64,000 bases of DNA from an uncultured virus (IMG/VR IMGVR_UViG_3300043419_001095) (taxonomy: Duplodnaviria > Heunggongvirae > Uroviricota > Caudoviricetes). The stretch lies in IMG/VR virus record IMGVR_UViG_3300043419_001095. One strand, 5' to 3'. Position numbers and translations under genes: made by a program. This document shows positions 1 to 64,000 of the stretch, one piece after another (position 1 is the stretch's first letter; every line of letters starts with the position of its first letter). A model generated the notes under the pieces. That model worked only from the letters and a program-made list of their open reading frames with translations, was not told the origin of the DNA and did not search any database.

Positions 1-1693
1 GAATGCCGTTGGTAATGTCTATCCAATCTTGACGAGCATTTACTGTCGGATATACCCAACATTCAACAGTAAAGTCGCCTGTACCAAAGCCAAATGCCGT
101 GCTTGATGGTGTAGCTAAAAAATCACCGTTGCCATCAAAATAGATGCTACCGCCAAGCACACTTGGTGTGTAGGCTTGCTGGCTAAGGTAGGTCACGGAA
201 AACGGTGCAAATGCGGTTGGCCTTGGTTCGCCAAAAGCAGTTAGCGTGAAGTTGTTTGTGCTGTTGTCGATAAACCTGGTTGACTGGAGAGTGAGCAAGC
301 TCACGTTGCTCGCAGTTGCGCCTTGACTTGTTGTGGTCAGCGGAACAGTGCTTGGCGTGAAATTGGTGGTGTAGAGTGCCTGGCCTTTGACCACCCGAAG
401 ATTGCTTATGTATCCGAGCAATGCCCCAGTGGAGTTATCAAATCCGTTAACCCCGATAACGGGCCTGTTTGAATTGCCGATAACGTAGTTTCTGGTGTCA
501 GTGTTAGTGGTATTAACTTGGACACCATTAACATAGAGTCTGCCGCTGCTCGACTGTCTTGTGTAAGCTATGTGGTACCACGTCCCTACAACTAAGGTTC
601 CTCCTGACGTTATCTCTTGCCCTGACCCGGTAAACAAGTTAACGGTTCCGTTGCTTTGAATTCTTATCGCGAATCGCCCAGTGCCTGTTACGTCGGACTG
701 ATTGAGAGTGTCGTAAAGACTTCTTTCTGTTGAAAGAGACATGACATTAACCCACATCTCAATCGTAAAGTCCCCCGTCCCCATGCTAAATTGGGCCTGG
801 TTACTGGGGAGCGTCAAGTAGTCTCCAGCGCCATCAAAGTAGGCACTGTAATACGGCGTTGGCAACGTGGTCGCTGCAAACGGTCCAAACTTCTGCACAC
901 TGACATCGCCGAATCGTGTGATTGTGAACAGGTTTGCACTGTCATCAACAATGGTGGAGTCGCGGCAGGTCAGCAAACTTGTGCCTTGAACAGGCTGCAA
1001 TGGCACTGTGCTTGGCGTGAAGTTTGCCGTGTAAAGTGCCGTGCCTTTGACTATTCTGGCATTCGATATGTAACCAGTAAAATTTAGTGGGCTTGAAGTA
1101 TTGCCATAACGGCCTACTGCTATACCTGCTCCAGATTGAAACATTTGCGATGAATTGGTTGCGCTACCTCCAGCAAGAGTTAGAGCCACTCCATTAACAA
1201 AGGCGCGGAGCGTAGTAGAACTGCGGGTTACTGCAATGTGATACCAGTTGCCTGCCGTAAAAGAAAATGACCAAGACGGGTATGCGGCATTGGCTATTGC
1301 AAGGTCCAAAGTAGTGGCTCTTATAGTCATGTAGTCCGAGTTAGCCCCGTTCTCAGAACCAAATACCATGTTAAAGCTGTTTACAGTGGTTGGATAAATC
1401 CATGCTTCTAAAGTAAAATCCCCGGTCAACTGAAAAGCGGCATTTGCAGGCGCTGTTATGTAATCTCCAGTGCCATCGAAATAGTTGCTCCAGTTTTCAC
1501 CAAAAGGACTGAATGCGCCCTGTGTGGTATTGCCGTTGCGAGTGATGGTGAAGTTGTTCGTTGACGAATCAATAAACGTATTGTTCTGTGCGCCGTTCGT
1601 TCCACTGCTTTCCAGAAGTGTAGTGACGTTATCAAAAAACGGATCGCTTGTTGGCCCTGAAGCAACACGAGAAGTTTTGGAGGCTGCGAACAT
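1..1693 (-). CDS. LamG/ConA-like lectin-repeat tail-associated protein (3' end runs off the window)
   Basis: Own translation from ATG at 1693: MFAASKTSRVASGPTSDPFFDNVTTLL...; three repeats of YFDGxGD(Y/F)L...GDFT(L/I/V)ExW and WYHIAxTR...GYISNxRxVKG, typical of phage LamG domains. Absent from the ORF track, apparently because no stop falls inside the window. Confidence 0.85.
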   Translation of the reverse strand, partial: MFAASKTSRVASGPTSDPFFDNVTTLLESSGTNGAQNNTFIDSSTNNFTITRNGNTTQGAFSPFGENWSNYFDGTGDYITAPANAAFQLTGDFTLEAWIYPTTVNSFNMVFGSENGANSDYMTIRATTLDLAIANAAYPSWSFSFTAGNWYHIAVTRSSTTLRAFVNGVALTLAGGSATNSSQMFQSGAGIAVGRYGNTSSPLNFTGYISNARIVKGTALYTANFTPSTVPLQPVQGTSLLTCRDSTIVDDSANLFTITRFGDVSVQKFGPFAATTLPTPYYSAYFDGAGDYLTLPSNQAQFSMGTGDFTIEMWVNVMSLSTERSLYDTLNQSDVTGTGRFAIRIQSNGTVNLFTGSGQEITSGGTLVVGTWYHIAYTRQSSSGRLYVNGVQVNTTNTDTRNYVIGNSNRPVIGVNGFDNSTGALLGYISNLRVVKGQALYTTNFTPSTVPLTTTSQGATASNVSLLTLQSTRFIDNSTNNFTLTAFGEPRPTAFAPFSVTYLSQQAYTPSVLGGSIYFDGNGDFLATPSSTAFGFGTGDFTVECWVYPTVNARQDWIDITNGI

Positions 1694-1694
1694 A

Positions 1695-2147
1695 TCAGTA
1701 ATTCTGTGAAACGATTACGCCATACCAGTTCGTGCCGTCGCTGAAGAAGGAATACATGTCCATCTTGTTGGCAGTTCCAGTAATTGTTGGAGCAGTACCA
1801 CCTGGCCAAACCACAGTTGCCCAAGTAACTGAACGGCTACCCGTTGCGTCTTGCCTAAGCATGAGGATGAATGACTTGCCAGCAACCGCTGTAGGCATCG
1901 TGACTGTGGCGTTGCCTGTCAGCGTCAAGTTTTGGACAGTGCCGTTTGCCAGGTTAACCGTGATTGCTGTGCCCGTGTTGGCGGAAAACAGGGTCTCAAC
2001 GTAGTTGGTGACTGTTGGGTTTGTCAGTACAACGCCTGTCCCGGTAGAACCACTTGGAATGTCAAACGTATCACCCGAGGCGATTTCACCAAGAGCAGTC
2101 ACGTCTGTCGACGTATAAATGCTTTTTACAAGGTTGACTACTGGCAT
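1695..2147 (-). CDS. tail-fibre-associated structural protein
   Basis: Thr/Gly/Val-rich beta-type protein with LRQDATGSRSVTW...WPGGTAPT motif common in phage fibre accessory proteins; lies between the fibre and LamG genes. Confidence 0.7.
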   Translation of the reverse strand: MPVVNLVKSIYTSTDVTALGEIASGDTFDIPSGSTGTGVVLTNPTVTNYVETLFSANTGTAITVNLANGTVQNLTLTGNATVTMPTAVAGKSFILMLRQDATGSRSVTWATVVWPGGTAPTITGTANKMDMYSFFSDGTNWYGVIVSQNY

Positions 2148-2155
2148 GATTTACC

Positions 2156-4228
2156 TTACGCTGAAACGATGTTGATGTTGTCTTGCGTTCCATTTGCTTT
2201 ATAGAACGGAAGGGCATTGCTGTCAATCAGAGAGATTGCGTCATACGTGCCGCTGGACTTGTAGAACGGGAAAACGCCCCCGCCCCCGCCACCACCACCG
2301 GTTGAGCTAACTGTCTGGTTTGGCCAAGTGCCCGAGATGGTAACGTTAGCTCCGGCCACCAGGCTAGGGGTGGTAGTGCCGGTGCCGCCATTAGCAACGG
2401 GCAATGTGCCCGAAACATCGGTTGCAAGGGCCACCTGAGACAGCGACATGTTAGTGCCATTTGAGCGCAGTACCCGGTTGGCGGTCTGGGTTCCTACCAG
2501 GGCGTTAATTGCAGCTTGTTGCGTGGTTTGGCCAGTGCCGCCATTGGCAATTGCAACTGTGCCACTGACGTTGGCAGCTGTACCGGTCGTATTCTGGTTG
2601 CCTGTGGTGTTGACGCCTGGCAGGTTGATGTCGGCCGAACCGTTGAAGCTCACCCCGCCGATATTTCGGGCAGTCTGAAGCGTAGTTGCGGTGGTTGCGT
2701 TGCCGCTTAGCGCGGCCGTGACCGTGCCCGCACTGAAGTTGCCTGAGCCGTCGCGCGCGACAATGGCGTTCGCGGTGTTCGCACTGGTGGCGGTAGTGCC
2801 TGAGTTTGGAATCGAGATGGCCGTATTGGTGACGGACGTCACTTGACCCTGTGCGTTTGTGACAAACACAGGAACCTGTGACGCCGATCCGTATGTGCCC
2901 GCAGTGCCAATGTTGGCGATGTTGAAGGTAAATGACGGTGACTCGCTAAGCCCTGTGCCTGCCGTGTAGGTGATTGGCGCAGAAAACTGTTGGAACACGA
3001 TCGCTGTTGTGCCGATGGTAATGGGCAGGGGAGTCTGCTGCACCCAGGCAGTGTTGGCGTTGGCCGTGCCGCTGGTGACCAGAAAGAAGTCGCCCTCATC
3101 GATCTGATCGACCCCCGTACCGACAGAGTCAAAGTCCGTGGCGCGTGTCAAGATAAAAGGTGCGCCAGGCGATGCGTTGCCAGCTTGAGTCAGCGTGTAG
3201 ACACCGTTCTGAGCGCCGTTGGCCTGGTTCTTGATCAGAACACGCGTGCCGTTATCGGCAGGCGAAGTGAACGTGTACCCATCGATCGTCAAAGCGCCAT
3301 TGGCGTTTGCGGTAAGTGTTGCCCCTACGCCGCTCGTGCCATTGTTGTACGTGACGGCAGGCAGCGCTGCGGTGGTCGCATACTCCACTGCTTGATGAAA
3401 GTTAATGCCGGAAGCAATGGCGTCGGCATACTGCTTGTTGACGATGTCAGTGTTGTTGGTGGGGGCAGTGGTAATCGTGCCTGTTGTCAGAGCCACCGAA
3501 GTGATGTCCGTGTTCGCCCCTGACGCTGCGGCAGACAGGTTTGCTCGAGCATTTGTTGCAGTCGTTGCACCAGTGCCGCCATTTGCAACAGCCACAACGC
3601 CTGACACATTGCCCGCTGTGCCAGTGGTGTTCTGGTTCAATGTTGGGACATCCGCAGCTTGGATTGCGGACATGACCACATCTGTGCCGTCTCCTCGCAG
3701 GTACTGTCCAGCGGTCACTGCGCCAGCCAGTGCATCCATCGCCGCCTGGCGCGTCGTTTGGCCTGTGCCCCCCTGTGAGATGCCCAATGGTGTTCCAAGC
3801 GTCAAGGAGCTGAAATACGAGACCGCGTCCACCACGTTCACGCCATCCACGTACAGGTGCACCTTTGCGCCATTGGGGACAGTAATGCCCGTGCCTGCAG
3901 CGGTTTTTACAGTGATGCTCCGGCCACCAGTCGTATTGTTCTGAACGATGTACTGCTTTTCAATGGTCGGAACCACCAGGTTTCGTGGTGCGGTCAAGCT
4001 GCCCGTGGAGGTCATATTAAGGACCAGGGCACGCGCTGTTTGCGAAGCAACAGTGTCGGTGAGACTGATTGTCAGATCAGCGTCAGTTGTGAAGACCGGA
4101 TTCCCAAGGCCTGTGATTGCCTGTTCGATGGCCGTACCAATGTTGCTGTTGGTCGTCTCACCCCAGTTGCCAGCCTGATCGCCAGTTCCGATCAGCTCAA
4201 ATTTAAGCTCTGAAAACGTGCTTGCCAT
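2156..4228 (-). CDS. tail fibre protein 1
   Basis: N-terminal anchor MASTFSELKFELIGTGDQAGNWGETTN; repeated (V/I)ANGGTG fibre motifs; RVLIKNQANGAQNGVY...LTRATDFD module; poly-Gly hinge near the C-terminus. Confidence 0.85.
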   Translation of the reverse strand: MASTFSELKFELIGTGDQAGNWGETTNSNIGTAIEQAITGLGNPVFTTDADLTISLTDTVASQTARALVLNMTSTGSLTAPRNLVVPTIEKQYIVQNNTTGGRSITVKTAAGTGITVPNGAKVHLYVDGVNVVDAVSYFSSLTLGTPLGISQGGTGQTTRQAAMDALAGAVTAGQYLRGDGTDVVMSAIQAADVPTLNQNTTGTAGNVSGVVAVANGGTGATTATNARANLSAAASGANTDITSVALTTGTITTAPTNNTDIVNKQYADAIASGINFHQAVEYATTAALPAVTYNNGTSGVGATLTANANGALTIDGYTFTSPADNGTRVLIKNQANGAQNGVYTLTQAGNASPGAPFILTRATDFDSVGTGVDQIDEGDFFLVTSGTANANTAWVQQTPLPITIGTTAIVFQQFSAPITYTAGTGLSESPSFTFNIANIGTAGTYGSASQVPVFVTNAQGQVTSVTNTAISIPNSGTTATSANTANAIVARDGSGNFSAGTVTAALSGNATTATTLQTARNIGGVSFNGSADINLPGVNTTGNQNTTGTAANVSGTVAIANGGTGQTTQQAAINALVGTQTANRVLRSNGTNMSLSQVALATDVSGTLPVANGGTGTTTPSLVAGANVTISGTWPNQTVSSTGGGGGGGGVFPFYKSSGTYDAISLIDSNALPFYKANGTQDNINIVSA

Positions 4229-4237
4229 AATGAGTCC

Positions 4238-5689
4238 TTATGTAGAAACCGCAGTCCATGTAACGGCACTGCTGTCGTTAACGGGTCCCCATGCGATGGT
4301 GTTATTGTCGTTGACAGCGGACCATGTGACAACGTTGTCGTCGTTGACAACGCCCCAAACGAGTACGCCTGAAACCAGCCCTGTCGCCTGCACTCCTGTC
4401 ACCCGCACGGCCACACTGACGAAAACGATCTCGCCTACCTCGCCTACCGCCTGTACCCCGGTAACCGGAACAGAGGCTGAGGCTTGGATGGCCACCTGGC
4501 CAACCGAGGTTGTTCCCGTCACCCCAGTGACAGTCACCGCAGTCACCGTGTCTACCGTCACCTGGCCAACAGAGGCTGTTGCTGCTACCACCGTGACGGA
4601 AACCTCTGCATCCCCTGTCGTCGCTACTTGGCCAAGGAGGGCAGTACCAGCTACCCCTGTGACGGATACAGATGCTGAGGCTTGGATGGCGACCTGGCCA
4701 ACGGAAGCCGTTCCAGTGACCCCTGTGACAAGCACAGGGACAACGTTTGTCACCTCCACCTGGCCAACAGCGCCGACGCCCTGTACCCCCGTGAGGGCAA
4801 CGTCTGCTGCGCCTGCGACGGCCACCTGGCCAACAAAAGTGCTTGCCTGCACCCCCGTGAGGAGTACGGAAACGGAGGATTGGGTAGCTACTGTGACTTG
4901 ACCGAGGAAGGTATCTCCCTGCACCCCCGTAACAGCCACTTCTGCTGCGCCTGCGACGGCTACCTGGCCAACAAAAGTGCTTGCCTGCACCCCCGTAACA
5001 GCCACTTCTGCTGCGCCTGCGACGGCTACTTGGCCAACAAAAGAGGTGGCTTGTACCCCAGTGAGGAGTACGGAAACGGAACCCTGGGCATCTACCGTAA
5101 CCTGACCGAGAGCGGTGGTTCCCTGTACCCCCGTCACGGACACAACCGCTGCGCCCGATACTGCTACTTGTCCAACAAAGGAGTCTGCCTGCAGGCCGGT
5201 AACCGGGACAGGGGTTACCAGCTCTACCGCTACTTGTCCAACAACCGCAGTGCTCTCTACCCCAGTGACGGAGACGACTGCTTCACCCTGTACCGCCACC
5301 TGTCCAACAGCGGCTGTGCCTGCTACACCAGTGACAGGGACATCAACTGACGTTGTAGTGTCTACCGCTACTTGCCCGAGAGCGGTTGTGCCTACTACCC
5401 CAGTGACGGAGACGACAACTGACGTTGCGGTGTCTACCGTTACTTCACCAACGAATCCAGTTGCCTCTACGCCTGAAACAGCTACAAGCGCAGTGGCCGA
5501 TGTCTCGACCTGTCCAACGAATCCAGTTGCCTCTACGCCGACAAGGTTAACGGTGGCGCTTTCGGATTGCGTGACCTCGCCTACCGCTCCCGTCGCGGCA
5601 ATGTCAAGCGCGCCCTCCCCCCAAGGCTGATCTCCCCAGCCTACGCCAGACGCGTTCCATCCGTCAAAGGCAACAGCCGCATTGGACAT
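4238..5689 (-). CDS. Val/Thr/Gly/Ala-rich repeat virion protein
   Basis: About 20 imperfect 19-21 aa repeats of VTGVxxTxxVGQVxV; Trp-rich termini (GWGDQPWG, VWG...W...W). Confidence 0.8.
   Translation of the reverse strand: MSNAAVAFDGWNASGVGWGDQPWGEGALDIAATGAVGEVTQSESATVNLVGVEATGFVGQVETSATALVAVSGVEATGFVGEVTVDTATSVVVSVTGVVGTTALGQVAVDTTTSVDVPVTGVAGTAAVGQVAVQGEAVVSVTGVESTAVVGQVAVELVTPVPVTGLQADSFVGQVAVSGAAVVSVTGVQGTTALGQVTVDAQGSVSVLLTGVQATSFVGQVAVAGAAEVAVTGVQASTFVGQVAVAGAAEVAVTGVQGDTFLGQVTVATQSSVSVLLTGVQASTFVGQVAVAGAADVALTGVQGVGAVGQVEVTNVVPVLVTGVTGTASVGQVAIQASASVSVTGVAGTALLGQVATTGDAEVSVTVVAATASVGQVTVDTVTAVTVTGVTGTTSVGQVAIQASASVPVTGVQAVGEVGEIVFVSVAVRVTGVQATGLVSGVLVWGVVNDDNVVTWSAVNDNNTIAWGPVNDSSAVTWTAVST
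4803..5045. repeat. near-identical 57-bp coding repeats
   Basis: CTGCTGCGCCTGCGACGGCYACYTGGCCAACAAAAG occurs three times (about 4804, 4942, 4999). Confidence 0.8.
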
Positions 5690-5698
5690 CTACGACTT

Positions 5699-6136
5699 TT
5701 ATGCAATTCGGATAATCGCATTTGTAGCGTCAGCAGTCGGGAAAATAATGGTGAAAGTGCCTGCGGTAGACGTTTTTGCACCACCAAAATCCAGCACGCA
5801 AACGGTTGGATTGCCTGCTGCTGTGTCGTTGTAAATCAAAGCGCCAAAAGCGGTGATGGTCGCGCTGGTAAATGACAGATCAGCAAAGTCTGTGAACGCT
5901 GTTGTACCGCTAGATGTTGGCGTGATGTTGGTCAACGTGCCGCCACCAGCCGAGTAGCTACCAGAGGCCGATACTTCACCGGAGGTAGTGTAGGCAGTTG
6001 TCGCAGCGTTGAACGACGGAGTGTTGTCGTACAAAGCCAGTTTGAAAGTGTCGCCAGTGCTGGCCGTAAAGTTGTGCACTGCTTGCATCAGCTGTACTTT
6101 GAAGCTGGTGCACATGAAGTTGCCGTTGAATGCCAT
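5699..6136 (-). CDS. conserved virion structural protein
   Basis: CTSFKVQLMQAVHNF...FKLALY...GALIYN...VLDFGGAKTST; structural-module context. Confidence 0.75.
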   Translation of the reverse strand: MAFNGNFMCTSFKVQLMQAVHNFTASTGDTFKLALYDNTPSFNAATTAYTTSGEVSASGSYSAGGGTLTNITPTSSGTTAFTDFADLSFTSATITAFGALIYNDTAAGNPTVCVLDFGGAKTSTAGTFTIIFPTADATNAIIRIA

Positions 6137-6137
6137 T

Positions 6138-6425
6138 TTAATCTCCTAGTAAATGAACCAAGTTGGGGTGGCCCGCTTGGGTAAGCCTGGCCGCAATTGT
6201 TGCTCTGTCCTGCTCAATTGCCTCTTTCAGGTAAAACGCCACCACCTGTTTGACGTTTTCCTTAAATGCTCGGGCCTGCGCCTGCACCGCCGGGTGCGAC
6301 TGATCACCGATGTAGATGATCTTGTCAGCGGCGCGAGCGGCCAGCTCTTCAGCTGTCCAGCCGCGAGACTGCGTTGTTTCGACAAAGACACTGCCTGTAA
6401 AGACTTGAACGGGAGGTGTAATCAT
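6138..6425 (-). CDS. conserved hypothetical phage protein
   Basis: 95-aa ORF tightly packed with neighbours. Confidence 0.7.
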   Translation of the reverse strand: MITPPVQVFTGSVFVETTQSRGWTAEELAARAADKIIYIGDQSHPAVQAQARAFKENVKQVVAFYLKEAIEQDRATIAARLTQAGHPNLVHLLGD

Positions 6426-7081
6426 GGCCCTGGTGACTCCGACTTAAGTGGAATACGAAGCATACCATCTCGGTATTCGTCACGACGACGGCGACCCTGC
6501 TGCTCAGTGCCCAAGCCCTGTATGGCCTCTTTGTAGGCCGCGCGGAAATACTGCATCATTTCCGCAGGTCCCTTGGTGTAGCTGTAAGCCTGGATCAAGC
6601 ATGCATACAACAGCGCCTCCGGCGCGTTGTTGCTGATCCAGGTGGTCTGATTGGTTGAAGACAGTTGCGCGGGGCGATAGATATAGCCCAGTTCCACGCT
6701 GTAATTTTGATTTGGCGTGGGTGCAATGTAGAAAGTGTTCTGGTCCCACACTGAATAGTACTTGGGCGTGCCCTGCGTAGCGCCGTTGGCCCAATACTCC
6801 TTCATGAAGGACGTGTCTCGGAAGTCCAAGAAAATCTGGTCTCCATTGGAGGCCGTCAAGATCATGTAACGGTGCGTGAGCAGGTCAGATGGGGCAGTCA
6901 GGAACTTGTTGCCCTGAGTCATGTTGCCCGTAACTTCCAGCTTGAACACGTCCAGGTCGATCTCGCGGAGAATCTGGTTCTCCGCCATCGTGATGAAGGT
7001 GTTGATCACCGGCTCGGTAAAGACGTTGCTCCCTACCTCGGTGTAGTTGCGGATGTTGGTGACAAGTTCGTTGTAGTTCAT
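6422..7081 (-). CDS. head-tail adaptor/tail tubular-type protein
   Basis: Likely start MNYNELVTNIRNYTE at 7081 (ATGA overlap); GTPKYY...IAPTP...ALLYACL motif of podovirus adaptors. Confidence 0.7.
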   Translation of the reverse strand: MNYNELVTNIRNYTEVGSNVFTEPVINTFITMAENQILREIDLDVFKLEVTGNMTQGNKFLTAPSDLLTHRYMILTASNGDQIFLDFRDTSFMKEYWANGATQGTPKYYSVWDQNTFYIAPTPNQNYSVELGYIYRPAQLSSTNQTTWISNNAPEALLYACLIQAYSYTKGPAEMMQYFRAAYKEAIQGLGTEQQGRRRRDEYRDGMLRIPLKSESPGP

Positions 7082-7428
7082 GTGATGCTCACAGTCACTG
7101 ATCCGACAACACCCTGCGCGATGAGCGCCTGGTCTTGTACGTACGGCTGCATGTTGGTGCCGCCTCGCACGCTGCCATAACTTTGAAAAGCGGTAAAGCC
7201 TGGCGCGCCAACAAAGACGGACACAGGCTCGATGCGATCGGGACGCGGATCGCGCAGGGCAATGGCGTCGCCCCTGTAGCGCAGGGGCTCGAGTTGCGGC
7301 TCTTTCGGCTCGTAATCGTCTGGACACACCATGAAGCCGCGCCAGTTCTTGCGCAGGGTGTTGTACTGATACCGCTGGCCGCAGTAGTCGCACAGTCCAT
7401 AAGAGAATTTGCCGGTCGCAAAAGCCAT
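7078..7428 (-). CDS. conserved Cys-containing virion-module protein
   Basis: MAFATGKFSYGLCDYCG...VCPDDYEPKEPQL...DPRPD; start placed at 7428. Confidence 0.7.
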   Translation of the reverse strand: MAFATGKFSYGLCDYCGQRYQYNTLRKNWRGFMVCPDDYEPKEPQLEPLRYRGDAIALRDPRPDRIEPVSVFVGAPGFTAFQSYGSVRGGTNMQPYVQDQALIAQGVVGSVTVSIT

Positions 7429-7429
7429 G

Positions 7430-8095
7430 TCATACCCCCAAATCCGGTACGAATTGCACGCTTGCGGTGTCGCGATCCTCCAGGGCAGCGCGCTGGAAGT
7501 CTTCCTCATAGATTGCCTTGAGCGCCGCAGCGCGGTCAGCAGCAAACTTGAGGGACAGGTAGTACGCCAAGCCGGACGCCAAACAGGGCAAAAAGCGGAA
7601 GTTCACGTCTGCCGTGTTGGTGTAGTTGCCTGCGTCCTGGATGCGACGGATGCGGTAGTAGACGAACGTGTAGTTCTGATCTGCCGCCGGGTAAAAGTAC
7701 ACCTTCGGAACGTTGGTGCGCTGAACGTAAAACTGCGCAGGACGAGCCCGCGTTGTTTTGTCAGGGACATTGAGCCAGTCTTCGCGACTGATGCGCTCAA
7801 TGTAGACATCAGTGTTGATGCCTTGGTTGTTCTGACGAATGACCGCCTCAAGCACGTTGACAACCGATTCGTCCAACGAAATCTCGTTGACGCCAGCGGT
7901 CAACGGGAAAGTGGCCTGCTCGATTGTCCACAGGTTCAGCCCGCGATTGGCCCAGTCAAGGAAGAGCAGGTTGAGCGAGCGACGGGCCGACGAGAGTTGA
8001 TACCCGCTGGTCGCCCGTATGCCGCACCGCTCAAATGCTTCCTCAACCAGGTCGTCAATCGACAGGTTGAATGAGGTAGTGCCTGAGGTGGCCAT
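7430..8095 (-). CDS. head-tail connector/adaptor protein
   Basis: MATSGTTSFNLSIDDLVEEAFERCG...WANRGLNLWT...RFLPCLASGLAYYLS; structural context. Confidence 0.7.
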   Translation of the reverse strand: MATSGTTSFNLSIDDLVEEAFERCGIRATSGYQLSSARRSLNLLFLDWANRGLNLWTIEQATFPLTAGVNEISLDESVVNVLEAVIRQNNQGINTDVYIERISREDWLNVPDKTTRARPAQFYVQRTNVPKVYFYPAADQNYTFVYYRIRRIQDAGNYTNTADVNFRFLPCLASGLAYYLSLKFAADRAAALKAIYEEDFQRAALEDRDTASVQFVPDLGV

Positions 8096-8335
8096 TTAGC
8101 AGACTGCTCCGCCCTTTTTGTAGCCCTTGGCCATCATGCCACCGCCCATTTTGCCAATGGGCTTGCCCATGGCCATGCGCTTGTGCTCATTCATGCCACC
8201 TTTGTTGGCCATGCCACCTTTTTTCATCATCACCGGGCCAGTTTTCTTGCTTGGCTCAGACATGACTCGATTTTTGGGGCCACTTTCAACAGCCCCGCCG
8301 CCACGTGTGGCGCAACCCATACCTTTTCCAGCCAT
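8096..8335 (-). CDS. small basic Gly/Lys/Met-rich protein with KGG motifs
   Basis: MKKGG, ANKGG and YKKGG motifs; packed in the late operon. Confidence 0.7.
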   Translation of the reverse strand: MAGKGMGCATRGGGAVESGPKNRVMSEPSKKTGPVMMKKGGMANKGGMNEHKRMAMGKPIGKMGGGMMAKGYKKGGAVC

Positions 8336-8337
8336 GA

Positions 8338-8520
8338 TCAGGCTCCTTTCTTCATTGCACGGCCCTTGACGTCGGCCGTTTTACGAGAAACTGCACGGCC
8401 CATCTTGTCCGAAGCGGACTTCATGGCCATACCGCCTTTTTTCATCTTGCCAACGCCGTCAGCCGCAAAAGCAGGCACTGATTTGCCACCTTTTTTGACC
8501 ATTTTCATCGGTGCTTTCAT
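8338..8520 (-). CDS. small basic Lys/Met-rich protein
   Basis: 60 aa, VKKGG and MKKGG motifs; ATGA overlap with the upstream gene. Confidence 0.65.
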   Translation of the reverse strand: MKAPMKMVKKGGKSVPAFAADGVGKMKKGGMAMKSASDKMGRAVSRKTADVKGRAMKKGA

Positions 8521-8768
8521 ATCGTCCGTCCTTTTTGGATGTCATCGAGTTTCTGCTCGAGTCGATTAAACCTCTGATCCATGTGGTTGACCAGTTTTTC
8601 AATCCGATCGTCCACTTCCCTACGGGTGACGTGGTCCCTGGCAACTTCTTCGCGGGTTCGGTTCAGCAAAATGCTGATCCGAGACAACTCATCGAATTTG
8701 CTTTTAAGCAAAAATCCCATGAGTCCCACGATCGCTGTCAAAACGACGTTCCATACCATCATCTCCAC
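8517..8768 (-). CDS. small membrane protein (N-terminal TM helix plus coiled coil)
   Basis: Hydrophobic residues 5-21, then heptad-like RFNRLEQKLD. Confidence 0.7.
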   Translation of the reverse strand: MEMMVWNVVLTAIVGLMGFLLKSKFDELSRISILLNRTREEVARDHVTRREVDDRIEKLVNHMDQRFNRLEQKLDDIQKGRTI

Positions 8769-8771
8769 GAT

Positions 8772-9056
8772 TTAGCACCTCCAACGCTTTCGCGCTTGGC
8801 GGAGCCTGCTGTTCGGGTCTTTGGCAGCTTCAGGAAAATCCTTCATCTGGCCCTCGGACCGCGCACAGTACGATGCTCGGCGCTTTGCCTCTGCAGCCGT
8901 CGGTGTCTTGGTGGTCACCGCCGTCTTCAGTTTGCTTCCAGGATTGGCCTTGCGGTACGCCGCAACGCCTTTTTTGGTCATGCCTGCGCCTTCCTTGGTG
9001 GCGCGGAAGTTTCCGCTCTTCACCGAGGTTTTGATGCCCATGCCTTTGGAAGCCAT
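8772..9056 (-). CDS. conserved basic phage protein (DUF6321-like)
   Basis: GMTKKGVAAYRKANPGSKLK...RRASYCAR...DPNSRLRQARKRWRC. Confidence 0.7.
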   Translation of the reverse strand: MASKGMGIKTSVKSGNFRATKEGAGMTKKGVAAYRKANPGSKLKTAVTTKTPTAAEAKRRASYCARSEGQMKDFPEAAKDPNSRLRQARKRWRC

Positions 9057-9358
9057 TACGCAGCCGCTCCGCCGTAAAACATGAGCGTTACGCTGGTCAC
9101 TTGCGCATCATTGACGTCAATGAACACGCCGTCCGGGAACAGGATGCCAACGTCAGGAAGGATGATGTCGTAAGCACCGGCTGACGCCGGAGTGATGATG
9201 GTCATTAATGCAGTACCGGCTGACGTCGACCCATTCTTCAAAGAAAAAGATGACGCCGTTCCAGTGCATGTGTAGTAGAGGCCAGCAACGCGAGTTCTCC
9301 CCGCGACTGCTCGGGCATCAGCAGTCTTAGTGACTGTTTGGATGTTGCTGTTGCTCAT
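9056..9358 (-). CDS. small virion structural protein
   Basis: 100-aa beta-rich protein with GILFPDGVF motif, downstream of capsid genes. Confidence 0.65.
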   Translation of the reverse strand: MSNSNIQTVTKTADARAVAGRTRVAGLYYTCTGTASSFSLKNGSTSAGTALMTIITPASAGAYDIILPDVGILFPDGVFIDVNDAQVTSVTLMFYGGAAA

Positions 9359-9370
9359 GGCGAGCCTCTA

Positions 9371-9703
9371 TTAGGCAGCGATGACGATCACGCCATAGGT
9401 TGCAGCAGCTGGGTCCACGGGAGACCCAGAAATGTTGGACGCGCGGATGGTCACGGTATTGGCAGCCGAGACGAATGCGTTGAAGACCAGGCCAGCAGCG
9501 GGGGCAGCAGGCAGAGCCATGATGACTTCGTCGCCAACAGCAGCGCCGGTGACGGTGATAGTCAAGCTAGCTTGGGAAGCTGCACTGATTGAGCCGAAAT
9601 CTAGGGAAGCGGAGCCAGAGCGCACTTTGGTGATGGTGCTGCCGTCGCCAGCGATAAAGCCGTTCAACGAGCGTACTGGGCCGGAGAAGGTGGTCAAAGC
9701 CAT
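9371..9703 (-). CDS. capsid decoration/head fibre protein
   Basis: Start MALTTFSGPVRSLNGF at 9703 after a GAGGA RBS; first gene after the major capsid gene. Confidence 0.7.
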   Translation of the reverse strand: MALTTFSGPVRSLNGFIAGDGSTITKVRSGSASLDFGSISAASQASLTITVTGAAVGDEVIMALPAAPAAGLVFNAFVSAANTVTIRASNISGSPVDPAAATYGVIVIAA

Positions 9704-9710
9704 GATTGAT

Positions 9711-9787
9711 TCCTCATGCGGTTGAGGCGTATCTGTCTGCATGACGTCAGCCCCGGGGCTGTCAGATACACCGAATAAATCCGGGAT
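9711..9787 (-). ncRNA. candidate double-pseudoknot 5' leader RNA
   Basis: Three crossing helices (CCCGG/CCGGG, GGUGUAUCUG/CAGAUACGCC, UCAUGC/GCAUGA); the last overlaps the RBS; TATATT -10 box at 9794-9799. Confidence 0.5.
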
Positions 9788-9811
9788 GGGCACAATATAA
9801 CCCATATCGAC

Positions 9812-9844
9812 AAAAAGAAAAAGGGGCCGAAGCCCCTTTTTCTT
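9812..9844 (-). terminator. intrinsic terminator after major capsid gene
   Basis: AAGAAAAAGGGGC-TTCG-GCCCCTTTTTCTTTTT: UUCG tetraloop hairpin plus U-tract. Confidence 0.9.
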
Positions 9845-9870
9845 GACCGGGAACTCCCGGCTCTTTTCGC

Positions 9871-10779
9871 TTAGGCTGCGCCTGGCGAACCGAACATGCC
9901 GCGTGGGTCGCTGAAGCCGAAGCTGTAGCGTTCACGGGCCTTGTAGCGGACGTTGCCGGTGTCGAAGTCGCCTTCGAAGCCAGTCTTCATGGACACACGC
10001 TCGAACATCTTCATGCCGTTGGGTGCGTCTGTCTTGATGAAGTACGCATCGGGGTCGGTCAGGAAGTTGTTGATGGTGTAGCCCTGAGGCACCATGCCCA
10101 TGTTGCGCAGAGCGTTGATGTCGTTATCAGCAGTACCGACGCGCAGCGTGGACTTCATGATACGGTCAGCGGTGAACTGCAGCTCTTTGGGGATGATCAG
10201 CTTCAGACCCTGCACAGCGATCTTCAAACCGCGTTCATCAGTGAACGCCTGGATGTCGATCAGAGACTGTTCCAAGGAAGTCTCGGACAAGTCAGCAGGT
10301 GTGGCCAAAGTGTTGGCGAGGTCAGGACCGCCCAGGGTGGGGTGGTTCAGCGAGCACAGAGCAACGCCGTCGCCACCGATAGAGGTGGTGAAAGCGCCGT
10401 TCAGCACAGCTGCAGCCTTGATCTGCTTGGTCTGAGCCATCGAGCGAGCCAAAGCCTTGGTGTAGCGGGCCGACAGACGGTCGTAGAGGTTGTCCTCAAC
10501 GGCTTCTTCGGTCAGCGAGAACGCCAGGGCGATGGTCTCGTGGGTGTAGCGAGCAGTGTAGACTTCTTGCGCCTGGTCGTATGCAACGCCAGCGCCTTCG
10601 GTCTTCACGGGAGCTTCGCCGAAGCCCGATTCCATCACTTCCTCTTCAAACGCGCGGTCCGAAGATTCGATGGAGTAGATTTGCGTGTGTTGGTTCTCGT
10701 AGTTTTTGTACTCGAGACCGAACAGAGCATTGAGACCTGGCTCAAGCTCTTTCACCAGTTGTGCACGTGAAATTGCCAT
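9871..10779 (-). CDS. major capsid protein
   Basis: MAISRAQLVKELEPGLNALFG...YTARYTHETIALAF...GDFDTGNVRYKARERYSFG; strongly biased codons; followed by a terminator. Confidence 0.92.
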   Translation of the reverse strand: MAISRAQLVKELEPGLNALFGLEYKNYENQHTQIYSIESSDRAFEEEVMESGFGEAPVKTEGAGVAYDQAQEVYTARYTHETIALAFSLTEEAVEDNLYDRLSARYTKALARSMAQTKQIKAAAVLNGAFTTSIGGDGVALCSLNHPTLGGPDLANTLATPADLSETSLEQSLIDIQAFTDERGLKIAVQGLKLIIPKELQFTADRIMKSTLRVGTADNDINALRNMGMVPQGYTINNFLTDPDAYFIKTDAPNGMKMFERVSMKTGFEGDFDTGNVRYKARERYSFGFSDPRGMFGSPGAA

Positions 10780-10790
10780 GATTGATCTCC

Positions 10791-11372
10791 TTAGGTGCTA
10801 AAGCCTGGCGTGCCAGTGCTGCCATACATGTGCTCGTTAATCATCACAACGAGAACGGCGTATTGGCCCATCTCATTGTCCGGTGTGTTCCACAAACCAA
10901 CAGCCTTCAGGTTTGCAGCAGCGTTCTCGGTGAAAGTACCGCTCATGGTCATGTTGGACACGCCCGTGGTGGTGCTACCAGTGGTGCTGGCAGTGATGTC
11001 AGCGTTGGTACCGATGTTTGCCTGCGTAGGTGTACCTGCGCTCTGGATCAGGAACAACTGGCTTGGATCGTCAATCACGTCAGCCACGATCTGGCCGGAA
11101 GTGATGTTGACAGAACCAGGGTAGTAGTTCTTCCAGGTGGGCTTGCCGGTGGTGGGGTCAATGTAACTGCATCCATTGAACACGCCAACAGCAACCGTGT
11201 GGTTGGTGTTGTTGAACTTGACCAAGTAACCGTTATCAAGGGTTACCAAGTCGCCTTGGAAAATCGCCCCGGCCTGGTTATCGTTAATCAGGTATCCGTA
11301 CTGTTTCTGGGCACCAGTAGCGGACAGATTGCCGATAGGACGCAGACCAAAAGGCTTGTTTACGTTTGCCAT
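10791..11372 (-). CDS. capsid-associated (cement/minor capsid) protein
   Basis: MANVNKPFGLRP...IFQGDLV...GVFNGCSYIDPTTGKP; directly upstream of the major capsid gene. Confidence 0.7.
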   Translation of the reverse strand: MANVNKPFGLRPIGNLSATGAQKQYGYLINDNQAGAIFQGDLVTLDNGYLVKFNNTNHTVAVGVFNGCSYIDPTTGKPTWKNYYPGSVNITSGQIVADVIDDPSQLFLIQSAGTPTQANIGTNADITASTTGSTTTGVSNMTMSGTFTENAAANLKAVGLWNTPDNEMGQYAVLVVMINEHMYGSTGTPGFST

Positions 11373-11401
11373 TTGATGTTTCCTTCAAAAAGTGATTTTT
11401 G

Positions 11402-11881
11402 TCAGCTCTTGGTAGAGCCGCCAAATGATACGCGAGACTGTCGCGTGGGCCGCTGAATGGTCATGCTGTTGTGAGCATTCGCTTTCATCAGCTCATTGTC
11501 GGCAGCTTGCAGTTGGTCGTTCGCTCGATTGCGGTAATACGCGTTGCGCTCTTCAACAGTTTCCACGGGAACGCGAGCAAGGAGCAGACCTCCCACGCTG
11601 ATCACGCCAGCATGTCGGCCGTCTTCCACTGTTGGCACATGATAGTCAGGGTACTCGTCCCCACGAACCAGCTCATACCCCTCGCGGAGCTTTCCAGAGA
11701 TGTTCGTGCGGTCGTCCATACCACCGGCTTCAGCCCGAATCCAACGGTGCTTGTATCCCATGGGTGGGGGAGGCGCATCCAGTCGTGAAGGGGGAGCCCA
11801 AGGCTTACGTCGCGCATCTTTCTCACGGGATTCGGTGCCGCGAGAATTGCGATTGAGTACGGGTACTTTAACGTCTGACAT
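11402..11881 (-). CDS. conserved head-module protein
   Basis: Start MSDVKVP at 11881 with AAGGAG RBS; WAPPSRLDAP...HRWIR...REGYELVR...VGGLLLAR. Confidence 0.75.
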   Translation of the reverse strand: MSDVKVPVLNRNSRGTESREKDARRKPWAPPSRLDAPPPPMGYKHRWIRAEAGGMDDRTNISGKLREGYELVRGDEYPDYHVPTVEDGRHAGVISVGGLLLARVPVETVEERNAYYRNRANDQLQAADNELMKANAHNSMTIQRPTRQSRVSFGGSTKS

Positions 11882-11885
11882 GGTT

Positions 11886-12824
11886 TCACTCCTTAACGTA
11901 CTTGGCGTATTCCTCGAGAGGAACACCTAGCTTTTTGGCAATTGCAACTTGACTTGGTGTCAATTTGACAGTGCGGCGTGCGTTGTTGATACCCGATGAT
12001 CGGGATGCAGGTGCCACCGTTTGCACGTTCCTGGTGGCTCTGTTAGTTGGCGCTTGCTCTTGGACTGCGCCCAATTTCTGGGGGAAGGCCTGCTTCAAGC
12101 GGTTGTCGAGTTCATCATAATACTCATCGCTGCTTCCGTCAAACCCCTCAACTTGGATCAACTGGCGATGAATGCCCCACGCAGCGTGGGTCATGGCAGT
12201 GTCGCGGCCATACCAGGGGTTGCGCTCGGCCCATTCCTCGACGCGAGGATCGACTTGTTGCTGCACTGGAGCCTGGGGCTGTTGGGTGGCCTGCTGGGCA
12301 GCAACTTGCTGCTGATAGTCCCACTCCTGTTGCCGACGCTCGCGCTCCTGAGTGGCGACGGCAAGCTGACTTTGCTCCAGGGTCAGGGCTGTGAGGCGCT
12401 GCTGGGCTTCTGTCTCGGTGTCAATGTCGCCCTCTTCACGGGCCTTGCGGATGATCTGCTTGAGCGCCACTACCTGCGTCTGCACGCGGCCGTTGGCCTC
12501 GCCCAGGCGCTCGGTGTCAGCGGTCATGTACTGCTGCTCGAGCTGCTGAGCACGGGCCTGCACGCTCTTGGCATATTCCAAGGCTGCCTGCTCACGGCGC
12601 TGGGTCTCGCGCAGGCGTGCGGTCAGCTTGTCAATGCGCTTTTTGACGCTCTCGCTGTACTGGTCAATCTCAGTGCCGGCAGCAGGAGCCTGGGCTGTCT
12701 GCTGCGGCGTCTCGACAAGGGGTGCTTCGGGTTTGTCCAGCACTTCAGCAGCGCCGTCCTCACCGATAGCGACGGTGGCAGGGCTTTCGTCCTCACCGAT
12801 CTTAAATTGCAAGTCATCACTCAT
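11886..12824 (-). CDS. capsid scaffolding protein
   Basis: Acidic N-terminus, long coiled coil, C-terminal VKLTPSQVAIAKKLGVPLEEYAKY; between portal and major capsid genes. Confidence 0.75.
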   Translation of the reverse strand: MSDDLQFKIGEDESPATVAIGEDGAAEVLDKPEAPLVETPQQTAQAPAAGTEIDQYSESVKKRIDKLTARLRETQRREQAALEYAKSVQARAQQLEQQYMTADTERLGEANGRVQTQVVALKQIIRKAREEGDIDTETEAQQRLTALTLEQSQLAVATQERERRQQEWDYQQQVAAQQATQQPQAPVQQQVDPRVEEWAERNPWYGRDTAMTHAAWGIHRQLIQVEGFDGSSDEYYDELDNRLKQAFPQKLGAVQEQAPTNRATRNVQTVAPASRSSGINNARRTVKLTPSQVAIAKKLGVPLEEYAKYVKE

Positions 12825-12836
12825 ACTATCGCTCCT

Positions 12837-13310
12837 TTACATGTGCAGAATGTCTTCGGGACTGTTCACGACAGCCAAAACTTCGTCGTCGTTCAACAAA
12901 CGAATCTCACCGCCGTCGATTGGGATGCGAGCACCCGCATATCGGCCGAAGATGATCCAGTCACCTTGCTTGCACCACGGTCCGGCGGGAAACTTGCTCT
13001 CGTCGGCATAGGCCAAGTCGCCCACTTTCAAGACGTAGCCGCACGTAGTGCCAAGCTGTGTCCTGCGCTGCGTTTCCTCGGCCAAGACGATGCCGCCTTT
13101 GGTCTTTTCCGCGCCGCGATAGGGCAGGATGGCAATGCGCCATCCGGTAGGTTTTGGAATGGTGTCAATAACCGACTGGTCGAGCTTCTCGGGATCAAAC
13201 CCGAGCTCGGTGTAAGCGTCTTCGAGGACCGGCTGCTTGTTGGCTGCCTCCTCTGCCCACTTACGCTCCAGGGCGGTCATGTTGATTTCAGGTACTGCTG
13301 CGGTTTCCAT
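12837..13310 (-). CDS. groES: co-chaperonin GroES (Cpn10) homologue
   Basis: PTGWRIAI...KTKGGIVL...VLKVG...GDWIIFGRYAG...RLLNDDEVLAVV, with an N-terminal extension. Confidence 0.9.
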   Translation of the reverse strand: METAAVPEINMTALERKWAEEAANKQPVLEDAYTELGFDPEKLDQSVIDTIPKPTGWRIAILPYRGAEKTKGGIVLAEETQRRTQLGTTCGYVLKVGDLAYADESKFPAGPWCKQGDWIIFGRYAGARIPIDGGEIRLLNDDEVLAVVNSPEDILHM

Positions 13311-13320
13311 GGTCTTCCTT

Positions 13321-13524
13321 TCACTTGAGAAAATCGTCGACATCGTCCGTGACCTTTTTGAGCAAGTCTTTCACGGAGTCTTCAACCATTCTCAAACCCT
13401 CAAGGCGACCCATCATGAAGCGGTAACGCTCCATGTCTGTGATGGTTCCGTTCAGGACAATCTGCTTGGATTGATCCTGGAGTTTCCTGATTTCCTTCAG
13501 AACTGCTTCTGCAAATTCGAGCAT
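13321..13524 (-). CDS. conserved small helical protein
   Basis: MLEFAEAVLKEI...DMERYRFMMGRLEGL. Confidence 0.7.
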   Translation of the reverse strand: MLEFAEAVLKEIRKLQDQSKQIVLNGTITDMERYRFMMGRLEGLRMVEDSVKDLLKKVTDDVDDFLK

Positions 13525-13583
13525 GGTGATTTCCATGAAAAGCAGACGGTACAAGGCTCCGCCTGATAGCACTCACTCGCGAA

Positions 13584-13850
13584 TCAGTATATCTTAACTG
13601 GACGGTTTCCGTCCTTTTTCTTCACAATCATTGCAGGGCCTTGCACACCTTTTGGTGTTTTCACCGCACCGCCCTTGGCCATCTTGGTTTTGCCGGCTTT
13701 GTCGTACGCGATCGCAGCGGCCTGCTTCACGGCAGCAGATTTACTCTTTGGCTTGCTGGTGCCGATCATGCCGTCCTTCTTGTAGTCGCGAACGATCTCT
13801 CCGATGTTGGAGCTGATCGTCTTTTGGCTGGAACCCTTTTTAAGCGGCAT
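13584..13850 (-). CDS. small basic protein with MAKGG motif
   Basis: Start MPLKKGSSQKTISSNI at 13850 with GGAGG RBS; KQAAAIAY motif. Confidence 0.75.
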   Translation of the reverse strand: MPLKKGSSQKTISSNIGEIVRDYKKDGMIGTSKPKSKSAAVKQAAAIAYDKAGKTKMAKGGAVKTPKGVQGPAMIVKKKDGNRPVKIY

Positions 13851-16176
13851 ATTGGCCTCCTGGTTGGTTGAGCTTGGCCCGCTGCAGTTGCAGCTTCTGC
13901 CGGTTGATCTGGTTGGTCTCTTGCGCCTTTTGCTGATCCAGGCCCAAGCGCTGCTGATCGATGTTAATGCGCGCCTGGTCAGCCTGCGCACGCTGGGCAA
14001 TCTCTTTCTCCTTGAGCTGCACCAGCGGATCGGGGCCTTCGCCGCCTGCAAGGGCCTCCTGCATGTCGCGCACTTCCTTGATGCCCGTTGCAATGCGGAT
14101 GGCGACCATGCCTTCCTTCTGGATGGCAGAGACCAGGCGGTCCGGATCGGTGCCGTAGGCCTTGAACAGATCGGCTTCGACGTCCTCTTCCGCGCGCAAG
14201 CGCACGTGCTCGAGGATGTGCTTTTGCAACTCGGTTGCGGCCAGTGGGTTGGCCTGCAAAATGGGCGACAGGCCCATCATCAGGTGCGATGCAATGTGCG
14301 CGTCGTGCTGTTGGCCGGCAAAGGCCTTCAACTTCATGCCGTTGAGTACGTCGCTGTTCTCGGACGCCGGATCGCGAGGCGTGTTGGTGTTCTGCGGCAG
14401 CAGCACGCCGTCAATGTCGCGGACGTTCAGCGCTGCATACATGCGGTAGTAGGCCTCGTACATGTTGTGCATGTTCGGGGCGCTCTGTGCAAGCTGCAGT
14501 TGCATCTGCGCGAGCTGGATACGCTGAGCAGAGCTGAAGATGTTGGGGTCAGCCACAGGTTGGACCGACACCATCGAGTCAAAGTCCCTTTTCTTGATCT
14601 TGCGGCTGGCCCCAGGCACGTCGTAGGGGTACTCGTCGGGCAAGTACTGGCTGAAGCCCTCGAACAGCAAGCGGAACTCCAGCGTCTGCGCATAGTGCAG
14701 GCGTTTGTGGATGCTGGACATGACCATGGAGCCGCGCTCGAGCAAGGCCAGCGTCGTTCCGACCTGTGCGTACTGGTTGCCGTCGCCAACTTGCATGTCG
14801 GCCGTGCTGGACAGGCGTTTGCCTGAGTCAACCAAAAATCCCATCAGTGCAAACAGCACCTGGCTGGGCTCTTTGTACGGCAGTGGCAACAAAGATGAAG
14901 AAAGTTCCGCGCCGCCAGCGTCAATATCGCGCCATTCGCCTGGTTGGATCGGATCAGAGTCGTCCGCGATCCGCGCTCCCTTAGCTTTGAAGCCTGCAGG
15001 CAGGTTAGACAGCGTTCCAGCGTCTGTCAGCTGGCGCAGGGCGCTTGTAGCGGACTTGCTGAGGCCTCCAATCAGGTGCACAAAGCCCAAACCGTAGGCT
15101 CCTGGCCCTTCGACCAGCACGTAGTGCACAAAATAGTTGCGGCGGCAGCATTTTTTGTCGTCTTCTTTCCAATTTCGGCGGATTCCGACCACCTTGAGCG
15201 TGTCTTCGGCCAAGGTGACGACGTATGGGCGCTTGATGCCGGTCAAATTGCCGTCTTCGTCCTTGTCTTCAAAGCCTTTGAGGTCCAAATCGACCAGTTG
15301 CTCGAGCAAAAACACCTCGCCGATGTCGTCAGTGGGCTGAATGCCAGTGATTTTGTCGACTGCTTCCTGAATTTGGCTCGCATCGGCAGGCGTGGCGTAC
15401 GTGTCCAAGAAAATATCGAGGTACTCGCCGGCCAAAGCACGCTTTTTGTACTCGTTGGCGTCCATCGCAATGCGGTGCGTGAGCCGTGGGCATTGGGACA
15501 CGACGCTTGAGCCGTTGTAGGGGATGTAGACGTCGTCTGCCAGGCATAGTTTGGACACCATGCGGCCCAATTGGTAGTCGTAGTAGACCTTCTTGAAGGT
15601 CGAACCACCGTAGCCAGTGTAAAAAAGCTGCTGATCGAACTCCGGTGTGTACTCTTCCATCACCGTGGTGATCTGGTAGTTCATAAAATCCTGCACGCGG
15701 CCAGCCTGCTGGAACTTTTCCACCGTCTCTTTGCCCATGATCTGGCTGCGAACAGGACCACCAGCAGGCATGAGCTCCTTGAAGGCCTGTGCCTGGAACT
15801 GAATGATGGCCTCGGTCAGCATAGGATGGGTCGCGCCTGACGCGCCACGGAAGGGTTTGGTGCGCTCTTCCATGCGAAAGCCCAGCAGATCAAGGCCCTT
15901 GGCGTACATCTGCTCCCAATCGGAGCGCGAACCCTTGTCTGCCTCGAACAAAGTGGACACTTCGATGCCGATCTGGGCCAAGACGTCCGGCTCAATGACC
16001 TCGGCCAGGTTGGCGTAGAAGTCAACCTCCTCGGCATCCTTCTCGCCCATCTCAACAATCGCGCCGCCATCCTCTTCGATGATGATTTCAATGTCCGACT
16101 GCGGCGCTGGAATGCCTCCGCCGCCGATGATCACCTCAAGCGAGGGCAGTTGGTTCATTGCTTTTTCGATTGCCAT
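13840..16176 (-). CDS. portal protein
   Basis: 778 aa; HPMLTEAIIQFQAQA, GSTFKKVYYD, YGLGFVHLIG, VGTTLALLE; P22-like portal with C-terminal coiled coil. Confidence 0.9.
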   Translation of the reverse strand: MAIEKAMNQLPSLEVIIGGGGIPAPQSDIEIIIEEDGGAIVEMGEKDAEEVDFYANLAEVIEPDVLAQIGIEVSTLFEADKGSRSDWEQMYAKGLDLLGFRMEERTKPFRGASGATHPMLTEAIIQFQAQAFKELMPAGGPVRSQIMGKETVEKFQQAGRVQDFMNYQITTVMEEYTPEFDQQLFYTGYGGSTFKKVYYDYQLGRMVSKLCLADDVYIPYNGSSVVSQCPRLTHRIAMDANEYKKRALAGEYLDIFLDTYATPADASQIQEAVDKITGIQPTDDIGEVFLLEQLVDLDLKGFEDKDEDGNLTGIKRPYVVTLAEDTLKVVGIRRNWKEDDKKCCRRNYFVHYVLVEGPGAYGLGFVHLIGGLSKSATSALRQLTDAGTLSNLPAGFKAKGARIADDSDPIQPGEWRDIDAGGAELSSSLLPLPYKEPSQVLFALMGFLVDSGKRLSSTADMQVGDGNQYAQVGTTLALLERGSMVMSSIHKRLHYAQTLEFRLLFEGFSQYLPDEYPYDVPGASRKIKKRDFDSMVSVQPVADPNIFSSAQRIQLAQMQLQLAQSAPNMHNMYEAYYRMYAALNVRDIDGVLLPQNTNTPRDPASENSDVLNGMKLKAFAGQQHDAHIASHLMMGLSPILQANPLAATELQKHILEHVRLRAEEDVEADLFKAYGTDPDRLVSAIQKEGMVAIRIATGIKEVRDMQEALAGGEGPDPLVQLKEKEIAQRAQADQARINIDQQRLGLDQQKAQETNQINRQKLQLQRAKLNQPGGQYAA

Positions 16177-16229
16177 GTGTGTTCCTTACGCTTGCGCCGA
16201 CTGTAGCTGCCTATTATTCAACAAATCAA

Positions 16230-19200
16230 CTATCGACGCGATTTATTTTTGATTTCAGGGCGGCTAATGGTGGGAGGCATCGCACGACGACGTGTGAGCT
16301 CCGCCTCTTCCCCTTCATTCAAAGTGGACGGGGTCAAAGCCGTTCCAGCCGTGCTTGCGGCTTTTCCAAAAAGTCCCAGTGCGTCTGTCGGTGACATGTC
16401 CATACTCCGCACGAAATCACTCACCTGTTGGCGTGCACTACGGGGAGCCATGGGCTTGTTGCCGTAGGGCGATATGGCCTGGGAAGGGCTGAATATGCGG
16501 TACTCAGGCTCAAGGGCCGTGGCCCCTGATCCACCATAAATGGCTCCGTCATATCCCCGCCGTTGCAGTGTCTTGACCGTCTTGGGATCGTCCAGAATTG
16601 GAAAAATCTCCGTGTAAAGGCTGTCTAAGTCCTTGGGGTTTTTCTTCATCAGGTCAAGCACCGACGTGTAGCCCTTGGCATCTGCCAGCTCATCAAAGGC
16701 TCCTGTGCCCTCAATTCTGTCGGCGTTCTCCCGCACGACACGGTCAAATTCCTTTTTGCCAAGAGCCTTGCGCAGGACCGGGAGGTCAATGAACGGATCG
16801 CCAGGAGTGTTAATCAAGGGCTTGCGAATGCTCAGCTGCGCTGGAAATACCTTCATGGCCTCTGTGACGGCATTGAGGTTGTTGGGCTCAGTTGCATACA
16901 GATTAGCAGCATCCCTGGTGCCGAAGCTATAGGAGCCTGATTCGGTGGAAAGCCTGTCCGAAGGTCCGTACTCGCCTCGATAGGCCGTGACAGGCCTACC
17001 TTCTTTGTCCACGGCCTTGGTCCCCTTGAGCGCATTTACCATGCCGCCCTTGTTATATTCCTGGGGTTCTTCCTGCCTGCTTTGCGCTTCCAGCTCTACC
17101 AGCAGTCGGCGCGCAGACGGATCACGCACCGTCTTGCCCAGATGCTCCTTCAAGTTGGCCCGTTTTTTCTCGGCGCTTGGCACGGTTGTCGGGAATGGAG
17201 CCTTGCCCACATTCGCACCGATTGCCGATGCGTTTTTCATCCGCTCCGCAAAATCATCGGGCAGTTGGCCAGAGCCGAAGTACTTCGCCCGCTCCTTTTC
17301 CGTCAGTGTCTTAAACGCCTCATTCCGACGGGCGTTGTCCAAATCCGTGAACCTCCCCGGCGCACGGCTGGCCAAGAGACGGTCAAGCCCCGCGCGCGCC
17401 GCGCCCACAGCACCCTTAACCAAAGGTGCGGCAATCATCTCCGGATACGAACCTTCAAGACCCTGCTCACGTTCAAGCTGCGCCCTGTAAGCAGGGCTGG
17501 ACATGTCGCCCTTTTCCAGCACGCTGACAAATCCGCCCTTGGCAAAGCTGCGCTTGCTCAAACTCTTCTTGGCAAGGGTCTGGCCTTCAAGGGTGGGCGC
17601 GCCGAAGGTGTCCGCTCCCAGGCCACGGGCCTTGTTCCGCGCTGCGTTGATCTTGAGTTGGTACACGCGGGCAAGCTCTTCCATCTGCTCACGGGCAGTG
17701 CCCATGTTCTTGGTCTCAGCTGCCTCCTGCGCGCTTGGCGGAGCGAAGGCCATGCTCTTGGATGCCGACAAGGAAGGCATCTTGAGCGACATGTTCTTGT
17801 CGGCCTTTGGCTCACCGCCCGAGCCCCGCGAAGTGCGCTTGACAGAGCGGCGCATCGGCTCAACCGGGCTGGCCTCAGTGACGTCAGCCAGGAGTTTTTG
17901 TGCATTGTCAAAAAGGGCTGCGCCCGAGTCCTGGCCCCCGCCCATCTGCTGCTGCAGGTACTCGTCAAGCGAGGCGCTGCCCGTGACCTCTCCGCCGTCC
18001 TTGAAGAACGCAGGCATGGCCGGGGCCGCGACTACGTTGCCAAGGCGATCGGTGCGAGTGCCAAGGACGTCTGACAGCTGCGCATTCTGGCCTGCGATTC
18101 GAGCGGTCAGCTGACCTCTTCTGATTTCGTCCTCTGTGGGCAGCGTCGCACCAGCAACCACATTGCCCATGCGGTCGGTCGTTGTGCCAAAGACGTTCGA
18201 CAGTTTCTTGTAGCTGCCCAAGGTGTGAGGGTCCAAGCCTCCACTTCTTCTCATGCTTCCTTGAGGCGCAGGCTGGATGATCCCGGAAGTCCCACGCATG
18301 TCAGGTGGGTTGATTCCAGACATCTCGCGCCTGAGCACCTCGTCCTCAAAGGCGTTCGGGCCTGAGCGCAAGGTGAATGGTGCGGGGGCCACGGACCCTG
18401 GTGGGAGTGGCGCGGGCATCGCAGGCGCTGCCTGCCGTGGTTGCATGACCGTAGGCGTGAACGGCGTTGGCGTCACGGGAAGCCGGATCGGGATGTTGAT
18501 CTCGCTCACAGGGGGCGCTGCCGTAGCAGATGCGGGAGTTGGTGCAGCCGGCGCTACGGGCGCGGCTGCAGGCGGTGTCAATGCATCACGGATTTGCTGC
18601 TCGGTAAACCCGGGGTTGGCATTTAAAAGTCCGCGCATCTCCTCGTTCGAAACGGCTGGAGCGCTCGTCGTAGGAGCAGGTGTGGTGGGTGGCACAACTG
18701 GAGGCGGAGTTACAGCCGCAGGAGCCGCAGGGGTAGCCGCTACTACGGGAGGCGCGACCGTGGGGGCCACTGGAGGGGCAGCTACTACCTCAGGCACGAC
18801 AGGTGGTGGTGTCACGACTGGCGGCACGACCGGTGGCGGCGTCACAGCAGGCGGGGCGATGTTCGCGTTTACCTGGCCGGGTAGAGTGGCCCCAGGAGTC
18901 ACCGCATTCACTTGGCCAGGAAGGGTGGCACCGGTGGTCAAAGCTGCAAGATCGCTTGCGGCCGAGCCTGCAAGGGCAGGAAAGCCGTCCCCGCTGCCGA
19001 TGGCAGGGAAACTGCTGTCACCACTGAAGCCGGCCTCAGCATCAGCGCGGGCGTTTTCCGCTGCGTCCTGCCTGTCCAGTTCTGCAAAGTCTTCCGCTGC
19101 CGAAGCGCCGCCAAGGGATGGAGAGCCGCCCGAGGCAATGACCCCATCGCCTGCGACGGTGGAAGGAGCCCTGCCGTCAAACGCGTTCAACGCCTCGCGG

Positions 19201-20318
19201 GCTGCCCCGTCAGCTGGTCCAAAGACGATGTCTGCGCCAAGGCCAGGGAGAACATCTGCGCCGAGACCCGGCACAACACTGCCGCCGACCAGCGCGGCCA
19301 GATCACCCTGGGCAGTACCGCCGCCAAGAGCAGCTGCAGCGTCTGTCTGTGAGATGTCCCCCGCAGCGACGGCGTCCGCCAAGGCTTGTGCATTGCTTGC
19401 AGCGGCATTACCAGCAGCGTCTTGTAAGTCCAAGGCTGCGAAGTCTTCCCTGGCCGATGGAGCGGCTGGCGCAGAGGCCACACTGCTCGCCAATAGCCGG
19501 TCGAACATCGAAGGCATTGAGGCCGAAGAACGTGTCGAAACAGAGCCAGGGCGCACAGAGGTCGAAGGCGTTACCACGCGCGAAGGGGAAGCGTACAGGG
19601 GAGGGTTTGGCTTGAACGTGCTGCGGTTTGTCGCAGGGGTAAAGCTCGACCGGGAACTGGTTGTTGTCCCGCGCATCACAGGAGCAGCGGCCTTCGGAGC
19701 ACTGAAAGGCGAAGAGGCCGCCGTTGTTCCACGCATCACAGGAGCTGCCGCCTTCGGAGCACTAGACGAAGAGACCGCTGGTGGGCGGCTTGTCAAAGCT
19801 GCGCGGCGCGCAGCTTCTTCTCTTTGAGCAGCGGCACGACGGTCAGCTTCCTCTTTCTGCATAGCCGCACGACGGTCAGCTTCCTCTTTCTGCATAGCCG
19901 CACGACGGTCAGCTTCCGTTTGCTGGGGAGTCTCGGGCGGGCGGACCGCCACTGGAGTGGCCGCTGGTGGGGTCACCGCCGCTGGGGCAGTAAGGGCATT
20001 TAAATCGGCTCTGGCTGTTCCAGCGGCCGGGGCTACTGCCGTTGGGGCAGGGGGAGTAAACCCCTGAGAGATCAATGCTTCGCGAACCTGCGCTTCGGAA
20101 AAACCTGGATTAGCGCTTACCCGTGCGCGGAACTCTTCCTCCGACAGAGGCATGGGGGAGGCTACGGGCGGAGGCGGCGCTGCAGAGAAAGTGCGCCCCT
20201 GAGAAATCAATGCCTGGCGAATCTGCGCTTCGGAAAAACCAGGATTAGCTCTTACAAGCGCGCGGAACTCTTCCTCCGATATAGGGGTATTGGCCGCTTG
20301 GTTTGTTGCATTACTCAT
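16230..20318 (-). CDS. large low-complexity polyvalent-type protein with C-terminal ADP-ribosyltransferase-like domain
   Basis: Pro/Ala-rich with internal repeats; C-terminal TKAVDKEGRPVTAYRG...VFPAQLSIRKP...LQRRGYDGAIY...EYRIFSPSQ resembles ART-PolyVal. Confidence 0.7.
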   Translation of the reverse strand: MSNATNQAANTPISEEEFRALVRANPGFSEAQIRQALISQGRTFSAAPPPPVASPMPLSEEEFRARVSANPGFSEAQVREALISQGFTPPAPTAVAPAAGTARADLNALTAPAAVTPPAATPVAVRPPETPQQTEADRRAAMQKEEADRRAAMQKEEADRRAAAQREEAARRAALTSRPPAVSSSSAPKAAAPVMRGTTAASSPFSAPKAAAPVMRGTTTSSRSSFTPATNRSTFKPNPPLYASPSRVVTPSTSVRPGSVSTRSSASMPSMFDRLLASSVASAPAAPSAREDFAALDLQDAAGNAAASNAQALADAVAAGDISQTDAAAALGGGTAQGDLAALVGGSVVPGLGADVLPGLGADIVFGPADGAAREALNAFDGRAPSTVAGDGVIASGGSPSLGGASAAEDFAELDRQDAAENARADAEAGFSGDSSFPAIGSGDGFPALAGSAASDLAALTTGATLPGQVNAVTPGATLPGQVNANIAPPAVTPPPVVPPVVTPPPVVPEVVAAPPVAPTVAPPVVAATPAAPAAVTPPPVVPPTTPAPTTSAPAVSNEEMRGLLNANPGFTEQQIRDALTPPAAAPVAPAAPTPASATAAPPVSEINIPIRLPVTPTPFTPTVMQPRQAAPAMPAPLPPGSVAPAPFTLRSGPNAFEDEVLRREMSGINPPDMRGTSGIIQPAPQGSMRRSGGLDPHTLGSYKKLSNVFGTTTDRMGNVVAGATLPTEDEIRRGQLTARIAGQNAQLSDVLGTRTDRLGNVVAAPAMPAFFKDGGEVTGSASLDEYLQQQMGGGQDSGAALFDNAQKLLADVTEASPVEPMRRSVKRTSRGSGGEPKADKNMSLKMPSLSASKSMAFAPPSAQEAAETKNMGTAREQMEELARVYQLKINAARNKARGLGADTFGAPTLEGQTLAKKSLSKRSFAKGGFVSVLEKGDMSSPAYRAQLEREQGLEGSYPEMIAAPLVKGAVGAARAGLDRLLASRAPGRFTDLDNARRNEAFKTLTEKERAKYFGSGQLPDDFAERMKNASAIGANVGKAPFPTTVPSAEKKRANLKEHLGKTVRDPSARRLLVELEAQSRQEEPQEYNKGGMVNALKGTKAVDKEGRPVTAYRGEYGPSDRLSTESGSYSFGTRDAANLYATEPNNLNAVTEAMKVFPAQLSIRKPLINTPGDPFIDLPVLRKALGKKEFDRVVRENADRIEGTGAFDELADAKGYTSVLDLMKKNPKDLDSLYTEIFPILDDPKTVKTLQRRGYDGAIYGGSGATALEPEYRIFSPSQAISPYGNKPMAPRSARQQVSDFVRSMDMSPTDALGLFGKAASTAGTALTPSTLNEGEEAELTRRRAMPPTISRPEIKNKSRR
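19670..19920. repeat. tandem coding repeats (33-bp x3 and 60-bp-period x2)
   Basis: GCACGACGGTCAGCTTCC three times at 33-bp period (EADRRAA); GCATCACAGGAGC...CCTTCGGAGCACT twice (APKAAAPVMRGTT). Confidence 0.8.
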
Positions 20319-20358
20319 GCTGGTTCCCTAATCCGGTGTGTTGCCGACATTTTACGGC

Positions 20359-21816
20359 TCAATAGTACTCCGGCACAAGCTCCCGCTTTTCGCTTTCCTC
20401 GTTGTCGTCGGTGGCCAGGCTGATGAAGTTGCCGCGCCGGAATCGGTCCATGGCCATGGTCGTGCTGTCCACCATGTCGTCGTTGTCGCCGTTCGGGAAC
20501 GCCGCGCATTCTTCGACAAGAAGCTCAGCCCACTCCGTGTCCGGGGCCCAGACCATGCCGGCCTCGAACACAGGAGCCACGGCGTTGGCCCGCGCAATCT
20601 TGTCCGTGCCCGACCTGCGGCCACCGGGCGAGTACATCGTCACCGGAATGCTCATCCTGCGCAACTCCTGCTGCAGCGGCGTGCCCGTGGCCTTCGCCTC
20701 AATCAGCACGTTGTCCGGCTGCCAGTGGTCGTACTGCTCCTTCGCAATACGCTTGAGCTCTGGGAAGTCCCACCTACCGCGCTTGACATCAAGCAAGATG
20801 ATGGACGCCCCCGAGTCCTCGTTCAGGTAGAACACGCCCCAGGTCGTGATGACAGAAAAGTCAGCCGTCTCCTTCTTGGAGTAGGCCGTGTCCATGGACT
20901 GGATGATGTAGTTCACCACCGGCGGATCGTCGTGTGGCCACACGCGCCACCACTCCCGTTTCAGGATCGCGCCCTCGTCGTTCGTGGGCTGCTGCTGGTA
21001 CATCGCGTTCCACTTTTGCACCGACAAAGTGGCTTTGACGCCCTCGAGTTCCTCGATCTTCCAAAAGCCTGGCCACAGGGGCTTGCCACTGGGCATGATG
21101 GCCGGGAACTCGATCACCTCCCACTGATCCGCGTTCCGTGATTTTTGCGCCTTGAGTAAGCGCGCCGTCAGGTCCTTCGTCCCCCAGCGCGTCATCACGA
21201 TCACGATCGCGCCGCCTGGTTGCAAACGCGTGCGCGGGCCAGAGATGTACCACTCCCAGGCGTTGTCCAAAGCAAGCTCACTCATCGCGTCCTGCTCCGA
21301 GTGCGGATCGTCAATGATCAAGACGTTCGCCCCACGGCCGGTCATCGCACCGCCCACACCAACAGCAAAGTATTCCCCGCCCTTGTTCGTGTCCCACCGG
21401 CCAGCCGCCTTCGAGTCCTGCTTCAAGGTCACATCAGGAAACACCTCCTTGTAGGTGTCCATGTCCATCAGGTCACGCACCTTTCGGCCAAAGCGCACGG
21501 CGAGCTCGCTGTTGTGTGTCGCTTCAATGGCCTTGGTGCTCGGATCACGGCCCATGAGGTACGCAGGCAGGAGGTAGGACGCGAATTCAGACTTCGTGTG
21601 CCGAGGCGGCATGTTGATGATCAAACGCTTCAAGGACCCAGCGGCAATGCGGTCGAAGGCCTTGGCCATGATCGCGTGGTGCTCACCAAGGATCGCGTTT
21701 GGCCAAACATAGCGCACGAAGTCCAGGAAGCTGCTCCTGGCCTTCTCTTGCGAGTTAAGTTGTGCGAGTCGGTACTCAAGGCGCAGGCGGTCCGCTTCAA
21801 TGTCGTCAGGGATCAT
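20359..21816 (-). CDS. terL: terminase large subunit
   Basis: Walker A-like MPPRHTKSE, Walker B LIIDDP, VMTRW, nuclease SMDTA...DDMVDS; start placed at MIPDDIE. Confidence 0.93.
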   Translation of the reverse strand: MIPDDIEADRLRLEYRLAQLNSQEKARSSFLDFVRYVWPNAILGEHHAIMAKAFDRIAAGSLKRLIINMPPRHTKSEFASYLLPAYLMGRDPSTKAIEATHNSELAVRFGRKVRDLMDMDTYKEVFPDVTLKQDSKAAGRWDTNKGGEYFAVGVGGAMTGRGANVLIIDDPHSEQDAMSELALDNAWEWYISGPRTRLQPGGAIVIVMTRWGTKDLTARLLKAQKSRNADQWEVIEFPAIMPSGKPLWPGFWKIEELEGVKATLSVQKWNAMYQQQPTNDEGAILKREWWRVWPHDDPPVVNYIIQSMDTAYSKKETADFSVITTWGVFYLNEDSGASIILLDVKRGRWDFPELKRIAKEQYDHWQPDNVLIEAKATGTPLQQELRRMSIPVTMYSPGGRRSGTDKIARANAVAPVFEAGMVWAPDTEWAELLVEECAAFPNGDNDDMVDSTTMAMDRFRRGNFISLATDDNEESEKRELVPEYY

Positions 21817-21949
21817 GGGGGTCCGTTTGGTTCTGGAATTGCAAAAATTTTGACACACTTTTCGTTATTTCACAAAGGGGGCCCTTTTTCCTTCCCCGGG
21901 GTCGAAAACGGTTTCACGTGAAACCTACCGTGTGAAACAGGGCTAAAGC

Positions 21950-22560
21950 CCGCGACGCCCGCGACCCGGCCCGTTTTTTGGGGCCCGGGGTGGGTGGGTA
22001 CTCACTTACGCGCCAGGGCGCGCGGACCCTGGACCACGGCCCACGGATCGCGGCCACCGGCCACCAGGTCCAGGGCGCGCGGATCGATGTCCCTGGATCG
22101 CGGACCATGCACCAGGTAACGGCCACCAGGCGGCCAGGCTCGCGGCCACCTGGTCGAGCGGATCGCGGCCACCTGGGCGCGCGTGCTGCAGCTGGTGCAG
22201 GGAAACATAATGCCCGCACCAGGTGGCGCGCCGGATTATCGATAATCGTTAAGTGTCATTCAGATAATCGGCGAATCATTATCAGATAATCTTTATTTGA
22301 TTATCTGATTATCTCTTAATCGATTAGCGGATTATCTCGCCAGGTGCACTAAGCGCGCGTTAGTAGGTCACCGGCCCGGCCAGTCCAGGGCCACCGGGTC
22401 CCGGATCGGGGACCCTGGACCAGGTCGGCCAGGGGTACGGTACGCGGGCCACGGTCCAGGCGTCGACCAGGCACGGACCCTGGGCAGGCTCGGCCACCAG
22501 GCAGGCGAGCGGGTTTCGACCAGGGAATTAAACGTTTACTTATGATCGGTACGGTACCGG
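21950..22560. repeat. non-coding segment of short GC-rich repeats (probable genome-end/packaging region)
   Basis: Mosaic of GGACC, GGCCACC, GGATCGCGG and CCAGG units with no credible ORF, directly upstream of terL. Confidence 0.5.
22234..22336. repeat. AT-rich cluster of GATAATC/GATTATC heptamers
   Basis: Six exact copies (22234, 22241, 22263, 22285, 22299, 22307) plus one at 22330 and a variant at 22277; includes a 14-bp palindrome and an 11-bp inverted repeat. Confidence 0.85.
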
Positions 22561-22564
22561 GCAC

Positions 22565-22590
22565 AAAAAAGCCCGCCACCTGGACGGGCT
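22565..22590 (-). terminator. intrinsic terminator closing the early region
   Basis: AGCCCGTC-CAGGT-GGCGGGCT-TTTTT. Confidence 0.8.
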
Positions 22591-22613
22591 CGGATCGGTG
22601 GAAATCGGCCAGG

Positions 22614-22838
22614 TCAGGCGGGTATACCGGCCAGCTCGGCCAGCTCGGTCAGGGCCTGGTCGGCCAGGTCCAGGGCGCGCGCGCGGTCGCGGACCTGGTG
22701 CTCGGCCACCATGCCACGGCCTGGGCGGGTAACGGTGACCAGGTAACAGCCCCAGGCCTGCGACCAGGTCACGCGGACCAGGCCAGCACCGGCCACGGCC
22801 ACCAGCTGCACCAGCTGCAGGCGAGCGCGCGCGCTCAT
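22614..22838 (-). CDS. hypothetical early protein
   Basis: 74 aa, ATGA overlap with the upstream gene, followed by a terminator. Confidence 0.6.
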   Translation of the reverse strand: MSARARLQLVQLVAVAGAGLVRVTWSQAWGCYLVTVTRPGRGMVAEHQVRDRARALDLADQALTELAELAGIPA

Positions 22839-23428
22839 ACTGCACCCCTAACGGCCATCGCGGACCGGATCGCCAGGTAATCGCTCTCGGACATGTTCGC
22901 CAGGGCGTCCACCAGGCGGGAATAGTGGCTCGGGTGTACGGCCATATCCTGCAGGGTGGCGACCACTGCGCGGGCTTCGGTCACCAGGTCGGCCACGGGC
23001 TCGGGCTCGGGCTCGGGCTCGTCCAGGCACCAGGGAGCCGCATCGTAACCGGCCAGGCCCCGGCCAATGGCCGACGGGTTACCGTCCGGATCGGCCAGGG
23101 CGACAGCTGCGCGACGGATCGCCACCAGGTAGCCAAAGGCGTCCGAATCATTCCATCGCGGCCAGTCACTGGCTTGATAGTCGAGACAATCGCAGGCCTT
23201 AACAATGGCCACCGGGTCCAGGGTGACACCGGCCGAACGGTCCAGGCCACCAAAGGGCACCAGCTCGTCATCGTAGCGGCCATCGTAACGGTCAGAAAAT
23301 GCCGCGCGGTTTGCACCGGCCAGCATGTGGGCGACAGCATCGGGCGACGTGTCCAGGTCAACACCGTGCGCGACGGCCCAGGCCACCAGGGCCGAAACGT
23401 GGTAATCGGATAAAACAATGCAGCTCAT
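22835..23428 (-). CDS. hypothetical early protein
   Basis: 197 aa; IVKACDCLDYQASD motif; EPEPEPEP linker from a 6-bp tandem repeat. Confidence 0.7.
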   Translation of the reverse strand: MSCIVLSDYHVSALVAWAVAHGVDLDTSPDAVAHMLAGANRAAFSDRYDGRYDDELVPFGGLDRSAGVTLDPVAIVKACDCLDYQASDWPRWNDSDAFGYLVAIRRAAVALADPDGNPSAIGRGLAGYDAAPWCLDEPEPEPEPVADLVTEARAVVATLQDMAVHPSHYSRLVDALANMSESDYLAIRSAMAVRGAV

Positions 23429-23430
23429 GA

Positions 23431-23802
23431 TTAAACCCCCACGCGAACATCAGCGAGCGCGGCCTGCAGGGCCAGCTCGGCCAGGTCGGCCAGCTCGGAA
23501 TAAGTAACGGCGACGGCCACCAGGTCGGCGAGCGGGCGCTGGGCGACGGCGACACCGGCCAGCAGCTGCTCGGCCATGCCAGGGCGCGGGCAGTCCAGGG
23601 CGAAGCGCTCCCAGGTCACGCCATCGGCCACGCGGTGGAACACGTCCGACGCACCGGCCACCATAACGGGCCAGGCTTCGCACATAACGGCCACGCCATC
23701 GGCCACCAGCATCAGGTCACCGTGCCGGATCGGCTCGGACTGTGACCAATCGTAGGCGCTCGCCATGTCCAGGTCGCGCAGGTCGAAAATTTTCGTTTCC
23801 AT
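23431..23802 (-). CDS. hypothetical acidic early protein
   Basis: Start METKIFDL behind the AGAAAGTGAGAAAGAC leader. Confidence 0.7.
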   Translation of the reverse strand: METKIFDLRDLDMASAYDWSQSEPIRHGDLMLVADGVAVMCEAWPVMVAGASDVFHRVADGVTWERFALDCPRPGMAEQLLAGVAVAQRPLADLVAVAVTYSELADLAELALQAALADVRVGV

Positions 23803-23850
23803 GTCTTTCTCACTTTCTTGGTTGATCCCGGCCACCCGGCCGGGGCTTTT

Positions 23851-23880
23851 ATTTTAGTCTAATAAATCAACTGAGCGCAA
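23851..23880 (-). promoter_or_regulatory. sigma70-type early promoter
   Basis: TTGCGC-18 bp-TAAAAT. Confidence 0.6.
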
Positions 23881-23881
23881 C

Positions 23882-23910
23882 AAATAAAAAAGCCCGCCAG
23901 GTGGCGGGCT
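23882..23910 (-). terminator. intrinsic terminator
   Basis: AGCCCGCC-ACCT-GGCGGGCT-TTTTTATTT. Confidence 0.85.
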
Positions 23911-23930
23911 CGGTGACCAGGTCGGCCAGG

Positions 23931-24140
23931 TCAGCGCATGCGGAATTCCCGGGCCAGGTCGTCGCCACCATGGCGACCAATCCACCCCCGGCCGGTCAGG
24001 CCCCAGGGCGTGCGCTCTATCGTTATTTGATTTTCCCCCCAGGTCAACTGAACCCAGGTCGCGCCATCGTTCAAGGCTTTATGCAGCGCAGCGCGCAGGG
24101 TCGGCCCGCTCGGTTTTTTGGTGTATTCAATCGAGCGCAT
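23931..24140 (-). CDS. hypothetical early protein
   Basis: 69 aa, WVQLTWGENQI...GRGWIGR; directly follows the DUF932 gene. Confidence 0.65.
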   Translation of the reverse strand: MRSIEYTKKPSGPTLRAALHKALNDGATWVQLTWGENQITIERTPWGLTGRGWIGRHGGDDLAREFRMR

Positions 24141-24142
24141 GA

Positions 24143-25156
24143 TTAAACCCCCACGGCCAGCAAATCGACGGCCCGAGCTTTGAGCGCTGCACCAGTGCCA
24201 AACCAGGCGGACTCGATCCGGGTGTTATTCGAGCGGCCACGCTCGTGGTCCACTAGCTCAGTCACCGCGTTAAGCATGGCCCAGCGAGTACCGGCCACGC
24301 CTGGAAGCTCAGACCCGATGGCCTGGCCGTTGAAGAGCTGCATTATGCGGACATAAGCCTTGGACTCAGCCACCGGGCGCGCGCTTGTGTGATAAGGGCG
24401 CAGCAGCTCGGCCACAAATTCGTCGGCCTGGTCCTGATCCATGCTGGCCCCGGCCAGCTGGCGAGACTGCACCAAAAACCCCTCCCAGGCATTGGCGACA
24501 ATCCCCAGCTGTAGGCGCACCGCTTCGGCGTCGAATCGCTCGGAGTGCAAAACCCGAACAGCGCTTTTCAAATAGCCGGTATTTTTCTCGGCTTCGCCCT
24601 GGATCACTCGCCCGCCACTGTACCCGCCGACGGCGGCAGTAATGGTGTTATTGCAAACCACGCGAATGGCCGTGAATTTAGCCACGGTCGCCATCGTGCC
24701 ATCGTATGACGTGCCCAGCAGTAAATAAGGCTTGACCAGGTCACGCGACACCACGGGCGCAGCATCGCCCACGCTCGCCAGGGCCCAAACCCGGCGGCCG
24801 TCGCTCAGCGCGCCAGCTGTTTCAAGCTCAAACCCGCCCAGCTCGACCAGCTCGCGGAAAAAATCCATTACCTGGCCAGGCTGCACCACGTTATAAGCGC
24901 TCGACACCACGGCCAGGGGCGCGCCAGTGTCCGAACGGTGCAGCACCTTACGAGCGGGCCAGGTTTGCAGCTCGGTCGCGGCCGGTGTCGAATACTTCAC
25001 GGGGCTTTCGAGCACGGTATACCCGAGCCCGGCCTGGCGGGTCCAGGTATCAATATCGGCCCCAGGGGTCAAAGCCTGGCCCAGGCCATGCCATGGGGTG
25101 CGGCCGGTGTATGCAATAGCCGCGCGGCCGGTGGTGGTGTCGATCATGTGAGCCAT
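24143..25156 (-). CDS. DUF932 family phage/plasmid protein
   Basis: MAH...PWHGLG...RSDTGAPLAVVS...ETAGAL.DGRRVWALA...TAIRVVCNNT...WAMLNAVTELVDH. Confidence 0.85.
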   Translation of the reverse strand: MAHMIDTTTGRAAIAYTGRTPWHGLGQALTPGADIDTWTRQAGLGYTVLESPVKYSTPAATELQTWPARKVLHRSDTGAPLAVVSSAYNVVQPGQVMDFFRELVELGGFELETAGALSDGRRVWALASVGDAAPVVSRDLVKPYLLLGTSYDGTMATVAKFTAIRVVCNNTITAAVGGYSGGRVIQGEAEKNTGYLKSAVRVLHSERFDAEAVRLQLGIVANAWEGFLVQSRQLAGASMDQDQADEFVAELLRPYHTSARPVAESKAYVRIMQLFNGQAIGSELPGVAGTRWAMLNAVTELVDHERGRSNNTRIESAWFGTGAALKARAVDLLAVGV

Positions 25157-25209
25157 GTCTTTCTCGCTTTCTTAAAAAGTGTCACCGGGCGAAAGTGCCC
25201 GGTGATTTA

Positions 25210-25239
25210 ATTTTAGTCTAATATTTTTCGGCTTGTCAA
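25210..25239 (-). promoter_or_regulatory. sigma70-type early promoter
   Basis: TTGACA-18 bp-TAAAAT, then hairpin TCACCGGGC...GCCCGGTGA and the AGAAAGCGAGAAAG leader. Confidence 0.8.
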
Positions 25240-25253
25240 CAAGTCAACAAAAA

Positions 25254-25943
25254 TTATTTCACCAGGCCCAGGTCTCCCACAACATGATGGCGCAGCAGCG
25301 AGCCAGGCGGCAACGAGCGGGCAAAGCGCTGCAGCTCGGCCGCATCATCCTGGTGGCCGTCGGTTTTCGTTTTCTCCCAGGCCAGGCGAACGGGCCCGCC
25401 ATTACCATAACACCCGCCAGGGGTATCGGAGCCGACCAGGGCCTGGCCGCTACCGTGCGCGACGAACACAATCACATAATCGCGGTCCCCACGTGCGCAC
25501 AATGGGCGGCCGCCACCACAATCGGCGCAGCTGAAATTATCGGCCAGCTCGGCCGGGCACTGAGCAAAGCGCACGCCCTCGACCGTATACGGCCAAACCG
25601 TACCGGCCGGGGCGGCCACCACGGCCGGGCGGCCGATGGCGACGGCGGCCAGGGCCTGGTCGATGGTGTCGCAGCTCGCATTAATCACGGTCTCGCCAGG
25701 TGCAGGCATGGGCAGCAGCTCGGCCGCAAAATGCGAGTAAGTCCAGGCCTGGCCGCTATGGGGCACGGCCTGGCGCACGGCCGCCAAATAATCCGCATCG
25801 ATCAGGTCGGCCGCGTGCTGGCCCTGGGGGTTGAGCGCGCAGGTTTTTGGGCAGGTTGAAAATACATTGTGGCCACCGGCGCGATAAGTTACCGCGATGG
25901 GGCCCGTTTTTTTGTTGCCAGAGTGTTTAACGGTCTTAAGCAT
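25254..25943 (-). CDS. Cys-rich early protein (DUF7227-like, possible Fe-S protein)
   Basis: SGNKKTGPI...TCPKTC...WTYSH...CPAE...SCADC...LC...FVAHG...GCY...RHHVVGD. Confidence 0.7.
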   Translation of the reverse strand: MLKTVKHSGNKKTGPIAVTYRAGGHNVFSTCPKTCALNPQGQHAADLIDADYLAAVRQAVPHSGQAWTYSHFAAELLPMPAPGETVINASCDTIDQALAAVAIGRPAVVAAPAGTVWPYTVEGVRFAQCPAELADNFSCADCGGGRPLCARGDRDYVIVFVAHGSGQALVGSDTPGGCYGNGGPVRLAWEKTKTDGHQDDAAELQRFARSLPPGSLLRHHVVGDLGLVK

Positions 25944-26085
25944 GATCGGGCACCTCTTGAATTTTCAGGAGGACGCCAATGTCGGCATTTTCCAGCTCGT
26001 TCAAGAGATAGCCCTGCAGGTCTTCCAGGGTCTGGATTTCGTCGTTTTCATTGTCCGGTAATAGGACGATGGTCAGTGCTCGCAT
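25936..26085 (-). CDS. small acidic protein (49 aa, not in ORF track)
   Basis: MRALTIVLLPDNENDEIQTLEDLQGYLLNELENADIGVLLKIQEVPDHA; has its own promoter and the conserved leader. Confidence 0.7.
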   Translation of the reverse strand: MRALTIVLLPDNENDEIQTLEDLQGYLLNELENADIGVLLKIQEVPDHA

Positions 26086-26140
26086 GATTTTCTCGCTTTC
26101 TGTCTTTCTGGTGGCCCTGCGACTGCCTGGCCTGGAAATA

Positions 26141-26168
26141 ATTTTAATCTAAAAAACCAACTTGTCAA
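26141..26168 (-). promoter_or_regulatory. sigma70-type early promoter
   Basis: TTGACA-16 bp-TAAAAT. Confidence 0.7.
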
Positions 26169-26176
26169 CTGGCTAC

Positions 26177-26205
26177 AAATAAAAAACCCGGCGCATGGCC
26201 GGGTT
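26177..26205 (-). terminator. intrinsic terminator
   Basis: AACCCGGC-CATGC-GCCGGGTT-TTTTATTT. Confidence 0.85.
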
Positions 26206-26228
26206 ATCAAGAAAGCGGGCGGACCGGG

Positions 26229-26450
26229 TCAGGGTCGCCGGTCGGCCAGGGCCTGGTCGGCTTCAGCTGCGCATGCATGCCAGGCGGTCCAGGTGATAAG
26301 ACCGGCGTCGGCATTGGCCGGGGTTTCGGTGGCCAGGACGTCAGCCGAATAACGGCGAACGGCTTCCAGGATAAAAGCCTGCATAAGCGGGCCCGTGCTG
26401 GCCTGGTCCATTAGGCGGGCAATGAATTTTGTATTGGTTTCGCGTGTCAT
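26229..26450 (-). CDS. hypothetical early protein
   Basis: Start MTRETNTKFI with GAGGTG RBS; GPLMQAFILEAVRRY. Confidence 0.7.
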   Translation of the reverse strand: MTRETNTKFIARLMDQASTGPLMQAFILEAVRRYSADVLATETPANADAGLITWTAWHACAAEADQALADRRP

Positions 26451-26460
26451 TATGGCCACC

Positions 26461-26814
26461 TCATGAGCGGATCGAAAAAGTATTGTTCTGGAAAAAGTCC
26501 CGGATCGCTTCATCGATGTCCAGGTTTTCGGTTAGCTTGTCGGGGTCGATCTCGCCGGCCAGGTCAGACAAATCGATGTCGCTCGCGATCTCGGACAGCT
26601 GGCCATCAGTCAATTCGAGCGCTAAGGCCGAAAGGTTGATCTGGTTTGCCAGCCCTTCCAGGTCGATGCGCTCGGCCACGTCGGCCAGCTGGGAGCTGGT
26701 CACGGCCAACAGTTTGGACTCCACTTCGGCCATTTCCTGGCGCACCATCTCGGTCACCATAGGGCGCAGCTGCTCGGCCAGGTCTTTTACAAGGGCTTCA
26801 AAAATGTGTTGCAT
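26461..26814 (-). CDS. highly acidic early protein
   Basis: 117 aa, 25 D/E versus 8 K/R; repeated IDLxxLAxE units; conserved leader. Confidence 0.8.
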   Translation of the reverse strand: MQHIFEALVKDLAEQLRPMVTEMVRQEMAEVESKLLAVTSSQLADVAERIDLEGLANQINLSALALELTDGQLSEIASDIDLSDLAGEIDPDKLTENLDIDEAIRDFFQNNTFSIRS

Positions 26815-26865
26815 GTCTTTCTCTCTTTCTGGGTTACGGCCTTGCGAAGCGCTCGGCCTGGGTGC

Positions 26866-26895
26866 ATTGTAAATCTACTTTTATCAACTTGTCAA
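26866..26895 (-). promoter_or_regulatory. sigma70-type early promoter
   Basis: TTGACA-18 bp-TACAAT. Confidence 0.8.
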
Positions 26896-27035
26896 CTATC
26901 CCCGCCAAATAATTTGTGGAAAAGCCAAAAGCCCAAAAGCCTGGCAATCAAGCCCCTGCTTGTCGTCTGGTCGGGAGGTTTTGGCAGGGGTCGTCTCAGC
27001 GCGCGATAGAGCGCGCGGCGTTCTGAACGTCGCAT
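26892..27035 (-). CDS. small basic/hydrophobic protein (frame ambiguous)
   Basis: MRRSERRALYRALRRPLPKPPDQTTSRGLIARLLGFWLFHKLFGGDS; an alternative 48-aa frame starts at 27042. Confidence 0.45.
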   Translation of the reverse strand: MRRSERRALYRALRRPLPKPPDQTTSRGLIARLLGFWLFHKLFGGDS

Positions 27036-27088
27036 AAGGCATGTCTTTCTCTCTTTCTGTGGTTAGGGCAAACCATTCGCCCAGGGCC

Positions 27089-27118
27089 ACCATAGCACAA
27101 CTGTCGCATACAAGTCAA
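27089..27118 (-). promoter_or_regulatory. sigma70-type early promoter
   Basis: TTGACT-18 bp-TATGGT with extended TG. Confidence 0.6.
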
Positions 27119-27534
27119 CTGGCCACTAAATAATTCCGCAGCTCAGCCCAGCTGATCGCTGTCCAGGGCCATCTGGCCATCGCGGGCGTGTCGATGCCCA
27201 GGTTGACCAGATCAATGGCCTGCTCGCCTGCATACAGCAGCAGCTCGGACTTTTTGGCGTGAGCGGTCCCAGTCGGTTGATATTGCACCAGGATGTAGGT
27301 CGGACATCTCAGGTCGGCATGCTTGATGTGGAAGGCCACCTGGTGCGGCGACAGGTTGACTTTGCGGCCACGCTTGACCACCTTGAGCTCGACCATGACA
27401 AAGTCGCCGTGCGGGAATGCCAGCAGGCAATCCGGTATGCCCAGGTTGACCCTGGACTCAATTCGGGTGAAATGGCAGTTTGGGAGGTTTTCTTTCAGTC
27501 GCTTGTACAGGTTCGCTTCTGGTTTCGCTGCCAT
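27115..27534 (-). CDS. VRR-NUC/Holliday-junction-resolvase-like nuclease
   Basis: E...RIE...GIPD...VELK...LSPHQVAF, a PD-(D/E)xK signature. Confidence 0.85.
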   Translation of the reverse strand: MAAKPEANLYKRLKENLPNCHFTRIESRVNLGIPDCLLAFPHGDFVMVELKVVKRGRKVNLSPHQVAFHIKHADLRCPTYILVQYQPTGTAHAKKSELLLYAGEQAIDLVNLGIDTPAMARWPWTAISWAELRNYLVAS

Positions 27535-28132
27535 CGCCTTCTTCCTCGTCTGGTTCTTCTTCGATCTGCTTGGGCGTCACATCCACAATGGGCCCAGCCG
27601 AGCCGCCACCGTACAAGCGCTTGATCTCTTCGAGCTTGCGCTGCACCTCTTCCTTGCTCATGCTGTCAATGGTGCCGTGTCGGATTTCTTTGCGGTCGAT
27701 GTAAATCGTGCCCAGGGCTTGGCCACGCCGGTACTCAGCCTGGACGGCTGCACCGTATGCACCGGCCTGCAATGCCTGGTCGCGAATGACCTGTAGGTCT
27801 CGCATGTGCCGCTCAAAGGTCGTGCCGTACTTCTCGCCCAACTCGCGGCGGCGCTCCTGGATGGCAGCGACGATATGCGGGCAAATTTCCGGATCGGTCA
27901 GCTCGCGTGCCCGGTTCTTCGCCCATGCTTCGCTGTACCCGGCACGCAAAGCAGCTTCCTTCAAGGTGACGTGGCCATCACCCGCGCAAAACTCTTCGAC
28001 GAATTTCCATTCCTGAGGCGTCAGCAGTTTGGGCTTATGGGGCTTGACCGGTGCGGTCACACGGGCTTCGACAACAGCAGGCCTTCCACCCAGGCTTTTT
28101 CCGGCCAAGAACTTCTCGTCTTTGCCGGCCAT
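27458..28132 (-). CDS. terS: terminase small subunit
   Basis: LTPQEWKFVEEF...EAALRAGYS...ARELT...IVAAIQERRRE HTH signature; AAVQAEYRRGQALG; start placed at MAGKDEK. Confidence 0.75.
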   Translation of the reverse strand: MAGKDEKFLAGKSLGGRPAVVEARVTAPVKPHKPKLLTPQEWKFVEEFCAGDGHVTLKEAALRAGYSEAWAKNRARELTDPEICPHIVAAIQERRRELGEKYGTTFERHMRDLQVIRDQALQAGAYGAAVQAEYRRGQALGTIYIDRKEIRHGTIDSMSKEEVQRKLEEIKRLYGGGSAGPIVDVTPKQIEEEPDEEEGDGSETRSEPVQATERKPPKLPFHPN

Positions 28133-28350
28133 CAGGCAACCCTCCACAGCCGCCAGCCTTCGCCGTACCGGCGGCAAGTAAACCTGGTGCCAGGATGCCT
28201 GCGCGAATACATGTAGGCGGCACTGCGGAGGTTCTTGATCCAGTCTTTGTCCAGGATCATGAAACTGTCGCCAACGGCCATGTCGGGGAATGGGTAGCGC
28301 TCGCGGGGATCGACGCCACCAGGCAGGGGGATGTTCTTTTCGATGTTCAT
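28132..28350 (-). CDS. small conserved phage protein
   Basis: MNIEKNIPLP...RYPFPDMAVGDSF...GWRLWRV. Confidence 0.75.
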   Translation of the reverse strand: MNIEKNIPLPGGVDPRERYPFPDMAVGDSFMILDKDWIKNLRSAAYMYSRRHPGTRFTCRRYGEGWRLWRVA

Positions 28351-28401
28351 GCCCACATTGTGCAACAAATCCACATCCAACGCAACCAAGGCCCCTCCAG
28401 G

Positions 28402-28643
28402 GTCAAATTCAGGGGTTTATATAGACTTTTTTAGACCAATGTATGTTTTTATTTTTTCAAAAAGTCAACCCGCGCGCATTTTATGTGAATTACATCTCTT
28501 GACTATGTGTAATTAACCGTGTTCTCATAACCTATTGATTTCATTGAACTATTACACCATTACATCTATTACACCAAATCTCAAAAAAAAAAAATAAAAA
28601 ACATGATGAGTCAAAAAAAGTCTATACAAACCCCAAATTTGAC
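28402..28643. other. AT-rich element bounded by long imperfect inverted repeats (putative replication origin)
   Basis: Arms GTCAAATTCAGGGGTTTATATAGACTTTTTT... and ...AAAAAAAGTCTATACAAACCCCAAATTTGAC; core with ATTACAYC four times. Confidence 0.6.
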
Positions 28644-28729
28644 GCGTGGCCCGTGATCCGTGCCCCTTTCACCTGTATAAACCCACAGTCCACCTAGGGT
28701 AAACCCCTACAACAATGCCCCTTGACACA

Positions 28730-28758
28730 TTGACAGTTGACATGTTATAGGGTATAAT
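28730..28758 (+). promoter_or_regulatory. perfect consensus sigma70 promoter
   Basis: TTGACA-17 bp-TATAAT; further TTGACA copies at 28722, 28737 and 28779. Confidence 0.9.
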
Positions 28759-28816
28759 GTAGGTGTCAGCTAGAAAAGTTGACATCTGTTCTTTAACATT
28801 TAGAAAGTGAGAAAGT

Positions 28817-29065
28817 ATGAACACACATAATCGTGTCTGGATCGAGCTCGACCCACCCCAGCCCGGCCATCCCGAACAGGGTCATGTCCGAGCGGAGGCA
28901 GCCACCCGGATGCTGAACAAGCTCGGCGTGACCCGTGGTGAGTACTCCGTGGTCTGGTTTGATGAAAGCAAGGGGCTCTATGCCTTTTGCCAGGACTCGG
29001 CTGGCACCTTCACATGGTCCGAGGACCATGGCCAGTGGTTCAATCTAGACAAGCTCGCTGCTTGA
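28817..29065 (+). CDS. hypothetical protein in its own transcription unit
   Basis: 82 aa with consensus promoter, AGAAAGTGAGAAAG leader and downstream terminator. Confidence 0.85.
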   Translation: MNTHNRVWIELDPPQPGHPEQGHVRAEAATRMLNKLGVTRGEYSVVWFDESKGLYAFCQDSAGTFTWSEDHGQWFNLDKLAA

Positions 29066-29069
29066 CCTC

Positions 29070-29106
29070 AAACCCCGCCAGCTCAACCCTGGCGGGGTTT
29101 TTTATT
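29070..29106 (+). terminator. intrinsic terminator between convergent genes
   Basis: AAACCCCGCCAG-CTCAACC-CTGGCGGGGTTT-TTTATT. Confidence 0.9.
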
Positions 29107-29341
29107 GCAAGCTCATCCCCAGCGCTTCCTTGTGTTCCCCGGCCAGCATCTTTGCAGCCACTTCCAGAGGCAGCAGATCGCCAAACTCAATCTCCGTGAC
29201 CTCTCCGAACTCTTTTGCCCGTGGGTCTTGGATCACGGGCCCGATGAGGGCGTACTTGACGCCACCGGCGGTGATGATCACGACCTGGACCATGGGCCGT
29301 GATCCGAGGACCTCGAGGATTTCTTTGAGGGCGTTGGTCAT
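29102..29341 (-). CDS. hypothetical protein
   Basis: 79 aa, coupled to the upstream ORF. Confidence 0.65.
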   Translation of the reverse strand: MTNALKEILEVLGSRPMVQVVIITAGGVKYALIGPVIQDPRAKEFGEVTEIEFGDLLPLEVAAKMLAGEHKEALGMSLQ

Positions 29342-29586
29342 CTAGGCACCTGCACCCATCCGACGCCTGGACCTCCGTCCATGATGCCCAGGTCCAGGCA
29401 GAGTTTCTCGATGTCTGTCTCGAGCTTCTTGTTTTTTCTTTGCAGCTGGTGGACTTGGGTGGCCAGGTGTTCCATTCCATCGTTTTGGACCTCGATTCTT
29501 CGGCGCAGGCCGTTGATGTACTCTTTGGTCTCGACGCAGTCGATGGGGCGGGGTGGGTTTTCTGTTGAAAAGGTAGCGGGTCTCAT
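29338..29586 (-). CDS. small coiled-coil protein
   Basis: Start MRPATFSTENPP with AAGGA RBS. Confidence 0.65.
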   Translation of the reverse strand: MRPATFSTENPPRPIDCVETKEYINGLRRRIEVQNDGMEHLATQVHQLQRKNKKLETDIEKLCLDLGIMDGGPGVGWVQVPR

Positions 29587-29699
29587 TGTGGTTCCTTCAG
29601 TGTTGTCCATGCGGTTTGGTTGCACTTGGCGCATTGGTAATGATAGTGGTTGCGACCTGTTGTTGGGGTCAGTAGCCAGCGGTGTTTGCATTCAGTCAT
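29583..29699 (-). CDS. 38-aa zinc-finger-like miniprotein (not in ORF track)
   Basis: MTECKHRWLLTPTTGRNHYHYQCAKCNQTAWTTLKEPQ; ATGA overlaps on both sides. Confidence 0.65.
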   Translation of the reverse strand: MTECKHRWLLTPTTGRNHYHYQCAKCNQTAWTTLKEPQ

Positions 29700-29920
29700 G
29701 TGTTATTCCTTGCTCGGATGGCGGCGGCAAATGCCAAGTTTGATGGGATATGCCCCATGTCCTTCCAAGGCAACTCGTAGCACACCTTTGCGCACGCCTC
29801 ACGCTCATCAGCACGGACAAGGGCTTCAAAGGCTTTTAACTTTTCAAGGTAGATTGGCTCACCAGTTACAAAGTCATAGGGCATCTTGACTTCACGGGCC
29901 ATGTCTATCGTGTCTCTCAT
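29696..29920 (-). CDS. hypothetical protein (EREACAKVC...AAAIRAR family)
   Basis: Motif common in small phage accessory proteins; ATGA overlaps. Confidence 0.7.
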   Translation of the reverse strand: MRDTIDMAREVKMPYDFVTGEPIYLEKLKAFEALVRADEREACAKVCYELPWKDMGHIPSNLAFAAAIRARNNT

Positions 29921-30129
29921 GTGTTCTTCTCCTTGAGTTTAGTTTTCGGCTCATGCGTGCAGGCTTCTTCATAATCCAACACATCCTGAATGCGATAACG
30001 GATCAGACCGCCCAACTTGAGGTATCGACAGCCCTGCTTAAGTGATCTGTCGCGCTCCAGTGTGGCCTCGCTGATCTTCCAGCGGAACGCAAGCTCTTCC
30101 TGCGTCATAAGTTGCTCTTGTGTTGTCAT
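29917..30129 (-). CDS. AlpA/Xis-like helix-turn-helix protein
   Basis: LMTQEELAFRWKISEATLERDR...G..YLKLGGLIRYR..DV. Confidence 0.8.
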   Translation of the reverse strand: MTTQEQLMTQEELAFRWKISEATLERDRSLKQGCRYLKLGGLIRYRIQDVLDYEEACTHEPKTKLKEKNT

Positions 30130-31364
30130 TGCGGCTCCTTGTGAACAACCACAGACGCACCTGTCTCTGGGTCTGTGTAGCTGGTTTCTGGTTCACACCA
30201 ACAAGGAGAGCCGTCTATCACGTGCTGTCGATGCAAACCGTTCTTCTCCTTGAGTTTGGCTTCGACCTTCTGCATTGCCTCGATCTTCCCGGATGAAGTG
30301 CTACGACATCCAAGCTCAATGTCCTCAAACTCCTCATCCGTCAGCCCAACCCATTGCCGCTGTGCTGCGGTTGGCTGCAATTCAATTTGCTCAGAATGCA
30401 AAAGCTCTGCAACGTCATCAGGGCGGCGTCGCAATACGGAAACAGACAAAACGCCATCGGCAAAATCAACACCGCAAAAAATTTCGCTTTGTTTTGGCTC
30501 CTGCACAGGTGCTGGCTGTGCTGCGGGTGGAATGGTGTAGAGCTTTGTGCCCACAGGGAAATTCACCCAATGCTCAGCCCAATCCAGCAGCGGGCCATAT
30601 TCATCGACGCCTTTAATTTTCGCGGCAGGCTCTGAGATAACAGGCTCTCCCATAAATGTCGGCGTTTCCGTGGCCTCCCGAAGTGCGTGGTTCAATTGGC
30701 GCACGGTTTCCTCTAGCTCCGCGATTCGCGCCACAGGCTCCTGCTCAGGTGCTGGCTGTGCGGGTGGGGTGGTGTAGAGGGGTATTTTGTTCAAGACTGC
30801 GACAGTTGGCGTGTTCCACAGCACAGGGCCGTTCCATTCAAAAGTGCGCTTTTCTGCGTTTATCCACGCCACAGGCTCCTGCACAGGTGCTGCGGGTTGA
30901 ACTGTCAAGGATTCCTTTACAGTTGCTGCGGGTTGAACAAGACCACACACCATGTTGTCAATCTGAGAAATTACCCCGGCGGTTGTGTCGCATGGCTCCC
31001 AAACGACACGCCCGGAAGCGTAGTGCTCTTCACGGGCAAAGTGCTTTTTAAAAAGCCATGTTGCAAGACTCACAGCTTCTCGATACGCAAGTTCATCCTG
31101 CACAGGCTGGTAAAAGTCCACAAGCGGGATCGGTTTAGCCATCAGCTTCTCACCATCCCACCAGACCTTTGACACCTGAGTGCCATCAGCAGGCTCATAG
31201 TCCAGCCCCAACTCTCTGGCGTTCTCTGCCTTCTTGTCGAGGGCACGGGCTTGCTTGATGGCGGTGATGGCATCAAGGCAGTAGCCTTTCACCATGTGCG
31301 GATATTGCTTGCCGTGCAACTCCAACGCCTCCAGCGCCAAGTCCAATGCTTCGTCTTTGGTCAT
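30126..31364 (-). CDS. mosaic accessory protein with QPAPVQEP linkers
   Basis: 412 aa; QP(A)AP(V/E)QEP three times; RQWVGLTDEE; EAKLKEKN. Confidence 0.75.
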   Translation of the reverse strand: MTKDEALDLALEALELHGKQYPHMVKGYCLDAITAIKQARALDKKAENARELGLDYEPADGTQVSKVWWDGEKLMAKPIPLVDFYQPVQDELAYREAVSLATWLFKKHFAREEHYASGRVVWEPCDTTAGVISQIDNMVCGLVQPAATVKESLTVQPAAPVQEPVAWINAEKRTFEWNGPVLWNTPTVAVLNKIPLYTTPPAQPAPEQEPVARIAELEETVRQLNHALREATETPTFMGEPVISEPAAKIKGVDEYGPLLDWAEHWVNFPVGTKLYTIPPAAQPAPVQEPKQSEIFCGVDFADGVLSVSVLRRRPDDVAELLHSEQIELQPTAAQRQWVGLTDEEFEDIELGCRSTSSGKIEAMQKVEAKLKEKNGLHRQHVIDGSPCWCEPETSYTDPETGASVVVHKEPQ

Positions 31365-31684
31365 CAGAACCTCCCCCTGTAGAACTTGCCGATGACCTCG
31401 GCCAGCTCGTCGATGTGAAAGTCCCCGCCTTCGCCACTGGCCGCTTCAATCCAGATCATCCCCGGTCCAAGGCCCGGGGTGAGGACATAGCCGCCCAGGT
31501 TAATTTCAAAGCGCTCTCGCCCGTCCTTGAACCCCTGGTCGTAGGCCACCTTGGCCTTGCAGGCATCTTCGATGGTCATGAGGGTGTACTTCTGGCATTC
31601 TTCCCAGACGTACTTGGCGTTTTGTTCGCCAATGACTTTCTGTTCTGCTTTGGTCAATTGGGACCACCATTCTGTGAAGGTCAT
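31364..31684 (-). CDS. hypothetical protein
   Basis: Start MTFTEWW at an ATGA overlap. Confidence 0.65.
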   Translation of the reverse strand: MTFTEWWSQLTKAEQKVIGEQNAKYVWEECQKYTLMTIEDACKAKVAYDQGFKDGRERFEINLGGYVLTPGLGPGMIWIEAASGEGGDFHIDELAEVIGKFYRGRF

Positions 31685-32097
31685 ACCTTGTGCCCCCTCA
31701 GCCATGCTGCCCAGCTCGCGCAGGTGTCAGCGCCAAATGATTTGTTGAAATCTCGTTGCAGCATGACAGCGGCCAACTCCAGTGAGCTGTTCCAGCCCTT
31801 GGCATAGGCGGCGTCTGCATTCTCAATGGCCTCGCGCTCCAGGCGCTCGTTCCGTGCTCGGAGCAGCTTGTTCTCTTGCTCGAGCTCGTCGATGTCCGGG
31901 GGCCGTGGCACTAGAAACGACTGTGAGAGCACCACCACATCTGGCCTGCCCTTGCGGTGGCGCATGACGACGATGTGGCCTTCAGTGCTGGTGTAGTCCA
32001 GGCCCAGGCTGTATTCAATTTCATTGAGCTTCTCGGTCAACGATTCAGTGAGGTACTGCTCCAGGCGCGCAGGGTCGATCATGGGCTTGTCACTCAT
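31681..32097 (-). CDS. hypothetical protein
   Basis: 138 aa; ELEQENKLLRARNERLE coiled coil. Confidence 0.65.
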   Translation of the reverse strand: MSDKPMIDPARLEQYLTESLTEKLNEIEYSLGLDYTSTEGHIVVMRHRKGRPDVVVLSQSFLVPRPPDIDELEQENKLLRARNERLEREAIENADAAYAKGWNSSLELAAVMLQRDFNKSFGADTCASWAAWLRGHKV

Positions 32098-32323
32098 CCC
32101 CGTTCTCCTCGATGGCCATCAGTCTGTCCAGTTCCGTGACCACAAAGGCCTTGAAATGCTCAGGCTCCATGTCCGCTTGCTGGCCGATCATGGACAGCAA
32201 GATCATTAAGGTGTGCATGGCAACGGGAGGGCCTGCCTCTTCAAGCAGCGGCACCATCTTCTTATACAGCGCGTCCACCCCCAGGTTGTGCATGTTCACA
32301 ATGTAATCGTGATCTTCATTCAT
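32090..32323 (-). CDS. hypothetical acidic protein
   Basis: 77 aa with AGGAG RBS. Confidence 0.65.
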   Translation of the reverse strand: MNEDHDYIVNMHNLGVDALYKKMVPLLEEAGPPVAMHTLMILLSMIGQQADMEPEHFKAFVVTELDRLMAIEENGDE

Positions 32324-32574
32324 GACTTATCTCCTTTAAAAAGTCCCGTGATCCGTGACCAGGCCAGCTTGCGCAGTGACACGTTGGCCAGCTTGGTCTC
32401 CAGGGCCATCACACTGCGGCCCAGCTCGGCGTTGGCAGCGGACATGCGGTCCAGCTCCTCTCTTGCGTTATTGGTGGCAGCCTCCACGCCTTCGGCAAAG
32501 CCCCTGGCGTGCGCGGCTGTGGCCACCTCTTTGAAGGTGCGTCGGCGCGCTCGTTTGGTTTCAGTAGTGGACAT
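32320..32574 (-). CDS. hypothetical protein
   Basis: Start MSTTETKR; coiled-coil C-terminal half. Confidence 0.6.
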   Translation of the reverse strand: MSTTETKRARRRTFKEVATAAHARGFAEGVEAATNNAREELDRMSAANAELGRSVMALETKLANVSLRKLAWSRITGLFKGDKS

Positions 32575-32818
32575 ATCTCTTCTCCATGTGTTCAAAAATT
32601 TCCCGGTTCATCCGATCGTGATCGTTCTCGGTCATCTTGCGCTCAAGCCACGGTGCGGGCCTGCCTCTGCGGTCGAGGATTTCCCATTCCCCTTCACCGC
32701 CCTCTTCTGGGTAGCAAAGCTCTGGCGGCCCTGAGCGCTGCGCGGGGATGTAGACCTCCCAGTACTTCACGCGGATGATGCAGGGGATGCCGCAGACGCG
32801 GGATTCAAACTCGGTCAT
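32561..32818 (-). CDS. conserved small phage protein
   Basis: RVCGIPC...CYPEEGG...ILDRRGRPAPWLERK. Confidence 0.7.
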   Translation of the reverse strand: MTEFESRVCGIPCIIRVKYWEVYIPAQRSGPPELCYPEEGGEGEWEILDRRGRPAPWLERKMTENDHDRMNREIFEHMEKRYVHY

Positions 32819-33486
32819 GTCTTCCCCTTGATTTGATAGTCATGGAACACGGCACCCTTGGCCTTGTCCCCTACTGCGCAGTTCTTCACCCACACCTGCT
32901 TGCCAGACTTGAGCGTGCGCCAATGCCCACGGCGCTCGTGCCAGCGAGGGCTCGCATGCGTGCCGCCTTGGTCCTCGGACCGTGGTCTGCGAGGCTCAAT
33001 CACTACCGTGGTCCAATCGTATGTCGGCACCTTGCCCTGGCGGATTTTTTTCTCCCAGTTAGCACGCTTGGTAGGCATGTAGCCAGTGGCGGGCTGCGTG
33101 TCTAGGGACTCCAGGAACCTGGCGATAAAGGCCAGTACCCCTGTTGCAGAGCCGGTACGATAATTAAGAATCGAGCCGTTCAGGTTCCGACACAAAACCC
33201 CTTCCTCCTCTACAACATAGGTGAAAGGCGTGGTGGGCTTGTAGGATTTTTTGTCCAGCTGCCAACCAACCACTGCGGTAACATTCCCCACGCGGTTGGT
33301 CAGCAAGAGCACTTTTTTGTCCTCGTAGGCGCACACCAGCGCTGTGAATGGAAAAGGCAGCGGCTTCTCCAGGATGTCGCCATCGATGATCTGCTCCGGC
33401 TTGTATACCGATGTCATGTCGAACCATTGGTAGTTGAGGGCTTCTTCAGGCTCAAGGCCCACCATCTCTTGAATCAACGGGCTCAC
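32815..33486 (-). CDS. conserved phage protein with HxRRGHWR motif
   Basis: GTG start at a GTGA overlap; GGTHASPRWHERRGHWR...VWVK...VGD. Confidence 0.7.
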   Translation of the reverse strand: MSPLIQEMVGLEPEEALNYQWFDMTSVYKPEQIIDGDILEKPLPFPFTALVCAYEDKKVLLLTNRVGNVTAVVGWQLDKKSYKPTTPFTYVVEEEGVLCRNLNGSILNYRTGSATGVLAFIARFLESLDTQPATGYMPTKRANWEKKIRQGKVPTYDWTTVVIEPRRPRSEDQGGTHASPRWHERRGHWRTLKSGKQVWVKNCAVGDKAKGAVFHDYQIKGKT

Positions 33487-33704
33487 AGCACCACCCCCTT
33501 GGCGTCTTGTACAAACAGGCGCATGCGCTCCAGGATGGCGTCGTGCTGCTTGAGCTTGAACAGCCTGTACAGCTCCTCGACAAGCGGCTCGCCGACAGTG
33601 ATGCCGCGCTCCTTGCACAGCTCGCGCAAGTCATCGTCCGTCAGGTCATCGGTGCTGATGTCCACGTCCACTTCGACAGTGGTTGAAAGAAGATGTCTGT
33701 TCAT
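33483..33704 (-). CDS. small acidic protein
   Basis: VEVDVDISTDDLTDDDLRELCKERG. Confidence 0.65.
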   Translation of the reverse strand: MNRHLLSTTVEVDVDISTDDLTDDDLRELCKERGITVGEPLVEELYRLFKLKQHDAILERMRLFVQDAKGVVL

Positions 33705-34021
33705 AGTGGCATGTCCCCGTGCCATGGTTCGTCAGCCATGCGCTTGAGGTTGAAGATAAATCTGTACTGCGGGTGCACCTTGACGAACAGGCGCGCGTAG
33801 AACGCAATGTGGTTGTTGCAGATTTTGAAGTCGCTGCCGGTGGTGGTGATCATCACCTCCCAGCGGATGCGGTTGATGATGAGCCAGTGGCTGATCTTCC
33901 TGTGGCCGGCGTTGATGGCCTGCAGCGTGAAGCGCTCAAAGTATTCCCACACGGCCGGGTTGGCCGCGTTGAATTTGTTGAACTCCCGCTGGCGCAGGTG
34001 GAATGGGGTGTTCATGCTCAC
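33701..34021 (-). CDS. conserved phage protein
   Basis: NPAVWEYFERF...IINRIRWE...FKICNNHIAFYARLF. Confidence 0.75.
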   Translation of the reverse strand: MSMNTPFHLRQREFNKFNAANPAVWEYFERFTLQAINAGHRKISHWLIINRIRWEVMITTTGSDFKICNNHIAFYARLFVKVHPQYRFIFNLKRMADEPWHGDMPL

Positions 34022-34119
34022 AGCGGTGCCTCCTCTGCGTCAGATGGATACTGTGGCCCGCTCGGGGCCCGTGGTCCGTGATACGGGGGCAGTGGAAAGG
34101 GAGGGAATGGCCAGGTCAT
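34018..34119 (-). CDS. 33-aa Pro-rich peptide
   Basis: MTWPFPPFPLPP...EEAPL; GGAGGT-like RBS and ATGA overlaps. Confidence 0.55.
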   Translation of the reverse strand: MTWPFPPFPLPPYHGPRAPSGPQYPSDAEEAPL

Positions 34120-34316
34120 GCTGCCACCTCTTCCTTGGCCAGGATGGACTGCAGGCCTGCCAGCATCTGCCGGGCTTCCTTGCGTGTCAGAGGTGTGTGG
34201 ATGCTTGCGCGATCGTTGCGCACAGAAAACCAAATGCCGCCGTTGTCCCACTCGTCAATGTAAATGCGGAAATCTGTCTCTGTGTACACAGTGACCGTGA
34301 TGTCTTTGTCGCTCAT
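34116..34316 (-). CDS. hypothetical protein
   Basis: 66 aa behind the AGAAAGAGAGAAAG leader. Confidence 0.7.
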   Translation of the reverse strand: MSDKDITVTVYTETDFRIYIDEWDNGGIWFSVRNDRASIHTPLTRKEARQMLAGLQSILAKEEVAA

Positions 34317-34347
34317 AGCTTTCTCTCTTTCTGTGGTTGGAGATTAA

Positions 34348-34377
34348 ATTATACGTGTACCGTACCAATTCTGTCTA
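34348..34377 (-). promoter_or_regulatory. sigma70-type promoter
   Basis: TAGACA-18 bp-TATAAT. Confidence 0.7.
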
Positions 34378-34391
34378 GTACTTTCCCTAGG

Positions 34392-34739
34392 TCACTTGAA
34401 GCCCACCATGATGGACTCAGGCCGCAGGACGTTGACGCCCTTGGGACGCCACAAGTGGAGACAGTAGGGGTGATTGTTGACGTGGTCCTTCTCGGGCACG
34501 TGGAACTGCATGACGACGTCCTCGTCGTCCCAGAACATGTCCTTGACCTGGCACATCTCGCTCCAAGTCGGGCAGCGGTCCTTGCGGCTGACGCTCACGT
34601 GCTCCCAGCCTGCGCCGTCACTTGCGATGACGAACACGGTCTGGGACTGCTTGAGCTTGACCACAAAGGCCCCGTTGGTGGCGTCGCCCTCTGGATAACC
34701 AGAGAGCTTGACGCGGCATTTCTCAGGCACGTGGAACAT
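34392..34739 (-). CDS. conserved phage protein (DUF7694-like)
   Basis: GWEHVSVS...RCPTWSEMCQVKDMFW...HVNNHPYCLHLWRP. Confidence 0.8.
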   Translation of the reverse strand: MFHVPEKCRVKLSGYPEGDATNGAFVVKLKQSQTVFVIASDGAGWEHVSVSRKDRCPTWSEMCQVKDMFWDDEDVVMQFHVPEKDHVNNHPYCLHLWRPKGVNVLRPESIMVGFK

Positions 34740-34906
34740 CAGAACACTCCGAACCAGATGCCTGTGCCGTGCACGCAGCCGATGGGGAAGAAAATGGCTC
34801 CCGCGATGAGGAACCCCCACTTGGCAGCAGTCAGGCAGGTGATGACGTGGGTGAGCCACGCAGCCGCCACCCAGCCAACAACAAAAATAGGGAGTAAATC
34901 GCTCAT
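34739..34906 (-). CDS. 55-aa membrane protein (not in ORF track)
   Basis: MSDLLPIFVVGWVAAAWLTHVITCLTAAKWGFLIAGAIFFPIGCVHGTGIWFGVF. Confidence 0.7.
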   Translation of the reverse strand: MSDLLPIFVVGWVAAAWLTHVITCLTAAKWGFLIAGAIFFPIGCVHGTGIWFGVF

Positions 34907-35478
34907 CGCACATTTCCCTGTAGGCGGTCAGCCACCAGCTTGGCGTAGCCGGCGATGTCCGTCCAGCTGTCCACCTTGTCGGGGTTTCCGTTGACGATAC
35001 GGGCCATCTTGTGGACGATCATCTCCAGCGCTTCCCACTGGTCATCGGCGAACGTCTTGTTGTGCGCACGCGCGTGGTCCGCGAGCAGTCGTTTGATGCC
35101 CTGCATCAGCGCAGCGCCGTCCCTGAACTTGCCGTAGTCCTGGGCCCGCTCGTCAAGGGTCTCGTCAATGCCGGTCTCTGGCTCGCGCTCGTCTTCGTAC
35201 TTCAAGAAGCCGCCCTCGATGCCTCCTTTGACAAAGTCCTGGGCGCTCAAGCCCAGCTTGGCTGCAATGGCCAACTGCCCGGAAGAGACAATGACCTTGC
35301 GCCCTGTGGCGGGTTCGGACACTGGCACCACTTCAGGGGCCTGGTGCATGCTGCTCAGCACCTGGTTGCGCAGCTTGTATGTCATGCCAGTCGATGCGTC
35401 GAACTTCTTGACCACATCGGCCACTACAGCATTGGGGTGCTTGCGGAAATACTCTCTGATTTTGTCTGACTTGGTCAT
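34903..35478 (-). CDS. DUF6378-like domain protein
   Basis: TLDERAQDYG...EALEMIVHKMARIVNG...DSWTDIAGYAKL. Confidence 0.75.
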   Translation of the reverse strand: MTKSDKIREYFRKHPNAVVADVVKKFDASTGMTYKLRNQVLSSMHQAPEVVPVSEPATGRKVIVSSGQLAIAAKLGLSAQDFVKGGIEGGFLKYEDEREPETGIDETLDERAQDYGKFRDGAALMQGIKRLLADHARAHNKTFADDQWEALEMIVHKMARIVNGNPDKVDSWTDIAGYAKLVADRLQGNVR

Positions 35479-35485
35479 AGGCACC

Positions 35486-35635
35486 TCAGAAACAAGTGGT
35501 TGTACAGTGCCCACCGACGCAGCATGTGGTGCAGGTGACCATACGCCCGCCTTGGATGACGGTGTGGGTGGTGCAGCTGGCCCAGGCAGCGGTTGCAGCT
35601 GCGGCCAGGCCGATGGCGATAAGAGCTTTTTTCAT
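35486..35635 (-). CDS. secreted six-cysteine miniprotein (not in ORF track)
   Basis: MKKALIAIGLAAAATAAWA-SCTTHTVIQGGRMVTCTTCCVGGHCTTTCF; AAGGA RBS, ATGA overlap, A-x-A signal peptidase site. Confidence 0.8.
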   Translation of the reverse strand: MKKALIAIGLAAAATAAWASCTTHTVIQGGRMVTCTTCCVGGHCTTTCF

Positions 35636-36117
35636 GTGGTTTCCTTTTGGATTTGAACAATGGCGCGTGCCTTGCCCATGCGGATGATCCGCAAGACATA
35701 GTCGTGTGCCTTCTCGATGTCATGAACAGTGGCCTGCGCCAGCTGCTCCTCATGCAGGTCCATCACCAGCTTAAGCAGTTCCCACTGCTTGGCTGTCATG
35801 ATGAACCGCATCTTGTTGGCCACGCCCCGGCGCGAGAGCTCGAGCAGGGCGTCCTGCCCCTGCTTGATCTCGTCGAGCCAGTCCGAGCCCTTGCCCATGA
35901 TGGCCAGCGCTTCAGTGATGTTGAACGCGCCAATCAGCATGTCGATGTCTTCCTTGACCGCCTCGCCCTTGCGCAGCTGCTCAAGAGCAGTGCGGTTCTT
36001 GAGCTGGGCGCTCAGGTAGATGCCTGGCATATCGCGCACAGGCTTCAGGCCAGACAGGACAAAGTCCAGAGGGCTTTGAAGCACGGTGCGTGGCCGGTAT
36101 TTACTGCGTTTTCTCAT
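35632..36117 (-). CDS. conserved phage protein
   Basis: MRKRSKYRPR...LMDLHEEQL-type helical protein, 161 aa. Confidence 0.75.
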   Translation of the reverse strand: MRKRSKYRPRTVLQSPLDFVLSGLKPVRDMPGIYLSAQLKNRTALEQLRKGEAVKEDIDMLIGAFNITEALAIMGKGSDWLDEIKQGQDALLELSRRGVANKMRFIMTAKQWELLKLVMDLHEEQLAQATVHDIEKAHDYVLRIIRMGKARAIVQIQKETT

Positions 36118-36368
36118 GTTGCGCTGGAGATAACAAGAATCCCAAACACAAAAGCCAGCACCACCACGTAGGCGACGCTTACCACGCTGTACCTTGGCCG
36201 GTGCGTGCCCAGGAAGACGCCTTGAAAGAGCTCTGCGTCCTGGGACATGTCCATGGGCCGTGGCACGTGAGACACGCCAATCAACACCTTGCCGGTGTTG
36301 ACGTACCTACCGCTTGCGGCAAGTTCTCTGAAGACCTTATCGGTCCTTGGGTCGGGTAATTTAGTCAT
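36114..36368 (-). CDS. small protein with C-terminal TM helix
   Basis: YVNTGKVLIG; hydrophobic tail. Confidence 0.65.
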   Translation of the reverse strand: MTKLPDPRTDKVFRELAASGRYVNTGKVLIGVSHVPRPMDMSQDAELFQGVFLGTHRPRYSVVSVAYVVVLAFVFGILVISSAT

Positions 36369-36570
36369 TGCACTCTTTCTCCTTTCTGTGATTGCGAATT
36401 GATCTTAGCACAACTAAATGACTTGTCAACAACTCAACATTCTTTTCTGCATTTAACCATGCTTCACGCCACAATCGCTGGTCTTCAAGGCGCTGTGCAG
36501 ACGCTTCAAGCAGTTCTGCAATCGCGGGGTAAACATCTTTGATCGCGCGCAGTTCTTCGGTCAGCTTCAT
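36361..36570 (-). CDS. hypothetical protein
   Basis: 69 aa; contains an internal TTGACA-16 bp-TAAGAT promoter (36402-36429). Confidence 0.55.
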   Translation of the reverse strand: MKLTEELRAIKDVYPAIAELLEASAQRLEDQRLWREAWLNAEKNVELLTSHLVVLRSIRNHRKEKECND

Positions 36571-36575
36571 TTTCT

Positions 36576-36809
36576 TCAGTCGCCTTCGAAGTAGTGGTCC
36601 ACGATCTCATCTTCGAGCAGCATGATCTGCTCTTCGCTGAAGCTCTTGGTGATGTCCACCTGGCGGGGCTTGCCGCTCGGCCCGACGATGGTCAGCAGGG
36701 CCTTGGTGATGTCCAGCTGCGCGGGCAATTCCGTGCCTTCTACCACCATGGCCGGCAGCACTTCAAAAGTGAGTTCTACGGGGAACGTCATCTCGGTTTG
36801 ATATTTCAT
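36576..36809 (-). CDS. hypothetical protein
   Basis: Start MKYQTEMTFPV. Confidence 0.6.
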   Translation of the reverse strand: MKYQTEMTFPVELTFEVLPAMVVEGTELPAQLDITKALLTIVGPSGKPRQVDITKSFSEEQIMLLEDEIVDHYFEGD

Positions 36810-37182
36810 CTTGGGCTTTCTGTTTGGCTTTTTCTTTGTTGGCAGCAATGCGCTGCAGCGTGAGCGACTCTTCGTAGGCGTGATCAAACGCGGGGAGGAT
36901 GATGCTGTAGAGGTAATTGCCCATGCCGACCTTGTAGAAGGCTGCAACTTCCTTGAGCATGTAGTACGCCTCTTCAGGCACAGAGACGCTGATCCAGCGC
37001 TTACCCTCACGCTTAGAGGGAGATGCACGAACCGCGTCGTACCTGTCTTTCTTCGGGCGACCGCTCTTCCTTGGTCGGCCTCGCTTGCGCTTTGCGGCTG
37101 CTACACGTACCGATTGACGTGCGTATGGCTCTGGATAACCAGGCACAACTTGTTCTCTGATCTTCGGTGGTCTTCCAACCAT
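36763..37182 (-). CDS. AT-hook/ribbon-helix-helix-like DNA-binding protein
   Basis: GRPPK, RKRGRPRK and GRPKK hooks, then ISVSVPEEAYYMLKEVA; AAGGAG RBS. Confidence 0.7.
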   Translation of the reverse strand: MVGRPPKIREQVVPGYPEPYARQSVRVAAAKRKRGRPRKSGRPKKDRYDAVRASPSKREGKRWISVSVPEEAYYMLKEVAAFYKVGMGNYLYSIILPAFDHAYEESLTLQRIAANKEKAKQKAQDEISNRDDVPRRTHF

Positions 37183-37219
37183 GTAATTCTCCTTTCTTGT
37201 GGACTTTGCAGTGTATCGG

Positions 37220-37253
37220 AAAAAATGGGCCAGAGGCAATCCCCTGGCCCAAA
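37220..37253 (-). terminator. intrinsic terminator after polA
   Basis: TGGGCCAGGGG-ATTG-CCTCTGGCCCA-TTTTTT. Confidence 0.8.
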
Positions 37254-37299
37254 GTCGTTCTCGCAAAGAAAGGGGCAACTGCTGTTCACCCCGACTTCA

Positions 37300-39177
37300 T
37301 TATGCGGCTTCGCCCCAGCTTGGTCCAGTCTCCACATCCACTCGGGAGGGAACCTCTAGGGTCACGGCCTTGGCCATGATGTCTGCAGCCTCGCGTGCCT
37401 CGTCGATGTTGCGCACGGACAACGCCACCTCGTCGTGCACCTGCAGCAGCAGGTTAAAACCTGCCTTGCTCAGCGCCACCATGCCCGCTTTGGTCTGGTC
37501 TGCAGCCGAGCCCTGGATCAGGCGGTTCAGGCCCTTGTAGGTGCCCGCGCGCTTGATCCGTGAGCCGTATTCAATGACGGCCTGCTCACGCGGCAGCGCC
37601 TTGTTCACACCCCACTCCACCGGCTCCCAAAGCGGGAACCGGCACTTGCGGCCAAGCAGCGTGCGGATCGAGCCGCCAGAGGCCGGGTGGTCGATGCGCT
37701 TCATGACGGCGTCCACCGTGCCCTTGAGGAACGGGACCTTGCTGTGGAACGTGGCGATCAGCTCGCTGGCCTCGTCCAGGGGCAAGTCCAGGCTGTTGGC
37801 CAGCTTGGCCTTGCCCATGCCGTACATCAAGCCCAGGCCGATCGTCTTGGCAGCCTTGCGCTTAATGCCGGCCATGTCGGCGACCATCTGGTGGAAGTCC
37901 GTGTTCGGGTCGTCGCGGTAAGCCTTCGCCATCTTCTCTGCGCCTGGCAGGTCCAAAAGCGTGGCATAGTGCACCAACAAGCGCGGCTCCTGCGAGGAGA
38001 AGTCGTTCGCCGCCCAAAGCTGGCCCTCTTCGGGCAGGAACAGGCCCCGCACCATCGGGCCGATGATCTCGTGGCGCGCGGGCACTTGCTGGAGGTTTGG
38101 GCTGGCCGCAGACAAGCGACCCGTGACCGTGCCACCGTCCTCGTTGCGCATCTGGTTGAAGTGGGTGTGGATGCGCCCGTCCTTGGCACTGTGCTTGAGG
38201 TACGGCTCCAAGAACGTGCCGTGGGTCTTGTTCAGCTCACGGGCCTCCAGGATCATCTTGGCCATGGGATGCTCATGCGTGTCCAGGAAGCTCTTGGTGA
38301 AGCTCGGCGCGCCAGCAGCTGTCTTGGGGTACTGGATGGCCAGTCGGTCGAACGCAGTGGCAATGGACTGCGCAGCCCAAATGTCCACCTGCATTCCAGC
38401 CTGCTCCTTCAGGTACTTCAGGATTGCTGTCTCCTTCTTGCGCATCTCAGCCATGTGGCGCTCGCAATTGGCGCGATCAAAGTTGATGCCCTTGAGGGTG
38501 ATGTCCACCAGCACAGGCAGCACCTCGGTTTCGAGCTTGAACACCGACTCCACTTCATCGTTGCGCATGAGCGCCTTGAAGTGATGCCACAGCTTCAGGG
38601 TCAGCGCTGCGTCCTGCTCGGCGTAATCGCCCACATGCATGGCAGGCAGCTTCCACAGCTCCTTCTTGGGGTGCACGCCAAAGTCCTGCGCCGACTCCTT
38701 GAGACCCTGCTCAGACTTGATCTCCTTGAGGTAGTCAAAGCCCAGGCTGTTGAGGCTGTAGGAAAAGCGGTTTTCGTCCAGCACTGGCGCGGCCAGCATG
38801 GTGTCGTAGATCGTGCCGTTTACTTCGAATCCCGTGGCCCGCAGCCATCCGAGGTCGTAGGCGGCGTTGTGCATGATCTTGTCTGCAGGCGTTGCAAGAA
38901 CATCTCGAATCCAGCGTTCAACAATACGCCGATCAAGGTTGCCCCCGCCGCCATGAGCAACAGGATAATAGCCGGCCCAACCGTCCACGGCGATAGCATA
39001 GCCCACGATGAAGCCGTCATTACGAGGCCAACCAGGGCCCAGGCTCTCCATGTTGGGGTCGCAGGTTTCGAGGTCAATTGCAATCTCCTTGGCTTCGCTC
39101 AGGTTGGGGAATGTCTGTGGGGGCAGCCATTCGGAAATCCGAGGGAACATAGACATGGTCTTGGTATCGCGCTTCAT
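37300..39177 (-). CDS. polA: family A DNA polymerase (3'-5' exonuclease plus polymerase)
   Basis: Exo DLET, HNAAYD, YAEQDA; TGRLS, motif A DFSSQEPR, motif B RKAAKTIGLGLMYG, motif C LQVHDE. Confidence 0.95.
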   Translation of the reverse strand: MKRDTKTMSMFPRISEWLPPQTFPNLSEAKEIAIDLETCDPNMESLGPGWPRNDGFIVGYAIAVDGWAGYYPVAHGGGGNLDRRIVERWIRDVLATPADKIMHNAAYDLGWLRATGFEVNGTIYDTMLAAPVLDENRFSYSLNSLGFDYLKEIKSEQGLKESAQDFGVHPKKELWKLPAMHVGDYAEQDAALTLKLWHHFKALMRNDEVESVFKLETEVLPVLVDITLKGINFDRANCERHMAEMRKKETAILKYLKEQAGMQVDIWAAQSIATAFDRLAIQYPKTAAGAPSFTKSFLDTHEHPMAKMILEARELNKTHGTFLEPYLKHSAKDGRIHTHFNQMRNEDGGTVTGRLSAASPNLQQVPARHEIIGPMVRGLFLPEEGQLWAANDFSSQEPRLLVHYATLLDLPGAEKMAKAYRDDPNTDFHQMVADMAGIKRKAAKTIGLGLMYGMGKAKLANSLDLPLDEASELIATFHSKVPFLKGTVDAVMKRIDHPASGGSIRTLLGRKCRFPLWEPVEWGVNKALPREQAVIEYGSRIKRAGTYKGLNRLIQGSAADQTKAGMVALSKAGFNLLLQVHDEVALSVRNIDEAREAADIMAKAVTLEVPSRVDVETGPSWGEAA

Positions 39178-40673
39178 AGTCGGAAGCCTTTCTGTTCATT
39201 CTTTGGCAGCACGATGTGCAGCGATTGTTTGGCGCGGGTGATGCCCACGTACAGCAGACGATTGATGTCGTCTGAATTCTTTTCGTAGTCCTTTGCAAAG
39301 CGCGTGGACAGGTCAGACAGCAGCAGCACGTTGTCTGCCTCGCCGCCCTTGGCTCCGTGGATCGTGGACAGCTTGATGGGCACGTGGCCCGTGAGCTTTG
39401 TGTTGCGGCGCAGGAGCGATACCAGGTAGTCCCGGCGGTCCGCGCTGATCTTGGTCAGCACCTTGTGCCAGATTTCCTCTGAAAGAAGTCCGTGCTTTTC
39501 TTTCAGGAGAAAGAGTGTGTACATACTATTTGGGTCGGCCGTGCGCAGCATCTTGTGGCCGTGCTTGATGTAGTCGCCGTCCAGGTACTTGTAGATCAGC
39601 TTGACGACGGGGAACGGCACCTCGCCGCCCTTACGTAGCTTCTCCCAGCCCAGCACCGCGACCAGGATGTTTTCGCTCACGCTGCGTTGTCCGTGGCGCT
39701 CGAACAGCAGGCCCTGGCTCTTGATCCAGTCGTGCATGTCCGTGAGCATGTAGTTGGTGCTGGCCAGGATGAGCCAGTTGCCGTGGCTGATGTCAACCTG
39801 CTGGAAGTCGTTGTAGTAGTTGATGCTGCCCACCTCTTCGCGCGCCTTCCAGGCCTTGGGCTGGCGGTGCTTGATGCGGGTGACCACCTTGTTGGCTAGG
39901 GCGTGGATTTTGGCGGGGACTCGGTAAGACTGGTCAAGGACTTTGACATCACCTGTAAACCCCAGGAAACTTGCGACGTCGGCTCCAGCCCAAGTGTAAA
40001 CAGCCTGGTCGTCGTCGCCTGCCAGAAAGCAGCGCTGGGCTCGCAACGCGAGTTGCTCGACCAGCCTCCATTGCAAACGTGACAAGTCTTGCGCCTCGTC
40101 GATGATCAGGGCCTCCAGCTTGGGCAGGCGCTCGGGCTCCAGGAGCACGTGCTCCAGAAGGTCGGTGAAGTCCAGCAGGTTGCGCGACACCTTGTAGTGT
40201 CGGTAAGCCCGCTCGACATACTCGAAGTGATACCACTCGATGTCCATCTTGGACTGGTTGTAGTGGGTCTTGAGGTCCACGCCCCGGATGCGGGCGATGT
40301 TGATCTCGTTGAGGATGGGGTTGTCGGCCTTGACCGCGAACTCTTCATCGCCGCTTTCGATGGCCAGCTCAATGCCGGCCTCCTGGGCGAACTCGCGGTA
40401 GTGCTCTGGCGACATCATGTCCTTGGTGCTGATGCCAAGGCACCGGTAGGCCAGGCTGTGCAGCGTGCGAAAGAACGGGAAGTCGGTCTCGGGGTGCAGG
40501 TGCGGGAACTTCTGAATGGCCCTATCGCGTGCTTCAGTAGCCGCCTTCTTGGTGAAAGCAAAGTAGCCGATCTTCATCGGGTGCACGTTGTTGGCCAGCT
40601 CGGTCTCAACGATGCTCAGGAGGTAGGTGGTCTTGCCGGACCCCGGAGGCCCGAACACTTTGGTGATGTTCAT
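39174..40673 (-). CDS. UvrD/Rep-like superfamily 1 helicase
   Basis: GPPGSGKT, IIDEAQD, GDDDQA, STIHGAKGGE, YVGITRA. Confidence 0.92.
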   Translation of the reverse strand: MNITKVFGPPGSGKTTYLLSIVETELANNVHPMKIGYFAFTKKAATEARDRAIQKFPHLHPETDFPFFRTLHSLAYRCLGISTKDMMSPEHYREFAQEAGIELAIESGDEEFAVKADNPILNEINIARIRGVDLKTHYNQSKMDIEWYHFEYVERAYRHYKVSRNLLDFTDLLEHVLLEPERLPKLEALIIDEAQDLSRLQWRLVEQLALRAQRCFLAGDDDQAVYTWAGADVASFLGFTGDVKVLDQSYRVPAKIHALANKVVTRIKHRQPKAWKAREEVGSINYYNDFQQVDISHGNWLILASTNYMLTDMHDWIKSQGLLFERHGQRSVSENILVAVLGWEKLRKGGEVPFPVVKLIYKYLDGDYIKHGHKMLRTADPNSMYTLFLLKEKHGLLSEEIWHKVLTKISADRRDYLVSLLRRNTKLTGHVPIKLSTIHGAKGGEADNVLLLSDLSTRFAKDYEKNSDDINRLLYVGITRAKQSLHIVLPKNEQKGFRL

Positions 40674-40918
40674 TCGTCATCTCCCTCGTCCCACATGTCG
40701 TATGGCCAGACCAGCACGGGAGTGCCCTCACCAACGTATGCCCCTTCGATGTTGAACTCGATGTACTCACGTGCATCGTCAAAGGCCATAGCGTCACGTG
40801 TCACCAGTGTGTTGCGGATTACTTCCGCGTCGTACACCAGGACGCTCACCATAGTGTTGTTTCGCCAGATCAGGGCAGGCCCGATGATCGCGTCGTCATG
40901 TCCGTCAATCTTCAACAT
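40670..40918 (-). CDS. conserved small acidic protein
   Basis: MLKIDGHDDAIIG...AREYIEFNIEGAYVGEGTP. Confidence 0.75.
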   Translation of the reverse strand: MLKIDGHDDAIIGPALIWRNNTMVSVLVYDAEVIRNTLVTRDAMAFDDAREYIEFNIEGAYVGEGTPVLVWPYDMWDEGDDE

Positions 40919-42450
40919 CAGAATGGGCTCCTTTGAGTGCGTTGTTCGGGGGTCTCGAACGGTGCGTCTTGGCGGCTGAAGCGTGGAATGCGCCAGCACC
41001 GTGCTGCGCGGTTCTTGAGAAAGAGGCTGATGGGCTCGCCACCCAGATCGCGAATGCGCTGGGCCATCTTTGGATGCGTCATGCCCTTGAAGTTGTTGCG
41101 CACCAGGTGCGCCTCCAGGTCCTTCATGCGGAAGTAGGTCTTGGCCTCTTCGTCGTCCGTCCATGGGCGGCCCATGAGGATTTCGTCGCGGTCCATTGCC
41201 TGCTGCAGGTGTGTGCAGAACTCTTCGAGCAAGTCATTGAAGCGGCCGGTGATGCTCGTGTCTTCGCTGGCCTCGGTGATCTGCTCGGTCTCCACCATCT
41301 CTTTGAGCAGTGCATTGAGCAGTTGCTCCCAGTCTTGCTTACGCAGTGTGGGAGGCAGGAGGTTGAGCTTCTCGACGCAGGCCTTCTGGAATGCGGCCTG
41401 TGCAAACAGGCTCTCGGTGTCGAGCTCGATGCGCTTGCCGTTGATGTCGAGGAACCACAGCGGCGGCTCGGAGTTGTACTTGGACAGCGAGGACATCTGC
41501 GGGGAGTCAGGCCCGTGGGCCCCGATCCCGTGTTTGCGTGTCCTGCAAAGGCCGCTGTTGCAAAAGCTGTTGAGCGGCGCGTCCTTGCACTTGTAGCGAT
41601 AGTCTTTCTTGTGCAGCTGCTTGACCAGAATCTGGACTTCGTTGTTGGGCAGCGGCGGCGAGACATACTTGAGGTTGTGCTCTACCAGGGCGTCGTCCCA
41701 GTGTATGGGGATGACTTTTTTGAGGTAGATGCCGATGTTGAAGAGGGCGTTGTTGCGCGTGCCCTCTGGTACGCCTTGGGCGCACAGCGCCTGCAGGCAG
41801 GGCGGGCCGTCCTTGATTGGGTGATCAGGTTCCTTCGGCTCCTCTGGATACTTGAGGTCAGGGCCCTGGACCCATTGCTCGTACAGCTCGTAGAACTCTT
41901 CGAGCGTCGCAGCCGAGCCATCATCTTTGATGGCGTAGCGCGTGGTCATGTCCCCGCCGAAGTACGGCAGATTCAGGAAGTTGCCCGTGTCGCCACGGTC
42001 AACCAGGATTTCAGCTTGCTTGGGGAATATCTCGCGGCCTGCTTCGCCCAGCAGGGCAGCGCAAGCCTTGAGAAACCGCTGCATCTCAGCAGCGGGTATG
42101 GGTTCTCGGGTGAACAGGAAGACGTGCGCGCCACCAGACTTGCTGCGGCACACCACCACCGGGAGCTCGAGGCTCCTTACCTTTTTGATGAGGCCAACGT
42201 GGTCCAGTGGATACTGGTCAATGTCAATACAGCCCCAGATACAGGAGTTATCCGCCCGGATCGGGATAATTCCCAGACTCGGCTCAACGCCCTCAAGGTG
42301 TTTGGTCCACAAGTCGTCAGTCGGTGGCTTGCGCACCACGACGGCCTTGCCTGCCTGTTTCCCGTCTCCTCGGGATGATTCAATTTTGTATGTTCCATAG
42401 GCGATGTCCAGGCCGGAAAAAATCGCTTTGAACCTGGTGATGTCGGTCAT
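40918..42450 (-). CDS. primase-polymerase (AEP superfamily) with PriCT-like domain
   Basis: CIDID, RSKSGGAH, EIFPKQ...GNFLNLPY, GPPCL...EGTRNNALF. Confidence 0.85.
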   Translation of the reverse strand: MTDITRFKAIFSGLDIAYGTYKIESSRGDGKQAGKAVVVRKPPTDDLWTKHLEGVEPSLGIIPIRADNSCIWGCIDIDQYPLDHVGLIKKVRSLELPVVVCRSKSGGAHVFLFTREPIPAAEMQRFLKACAALLGEAGREIFPKQAEILVDRGDTGNFLNLPYFGGDMTTRYAIKDDGSAATLEEFYELYEQWVQGPDLKYPEEPKEPDHPIKDGPPCLQALCAQGVPEGTRNNALFNIGIYLKKVIPIHWDDALVEHNLKYVSPPLPNNEVQILVKQLHKKDYRYKCKDAPLNSFCNSGLCRTRKHGIGAHGPDSPQMSSLSKYNSEPPLWFLDINGKRIELDTESLFAQAAFQKACVEKLNLLPPTLRKQDWEQLLNALLKEMVETEQITEASEDTSITGRFNDLLEEFCTHLQQAMDRDEILMGRPWTDDEEAKTYFRMKDLEAHLVRNNFKGMTHPKMAQRIRDLGGEPISLFLKNRAARCWRIPRFSRQDAPFETPEQRTQRSPF

Positions 42451-42469
42451 TTCTTCTTTCTAGTGAGGT

Positions 42470-42564
42470 GGGGCCTACTCAAGCCGGAAGGGGTACCCGA
42501 AGATTGCCAGCCAGGAGCTACCTGGCGTGCAACAACTATCAGTCTCCCGAACATTTTCGGCCCC
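42470..42564 (-). ncRNA. candidate structured leader upstream of primase
   Basis: GGGGCC/GGCCCC closing stem flanked by GAA/AGUA (loop-E-like); inner CGGGAG/CUUCCG and GCCAGG/CCUGGC stems. Confidence 0.4.
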
Positions 42565-42569
42565 GAAAA

Positions 42570-43343
42570 TCAGAATGGTGCTGGACCGTTGCCGGATGCT
42601 CCAGACTCGCTTTCGTGTTTCACTTTCACGTCACCCGCACTGACCGATTGTGCGAATGCTTTGGCTGCATTGTAAATGTCGCTGCTCTCGACAGGGCCGA
42701 GGCGCTCGATCTCCCAGCCAAACCACTTGCCCTTGTCGTTGGACTCGCCAACGGTGGTGAGCTGGTAAAGCTGGCTGTACATCGGAGGGGTGAACAGGCC
42801 GTTCTTGCCCTGCAGCTTGACTGACTGCATCATGGAGTTCCACTTGCGGCTCTTCTTGAGCTGCGTGGACTTCATGGTAATCAGAGCAGGCTCAGGCACG
42901 CCGTCCTGGCTGACCAACATCACGTAGTAGTTGGCCGTGTTCTCGATGTAGTTGCCATTGTCCAGGTAGTCCTTGTTGTCGCCAGGCTCTTTGTGAGTCT
43001 GCGACAGGATGTCGCTGGTTGCAGGATAGATATGCACAGGTGCACCGCTGCCTTGGCCGCGTGGGGCCCACTCGATGTACTGGCGCACATAGGCGCATGG
43101 CACAACGGTGATGCCTTTCTTGCCGTCAAACAGCTCACCCGTAACGGAGTTGAGAACCATGCCCGGAAGAGCACCGTCAACTTCGCCAACTTCAGGGCTG
43201 GTGCTGGTCAGCAGGCGCAGGAAAGGCAATGCATAGTCTTCCTGTGTCATGCCGTCAAAGCCGGCTCCAGCGTCCTGTTCCAGGTCGCTCATGATCGCCA
43301 GTGCGGTGCTGGCAGTCTTTTCCGCGATTTCGTTCTTAGCCAT
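42570..43343 (-). CDS. single-stranded DNA-binding/annealing protein (putative)
   Basis: LPFLRLL...YIEWAPR...MKSTQLKKSRKWN...KGKWFGW and C-terminal APF; replication context. Confidence 0.7.
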   Translation of the reverse strand: MAKNEIAEKTASTALAIMSDLEQDAGAGFDGMTQEDYALPFLRLLTSTSPEVGEVDGALPGMVLNSVTGELFDGKKGITVVPCAYVRQYIEWAPRGQGSGAPVHIYPATSDILSQTHKEPGDNKDYLDNGNYIENTANYYVMLVSQDGVPEPALITMKSTQLKKSRKWNSMMQSVKLQGKNGLFTPPMYSQLYQLTTVGESNDKGKWFGWEIERLGPVESSDIYNAAKAFAQSVSAGDVKVKHESESGASGNGPAPF

Positions 43344-43360
43344 GATTCGTGTTCCTTGTT

Positions 43361-43915
43361 TCAAGTTGATTTGATGACAGCCTTTTGGCCAATGAATACG
43401 CCAAAAAGCTCAGTGTCGACGGGCTCACCCTTCTCGACACGTTCCTTAACCCAGGCCTTGAGGGTCTGGGGCTCTATCTTCTGTGCTTGCTCGGCAGGGT
43501 AGCCTTGCTCGCCCAGGAGATTCAGTAGACGAACAGAGAGCTCGTCTTCACCGCGTCCAAAGCGAACGCTGATGGTGTTCTTAATGATGTCGTCAAAACC
43601 ATGGTCGCGCAGCCACTGGTAGGCTTCGGACTGGCGCGCCTTTGGAATGCTCGCTCCGTAGAACGGCTTGATGTCAATGCTGCTGCCATCTTCCATGACG
43701 AATTTCTTCATCCCAGTCTCGGCCATGGCCTCTGGGATAGTCTGCTCGGTGAGCTTGCGGTACTGCTCATTGCGCTCAGACAGAGTCTCCTCCATCTCTG
43801 CGATTTCCTTTTCGAGCATCTTGGCACGCTTGGCCAGGCCAGCAATACCAGTCACCTGCTCGTCAGATACCTTCAACGCACCTGCGTCATCTTCAAATAA
43901 ATTCGTAAGACTCAT
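43361..43915 (-). CDS. conserved replication-module protein
   Basis: IPEAM...WLRDHGFDDIIKN...IEPQTLKAWVKE. Confidence 0.75.
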   Translation of the reverse strand: MSLTNLFEDDAGALKVSDEQVTGIAGLAKRAKMLEKEIAEMEETLSERNEQYRKLTEQTIPEAMAETGMKKFVMEDGSSIDIKPFYGASIPKARQSEAYQWLRDHGFDDIIKNTISVRFGRGEDELSVRLLNLLGEQGYPAEQAQKIEPQTLKAWVKERVEKGEPVDTELFGVFIGQKAVIKST

Positions 43916-44237
43916 CACTTTCTCCTTTCTTGAACAAATCAACCTCCAGCGGAATGTAGCGACGCTCGCGCTTGTCCCACTTGAGGCACTTAAAACGACC
44001 GCTGTTTTTTGCGGCCGCTACTGCACAGGTGATACCTATGGCAGACGGGTCACCAATGAGGAGCAAGAAGTCCTCGTCAGTAAATTTCTCCAACTTGCGC
44101 TGAATGCGGCGGACTGTCGGTACAACAGAGAATGCTATCTGCGCGTTGGGCGGCAAAATAGTTTCGATCTGGCCATAGTCCAGAGCGCTTGCGATGTTGT
44201 GTTGCGTAGTCTCTGAGACGACGTAAACCTTGGGCAC
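43893..44237 (-). CDS. conserved hypothetical protein
   Basis: GTG start with AAGGAG RBS; DFLLLIGDP...LKWDK...Y. Confidence 0.75.
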   Translation of the reverse strand: MPKVYVVSETTQHNIASALDYGQIETILPPNAQIAFSVVPTVRRIQRKLEKFTDEDFLLLIGDPSAIGITCAVAAAKNSGRFKCLKWDKRERRYIPLEVDLFKKGESDESYEFI

Positions 44238-44319
44238 GTGAATTTCTCCTTTCTGAATTCGAACAGGCAGTGTACACTATCTTTTCAGGGCTTTGCAACC
44301 CCCTGCCAGAAAGATATAC

Positions 44320-45774
44320 ATGACTGATCAATTTTTATCGACCTACCCCTTCAAGAACAAGCCGTTTGTCCATCAACAGGCTTACCTTCAGCGCTTCTGG
44401 GACTTCCAGGTGGCAGCTCTATTTGCCGACATGGGCACAGGCAAGAGCTTCATGCTGATCAACAACGTAGCCATACTCTACGACAGGGGCAAAATCAACG
44501 GGTTTTTGATCGTAGCGCCAAAGGGCGTCTACCGCAACTGGTACGACACTGAAATCCCTAAGCACTTACCCGATCACATCGTCTACCGCATGGCCATCTG
44601 GTCGCCCAACCCGCGCAAGGCCGAGCAAAAGGCGATGGATGACCTGTTCACCGTCACAGAGGACCTCAAAATCCTGGTCATGAACGTCGAGGCCTTCAGC
44701 ACGGCCAAGGGCACGGCCTACGCCAAGCGATTTTTGCTGGTGCACAACGCCATGATGGCGATCGACGAGAGCACCACCATCAAGACGCACACCTCTGCGC
44801 GCAGCAAAAACACTGAGAAGGTGGGCCGTGGCGCGCGGTACAGGCGCATCCTCACAGGCTCCCCGGTCACCAAGAGCCCGATGGACTTGTACCAGCAGTG
44901 TGCTTTCTTGTCCGACGGCTGCCTGAACGTCAGCAGCTTCTACGTCTTCCAGGCTCGTTACTGCGTCACCGTCGAGCGCCAACTCAATACCCACAGCTTC
45001 AAGCAGGTGGTGGGCTACAGGCGTCTGGACGAGCTCAAAGAAAAGCTCGACCGCTTTGCGTTCCGCGTGAAGAAGGAGGAGTGCCTGGACTTGCCAGACA
45101 AGCTCTACATCAAGCGCGAGGTGGACCTGACGCCCGAGCAGGTCAAAGCCTACAACGAGATGAAAGCGCTGGCCCTGGCGCAGATTGACGGTGGCATTGT
45201 GAGCACCGTGAACGCCCTCACGCAGATCATGCGCCTGCACCAGATCGTCTGCGGCCACGTGAAGCTGGACGACGGCACGGTGGTGGAGCTGCCCAACAAG
45301 CGCCTGGACGAACTGCTGGCCATTGTCGAGGAGACGGACGGCAAGATCATCATCTGGGCCAACTACCGCCACGACATCGAGGCCATCAAGATCGCTCTGG
45401 CCAAAGAGTACGGCATGAACAGCGTGGCCACCTATTACGGTGACACCGAGTCGGAGGAGCGCCAGCGCATCGTCAACGACTTTCAGAATCCTGACAGCGA
45501 GTTGCGTTTTTTCGTTGGTAACCCCAGCACCGGCGGCTACGGCCTGACCCTGACAGCGGCCCACACCATGGTCTACTACAGCAACAGTTTTGACCTGGAA
45601 AAGCGCCTGCAGTCTGAGGACCGTGCACACCGCATTGGTCAGACCAAGAACGTCACCTACATTGACCTGATGGCCGTGGGCACCGTGGACGAGAAGATCG
45701 TCAAGGCGCTGCGCTCAAAGATCGACATCGCAACCCAAGTACTGGGAGAGGAAATCAAAGCATGGCTCATCTGA
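44320..45774 (+). CDS. SNF2-family (SF2) helicase
   Basis: DMGTGKS, IDES, LTGSP, GGYGLTL, QSEDRAHRIGQ. Confidence 0.92.
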   Translation: MTDQFLSTYPFKNKPFVHQQAYLQRFWDFQVAALFADMGTGKSFMLINNVAILYDRGKINGFLIVAPKGVYRNWYDTEIPKHLPDHIVYRMAIWSPNPRKAEQKAMDDLFTVTEDLKILVMNVEAFSTAKGTAYAKRFLLVHNAMMAIDESTTIKTHTSARSKNTEKVGRGARYRRILTGSPVTKSPMDLYQQCAFLSDGCLNVSSFYVFQARYCVTVERQLNTHSFKQVVGYRRLDELKEKLDRFAFRVKKEECLDLPDKLYIKREVDLTPEQVKAYNEMKALALAQIDGGIVSTVNALTQIMRLHQIVCGHVKLDDGTVVELPNKRLDELLAIVEETDGKIIIWANYRHDIEAIKIALAKEYGMNSVATYYGDTESEERQRIVNDFQNPDSELRFFVGNPSTGGYGLTLTAAHTMVYYSNSFDLEKRLQSEDRAHRIGQTKNVTYIDLMAVGTVDEKIVKALRSKIDIATQVLGEEIKAWLI

Positions 45775-46466
45775 TCCCCTGGTCCACCCGCTTCGTGTAC
45801 AAAAAACTCGAAAGAATTGATACGTCGGCTGGACGTGTTTACGTTTTGCCAAATAACGAACATGTCCCGTCGGTGACAACCATCCTGGACCGCACCAAGG
45901 ACAAGGCCGCGCTCAAGGAGTGGGCCGATCGGGTTGGCCAAGCCGATGCCGATCGCCAAAAAGCGGAGGCCTCATGGGTGGGTACGCATATGCACCTGGC
46001 ACTTGAGCACATCCTGAGCGGTGAGCCGTGGGCCGTGAGCCCTGACTGGCTGGCCATGAGGGGCTACGAGATGGCCTTTCGCCTGGCCAACAAGTACTTT
46101 GGCGCGATCTCCGAGATTCACGGCTCGGAAGTGTCACTGCACTACGGCTACCAGTACGCTGGTTCTACCGACCTGGTGGCCACGTACCGTGGCAAGCTGG
46201 CCATTGTGGACTTCAAACAGTCGGTCAAGCCCAAGCGCCACGAGTACATCACCGACTACTTTCATCAGCTCGCAGCGTATGCCACGGCGCACGACTGGAT
46301 GTACGGCACCGACATTGACTTCGGTGCGGTGCTGATTGCAGTGCAGGACGGCACAACGCAGGAGTTCACCACCACGGGTCGAGAGTGGCGAAACTTCAAG
46401 ACCCAGTGGATGGCGAGACTTACCTTGGCGCAGCAGGCGGCTGTTGCTGCGCTGCCATCCCGCTGA
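45762..46466 (+). CDS. PD-(D/E)xK exonuclease
   Basis: PSVTTIL, GTHMH, YAGSTD...IVDFK, QLAAY. Confidence 0.85.
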   Translation: MAHLIPWSTRFVYKKLERIDTSAGRVYVLPNNEHVPSVTTILDRTKDKAALKEWADRVGQADADRQKAEASWVGTHMHLALEHILSGEPWAVSPDWLAMRGYEMAFRLANKYFGAISEIHGSEVSLHYGYQYAGSTDLVATYRGKLAIVDFKQSVKPKRHEYITDYFHQLAAYATAHDWMYGTDIDFGAVLIAVQDGTTQEFTTTGREWRNFKTQWMARLTLAQQAAVAALPSR

Positions 46467-49400
46467 TGGTGTCAAACGGGAACAGCGACTGCATCATGGA
46501 GCGAGCGCTGGAGTTGGCAGGAGCGTTTGATGCACCAGGCTGGCTGGGAGCGCTTGGCGTGGGGTTGAGTCCAGGTACGCCACGAGTGCTGGGCGCAGGA
46601 GGACTTTGGCGCTGCTGGCGCTGACGCTCCTCTGTCTGGCGCAACGACTCGTTAAATTGACGCAGCTCCGAGGCCGCGCGACCCTGTGGGGTCAGTGGCG
46701 ATCGGTTGTTTGCAGCAGGCGTGGGCTCAGGCTCTTCGTAGGTGGCGTAGTTCAGCCCTGCGTTCAGCATGTAGCCGTGCAGCTGCCGTGCGATCTGCAG
46801 CTTCTCGCGCTCTGTTCGACCCTTCTTGAGCAACAGTGCCATGAAGTCCGGGTCCTGGGCTGCCCGCTCCATGACGGCCACGGTGCTCAGGCCAGGCATC
46901 TTGTCGAAGATAGAGCGCACAGCCTTGGAACCTGCCGAAGCAGCAATCAGTACACCAGGCCCGCCAGGCGCTGCTGCAGTACCGATACGTGCACCAATGA
47001 CTCGCTGCACCAGCTCTTCCACCGCATCGCTGCCTGGCACGATCTCATCGAGCGTGCGGCCGCTGGCCATGGCTTTTTCAATGCGGATCATCGGATCAGT
47101 CAGGCGCTTGAGGCCTTTCATCTCGCTCAATGTCATGATGCCATTGGCGCGCATGATGTTGGCAACCGAGGGCAGGTTTGGGCCCAGGGGCTTGAAGAAA
47201 GCGTCTTCAAAAGCCTGTGGGCTGAAACTGCCATTGGGGCTTGTGGCCTTGGTGTATGCGTAATCGTACAGCGACGACTTCAGGCCTCGAACTGCGGCGG
47301 TGCTGTTCTCTGCTTCCGTAGCCATCTTGACCAGGTTCTGCATGTCGCGAACAGGCGTGTTGCCGCTCAGGATAGTGCCCAGCGCAGTGCTGGGGCGCTC
47401 TCCGCCTGCCTTGAGGACATTGCCAAAAGCGTACTGGTCAGCGGCCCGCTTCATGAGCGCGCTGTTCTCGTTCTGAACCATGCGGAAAGCGTTCTCTGCT
47501 TTCACCACATCGGTCAGGTCCGCTGTCATTCCCAGCTTGTCCAGCATGGGCTTGTTTTCTTTGACGAAGTCGTTCAGCTTCTTGGTGTTGACGCGCGTGA
47601 CCTCGCGGCCAGTGGCCGGATCGAATCGCGTGTCGATGGCAGCCGACGCGCCCATGCGCAGGACGCGCTGCTGGGCATCGGCCAACGATGCAGCTCCTGC
47701 GCGCGAAACGTCAGCGGCAGGCTTAAGCGCAATGGCCTGGGGGCTGTCTGCACCGAAGGCACGCACTGCGTCGTCGTAGCGCTTGGACATGAACTTCACC
47801 GCGCCTTCGATCTCGTTCATACGCATGGCAGTCACGTCGGCGTTGGAGCCGAAGGCACGCGTCACCAAAATCTCTGCTGGCAAGCGCTCTGCTCCGCTTC
47901 CTGCCACGTCCCCGGTTTCGGAGGCGGTCTTGGCAAAGGTGCGGGTGAAGACGTCGTTCAAGGACTTGGAGAACTGACGCGCCTCTTCAAACTCAGGGTT
48001 CTTGAGTGAGTTGAGGTCCTGCAGCATGCCCTCGGCCATCGTGCCGTAGAAGTTTGCGTTGTTGACGTCGCCCTTCCCGGCGGCTTCGCGGGACATCTTG
48101 AGCAGCGTAGAGCGGTAGTTCACCAGCTCGTCAACACTTATGGGCTTGGTCTTTGGCAGGAAGCTCTGAGGAACCTGCCCTGTTTCCAAATATTGTTGCG
48201 TCCGTCGACCGGCGCGAAACCGCTTCACGGAATCCTGGTTGACCCCCATGGCGTCCATGATGTCACGAACAGGTTTCGGGATGGCGGTGTCGTACAGGGC
48301 TTGGCCTACATTGGCTGCACGCTCGGCAAAGCTGTTGGCGGTATTGGTAGGGTCTATCGAAGGCGCGACATATTCCTGCCGGGGAATGTACCGAACAATG
48401 TCTTTCCCTGTCCGAGGGTCCTGTCCTATCACGACCCTTTCTTTCGTCGTCTTAAGGCTAGGCTTGGTCAAGGAGTCCAAAGCGCCCTTCCAAAGACTGC
48501 TCTCGTAGTCGCGCGCATCGCGCAGCGCGAGCTCGGTCTGCTCCTTGATCGTGGCTCCAATGGCCTTTCTTGCCTCGGGGGTGTCCTTCGTGAGCTTGGA
48601 AACCTTCAGCGCCGCGATCCTGTCAGCGTCTTGCAGACGTCCGTCAAGCATGGAGGTAAAGCGCGCCTCCTGCAGCTGCGCGGCCAGGAACAAGGCGTCT
48701 TGAGTGCCGATGCTCTTGAGCCTGTCTGTCAGCAGTTGGTAAGCCTGGGCAGCCTGTCGTCCTTGCTCCCGAGCTTCGCCCAAGAACTTCTTGTTGGTCT
48801 GGCCCAACGCTGACTCCAGTGCCGTAAGGCCCAGGCTGTCAGTCTTTTGTGCAGAAGTGGGCGTAATGCGCTTTGCGCCGGGCGCGGACAGCTGGTCAAT
48901 CGGCATGTCGGCTTCGAGGCGACGAATCAGAGTCGGGATGTCCTCGCCAAACTCTTCCAGGATCGTGTACAGGCGGTTCGCGGCCCGCGCTTCGCGCGAA
49001 CCTGCATTGAAGTTGGTCGCGATTTTCGACAGACCGTCCATCACGGTCCCTGTCTGGTTGATCAGGAAGCGGCCTGGGAACAAGACACCGCCAACAACCT
49101 CTCCGGCAAGGCGCGTGCCGGGTGCTCCGGGGTCCTCGCTCTCCGCTATTCCGGCCCCGAGACTTGCACCAAGGGCACCCATGACCTCACTGGTCTTGAA
49201 CGTCTTGGGATTGCGCACAGCTGCGTCACGAATGCCCGTAACAAACCTGCTGACGCGGTTGCCGGTCATCGTGGGCAGATAAGGGACGGCTGCCATGAAC
49301 GGCAGGCTGCCGCCGAACGTCTTGCCTGCCTCCCGATAGACCTTTGCCGTAGGGTCAGCAGGCTCTGGAAAGAACCCTTTGTAAGCATCCTCAGCGCTTT

Positions 49401-49686
49401 GCCCAGCATAGAAGCCGCCAATGCCGCCCGCTACCATGCCGCCAACGGCCCCGATTGGACCAAGAGGAAGACCCAGCTTGAGGCCGCCCACTGCTCCGGC
49501 CACGGCCGGACCACTGCTAAGAAGCCCCTGCCCTGCGCCCTGAGCGTACTCGCTCAGACGATCCATCGTGCTTGGGGTAGCTTCTACAAGGCCTTCTGGC
49601 ACGTCACTTGTAGTTCCCCCAAACATCCTCGCGCGAGGACGTGTTACTTCCTCCAGGCCCGCAGGGATCGAATCTTCTTTGGACAT
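46420..49686 (-). CDS. large internal virion/ejection protein
   Basis: 1088 aa helical protein with Gly/Ala hydrophobic stretches; last gene of the post-nozzle operon. Confidence 0.65.
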   Translation of the reverse strand: MSKEDSIPAGLEEVTRPRARMFGGTTSDVPEGLVEATPSTMDRLSEYAQGAGQGLLSSGPAVAGAVGGLKLGLPLGPIGAVGGMVAGGIGGFYAGQSAEDAYKGFFPEPADPTAKVYREAGKTFGGSLPFMAAVPYLPTMTGNRVSRFVTGIRDAAVRNPKTFKTSEVMGALGASLGAGIAESEDPGAPGTRLAGEVVGGVLFPGRFLINQTGTVMDGLSKIATNFNAGSREARAANRLYTILEEFGEDIPTLIRRLEADMPIDQLSAPGAKRITPTSAQKTDSLGLTALESALGQTNKKFLGEAREQGRQAAQAYQLLTDRLKSIGTQDALFLAAQLQEARFTSMLDGRLQDADRIAALKVSKLTKDTPEARKAIGATIKEQTELALRDARDYESSLWKGALDSLTKPSLKTTKERVVIGQDPRTGKDIVRYIPRQEYVAPSIDPTNTANSFAERAANVGQALYDTAIPKPVRDIMDAMGVNQDSVKRFRAGRRTQQYLETGQVPQSFLPKTKPISVDELVNYRSTLLKMSREAAGKGDVNNANFYGTMAEGMLQDLNSLKNPEFEEARQFSKSLNDVFTRTFAKTASETGDVAGSGAERLPAEILVTRAFGSNADVTAMRMNEIEGAVKFMSKRYDDAVRAFGADSPQAIALKPAADVSRAGAASLADAQQRVLRMGASAAIDTRFDPATGREVTRVNTKKLNDFVKENKPMLDKLGMTADLTDVVKAENAFRMVQNENSALMKRAADQYAFGNVLKAGGERPSTALGTILSGNTPVRDMQNLVKMATEAENSTAAVRGLKSSLYDYAYTKATSPNGSFSPQAFEDAFFKPLGPNLPSVANIMRANGIMTLSEMKGLKRLTDPMIRIEKAMASGRTLDEIVPGSDAVEELVQRVIGARIGTAAAPGGPGVLIAASAGSKAVRSIFDKMPGLSTVAVMERAAQDPDFMALLLKKGRTEREKLQIARQLHGYMLNAGLNYATYEEPEPTPAANNRSPLTPQGRAASELRQFNESLRQTEERQRQQRQSPPAPSTRGVPGLNPTPSAPSQPGASNAPANSSARSMMQSLFPFDTISGMAAQQQPPAAPR

Positions 49687-49695
49687 GCAAGCTCC

Positions 49696-51720
49696 TTAAT
49701 AATTATTTCCGCCCCTTGGTCTGTCAGCAACTCGGTAGAGCCGAGTGCCTTGCCACAGGACTTCCGTGCCAGGGGGATAGTTCTTGATCTCGTCCTGAGT
49801 CATCACAACCGGAGGAAGACCCAAGTTATTGTATTGCTGCTGAAGGGCCGAGGCACGTTGCCGTGCCAGGCCCTTGGCAGCAGGAGTCAGCCCTGAGGTC
49901 TCCTTGCCCTGCTCCTGGTACTCTTCGATCATGCTGCGCAAAGTGCCGCCCAGCGCAATGAGTTTTGTACCGTATGCATCAGGGTCCAGAGTGGCGTTGG
50001 GGATGATGCCAATCACAGGGCGCAGACGCTCCTGCTCTCGAACACTGCCTTGAGTGCTCTTGAGCAAGGAATCAACAATGCGCTCAGCCTGCTGAGAGGC
50101 TGCTTGACGTGCCAAGGTGATTTCCTGGAAGGGGTCGCCCAGTCCTGGAATGCCAGAGATAAAGTTCTTTGCAGCACTCACCGGTCCAGAAATCTTGTAG
50201 CGGTCTTCCCACAAGGAAATTTGAGGAGCACCTTCCTCTGGCACAGGAGCGGCCCCCGCAGGGCGATTCACTCTTGGCGGCGGAGGCATCTGGCCACCCT
50301 GATCGACCATGTCGACTTGGCCGGCAGGAGCGCCCGGACCCACTTGGCCGGGAGCCGCACTCGACCTTGTCGGACCACCGGAGCTTACGATGCTGGGCAG
50401 CTCTTTGCGTATTTCTCTGTACCCGCTGATCATGTTTGTCACGGGGTCCATGATTGGCACTAGGGTAGGCTGGGTCCACTTGTCCTTTGCCAATGACAGG
50501 ATTCTCGCCTCTTCCGGCGTGGCAGTGCCGTCTTCGACTTTTGGACCTATGGTCGCAAACGCATTCATGATGCGTCCGTCCAAGCTGTTGCCAAACGGGT
50601 TGGGAGTCTGGCTTCCAGTCTTCTTGGCCTCAATCCTCGCCTGAGCACGCAGCACTTCGTTGAGCAAAGTACCCTTGCGCTTTTCCAGCTCAGCATTTCT
50701 AGCGGCGACTTTGTCAATGTCCTTCTCGCCCTGCTGCAGCGCCAGCGTCTTGATCTGGCGGTCGATCTGGGTGATCTGGTCAAGCTGTCGGCCCATGGCG
50801 GCGGGCAGTGTTCGTGTGGCCCCCGCCAAACGGGACATAAAGCTGCCGGTCAATGGACGGCCTGTCTCGTCTGTGTTTGCAGCAAAGCCAAAGGCCCGTT
50901 GTCCGAGGTCAAACAACATCTGCGCCTGCATGGCGTTCCTGTCCGGGCCCAACAGGCGGTTAAGCGTAGGCAGACGAGCCGCAACTGCCTCGTCCAAGGT
51001 CGGAGCCTTCGTTGGCTGCTCGTTAAACAAGCCCATGGCCTGTTGGCGTGCAGCATCCACCATCTCCCGTGGGAACAGCATGGACGCTTCAGAAGGCGCT
51101 TGTTGAGCGACGGGGGTCACGCCTTCTTCATCTGACCCTTCGCTGAAATTTTGGACAAGCCCGCCTTTGGCCATTGCAACTGGCGGCTGGTCAGAGGCAG
51201 GTGCGCCGCCACCCATGCCTGCCATCAGCTCGGCGATACCGCCTTGCTGTGGAGGTGGAGGCATGCCAGCGTCAGGAGGAAGTGGGGGCATGCCAGGAGG
51301 CGGCGTGCCCATGTCAGCGGGCACTGGAGGCATACCAGGTGGAGGCATGCCAGGAGCGCCACCCATCATCGGGGCCTGTGGTCCTTGAGCCATGGGCTGT
51401 GACTGAGGCAACGCGGCGATACCGCCTTGCTGCGCCAAGATAGGCTGCAGCATCGCGAGCACGGTTTCAGGGGTCTCAGTAGCGGCTTGGTAACCAACAA
51501 GATCGGCCAACTCGTCACGGCGCGCGTCAATTGATCGCATGTCGCCGCGCAAGTTGTTCATCAAGATTTCAGGGGTGTTAGGGCGACGCTCCAGCATTGC
51601 CTCGGGGCTGTCGCCCTCGTCATCGCCCTCTTCGTCGTCGTCCTCGGACATAGAGTCCATAAAGCCCTGCATGATGCCGACGTTTTCGACGTCGTCGTCT
51701 TTCATCATTTTCTTGTTCAT
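49696..51720 (-). CDS. internal virion/ejection protein
   Basis: 674 aa; acidic N-terminus, Pro/Met/Gly low-complexity tract, MAKGG motif. Confidence 0.6.
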   Translation of the reverse strand: MNKKMMKDDDVENVGIMQGFMDSMSEDDDEEGDDEGDSPEAMLERRPNTPEILMNNLRGDMRSIDARRDELADLVGYQAATETPETVLAMLQPILAQQGGIAALPQSQPMAQGPQAPMMGGAPGMPPPGMPPVPADMGTPPPGMPPLPPDAGMPPPPQQGGIAELMAGMGGGAPASDQPPVAMAKGGLVQNFSEGSDEEGVTPVAQQAPSEASMLFPREMVDAARQQAMGLFNEQPTKAPTLDEAVAARLPTLNRLLGPDRNAMQAQMLFDLGQRAFGFAANTDETGRPLTGSFMSRLAGATRTLPAAMGRQLDQITQIDRQIKTLALQQGEKDIDKVAARNAELEKRKGTLLNEVLRAQARIEAKKTGSQTPNPFGNSLDGRIMNAFATIGPKVEDGTATPEEARILSLAKDKWTQPTLVPIMDPVTNMISGYREIRKELPSIVSSGGPTRSSAAPGQVGPGAPAGQVDMVDQGGQMPPPPRVNRPAGAAPVPEEGAPQISLWEDRYKISGPVSAAKNFISGIPGLGDPFQEITLARQAASQQAERIVDSLLKSTQGSVREQERLRPVIGIIPNATLDPDAYGTKLIALGGTLRSMIEEYQEQGKETSGLTPAAKGLARQRASALQQQYNNLGLPPVVMTQDEIKNYPPGTEVLWQGTRLYRVADRPRGGNNY

Positions 51721-51729
51721 GTCGATTCC

Positions 51730-53523
51730 TTAAAAAAGACCAGCACGTTTGGCACCTGCTACCGTAGACAGCGCCCCCAAGCCAATGCCCACTGCCTGCT
51801 GGAATGGGCTGGCGGTAGGTGTGCTCACGACGCTGGTTTGCATCTGCGAGGACGGTGCTCCCCTGTAAATATCCGACAAGAAGCCTGCTTGCTGGTAAGG
51901 CGCGTAGACCTGTTGCATTTGCGTGGCCCGTTGGGCGTCGATCGCCTGCTGGTTGAGTGCTTGGCGGGCCTGGCCTGTGTTGAACAGGAAGTTGATGTCG
52001 CCTTGCTGCATGCCTTGCGCGGTCTGGCCAAGAGCTGCCTGCTGCACACCGAGCTGACCAAGTTGGCCGGCCATCGCGCCAAGGCCCTGGGCCTGCTGTT
52101 GGCCAATGCCAAACTGCTGGCCAGCCAAGCTGCCGATGCCCTGACCAAGCTGCTGGAACTGCTGGCCCTGTTGGCCAAAGATGCCAGCGGCCGTCTGGGC
52201 TGCCTGGTTGCGCGCCTGGGCCTGCTGCATTAACAGGTTGGCGATGTTTTGATTGATGGCGGATTCTTGCCCTGCCAGTGCGCCGCCCTGAGAAGCCAGA
52301 TTGCCGTACTGCTGGCCAGCCTGCAAGAACTGACCGGCAGCGCCCTGACCCAACTGGGCCTGCTGCACGCCGAGGTTGCCCAACTGGCTTCCGGCTTGTA
52401 CGCCCAACTGAGCCTGCTGCGCGCCCAACTGGCCGATGCCTTGGCCAGCCTGCATCTGACGCTGCTGTTGCTGCTCGAACGCGTTCATGGCCTGGCCCTG
52501 CGCTTGGGTGTAGCCCTGCGACAAGAGGTTGGCGATGGTGGACGCACGCTGATCCATCAGGTTGCGTTCCATCTCAGCACGCTGCACGCCTTCGCGCTCG
52601 CCGCCAAATGCGCCCGATCGGACAGCCTGAGCTGCCAGGCCTTGTCCAGCGATTGCGCCCTGACGGTTGATCTGGCGCATCGCCTCGTCAATGACCTGCT
52701 GGCGGTAGGGGTCCATGAAGGCTTGAGCGGAGCGTGGGTCGTAGCCCTGCGCTGCACCGCCGAGTGCGCCGATGCCCATGCCCAACGTCTGCTGGCCCTG
52801 CTGCAGGCCCATGCCAATGGTGGACGTGGCAGGCAACAGGTTGGCTTGGCTGGCCCCTGCTGCAAGGTTTTGGGCCGTGGACAACGCGCCAAGGCCCGAT
52901 TGCAGGTCTTGACGAGCAGCGCCAAACTGGCCAGTGGTGTCAGACATCGCGGCACGCCTTGCAGCGCTGTCCAAGTAGCTCAGGCCTTCACCGATCTGGC
53001 CAATGCCTGCAGTGGTGTTGGCAGCGGCCTGCGCAGCCTGGCGCATGGCAGCTTGTGCATCAAAGAACTGATTGCGGGTGTCTGCGCCGCGCAGCACGTC
53101 TGCTGCTTCGCCTGTCGTGCCGTAAGCGGCCTGCAAGGCAGCGTTGGCGCTTTCCAGGTAGGGGTTGAATGCCCCGATGCCCTGGCGAGAAGCGGCGTCC
53201 AATGCAGCTTGTTGCGCTGGCGTAAAAGCCGCCACGTTGAAGGCAGGCAGCTGGGAAGCAAGGCTGGGGCGATTAGGAGAAGCGCGGCCTTCTGCCGCAC
53301 CAAACTCCTGGAAGTGCTTTGCAGCAAACTGCTCAGCCGTCAAGCCGCCGGGGTTTGCCCTGAATGCGGCAGCGACATCCGGGTTTTGCTGGAAATACCG
53401 GGCAGCGCCTTCTCTGTCCGGGCCACCAAAAGCCAGGTTCTCCGCCTGCTCCATCAGGCGGAGTTTTGCCTTCTCGACTTCTGGGCTTTCTTGGACTATC
53501 TGTGTTTGTGTTGTGGTTGCCAT
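51730..53523 (-). CDS. Gln/Gly/Ala-rich ejection (DNA transfer) protein
   Basis: FMDPYRQQVID...GAFGG.R...; QLG repeats; C-terminal hydrophobic helix. Confidence 0.7.
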   Translation of the reverse strand: MATTTQTQIVQESPEVEKAKLRLMEQAENLAFGGPDREGAARYFQQNPDVAAAFRANPGGLTAEQFAAKHFQEFGAAEGRASPNRPSLASQLPAFNVAAFTPAQQAALDAASRQGIGAFNPYLESANAALQAAYGTTGEAADVLRGADTRNQFFDAQAAMRQAAQAAANTTAGIGQIGEGLSYLDSAARRAAMSDTTGQFGAARQDLQSGLGALSTAQNLAAGASQANLLPATSTIGMGLQQGQQTLGMGIGALGGAAQGYDPRSAQAFMDPYRQQVIDEAMRQINRQGAIAGQGLAAQAVRSGAFGGEREGVQRAEMERNLMDQRASTIANLLSQGYTQAQGQAMNAFEQQQQRQMQAGQGIGQLGAQQAQLGVQAGSQLGNLGVQQAQLGQGAAGQFLQAGQQYGNLASQGGALAGQESAINQNIANLLMQQAQARNQAAQTAAGIFGQQGQQFQQLGQGIGSLAGQQFGIGQQQAQGLGAMAGQLGQLGVQQAALGQTAQGMQQGDINFLFNTGQARQALNQQAIDAQRATQMQQVYAPYQQAGFLSDIYRGAPSSQMQTSVVSTPTASPFQQAVGIGLGALSTVAGAKRAGLF

Positions 53524-55515
53524 TTATTTCCCCTTTACAGGACCGCCTTCAAGCATCTTCATGAGTTTGTACATGCGCGCCGCGCCCTTGCGGCGACTTC
53601 CGTTGCCGGCATTGCGCACAGCTTTGGCAGTGAAGACGAACTCGCCATCCGACAGCATGGCCGGGATGTCGTCCGAGGTCCCAGTGCCGGGGCCGCTGAT
53701 TGGACCCGTCTTGCGAGGGAAGTTTGTGGGCACAGGCGCACCACCCTTGGCAAAGTTTTGTACGGGCATCTGCTCGTAGAACATCGGCAGGCCATACATG
53801 CCTGCAACGTTGTAAGGCTGCGGTATGCCAGAGGGGGCACGTGTGATGCCGGTGGGCACAACTGGTGCAGCGCTCATCAACGGCATGGCTGCGGAGTAAT
53901 CTGTGCTCACGATCGGATTAAAAGATGGGTTGATCGTAGGTGACTCCAGGCCGAAGCCGCCCTGCCGTATCAGCTTGTCCCGCTCGTTGGCCAAACGCAC
54001 AGACTCGTTGTATCGGTCAGTCTCGGCCTTCGAGATGGGGTTGGTGTTGTCCTTGGCCTTGAAGCCGCCCAGTGCACCTGCTCCGAGGAGGCCCAGGCCG
54101 ATCTTTGGAACCAGGCCCATGCCTGCGGCTGCTGCAGGAGCAGCAGCGGTAGGTGCACCCGTTGCACTGACGGTGCTTGGAGTCAGGGCAGCTGTAGGAG
54201 CAGCGGGGGAAGGGCCAAACATCCGGCTGAAGAAGCCCTGGGACTCGGTGCCAGCAGGCGCTGTAGGCGCGATAGGCGCTGCGCCAGGCATGTTTGGAGA
54301 GCCAAACGACATCCGCTGATCAGGGATAGTCGAGAGCATGCTCCTGGCCGTGCCGTCGCTTTGCATGCCCGAAAACGGACTTTCTGGCTGCATGGCTGCC
54401 TGGGACTGGGGTTGAGCAGGTGTGCTCGGGGCTCCGGCTCGCGAGTTTTCAAGGCCCTGCAACGCAGCAGCCGACAGACCGGACATCAGACCGGACCTCA
54501 AAGCATCCTGAGTGCTCATGCCGCCGAGCTTGCCGATACCGGCACCCAGGACGCCAGTGGCCAAGCCGGTGTTCAACGCACTGCCTGCAGCACCTGGCAG
54601 GAAGCGGCTGAGCGTGCCCATGGGGCTGAAGCCGCCGATAGTGCCGCCGCCGCCAAAATAACCGGTGGCTCCGGCCATCAAGGCCTCTTTGAGGCTACCG
54701 CCACCGGCCAGAGTCACGCCACCAGCCGCCACAGCAGCAGTTCCTGCCTTGCCCAGCGTCATGCCGACGGCCGTTGGTCCGAGGACAGCGGCCAAACCCA
54801 CTGTGGCCAGGACACGGCCAACAGGGTTCTGAAGCACCTTCTTGAGGGCACCGCCGATCTTCTTAAAGGCCTTCTTGAGGAAGAACTCAGGCAGGCCCGT
54901 GACCGGGTTGATCGTGCCCGAGCCGCCACGGCTCTTGAGCAACCGGGCTTCATCTGGGGTGATGTGGGCCAGCATGGTGTCGCCATTGCGGCCCTGAGCG
55001 GCCAGGTAAGACGCCACGTCGGCCAAACCGCCTTGGGCCATGGCCAACGGTTGAGTTCCGTCGAGGCCCTGCATGGCATCTACCCCCTGCACAGGAGGCA
55101 TGTCCGTCATGGGGGCCTGTGCCCCTTCAAACTGCATCAGCTGCATCTCATGCAAGAGGGAGATCAGTGCGCCCAGAAACTCTGGGTCGTATTCTTCCGG
55201 CATGTCTTCGGGGTCGATGACGTCGGTATTGATGAGGTTTTGACGCAGCTGGTTGTACTCAGCGGGGTTCTGAGACATGTAGACCAGGGTCTCAAGCAGG
55301 GAACTGATCTCGTTCGGTGACAGTTCCACGTCAGCCAAGCTCTCGCGCATGGTCTGTTTGAGAGCAGCGTACTCTTCAGGGCTGCGCTCCTGAAGCACCG
55401 TTTGGGCTGCGTCGTAAGAGTCAGCGCTTGAAACAATGGGACGGTCGTCCGCAGGCGCTTCGCTCTGCATGGGCATGCCGTCTTGGGGCAGCGCCATGAT
55501 TCCTTCATTTACCAT
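53524..55515 (-). CDS. internal virion protein
   Basis: GRNGDTMLAHI...INPVTGLPEF, Gly/Ala membrane-like helices, C-terminal GPGTGTSDDIPAMLSDGEFV. Confidence 0.7.
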   Translation of the reverse strand: MVNEGIMALPQDGMPMQSEAPADDRPIVSSADSYDAAQTVLQERSPEEYAALKQTMRESLADVELSPNEISSLLETLVYMSQNPAEYNQLRQNLINTDVIDPEDMPEEYDPEFLGALISLLHEMQLMQFEGAQAPMTDMPPVQGVDAMQGLDGTQPLAMAQGGLADVASYLAAQGRNGDTMLAHITPDEARLLKSRGGSGTINPVTGLPEFFLKKAFKKIGGALKKVLQNPVGRVLATVGLAAVLGPTAVGMTLGKAGTAAVAAGGVTLAGGGSLKEALMAGATGYFGGGGTIGGFSPMGTLSRFLPGAAGSALNTGLATGVLGAGIGKLGGMSTQDALRSGLMSGLSAAALQGLENSRAGAPSTPAQPQSQAAMQPESPFSGMQSDGTARSMLSTIPDQRMSFGSPNMPGAAPIAPTAPAGTESQGFFSRMFGPSPAAPTAALTPSTVSATGAPTAAAPAAAAGMGLVPKIGLGLLGAGALGGFKAKDNTNPISKAETDRYNESVRLANERDKLIRQGGFGLESPTINPSFNPIVSTDYSAAMPLMSAAPVVPTGITRAPSGIPQPYNVAGMYGLPMFYEQMPVQNFAKGGAPVPTNFPRKTGPISGPGTGTSDDIPAMLSDGEFVFTAKAVRNAGNGSRRKGAARMYKLMKMLEGGPVKGK

Positions 55516-55520
55516 GATAG

Positions 55521-55585
55521 TCCTTTCCAGTTTTTGCCAGTAGCCTCACGTGGGGCTGCGCGCCGGGAAAGGACGCGTGAATGGC
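55521..55585 (-). ncRNA. candidate RBS-sequestering pseudoknot leader
   Basis: UCCUUUCC (55566-55573) is a perfect complement of the RBS GGAAAGGA (55521-55528) and sits in a CGCG/CGCG hairpin loop; promoter TGGACA-18 bp-GATAAT at 55590-55619. Confidence 0.45.
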
Positions 55586-55623
55586 TGAAATTATCCAACA
55601 AAAAGTCAAGTTTTGTCCACTCA

Positions 55624-55956
55624 TTAGGACCTGTCCATCTCTAAAAAGGACAATTGGAAGTCGACTGTGGCCACGCTGGAGGTGACTTTTAGGATGTCCC
55701 CGGTTTCCATGATGCACGGAACGCCGCTGAAAACGTCCATGGTCTGGTTCGCGGGCAGTGAATAGCTCTTCAACAGGGCAAACGCCGTGGCCCCGCCGCT
55801 TGGAAAGACATTCACGGACAACGAGGCCACGTTTGCATTGCGATTGGTCACGCGCAGGGAGGACAAAACGGACGTGTTGGCACTGGGCACGGTGTAGATC
55901 GTAGTCTCCGTGGCCGCTGACGGGGTCAGGTGCTTGCGCAGGTATTTGTTTGCCAT
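55624..55956 (-). CDS. small tail-associated beta protein
   Basis: TTIYTVP...LRVTN...METGDILKV. Confidence 0.7.
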   Translation of the reverse strand: MANKYLRKHLTPSAATETTIYTVPSANTSVLSSLRVTNRNANVASLSVNVFPSGGATAFALLKSYSLPANQTMDVFSGVPCIMETGDILKVTSSVATVDFQLSFLEMDRS

Positions 55957-55957
55957 G

Positions 55958-56671
55958 TCACATCGCCGATAAGAAGTTGATGGTGAGGATCACCGACGGA
56001 ATTTCGGGGCGTGTCGGCGTGCTTTGGGCCGGATAGTGCTCCAAAAACACTTCAGTGCTGCTGGCCCACCAAGCAATCTCCAGATAATTGGTGGATGGGT
56101 CGTTGACCGTGAAGATGCCTGTGATGGCCGGGACAACATGGCCCCAGGTAGAGCTGTTTTTACGAACTGGGACGTCAAATCGAGTGTTACTGGAGGGGTA
56201 ATTGACGCTGGTGTCCTTGGCCCATACCTCAAACTCTTGCACCGCGTTGCTGCGGTTGGAGACCTGCAAGGTAAATGTTACCAAATACTGCCCGCCGCAT
56301 GGCACGTAAATCTTGCTGTTGTCGACCACGCGAACGCCATTGGACAGTCCGACTACGTCATAGGTCAGCAGTTTTTCTGCAGTGGTACTGACGAGACCCT
56401 GGTCCAGGTTGGAAATCAGCATCGCATGAGGCAAGATGATGCCGTTGGAGAGCTGAAACCCCCGCAACCCGCCAGCAAAACCGCCGCCTGCTCCGCCGCC
56501 CATGCCCATCCACGTGGCCGCAGCGGCAGTGTCTTGACTGGTGGTCGGGGTGTAGGTGTTGTTGAGCTGGAAAATGACCTGCTCGAGAGAACGCACCAGC
56601 TGGTTAAACTGCGCCGGATCGTAGCCCGCCTGGGTCGCGTTGGGCAGACGGACGTTGTTGATCTTGCTCAT
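55958..56671 (-). CDS. tail-associated structural protein
   Basis: LPNA...YD...NQLVRSLE anchor and C1q/TNF-like beta C-terminal domain. Confidence 0.65.
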   Translation of the reverse strand: MSKINNVRLPNATQAGYDPAQFNQLVRSLEQVIFQLNNTYTPTTSQDTAAAATWMGMGGGAGGGFAGGLRGFQLSNGIILPHAMLISNLDQGLVSTTAEKLLTYDVVGLSNGVRVVDNSKIYVPCGGQYLVTFTLQVSNRSNAVQEFEVWAKDTSVNYPSSNTRFDVPVRKNSSTWGHVVPAITGIFTVNDPSTNYLEIAWWASSTEVFLEHYPAQSTPTRPEIPSVILTINFLSAM

Positions 56672-58521
56672 CGGATGCCATCCGGTTGAATGTCAACGCG
56701 CATCGTGCCAAAGCGCCAGTTGGTATCCACCTCAGTACTCTCAATGCGCAGTTGAATCTGACGACCTCGTGCGCGCGTGTCCACCTTGTCCGTGGTGGGC
56801 GTGATGGTGTAGGGGTCCAAAGAGCTTGGTGTAGCACTGGTCTGTGGGTACAGACGCAAGAGCAGCCGCACCGTCAGGTCACCGACTTGGTTCTTGAAGT
56901 CCGGGATAAACCGCTTCATGAAGAGCACCTGGTCACCGTCTCCGATGTCGAAGTAGCCTGAGTAGACATACGCAAAGATGGGGCTGCCATCATCGTTGAC
57001 GCCGGTTTCCTGGTTGTACAGGATAGACCTGCCCGGCGTCAGCCCAGCGATTGGAGTGAGGCTTGCTTGCGTTGCCAGGGGATCGTACTTCGTGGCCAAG
57101 GGCCGTGGGAATGAGCCCGTGTCCCGCCATGCTGTGCGTGCCAGCGTGCCGATGGACCAAACGTTTTCCAGGTAGTTGTACGTCACGCAGCGGTTGACAT
57201 ATGAGCTGTCGGCCGTCGGATAGAACCACGTCACCTCGTTGAACTGGTTATTGATCGCCACGTTGACGGCAAAGCCCTGTCCAAGGTTGATGTTGTCATA
57301 CACGTAATCCTGCACAGAAGAAGGCAGCTTCTTTACCGTACCGTCAAAGACAAAGAAGGCGTCCTTGCTCATCCAGTACGCCACGCCGTTGACGTCAGCA
57401 CAGGCATGTGGGCCGATGATGCCGCAGTTTGCGCCCAACTGTTGAAAGCCGAATGTGAAAGGCGGTCCAAGAAACTGCTGGCCGTGCAAGGCAGTATCCG
57501 TCCAAATCAAAATCTGGCCACGCGAGCGCAGTGCAGAGATGATCTCGTTGCCGTCCGTGAGCCGTTGTCCGCCGGCCGTGTTGGTGGCGGTGGCCACAAA
57601 GTCTCCGATGTTTTCCTGGCTTGAAAAGCGCACGAACATGGGGTCTTGGCTGGTTGGATCACCGAGCACGGACTCCGTGCCAAAGCACACCAAGTGCCTG
57701 TCAGGCGTGGAAATCAGGGCAAAGGCGCTTCTTGTCGGTGCCCCTACGATGGCAGTGGCCCGTACGCTAAGCCCCGAGTTCGGAGACCACTGGTAAATCG
57801 CCCCGTTCACCAACTGCATGATCAGGTCTTCACCGTAATTGTCAAACTGCCAGACTCGTGACCCCAGGGCAAGGCCCAAGACAGTAGGCGGACGGGGCGT
57901 GTTCCACGCAAAGGCGTTCCAGGGCCCTGTGTTCCACCCGTAATCGAAGAAGCTGACGTCGCTGCCTACGTTGATCTGATACACCGCGTTGGCCGATCCA
58001 GCGGCAGTGGCATTAGATGTAGCAGGAGTCGGGGACAAGATCGTGTACTGACTGGCAGTCAAGACCTGTTGAATCTCAAACTCCCCCGTCAAGCTGGCAT
58101 TCGTGATGCCACCAGGATTGCCTGTAACCGTGTTGAATGTCACAAAATCCCCGACCACCGCACCGTGGCTGGCGTCGTTGACCGTGACCACGGCCGAGCC
58201 GTTGGTGGTAGTGAAAGTGACGGTGTCAGTTGCACGAATGGGGGTGATGTCTGCCCAGTCCCCGCCGTAGTAAACGTAAACCTTGCGATTGGTTCCGAGG
58301 ACCATGTAGGGCGTGCCGTCCAGCGCGTTCCAAGTGAAAACTTCGGAGACCGAGCCCACGAAATGAATCTGCGGGGTGTTGAACGACTCCCAGCCGCCTA
58401 CCTTCTCGGGCAGCCCGTAACGGAATCGCACAAAATCCGCATCTACCCAGCCGCCCTCAGCACCGTATTCGGTGTTTTGCTTGTCAACGCCGGGTTTGAG
58501 AAAGAGTCGAAGAAGTGCCAT
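56668..58521 (-). CDS. tail nozzle/stabilisation protein (P22 gp10-like)
   Basis: KPGVDKQNTEY...VRFRYGLPEKVGGW...FNEVTWFYP...RARGRQ...PDG; beta-propeller-type pattern. Confidence 0.75.
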   Translation of the reverse strand: MALLRLFLKPGVDKQNTEYGAEGGWVDADFVRFRYGLPEKVGGWESFNTPQIHFVGSVSEVFTWNALDGTPYMVLGTNRKVYVYYGGDWADITPIRATDTVTFTTTNGSAVVTVNDASHGAVVGDFVTFNTVTGNPGGITNASLTGEFEIQQVLTASQYTILSPTPATSNATAAGSANAVYQINVGSDVSFFDYGWNTGPWNAFAWNTPRPPTVLGLALGSRVWQFDNYGEDLIMQLVNGAIYQWSPNSGLSVRATAIVGAPTRSAFALISTPDRHLVCFGTESVLGDPTSQDPMFVRFSSQENIGDFVATATNTAGGQRLTDGNEIISALRSRGQILIWTDTALHGQQFLGPPFTFGFQQLGANCGIIGPHACADVNGVAYWMSKDAFFVFDGTVKKLPSSVQDYVYDNINLGQGFAVNVAINNQFNEVTWFYPTADSSYVNRCVTYNYLENVWSIGTLARTAWRDTGSFPRPLATKYDPLATQASLTPIAGLTPGRSILYNQETGVNDDGSPIFAYVYSGYFDIGDGDQVLFMKRFIPDFKNQVGDLTVRLLLRLYPQTSATPSSLDPYTITPTTDKVDTRARGRQIQLRIESTEVDTNWRFGTMRVDIQPDGIR

Positions 58522-58555
58522 GAGTGCGCCTTATTTCGTTGGTCCGCAGCCGTGG

Positions 58556-58714
58556 TCACCCCTTTGCGGCGCGCATGTTGTCAACCAGGTTGGGGTACGG
58601 ACGGCCTGCTTTTTTGGCAGCAGCTTTTGCCGCCGCCTTCTTGGCAGGGGTCAAAGCCTTGGGTTTTCCAAGGCTCTTAGGGCGTTTCTTGTCCCAGATC
58701 GGCGTGGCTTTCAT
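58556..58714 (-). CDS. 52-aa Lys/Ala-rich basic protein (not in ORF track)
   Basis: MKATPIWDKKRPKSLGKPKALTPAKKAAAKAAAKKAGRPYPNLVDNMRAAKG; GGAG RBS. Confidence 0.7.
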   Translation of the reverse strand: MKATPIWDKKRPKSLGKPKALTPAKKAAAKAAAKKAGRPYPNLVDNMRAAKG

Positions 58715-58725
58715 AAAAACTCCAG

Positions 58726-58941
58726 TTATTTCATGGTCATGCCTGAGGCAGCAGGGATGGTTGTGATTTCGATGGCAACCGACTTCTGAAGGTTCAAGGC
58801 GTTGCCGCAGTCTGAGCAGGTGTCAGCGTCCAGTTCCGCCGGGTCCAGGTCATAGCCACACGCGCCACAGACCACCTCCACCAAATGAGAAGGCTCAATA
58901 CCGCCTTCAGGCAGTGTTCGGGACGGATTTTGTACTCTCAT
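58726..58941 (-). CDS. small CxxC-CxxC zinc-ribbon protein
   Basis: CGAC...CSDC; start placed at MRVQNP. Confidence 0.7.
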   Translation of the reverse strand: MRVQNPSRTLPEGGIEPSHLVEVVCGACGYDLDPAELDADTCSDCGNALNLQKSVAIEITTIPAASGMTMK

Positions 58942-59002
58942 TGGAAAGACCTTTCTGCTATCAAATAGCCCCAATTACACCACCATTCACCCCGCATGTC
59001 AC

Positions 59003-59665
59003 CTAGGCTTGCATGCTCTGCATCGCACTGGCGTAGCGCTTCTTGCGGTCGTCAATGCCGATCAAGCCCCCGTTGATCTTCCTGGTCAACCCTTCAATGT
59101 CTTCGGCATCGGCAAAGGCATTGCATTTGTTGGTTGACCAAAACCAGGCGGCAGAGCGGGCAGCGTACACGGGCTCCAGCAACATGTCAGGATTGCTTAC
59201 AAGATCGACCCCAAGCCCAGCGCTGCAGGCACGGTGATTATCCTTGCCGGTGAGCTGTTTGAGGCCTCTTCCCCGGTACTTCCACCCTTCACCAGACTCG
59301 GTAGGGCCGTTGCCCATGCGGTTGCTGTACACCACGTTGGCGATCATCTCCGGCTTGCGGTGAAGGGCAAGGGCGAACTTGTTGGGCTGGTTCTTGCCGT
59401 CCTTCTTGACAGGCTTGCCATCAGGGCCAAGCACCGCGAAGCGTTTTGGCCAAATTCCGGCCATGCCATCAGCGCTGTAGTTCAGGTTTTCCTGCAGGCG
59501 CTCAAAGCCGCCCGACTCGTGAGCGCACTGGGACAAAAAGCCTGCGATCCGCTGCGGGGTGCTGATGCTGAACTCCGCGCAGGCATTGGCCACAGCATCC
59601 GCCCACTTCTCGGCAGTGGCCTGTTTCACCCCAGCGGCGACGATGTGGTGAACCTGCGGAATCAT
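59003..59665 (-). CDS. endolysin, glycoside hydrolase family 19
   Basis: FLSQCAHESGGF...ENLNYS...YRGRGLKQLTG...SAAWFW...TRKINGG. Confidence 0.92.
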   Translation of the reverse strand: MIPQVHHIVAAGVKQATAEKWADAVANACAEFSISTPQRIAGFLSQCAHESGGFERLQENLNYSADGMAGIWPKRFAVLGPDGKPVKKDGKNQPNKFALALHRKPEMIANVVYSNRMGNGPTESGEGWKYRGRGLKQLTGKDNHRACSAGLGVDLVSNPDMLLEPVYAARSAAWFWSTNKCNAFADAEDIEGLTRKINGGLIGIDDRKKRYASAMQSMQA

Positions 59666-60138
59666 TTCTTGTCCTTATTCCGGCTGCCCAGAGACGACCC
59701 CAGGAGGAACTGGAACATGGCCGCGACCATCGTACCGAGAACGAACCCAAGGATGGTGTCAGCAAAACGCACGTTGTCTTTGGGAATGTCCAAAAACGTG
59801 ATGCAGCCAATGTAGGCGGCGCACAAGACAGACCAGAAGGAGATGAAGTAGTAGACGAACCTGCGCACCAGTGGATCATTCGAGTCCATTGCCTTGAGCT
59901 GCATGTCCCGTGCGCCTTGCATGTTCTTCAGGTCGATCTCAGCCATGAACTCTTCGTGCTTGGCTGCTTCAGCGCTCCACTTGGCGTAGTCCTCTTTGGT
60001 TGCCTCGCCCTCAGGCTTAAGCTGGATACCCATCTTGTCCTGGACGTAATCCACGCCCTTGTCGATGACGGCATCCGCCACCTTGTGCATGTTGTTCTGG
60101 ATCAGTCCAGAGACGATCGAAGCGATGATCGGAAGCAT
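59662..60138 (-). CDS. holin-like membrane protein
   Basis: ARDMQ motif, two TM helices, GSSLGSRNKD tail; directly upstream of the endolysin. Confidence 0.65.
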   Translation of the reverse strand: MLPIIASIVSGLIQNNMHKVADAVIDKGVDYVQDKMGIQLKPEGEATKEDYAKWSAEAAKHEEFMAEIDLKNMQGARDMQLKAMDSNDPLVRRFVYYFISFWSVLCAAYIGCITFLDIPKDNVRFADTILGFVLGTMVAAMFQFLLGSSLGSRNKDKK

Positions 60139-60755
60139 CAGTTGCCCCTTTTGGTTAACATGGCGCTGGCGATTTCCAGCATGAATTTTACTTGGTCAAG
60201 GTCCTTGGGCGGCTCTGTCCAGCCTACAGTAACTTGGCCCACGAACCTGAAACTGTCTGGCGGCACGCTCACCCGGCAGGTGTACGCCACGCCCTTCTCC
60301 AAGTACCACAGGCCTACCTCAGACTGCGCGTAACGATATTCTCCGCAAGGAATCTCGTTGGTCATCAGCTTTACAACATCCGCATTGTTGGAAGGATTTT
60401 GGCTGAACAATCCGACGTCGATGTCCTCAATGCTTTTGTCTCTGCCGTCCTTGGTGTAGGCCCGATACAGCACTCGACTGTTGAACAAGGGGTTGACCTT
60501 GAAGACTGCCACCACCGTAGCCCCAGTCTTCTTCATCAGCATCGAGCCCACATCATCGGCACGGCTGGTATTGATCTCCGGCAGCTTTTTAGACTCCTTG
60601 TAGGCGTCTCGCATGAACTCCTGGTTCTGCCACAAGAAATACCCGGCAAAGGCCACGACGCCCATCACAAGGATGGCAAACAACTTGAATGGCGAGTCCA
60701 CATACCCGAGCACTTTGTCGAGTGTGGTGTTGGCGTTCAGCTTCTCGTCGCTCAT
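60138..60755 (-). CDS. single-TM protein with GAF-like soluble domain (possible T4 T-type holin)
   Basis: TM at residues 23-42; C-terminal domain with two Cys and CRVSVPP...FVGQVTVGW. Confidence 0.55.
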   Translation of the reverse strand: MSDEKLNANTTLDKVLGYVDSPFKLFAILVMGVVAFAGYFLWQNQEFMRDAYKESKKLPEINTSRADDVGSMLMKKTGATVVAVFKVNPLFNSRVLYRAYTKDGRDKSIEDIDVGLFSQNPSNNADVVKLMTNEIPCGEYRYAQSEVGLWYLEKGVAYTCRVSVPPDSFRFVGQVTVGWTEPPKDLDQVKFMLEIASAMLTKRGN

Positions 60756-61198
60756 CTCAGGTGCAGCATGTACAAAACAATGCCGTAAATAATCAGCCCA
60801 GCCAGGATTACCGTAGCGATCCCGACCGCAATGTACTCAACCAATCGCTCCATTTTGGCCTTGCGTAGCCTGGCTGCTTTTTCTGCGGCCTCTTGGGCTT
60901 CCCTGCGCTTGCGAGCGGCGGCGGCTTGAAACTGCACCCAATCGTTCCACATGCCCGGACGTCCGGCGTAGACCATGCGTTCACGAAGCTCTTCTTCCTG
61001 CAGCCGGAGCTGCTCCAGCGCCATGAACTCCTCAAGGTCGGAGCCGCCGCCTTTCTTGTTGACGCTCTCTTGGATTTTTGCTTTGTTGTCAAAGTAATCA
61101 AAGACCTTGGAGCCCAAGGCTGACAGCTCCTTGCCGTTGGCAAGCGCTGCTTTGATTACCGAGAAAGCCGCATTTGCTGCTGCAATTTCTGCCAACAT
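60752..61198 (-). CDS. coiled-coil protein with C-terminal TM helix
   Basis: MLAEIAAANAAF...EEELRE...PGMW...; hydrophobic tail; lysis-module context. Confidence 0.7.
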   Translation of the reverse strand: MLAEIAAANAAFSVIKAALANGKELSALGSKVFDYFDNKAKIQESVNKKGGGSDLEEFMALEQLRLQEEELRERMVYAGRPGMWNDWVQFQAAAARKRREAQEAAEKAARLRKAKMERLVEYIAVGIATVILAGLIIYGIVLYMLHLR

Positions 61199-61203
61199 AC
61201 CTG

Positions 61204-61296
61204 TCACCTAAACAACGGAATGACAACATGGGCACACCAGATAATGAGCCCAACAACAAGGACCGCAGCGATGAAACTAACGGCCCAATCTTTCAT
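61204..61296 (-). CDS. 30-aa single-TM peptide (not in ORF track)
   Basis: MKDWAVSFIAAVLVVGLIIWCAHVVIPLFR; fills the gap between neighbours. Confidence 0.55.
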   Translation of the reverse strand: MKDWAVSFIAAVLVVGLIIWCAHVVIPLFR

Positions 61297-61298
61297 GC

Positions 61299-62666
61299 CT
61301 AGAGGGCCTCCTCAGTTACCACCAGCGTGCCGGTCGAGCTTGTGGCTGTGGGAGTCAATATCGGTTGCGAATTGGAACTGTTTGTAGGCGAGTAGGAGAA
61401 ACCAGTCAAGCCTGCTGAAGTTGCGGTATTAGTCGTGGCGTTGTATGTATATGTTCTGGCGTTTAAGACAACAGAGTTTCCTACCCCAGCGCCGCTTCCC
61501 GGCATTTTTAAAATAAAACTGCTGGTTACGCCGTCGAGAGACTGCCTCACGGTTACATACATATTGTCCGATGAGTCCATTGCGATGCGGACACCCGACA
61601 AATACAGGTTGTTAACTGACGACGACAAACTTCTCTGCCATACAAGTGCTCCGGTAGAGGCATCGTATTTGGCAAGTTGAACATCGCTTCCAACTCTTGC
61701 CCCTGAAACGCTCATGCTACCGCACACATAGACGTGTGTTTTGCTGGCATCCATGCACACGCCATTTACAACGATGTCCAGGCTGGAATTGGCATTCTGA
61801 AGCAGCTGCTGCCATGAAATGGCTCCATTCGAAGCATATTTTATGAGAACTGCCGATCCAATGAAGGAGGTGTTATATGTCTGTACCGCGTTGTAAAAAA
61901 CCCCGCTCGATTCCCCTGCAACGACCGCAACCCCCTCCTGTCTTTTGTTTCCTTCTGGGTCTCTTTGGGTCACGCCCACCACTGTTTCCCCTGTCGACTG
62001 AGAGCAGGTGAGAGCATGCCCGTCATAAAAAACAAATCCCCCGGAGCCGTTTATCCCAGTCATGACAAATTCACTTGTGGAACGGATAGCTACTGAGTAC
62101 GCCGTTTCAGAGAAGGTACTGGTGGCCCCGATGTTTCTTCGATACTGAATGGTCCCAGAGGAATCAAACTTGGCAACGTACATGTCTGACGTTGCTGTGG
62201 TGAAAAGGTTCCCAGTGCCGACGCAATAGAGACTGTCCGACGCATCTACTGCAACCGCGTAAAACTGCGTATTACCGTTTATGCGACGTTGCCACTGAAC
62301 GACACCGCTGCTGTTGAGTTTTATCACGTAGCCCGTGAAAATTGTGTTAAAGCTATCGTATTTTCCACCGGCGATTACGACGTTACCCGCAGAGTCAATA
62401 TCAATGCCTCCCCCGAATGGGTAATCTGAGCCATCAGCAAGGGTAGTTTGCCAGGTTACTGTTCCATCAAGAGCCAGCCTTAAAACAGTTAGTTGCGTCG
62501 TTCCGGAAGCTGAGGTGCCCACGGACAGGTTCAACTGATCGCTTTTTATAACTAGATAAGGAGCGGAAACTTCTGCTCCGTTGGGGTTAGTTATGGACGC
62601 GAAGAATCCAACAGGTGCTGGGCCTCCTCCAAAACTGGTAAGCAGAACGTTTAGGATTCCGCTCAT
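61299..62666 (-). CDS. beta-propeller-like tail-associated (receptor-binding) protein
   Basis: Repeated (K/R)xxxxGxxxWQ and DSSxNxY blades; lower GC than neighbours. Confidence 0.7.
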   Translation of the reverse strand: MSGILNVLLTSFGGGPAPVGFFASITNPNGAEVSAPYLVIKSDQLNLSVGTSASGTTQLTVLRLALDGTVTWQTTLADGSDYPFGGGIDIDSAGNVVIAGGKYDSFNTIFTGYVIKLNSSGVVQWQRRINGNTQFYAVAVDASDSLYCVGTGNLFTTATSDMYVAKFDSSGTIQYRRNIGATSTFSETAYSVAIRSTSEFVMTGINGSGGFVFYDGHALTCSQSTGETVVGVTQRDPEGNKRQEGVAVVAGESSGVFYNAVQTYNTSFIGSAVLIKYASNGAISWQQLLQNANSSLDIVVNGVCMDASKTHVYVCGSMSVSGARVGSDVQLAKYDASTGALVWQRSLSSSVNNLYLSGVRIAMDSSDNMYVTVRQSLDGVTSSFILKMPGSGAGVGNSVVLNARTYTYNATTNTATSAGLTGFSYSPTNSSNSQPILTPTATSSTGTLVVTEEAL

Positions 62667-64000
62667 GCCAGGTTCCCCGACACTACCGCACGAGTGGCAG
62701 TGATGAACAGGACGGTGGCCACGCCCCGCGTCTGTATGGTGAAAGAGCTGATGTCAGCGTCAGTCCCTGCCTTGTAGACGTCCGTGACAGCAGAGCAGGT
62801 GCAAGAGATGCTGCCGCTGGTGTTGTTGAAGATGCTGATGACATCGCCTGCCGCAAACACCCCTGAAGGGACAACCACACTGCCTCCAGTTCCCAGTTCA
62901 ACAAACTTGCCTACATCCGACGCCACCAGCGTGTAGCTGGTTGTCTTAGCACCGGACGGCGGGACATTGCGGTAGCCCACCTTGTTTGTGCCGTCCGCTG
63001 TGCAGTTGTCCAGGTTGCCGCTGGTGGGGGTCCCCAAAACGGGAGTGACAAGAGTGGGAGTGTTCGCAAAGACGTTGGCCCCGCTGCCCGTCTCGTCTGT
63101 GAGAGCCGCAGCCAGGTTGGCAGATGTAAACGACCCGAGAGAGGTGGCGTTGCCCACCGAGGTGATCGCCCCAGTGAGGTTGGCGTTGGTCGTCACGTTG
63201 CCCGCTGTCAAGCCTGCCGCCGTGCCAGTGATGTTCGTCCCGACAAGGGTCGAAGGCGTGCCCAGATTTGGCGTGACAAGGGTCGGGCTGTTTGCAAAGA
63301 CGTTGGCCCCGCTTCCTGTTTCGTCGGTCAGCGCACCGGCCAAATCTGCAGAGCTGAAGGACCCAAGGGAAGTAGCTGTCCCCATAGATGTCACGGCCCC
63401 GGTGAGGTTGCCCACGCCGGCCGCGTTGATGGTTTGATTGGGCCATGAGCCGGTGATCGTGACGTTTGTGCCTGCCACCAGGGCGGGAGTGGCTGTCCCC
63501 GTGCCACCGTTGGCAACAGGCAGCAGGCCCGTCACGCCTGTCGACAGAGGCAGCCCCGTGACATTGGTCAGCGTTCCGCTGGAAGGGGTGCCCAAGGCCG
63601 GCGCAACCAGCGTCGGGCTGCTCGAGAGTACGACGTTGCCCGTCCCTGTCGAAGTCGTAACTCCTGTGCCACCACTTGTGACAGGCAGCGCTGCGCCCAG
63701 GGTGAGCGCGCTGAAGTGCGACACCGCATCAATCACGTTCGTCCCATTGACAAACAGATGCATCTTTGCGCCGTTGGGGACCGTGATGCCTGTTCCAGCA
63801 GACGTCTTCACGGTGATGCTTTGGCCACCGGTCGTGCTGTTTTGCACGATGTACTGCTTTTGAATGGTCGGGACTACCAGTGCACGGGTCGCGGTCAGGG
63901 CGGTCGTGGACGTAGCGTTCAGCATCAAGGCTCGCGCTGTCTGCAGGGCAGGGCCCAGCAAGTCGGTGAGGTCAATGGTCAGGTCGGCGTCACTGGTAAA
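62663..64000 (-). CDS. tail fibre protein 2 (5' end outside the window)
   Basis: Paralogous to fibre 1 (QTARAL...VVPTI.KQYIVQN.TTGG.SITVKT); two ALTDETGSGANVFAN repeats; C-terminal YTLVASDVGK...VVSGNL. Confidence 0.85.
   Translation of the reverse strand, partial: FTSDADLTIDLTDLLGPALQTARALMLNATSTTALTATRALVVPTIQKQYIVQNSTTGGQSITVKTSAGTGITVPNGAKMHLFVNGTNVIDAVSHFSALTLGAALPVTSGGTGVTTSTGTGNVVLSSSPTLVAPALGTPSSGTLTNVTGLPLSTGVTGLLPVANGGTGTATPALVAGTNVTITGSWPNQTINAAGVGNLTGAVTSMGTATSLGSFSSADLAGALTDETGSGANVFANSPTLVTPNLGTPSTLVGTNITGTAAGLTAGNVTTNANLTGAITSVGNATSLGSFTSANLAAALTDETGSGANVFANTPTLVTPVLGTPTSGNLDNCTADGTNKVGYRNVPPSGAKTTSYTLVASDVGKFVELGTGGSVVVPSGVFAAGDVISIFNNTSGSISCTCSAVTDVYKAGTDADISSFTIQTRGVATVLFITATRAVVSGNLA

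Follow-up and report, generated by a model that had tools for sequence, protein, structure and literature searches.

The CCWGG/GGCC island between the terminase genes

We analysed a 64,000-nt stretch of DNA (the window) from an HTVC023P-type phage of the high-GC freshwater branch. Between its genes for the small (TerS) and large (TerL) terminase subunits lies an island of 5,211 nt (21990–27200) rich in CCWGG and GGCC, which consists of sigma-70-type promoter/terminator cassettes of small genes and, at its end, a non-coding array of ∼570 nt (Table 1). On the TerL side the edge of the word field is sharp, at ∼21,995, and the TerL gene is not enriched (0–2 CCWGG per 250 nt); on the opposite side the excess fades by ∼27.5–28 kb. 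The TerS assignment is probable, as its Pfam Terminase_2 score of 21.6 bits is under the cut-off of 26.1.

Seven sigma-70-like promoters were found in the island, compared with 2.4 ± 1.5 in shuffles. Three of them match at 11 of 12 positions and each is followed downstream by an intrinsic terminator, in agreement with a first-pass annotation of the region as early. Island transcription is directed towards the array. The coding stretch richest in words is that of the small ORFs at 22614..23835, with, for example, 12 in-frame nnC CTG Gnn patterns within 198 codons and a fourfold GGCTCG run translated as PEPEPEPE; informative relatives of these ORFs were looked for and none were found. The DUF7227–DUF932 block has 33 CCWGG sites, 16 of them in the DUF932 gene, and conserved CCWGG/GGCC sites in the DUF7227 gene are often paired, as in CCAGGCCTGG.

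Table 1. Features of the island and its borders (strand: minus, −; none assigned,.)
Feature	Position	Strand	Evidence or content
Large terminase subunit (TerL), near border	20359..21858	−	phrog_38, E 1.2e-111
Conserved block between array and TerL	21860..21995	.	palindrome GTTTCACGTGAAAC at 21911-21924
Non-coding repeat array, two GC-rich arms (~21996-22230, ~22340-22565)	21996..22565	−	sequence reading
AT-rich insert within array	22230..22345	.	~8 GATTATC/GATAATC heptamers, both orientations
Intrinsic terminator closing last island cassette	22569..22591	−	9 pairs, T-run; loop with CCAGG/CCTGG
Three small ORFs, no known family	22614-22838, 22835-23428, 23431-23802/23835	−	family searches
Intrinsic terminator behind DUF932 cassette	23890..23911	−	loop with CCTGG
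DUF932 gene	24143..25156	−	Pfam PF06067, E 1.7e-52; phrog_1221
DUF7227 gene, Cys-rich	25254..25943	−	Pfam PF23872, E 2.4e-31
Distal part of field	26141..27534	−	small ORFs, promoters, terminator
Near-consensus sigma-70 promoters	26895->26866, 26168->26141	−	promoter scan
Terminator, distal field	26205->26185	−	terminator scan
139-aa ORF, PD-(D/E)XK-like motif	27115-27534	−	PHROG families named helicase/endonuclease (phrog_2165, phrog_93)
Probable small terminase subunit (TerS), far border	27458..28177	−	phrog_51, E 1.1e-9

The word excess persists under codon-preserving null models

CCWGG occurs at 21.5 per kb in the island versus 4.5 per kb in the remaining window, and GGCC (n = 135) at 25.9 per kb versus 8.8 per kb in the other 58.8 kb. 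CCAGG is present 82 times (15.7 per kb, versus 2.45 per kb in the other 58.8 kb) and CCTGG 30 times (5.8 versus 2.06 per kb). The earlier hand count of 11 CCWGG and 11 GGCC at 22561–22800, a segment of 72% GC, proved exact, and both terminator loops contain CCWGG as reported.

We shuffled synonymous codons in ten island ORFs (1,454 codons), so that the encoded protein and the codon usage of each ORF stayed unchanged. The count for CCWGG was 87 versus 53.6 ± 4.4 expected (z = 7.7) and that for GGCC 116 versus 82.4 ± 5.3 (z = 6.3), with none of 1,000 shuffles as high for either word; genome codon usage would give 35.0 and 54.3 in the same ORFs. The four ORFs at 22614–24140, including a small ORF at 23931–24140, hold 34 CCWGG (23.8 expected from their own codons, 12.4 from genome codons), and the distal part of the field holds 20 (12.2 and 8.6, respectively). 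Among 18 large ORFs elsewhere, codon shuffling revealed no CCWGG excess (156 versus 149.7 expected). In the non-coding arms (460 nt), 20 CCWGG were present versus 2.1 ± 1.4 under a first-order Markov null (0/2,000). The skew that had been seen by eye through coding and non-coding DNA therefore persists under an amino-acid-preserving null, is specific to the island in the genome-wide comparison, and is not an artefact of codon usage or GC content.

An unbiased k-mer scan of the island returned GGCC as the top 4-mer outlier and CCTGG as the top 5-mer outlier. CCTGG is raised in all three reading frames of the coding DNA, and CTTGG, one mismatch away, is depleted (0 versus 5.6). Some other words that had looked frequent did not stand out: GATC shows no overall enrichment (4.6 versus 4.1 per kb; 18 versus 18.1 with codons shuffled), CCGG does not exceed the expectation from the island's own codons (37 versus 34.9), and GCGC retained a weak excess (58 versus 48.7, z = 1.9). 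The reported use of TTT and TAT held up, with TAT:TAC and TTT:TTC ratios of 12:4 and 9:6 in DUF932 and DUF7227 compared with 44:151 and 116:159 in 13 late ORFs. On the gene strand, the five commonest octamers of the 64-kb window are CTGGTGGC (18 copies), CCTGGCCG (17), GGTGGCCG (17), TGGTGGCC (15) and GCTGGCCG (15). The strand ratio of GCTGGCCG in the island is 9:0, and the word family [GC]CTGG[TC][GC][GC] occurs there 51 times on the gene strand versus 18 times on the other.

Avoidance of restriction palindromes takes its classic form in this genome. CCGCGG, GGCGCC, AAGCTT and GGATCC are absent outside the island (24, 31, 15 and 12 expected), and CCGG is under-represented there (128 versus 180 expected under the codon null). 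Unlike such avoidance, the island enriches CCWGG and GGCC, yet it lacks the same four 6-mers (5.7, 6.4, 0.8 and 1.5 expected), which contradicts both a restriction decoy, an idea of the first-pass annotation, and an exemption of the segment from restriction.

A strand-polar, 7-nt-phased array lies beside TerL

The field is at its densest in the array, whose arms consist of words such as CCWGGTGGCCG, CCGCGATCC and CCCTGG (minus strand, which is the gene strand). For the ORFs in the array, GC content by codon position (0.70/0.68/0.80 and 0.71/0.68/0.62) does not resemble that of coding DNA, and Pfam and PHROG searches gave no family match. Words of the type found in its AT-rich insert occur at the same place in the aligned arrays of the relatives L009 and L010; in L049, similar words (GGATTATC, TAATAATC) stand in another block of the same alignment, and none were seen among the alignment blocks listed for L008, L007, L011, L032 and L031. 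Next to TerL, the word-rich segment abuts a special conserved cis-region. This block also holds GGGCTAAAGCCC, a GC hairpin with a T-run and, at the array boundary, GGGTACTCACTTACGC; it is conserved in 13 aligned sequences, in which the neighbouring array is unalignable, and is present too in L027, L062, L058 and L022. It is a candidate for both a packaging or terminus site and the TerL promoter region.

We pooled 42 distinct non-coding arrays, that of the window and 41 from relatives (23,966 nt). They are periodic at 7 nt, with distance peaks at 7, 14–15, 21, 28, 35 and so on to 63 and a period-7 amplitude of 7.3 versus 0.5–2.7 at other periods. They are also strand-polar: on the TerL-sense strand versus its reverse complement, CCTGGTG was counted 250:20, CTGGTGG 121:5, GGTGGCCG 124:3 and TGGTGGCC 108:1. 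In 35 of the 42 arrays CTGGTG is commoner than its reverse complement; the two are equally frequent in six, and the order is reversed in one. The commonest array words on the gene strand are CCTGGTG(G/C), GGTGGCCG and CTGGCCG, and on that strand CCAGG reaches ∼5 times (219 versus ∼42) and CCTGG ∼8.6 times the base-composition expectation. The core flanks tend on both sides to symmetric RCCWGGY. The arrays are hypervariable, with tandem units of 7, 10, 46 and 51 nt, and many carry an extra central element, either GATTATC heptamers (window) or GTGTTTG...CAAACAC palindromes (L062, G006, L027, L014).

A DNA-binding protein encoded by the phage might use such an array as its loading platform, an explanation we regard as rather unlikely. 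The reader would be a small dimeric protein acting on 7-bp heptads in the omega/RHH manner, or a packaging or replication initiator, which would nucleate on the array, extend over weaker island sites and thereby either initiate packaging or replication or, late in infection, shut down the early cassettes. The heptad phasing, the lean of the site to the 7-bp palindrome RCCWGGY and the extra central elements are consistent with this, as is a position between TerS and TerL, beside a conserved block with palindromes, in a non-transcribed spacer with a terminator on one side and the TerL promoter region on the other. Omega/RHH proteins bind heptad-repeat operators and centromeres of inc18 plasmids, and the SRL/SRR arrays of T7 are 7-bp repeats beside the terminal repeats, adjoining the genome ends; these systems share with the array contiguous 7-bp units that lie in a non-coding spacer and are repeated some ten times or more. 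Their words, however, are AT-rich and unrelated to the CCWGG/GGCC-based words, and their arrays do not extend into neighbouring genes, whereas here selected sites span 5 kb of genes, a spread that a pac or ori site would not be expected to show. Moreover, a single protein would not read CCWGG, GGCC and GCWGC together, and Pfam and PHROG searches of the island ORFs found no DNA-binding family, RHH included. Terminase is an unlikely reader because TerS and TerL are equally conserved in L022, L044 and L058, which have other words.

Selection maintains the words, and word sets differ between lineages

Comparison with related genomes showed the same field in most of them: 30 of 40 related loci (not de-duplicated) have, as in the window, a one-sided field whose sharp edge is at the conserved block beside TerL, with at least 15 CCWGG in the kb next to it versus 0–6.6 per kb in TerL and downstream. 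Pooled over 11 relatives, four-fold G/C third positions are conserved at 206 of 219 positions in CCTGG, 71 of 86 in CCAGG and 456 of 548 in GGCC (83–94%), compared with 1,090 of 1,816 (60%) outside sites; single pairs gave p values of 1e-5 to 1e-3. TerL and portal genes showed no conservation excess inside sites, restricting the effect to the island. Over ∼5 kb, purifying selection on synonymous positions maintains the island words. Because selection keeps the field across many relatives, a DNA-handling machine near the genome end probably reads it as a signal. The suggestion that the field is what remained after a purge of asymmetric motifs does not fit, since synonymous positions within the sites are conserved. 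Of 19 relatives, 17–18 retain larger palindromes such as CCAGGCCTGG, and conserved sites in coding DNA are mostly CCTGGC/CCAGGCC and palindromic pairs, with CCTGGTG found once in the 1.8-kb DUF7227–DUF932 block.

These comparisons also bear on a non-adaptive origin, by spill-over from a slippage-prone satellite, recent transfer from a high-GC donor, or GC-biased or very-short-patch-type biased repair near a recombination hot spot. The hypervariable arrays with their tandem units, the depletion of one-off neighbours such as CTTGG and the mosaic island (L002 is 92–96% identical at both flanks and 68–76% identical or absent within) would be in keeping with it. However, DUF932 and the replication genes have diverged from DSL-LC04 to a similar degree (75.4% and 73.2% nt identity), so the island is not a recent import, and the anomaly is present also in a 50%-GC backbone. 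General GC-biased conversion is disfavoured because GC3 is not raised (0.72 in DUF932 versus 0.81 in TerL and polymerase) and TAT and TTT are preferred. As sites were gained about as often as they were lost in four triplets, and synonymous positions are far more conserved inside sites than outside only in the island, a non-adaptive origin is already disfavoured and appears very improbable.

TerS and TerL generally remain 80–92% identical while the words change between lineages, with CCGGCCG in L044 and L053, CGCGATC heptads in L058 and CATGGTG/GGTTCGC in L022. Relatives with other words have TerS and TerL identities of 83% and 89% (L022), 83% and 91% (L044) and 65% and 85% (L058); for two that share CCWGG the values are 80% and 89% (L027) and 83% and 94% (L009). 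In L022, opposite-strand genes replace the island and the array words are confined to a polar heptad array with almost no CCWGG. G003 avoids CCWGG genome-wide (34 versus 142), and its island has 34 CCWGG versus ∼100 in relatives.

That array and island have words in common within each lineage, on the mRNA-sense strand, and that the array words of L022, with its replaced island, are found in the array only, might point to an RNA-level system. An antisense array transcript would pair with CCUGGUG and GUGGCCG in early mRNAs and shut them off. For the equivalent GC-rich spot of pelagiphage HTVC027P, the relevant part of one report describes structured RNA and genes of an unusual expression class (PMC12753301). 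However, we found no promoter for antisense transcription of the array, an Rfam search of the locus gave nothing above chance, and the palindromes are enriched in both orientations; we consider such a system hardly credible.

Host methylation or a Chi-like signal as possible functions of the field

In a further explanation, CCWGG (Dcm-type) and GGCC (HaeIII-type) would form a site field methylated by the previous host. Dense 5mC near the DNA end or packaging site could be a 'self' signal to an end-loading defence complex, or methylation could gate packaging or replication, as at the GATC clusters of P1 pac and oriC. The cores are genuinely palindromic: non-coding DNA is enriched for them in either orientation and coding DNA in each of the three frames, and larger palindromes are frequent and conserved. 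Judged by base-composition expectation only, lineage-specific sets resemble type II or orphan methylase specificities: GCWGC in L014/16/21/26/28, GCCGGC in L076/77 and L044, CGGCCG, GAGCTC and CTCGAG in L053-62, and CGCG/GCGC/GATC in L058. In G003, genome-wide CCWGG avoidance accompanies the loss of most CCWGG from the island, as if the cost of the motif were host-dependent. P1 pac has seven GATC-containing hexamers and E. coli oriC eleven GATC, in both cases a short palindromic target of a methylase, Dam, clustered well beyond chance at a site of packaging or replication. Those clusters cover 160–250 bp and have a known methylase, whereas the present field spans 5 kb of genes with strand-polar, 7-nt-phased arrays and no known methylase; the P1 pac and DISARM analogies are tentative. 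As a search for C5-methyltransferases found none, either among the 89 ORFs of the window (Pfam) or in five complete relatives (PF00145, 0/5), the model needs an unknown host enzyme. A bare palindrome predicts neither array polarity (35/42) nor 7-nt phasing, L022 retains its polar array nearly without CCWGG, and repeated words such as GCCGAGCTGG may have given rise to several of the lineage motifs as by-products. Camouflage by host methyl marks, which the first-pass annotation had proposed, is possible but weakened by the polarity and the missing methyltransferase; overall, we regard a methylation field as doubtful.

In the best explanation, the CCWGG/GGCC excess is what is visible of a cis-acting element conserved in the phage lineage, with the 0.3–1 kb non-coding array that abuts the conserved block upstream of TerL as its core. 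By analogy with phages LLS and MD8, we tentatively suggest that the field lies near the genome end and presents Chi-like words to a host enzyme of the RecBCD type. This helicase-nuclease would load at the DNA end, enter the array from the TerL side and directly meet dense, short, G-rich words in readable orientation. These may switch it from a degrading to a recombination-promoting mode, in which it would spare the adjoining early genes and help recombination or circularisation. CCWGG and GGCC would mostly be by-products of word composition (CCTGG.., ..TGGCC..). The DNA end position, the enzyme as reader and the identity of the words with the host's Chi are what we infer here.

Terminally clustered Chi have been described in phages without a recombination module, E. 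coli LLS and P. aeruginosa MD8 (Zheng et al., Genome Res 2025, PMC12315714); for MD8, that paper reports Chi as the commonest octamer and 32 Chi in a single orientation close to the right end. As in those descriptions, a short G-rich word is the commonest octamer here, embedded in genes, mostly on one strand and concentrated in the last few kb before one presumed genome end. By the rule given in that paper, and with the terminase gene placed as at the left end of lambda, the 3′ ends of the window's words would point to this end. CTGGTGG has seven of the eight bases of E. coli Chi (GCTGGTGG), GCTGGCCG has six bases in place in common with Pseudomonas Chi (GCTGGCGC; both from PMC12315714), and the family SCTGGYSS resembles the two. 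Unlike in LLS and MD8, the words are not a known Chi and are far denser (51 members of the family in 5.3 kb and, in addition, a dedicated heptad array in non-coding DNA), palindromic CCWGG/GGCC cores occur in both orientations, and two relatives' islands lack strand bias.

Several observations speak against Chi-like words. Besides the two-way palindromic cores, the island word family is equally common on both strands in two complete relatives, G001 (35:27) and G005 (29:29), compared with 54:10 in G002; the G006 array has a large tandem expansion with CCAGGTGG on the opposite strand; and conserved coding sites are rarely CCTGGTG. The exact E. coli and Pseudomonas Chi octamers, which may not be those of the host, are rare in the island (2:0 and 1:0). 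Transcription towards the array would suit an entry end at the TerS side, from which the words would be in unreadable orientation. The phage has a gene for a PD-(D/E)XK nuclease, and the record of a relative annotates a 'DNA ends protecting protein'; the phage may therefore not depend on host RecBCD. By contrast, word turnover at conserved TerS/TerL is as would be expected of a host-specific signal, and the 7-nt period is about the densest possible packing of a 7–8-nt word.

CCWGG and GGCC exceed codon and base-composition expectations

The first-pass annotation had counted 11 CCWGG and 11 GGCC sites by hand between 22561 and 22800, and this count proved exact. Across the CCWGG/GGCC-rich interval, here called the island, CCAGG, CCTGG and GGCC are all denser than elsewhere in the window (see table). 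To preserve the encoded amino acids, synonymous codons were shuffled 1000 times within each of 10 island ORFs. These ORFs contain 87 CCWGG compared with 53.6 ± 4.4 after shuffling and 116 GGCC compared with 82.4 ± 5.3, and neither observed value was reached in any of the 1000 shuffles (0/1000 each). Resampling codons from genome usage gave expectations of 35.0 and 54.3, respectively. The excess thus persists under an amino-acid-preserving null, whereas 18 large ORFs outside the island show no CCWGG excess (156 versus 149.7). The skew also spans non-coding DNA, as originally described: the two arms, the GC-rich parts of the array next to the large terminase gene (terL), carry 20 CCWGG where 2.1 are expected. 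In an unbiased scan, GGCC was the top 4-mer (z 6.9) and CCTGG the top 5-mer (z 7.0); a maximal-order Markov scan of 5-mers was uninformative because the sub-words are enriched themselves. CCTGG is raised in all frames (6/2.0, 18/11.2 and 41/25.0), and its one-off neighbours are depleted (CTTGG 0 versus 5.6; TCTGG 2 versus 10.3). Together, the synonymous shuffle and the frame analysis exclude codon usage or GC content as the cause.

Other impressions from the first reading fared unevenly. GATC, thought to be frequent, is not enriched; CCGG equals the own-codon expectation in the island and is depleted elsewhere (128 versus 180), and the excess of GCGC is marginal. The preference of the DUF932 gene for TTT and TAT was correctly recognized. 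As GC3 of this gene is 0.72 versus 0.81 in terL, the island does not owe its high GC to a general effect at third positions, and general GC-biased conversion was discarded because GC3 does not rise and TAT/TTT are favoured. Enrichment of palindromes as a class was likewise rejected as an explanation, the excess being merely modest (4-mers 421 versus 350.5, dominated by GGCC; 6-mers 92 versus 76.1).

Clusters of methylation sites, as at P1 pac or oriC, pack a palindromic methylase target more densely than base composition and coding predict, and so does the island. It might be read as a field of host 5mC marks of the Dcm/HaeIII type. However, Pfam found no C5-methyltransferase among 89 window ORFs, and PF00145 occurred in 0/5 complete relatives. 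A phage-encoded methyltransferase was therefore rejected for these genomes, and a cognate enzyme is missing on the phage side. We consider the 5mC reading unlikely.

The island is a series of cassettes between the terminase genes

The window is a 64-kb phage genome. Nearly all of its genes lie on the minus strand and encode, among others, a family A DNA polymerase, UvrD-like and SNF2 helicases, an AEP primase, SU10-type adaptors, a capsid protein, GroES and the large terminase (TerL). Among named relatives, the metagenomic Phage DSL-LC04 is closest (73-75% nucleotide identity), and TerL groups the window with HTVC023P-type pelagiphages (amino-acid identity 56% to HTVC027P and 52% to HTVC023P). 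The island separates a probable small terminase (TerS) gene from terL, and DSL-LC04 and HTVC027P have the same gene order. Downstream of the 139-aa ORF, minus-strand cassettes follow, each starting from a sigma-70 promoter close to consensus and closed by an intrinsic terminator; they contain small ORFs without family, DUF7227 and DUF932. The region holds seven promoter-like sites compared with 2.4 ± 1.5 in shuffles, and by its sequence the island looks like a chain of independent transcription units, apparently readable by host RNA polymerase. Searches for solved-structure relatives of DUF932 and DUF7227 found none, and the protein atlas gave nothing further than DUF932. Defence-system families in the island were limited to a single weak PADLOC match, in TerS, and all Rfam matches in 21-29 kb of the window were sub-threshold and at chance level. 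An RNA-level pairing system is the least probable of the explanations that we considered for the field, and a highly improbable one.

Features of the window in and around the CCWGG/GGCC-rich island
Feature	Position	Strand	Remarks
TerL gene	20359-21858		near border of the flagged region
Conserved non-coding block, ~135 nt	21860-21995		between array and TerL
Non-coding array, ~570 nt	about 21996-22565		beyond the last terminator
AT-rich insert, ~8 GATTATC/GATAATC heptamers	22230-22345		middle of the GC-rich array
Intrinsic terminators of cassettes	26205, 25205, 23911, 22591	minus	
Promoter-like sites	26895-26866, 26168-26141, 25239-25210	minus	11/12 sigma-70 consensus positions
139-aa ORF		minus	PD-(D/E)XK-like motif; next after probable TerS in transcription direction
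Probable TerS gene	27458-28177		far border of the flagged region
CCAGG	21990-27200		n=82, 15.7/kb versus 2.45/kb elsewhere in the window
CCTGG	21990-27200		n=30, 5.8/kb versus 2.06/kb elsewhere in the window
GGCC	21990-27200		n=135, 25.9/kb versus 8.8/kb elsewhere in the window

Some of the GATTATC/GATAATC heptamers in the array insert pair into palindromes, for example GATTATCGATAATC, and the cluster looks like an operator or iteron set. Among related loci on viral contigs (L numbers), the aligned arrays of L009 and L010 have GATTATC-type words at the same place, and L049 has similar words elsewhere in the alignment. Many arrays carry a central near-perfect palindrome of the GTGTTTGCATGTACATACAAACAC or GTGTTTG...CAAACAC type, the latter for example in L062 (~6720-6750), L027 (~9120-9170), the L014 array and the contig end of the complete relative G006 (L107); the GATTATC cluster of the window stands where other arrays carry such a palindrome. 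The conserved block is a candidate site of packaging or a candidate promoter region. Its elements are GTTTCACGTGAAAC, a perfect palindrome (21911-21924), GGGCTAAAGCCC, a GC hairpin followed by T6 and, at the array edge, the near-palindrome GTGGGTACTCAC. In the neighbouring 197-aa ORF, four GGCTCG copies (22993-23020) encode PEPEPEPE, and L027 has a longer GGCCTGGTCGGGCTC tandem at this place; microsatellite-like growth extends into array-neighbouring genes.

Sites in the island are conserved at synonymous positions

In an alignment of 25 distinct DUF7227-DUF932 blocks (73-89% identical), each 1.8-kb block contains 15-34 CCWGG and 38-66 GGCC. Sites are retained in place far more often than other same-length words (window versus L027: CCWGG 85% versus 39%, GGCC 72% versus 47%), and gains roughly equal losses in four triplets. 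Conservation was measured at four-fold G/C third positions at which the amino acid is unchanged. Inside CCWGG, 26/27 such positions are shared between the window and L027, 27/28 with L030 and 26/28 with L032, compared with 54-61% outside sites in the same single pairs (p 1e-5 to 5e-4). The CCWGG-poor relatives L043 (14/23) and L024 (12/19) lack the CCWGG excess and retain that of GGCC. Pooled over 11 relatives, which are non-independent samples so that the counts repeat shared ancestry, 206/219 positions (94%) are conserved inside CCTGG, 71/86 (83%) inside CCAGG and 456/548 (83%) inside GGCC, versus 1090/1816 (60%) outside sites. As a control, terL and the portal gene showed no GGCC excess (for example, L027 19/41 inside versus 230/343 outside), and their CCWGG rows sum to 80/114, near the outside-site values. 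This control rules out a genome-wide repair bias protecting the sites. Conservation in the island and the absent excess in TerL and portal together indicate that the sites are held by purifying selection, or an equivalent local force, in the island only. A non-adaptive origin of the field seems to us very unlikely.

Arrays are oriented, have a 7-nt period and are enriched in palindromic cores

Our set of non-coding arrays comprises 42 distinct sequences (266-984 nt, together 23,966 nt), which are related by descent and, as they were extracted by a terminator regex, may in some cases carry slight flanking sequence. The commonest spacings of CCWGG sites are 7-9, 14-15, 21-23, 28-30, 35, 42-44, 49, 56 and 63-64 nt, with a period-7 amplitude of 7.3 compared with 0.5-2.7 for other periods, and sequence identity autocorrelates at multiples of 7 nt. 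Helical phasing of the sites (10-11 bp) is absent. On the TerL-sense (minus) strand, words outnumber their reverse complements: CCTGG 538:219, CCTGGTG 250:20, CTGGTGG 121:5, CTGGTGC 139:13, GGTGGCCG 124:3 and TGGTGGCC 108:1. By array, CTGGTG is more frequent than its reverse complement in 35/42, equal in six and less frequent in one. The five commonest octamers on this strand of the window are CTGGTGGC, CCTGGCCG, GGTGGCCG, TGGTGGCC and GCTGGCCG, so that longer oriented words supply much of the CCWGG/GGCC count.

The palindromic cores are nevertheless not mere by-products of longer words. CCAGG on the same strand of the arrays is still about five times the expectation from array base composition, the enrichment of CCWGG and GGCC cores extends to both orientations, and the flanks of CCWGG lean to RCCWGGY on both sides. 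Coding sites are mostly CCTGGC/CCAGGCC, often palindromic pairs that are retained in 17-18 of 19 relatives. In the islands of two complete relatives, G001 (35:27) and G005 (29:29), the oriented word family is balanced between strands.

The field is a long-kept property of related phages

The first-pass annotation had proposed repeating the analysis on related genomes, and the field is present in most of the loci examined. Freshwater relatives of HTVC023P-type phages are frequent in metagenomes, with 346 TerL relatives in one scan of viral contigs. Eighty loci were kept, and those 40 whose sequence reaches 5 kb or more upstream of terL, duplicates included, were examined. In the TerL-adjacent kilobase, 30/40 have at least 15 CCWGG (maximum 49) and 37/40 at least 16 GGCC; the excess fades over ~5 kb, and CCWGG density in terL and downstream DNA is 0-6.6 per kb. 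All five complete relatives have a profile like that of the window. DSL-LC04 has the same island at 60-64% GC in a 47-55% GC backbone, and AT-rich pelagiphages have a 1.5-kb GC-rich spot within the same interval. As DUF932 has diverged between the window and DSL-LC04 to the same extent as replication genes, the field is a long-kept property and no recent import. Recent transfer from a high-GC donor was rejected, because the island diverged from DSL-LC04 like the backbone and the anomaly is present in a 50%-GC genome. We know of no description of such a field in print; none was found in the literature on phage CCWGG enrichment, DSL-LC04, DUF932, HTVC023P and betaproteobacterial Chi.

In Pelagibacter phage HTVC027P (MN698241.1, ~17753-17873, minus; L104 7268-7388), gp34 and the DUF932-like gp35 flank a GC-rich spot with a strong match to the Rfam family Flavobacterium-1 RNA (RF02976; 90.2 bits versus a gathering score of 58.9, E 4e-17); the window gave no match of this kind. 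The spot lies near gp33 and gp34, which a transcriptome study (PMC12753301) assigns to a special early-to-middle expression class.

Resemblance to terminal Chi clusters

Of described phenomena, the terminal Chi cluster comes closest. According to PMC12315714, phage LLS has 23 Chi sites, and in the Pseudomonas aeruginosa phage MD8 the most frequent octamer, GCTGGCGC, occurs 32 times, always on the same strand and close to the right end. The window resembles these clusters in word type (SCTGGYSS; CTGGTGG has 7/8 bases of Chi), octamer rank of the words, their presence inside genes, the one-sided extent of the field, its location with respect to the terminase gene and array polarity. The field has a sharp edge beside TerL, at which the 3' ends of the words aim, towards the putative genome end by the orientation rule of that text. 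Because of this six-point match we place first, tentatively and with well under even confidence, a field of Chi-like words near a putative genome end, which would be read by a RecBCD-type enzyme entering from the TerL side. The 35 arrays with a CTGGTG majority have the canonical orientation, but the symmetric enrichment of palindromic cores, the two strand-symmetric islands (G001, G005), a reversed tandem expansion in the G006 array, the scarcity of CCTGGTG within the DUF7227-DUF932 block and transcription of the island towards the array all speak against Chi-like words. Pfam detected no annealing protein or Gam family among 89 window ORFs, many of which have no family; the window has a PD-(D/E)XK nuclease gene, and the record of one relative lists a 'DNA ends protecting protein'. 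Among bacterial genomes, TerL relatives turned up on two MAG contigs, which belong to unrelated phyla and were uninformative on the host.

In a further possible reading, in which we have less confidence than in the Chi-like one, the field would be a gradient of host-specific 'self-marks' of a new kind near the DNA end. Here, the phage would gather words that silence the end-loading surveillance of its host, beside the end that first meets the host; these words may be sequence-only (Chi-like) or methylated palindromes. Upon a change of host the word set would be swapped, from CCWGG/GGCC to CCGGCC to CGCGATC or CATGGTG, with the heptad satellite serving as a fast-evolving reservoir that would seed words into adjoining early genes. 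If the words correspond to the host's Chi, no earlier Chi candidates would exist for uncultured freshwater hosts, and the words would offer host prediction a new feature; if they are methyl marks, the field would be an epigenetic camouflage device.

Word sets turn over between lineages, and the window shows restriction avoidance

To compare lineages, motif and 6-mer expectations were taken from base composition or a first-order Markov model. Relative to base composition, GCWGC is added in L014, L016, L021, L026 and L028; GCCGGC is enriched in L076, L077 and L044; CGGCCG, GAGCTC, CTCGAG and TCGCGA in L053-62; and CGCG, GCGC and GATC in L058, whose array consists of GGATCGC heptads. L022 (TerL 89% identical to the window) lacks DUF932 and DUF7227; AT-rich (41-45% GC) opposite-strand genes replace its island (7068-9455), and beside the conserved block it retains a 260-nt array of GGTTCGC and CATGGTG heptads, which have not spread into the replaced island. 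Word changes are not tracked by TerS/TerL identity: TerS of L022 and L044, with other words, is 83% identical to that of the window, and TerS of L027 and L009, with the same words, 80-83%. The repeats thus do not co-vary with TerS as in a pac or small-terminase array, and these comparisons leave the terminase disfavoured as array reader. A platform for some phage DNA-binding protein, for which the heptad arrays of omega proteins and of phage T7 offer analogies, seems to us unlikely. Over this 5-kb stretch, selection appears to hold synonymous positions for DNA words and not for protein, and the word set differs between close relatives. The field may therefore record, in readable form, which words the DNA-end machinery or methylome of the host recognizes.

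CCGCGG, GGCGCC, AAGCTT and GGATCC are absent from the whole window, where 24, 31, 15 and 12 copies, respectively, are expected in the rest of the genome and 5.7, 6.4, 0.8 and 1.5 in the island. As these 6-mers are missing from the island too, it appears as exposed to restriction as the rest, and CCWGG and GGCC would then be 'safe' words in the window's host. The earlier suggestion of a restriction decoy fails on this absence. Islands tolerate genome-avoided sites only in the case of CCWGG (G003) and CAGCTG (G002, G005). G003 avoids CCWGG genome-wide (34 versus 142), with only 34 left in the island, whose top oriented word is CCGGCCG (15:1). CTAG, TATA and TTAA are, like CCGG, depleted outside the window's island; the absent and depleted palindromes form a clear restriction-avoidance signature that could help host identification. 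From the four absent 6-mers, four restriction specificities would be predicted in the host.

Array repeats interrupt assemblies

The complete relatives are circular assemblies with overlaps of 116-127 nt (118 and 127 nt in two). In G002 and G003 the overlaps map to places that differ and are unrelated, and in G006 the overlap falls within the array tandem repeat. The IMG/VR 'direct terminal repeat' of G006 (contig of L078; 65,021 nt) is a 127-nt overlap in a 46-nt array tandem, and thus reflects assembly and no genome end. Of the 80 related contigs, about 19 stop 100-1100 nt upstream of terL; array tandem repeats explain these breaks, and a long terminal repeat or physical end deduced from contig ends was rejected. 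Whether Chi-like or methylated, such fields break metagenome assemblies and distort composition-based gene-transfer and codon-usage tools. Exact direct repeats of at least 30 nt also occur inside structural genes of the window, at 19834-19883 (a 33-nt tandem in a 1362-aa ORF) and 4824-5000 (a 66- and 138-nt-spaced repeat pair in a 483-aa ORF), and L009 has a 60-nt tandem at the place of the first.
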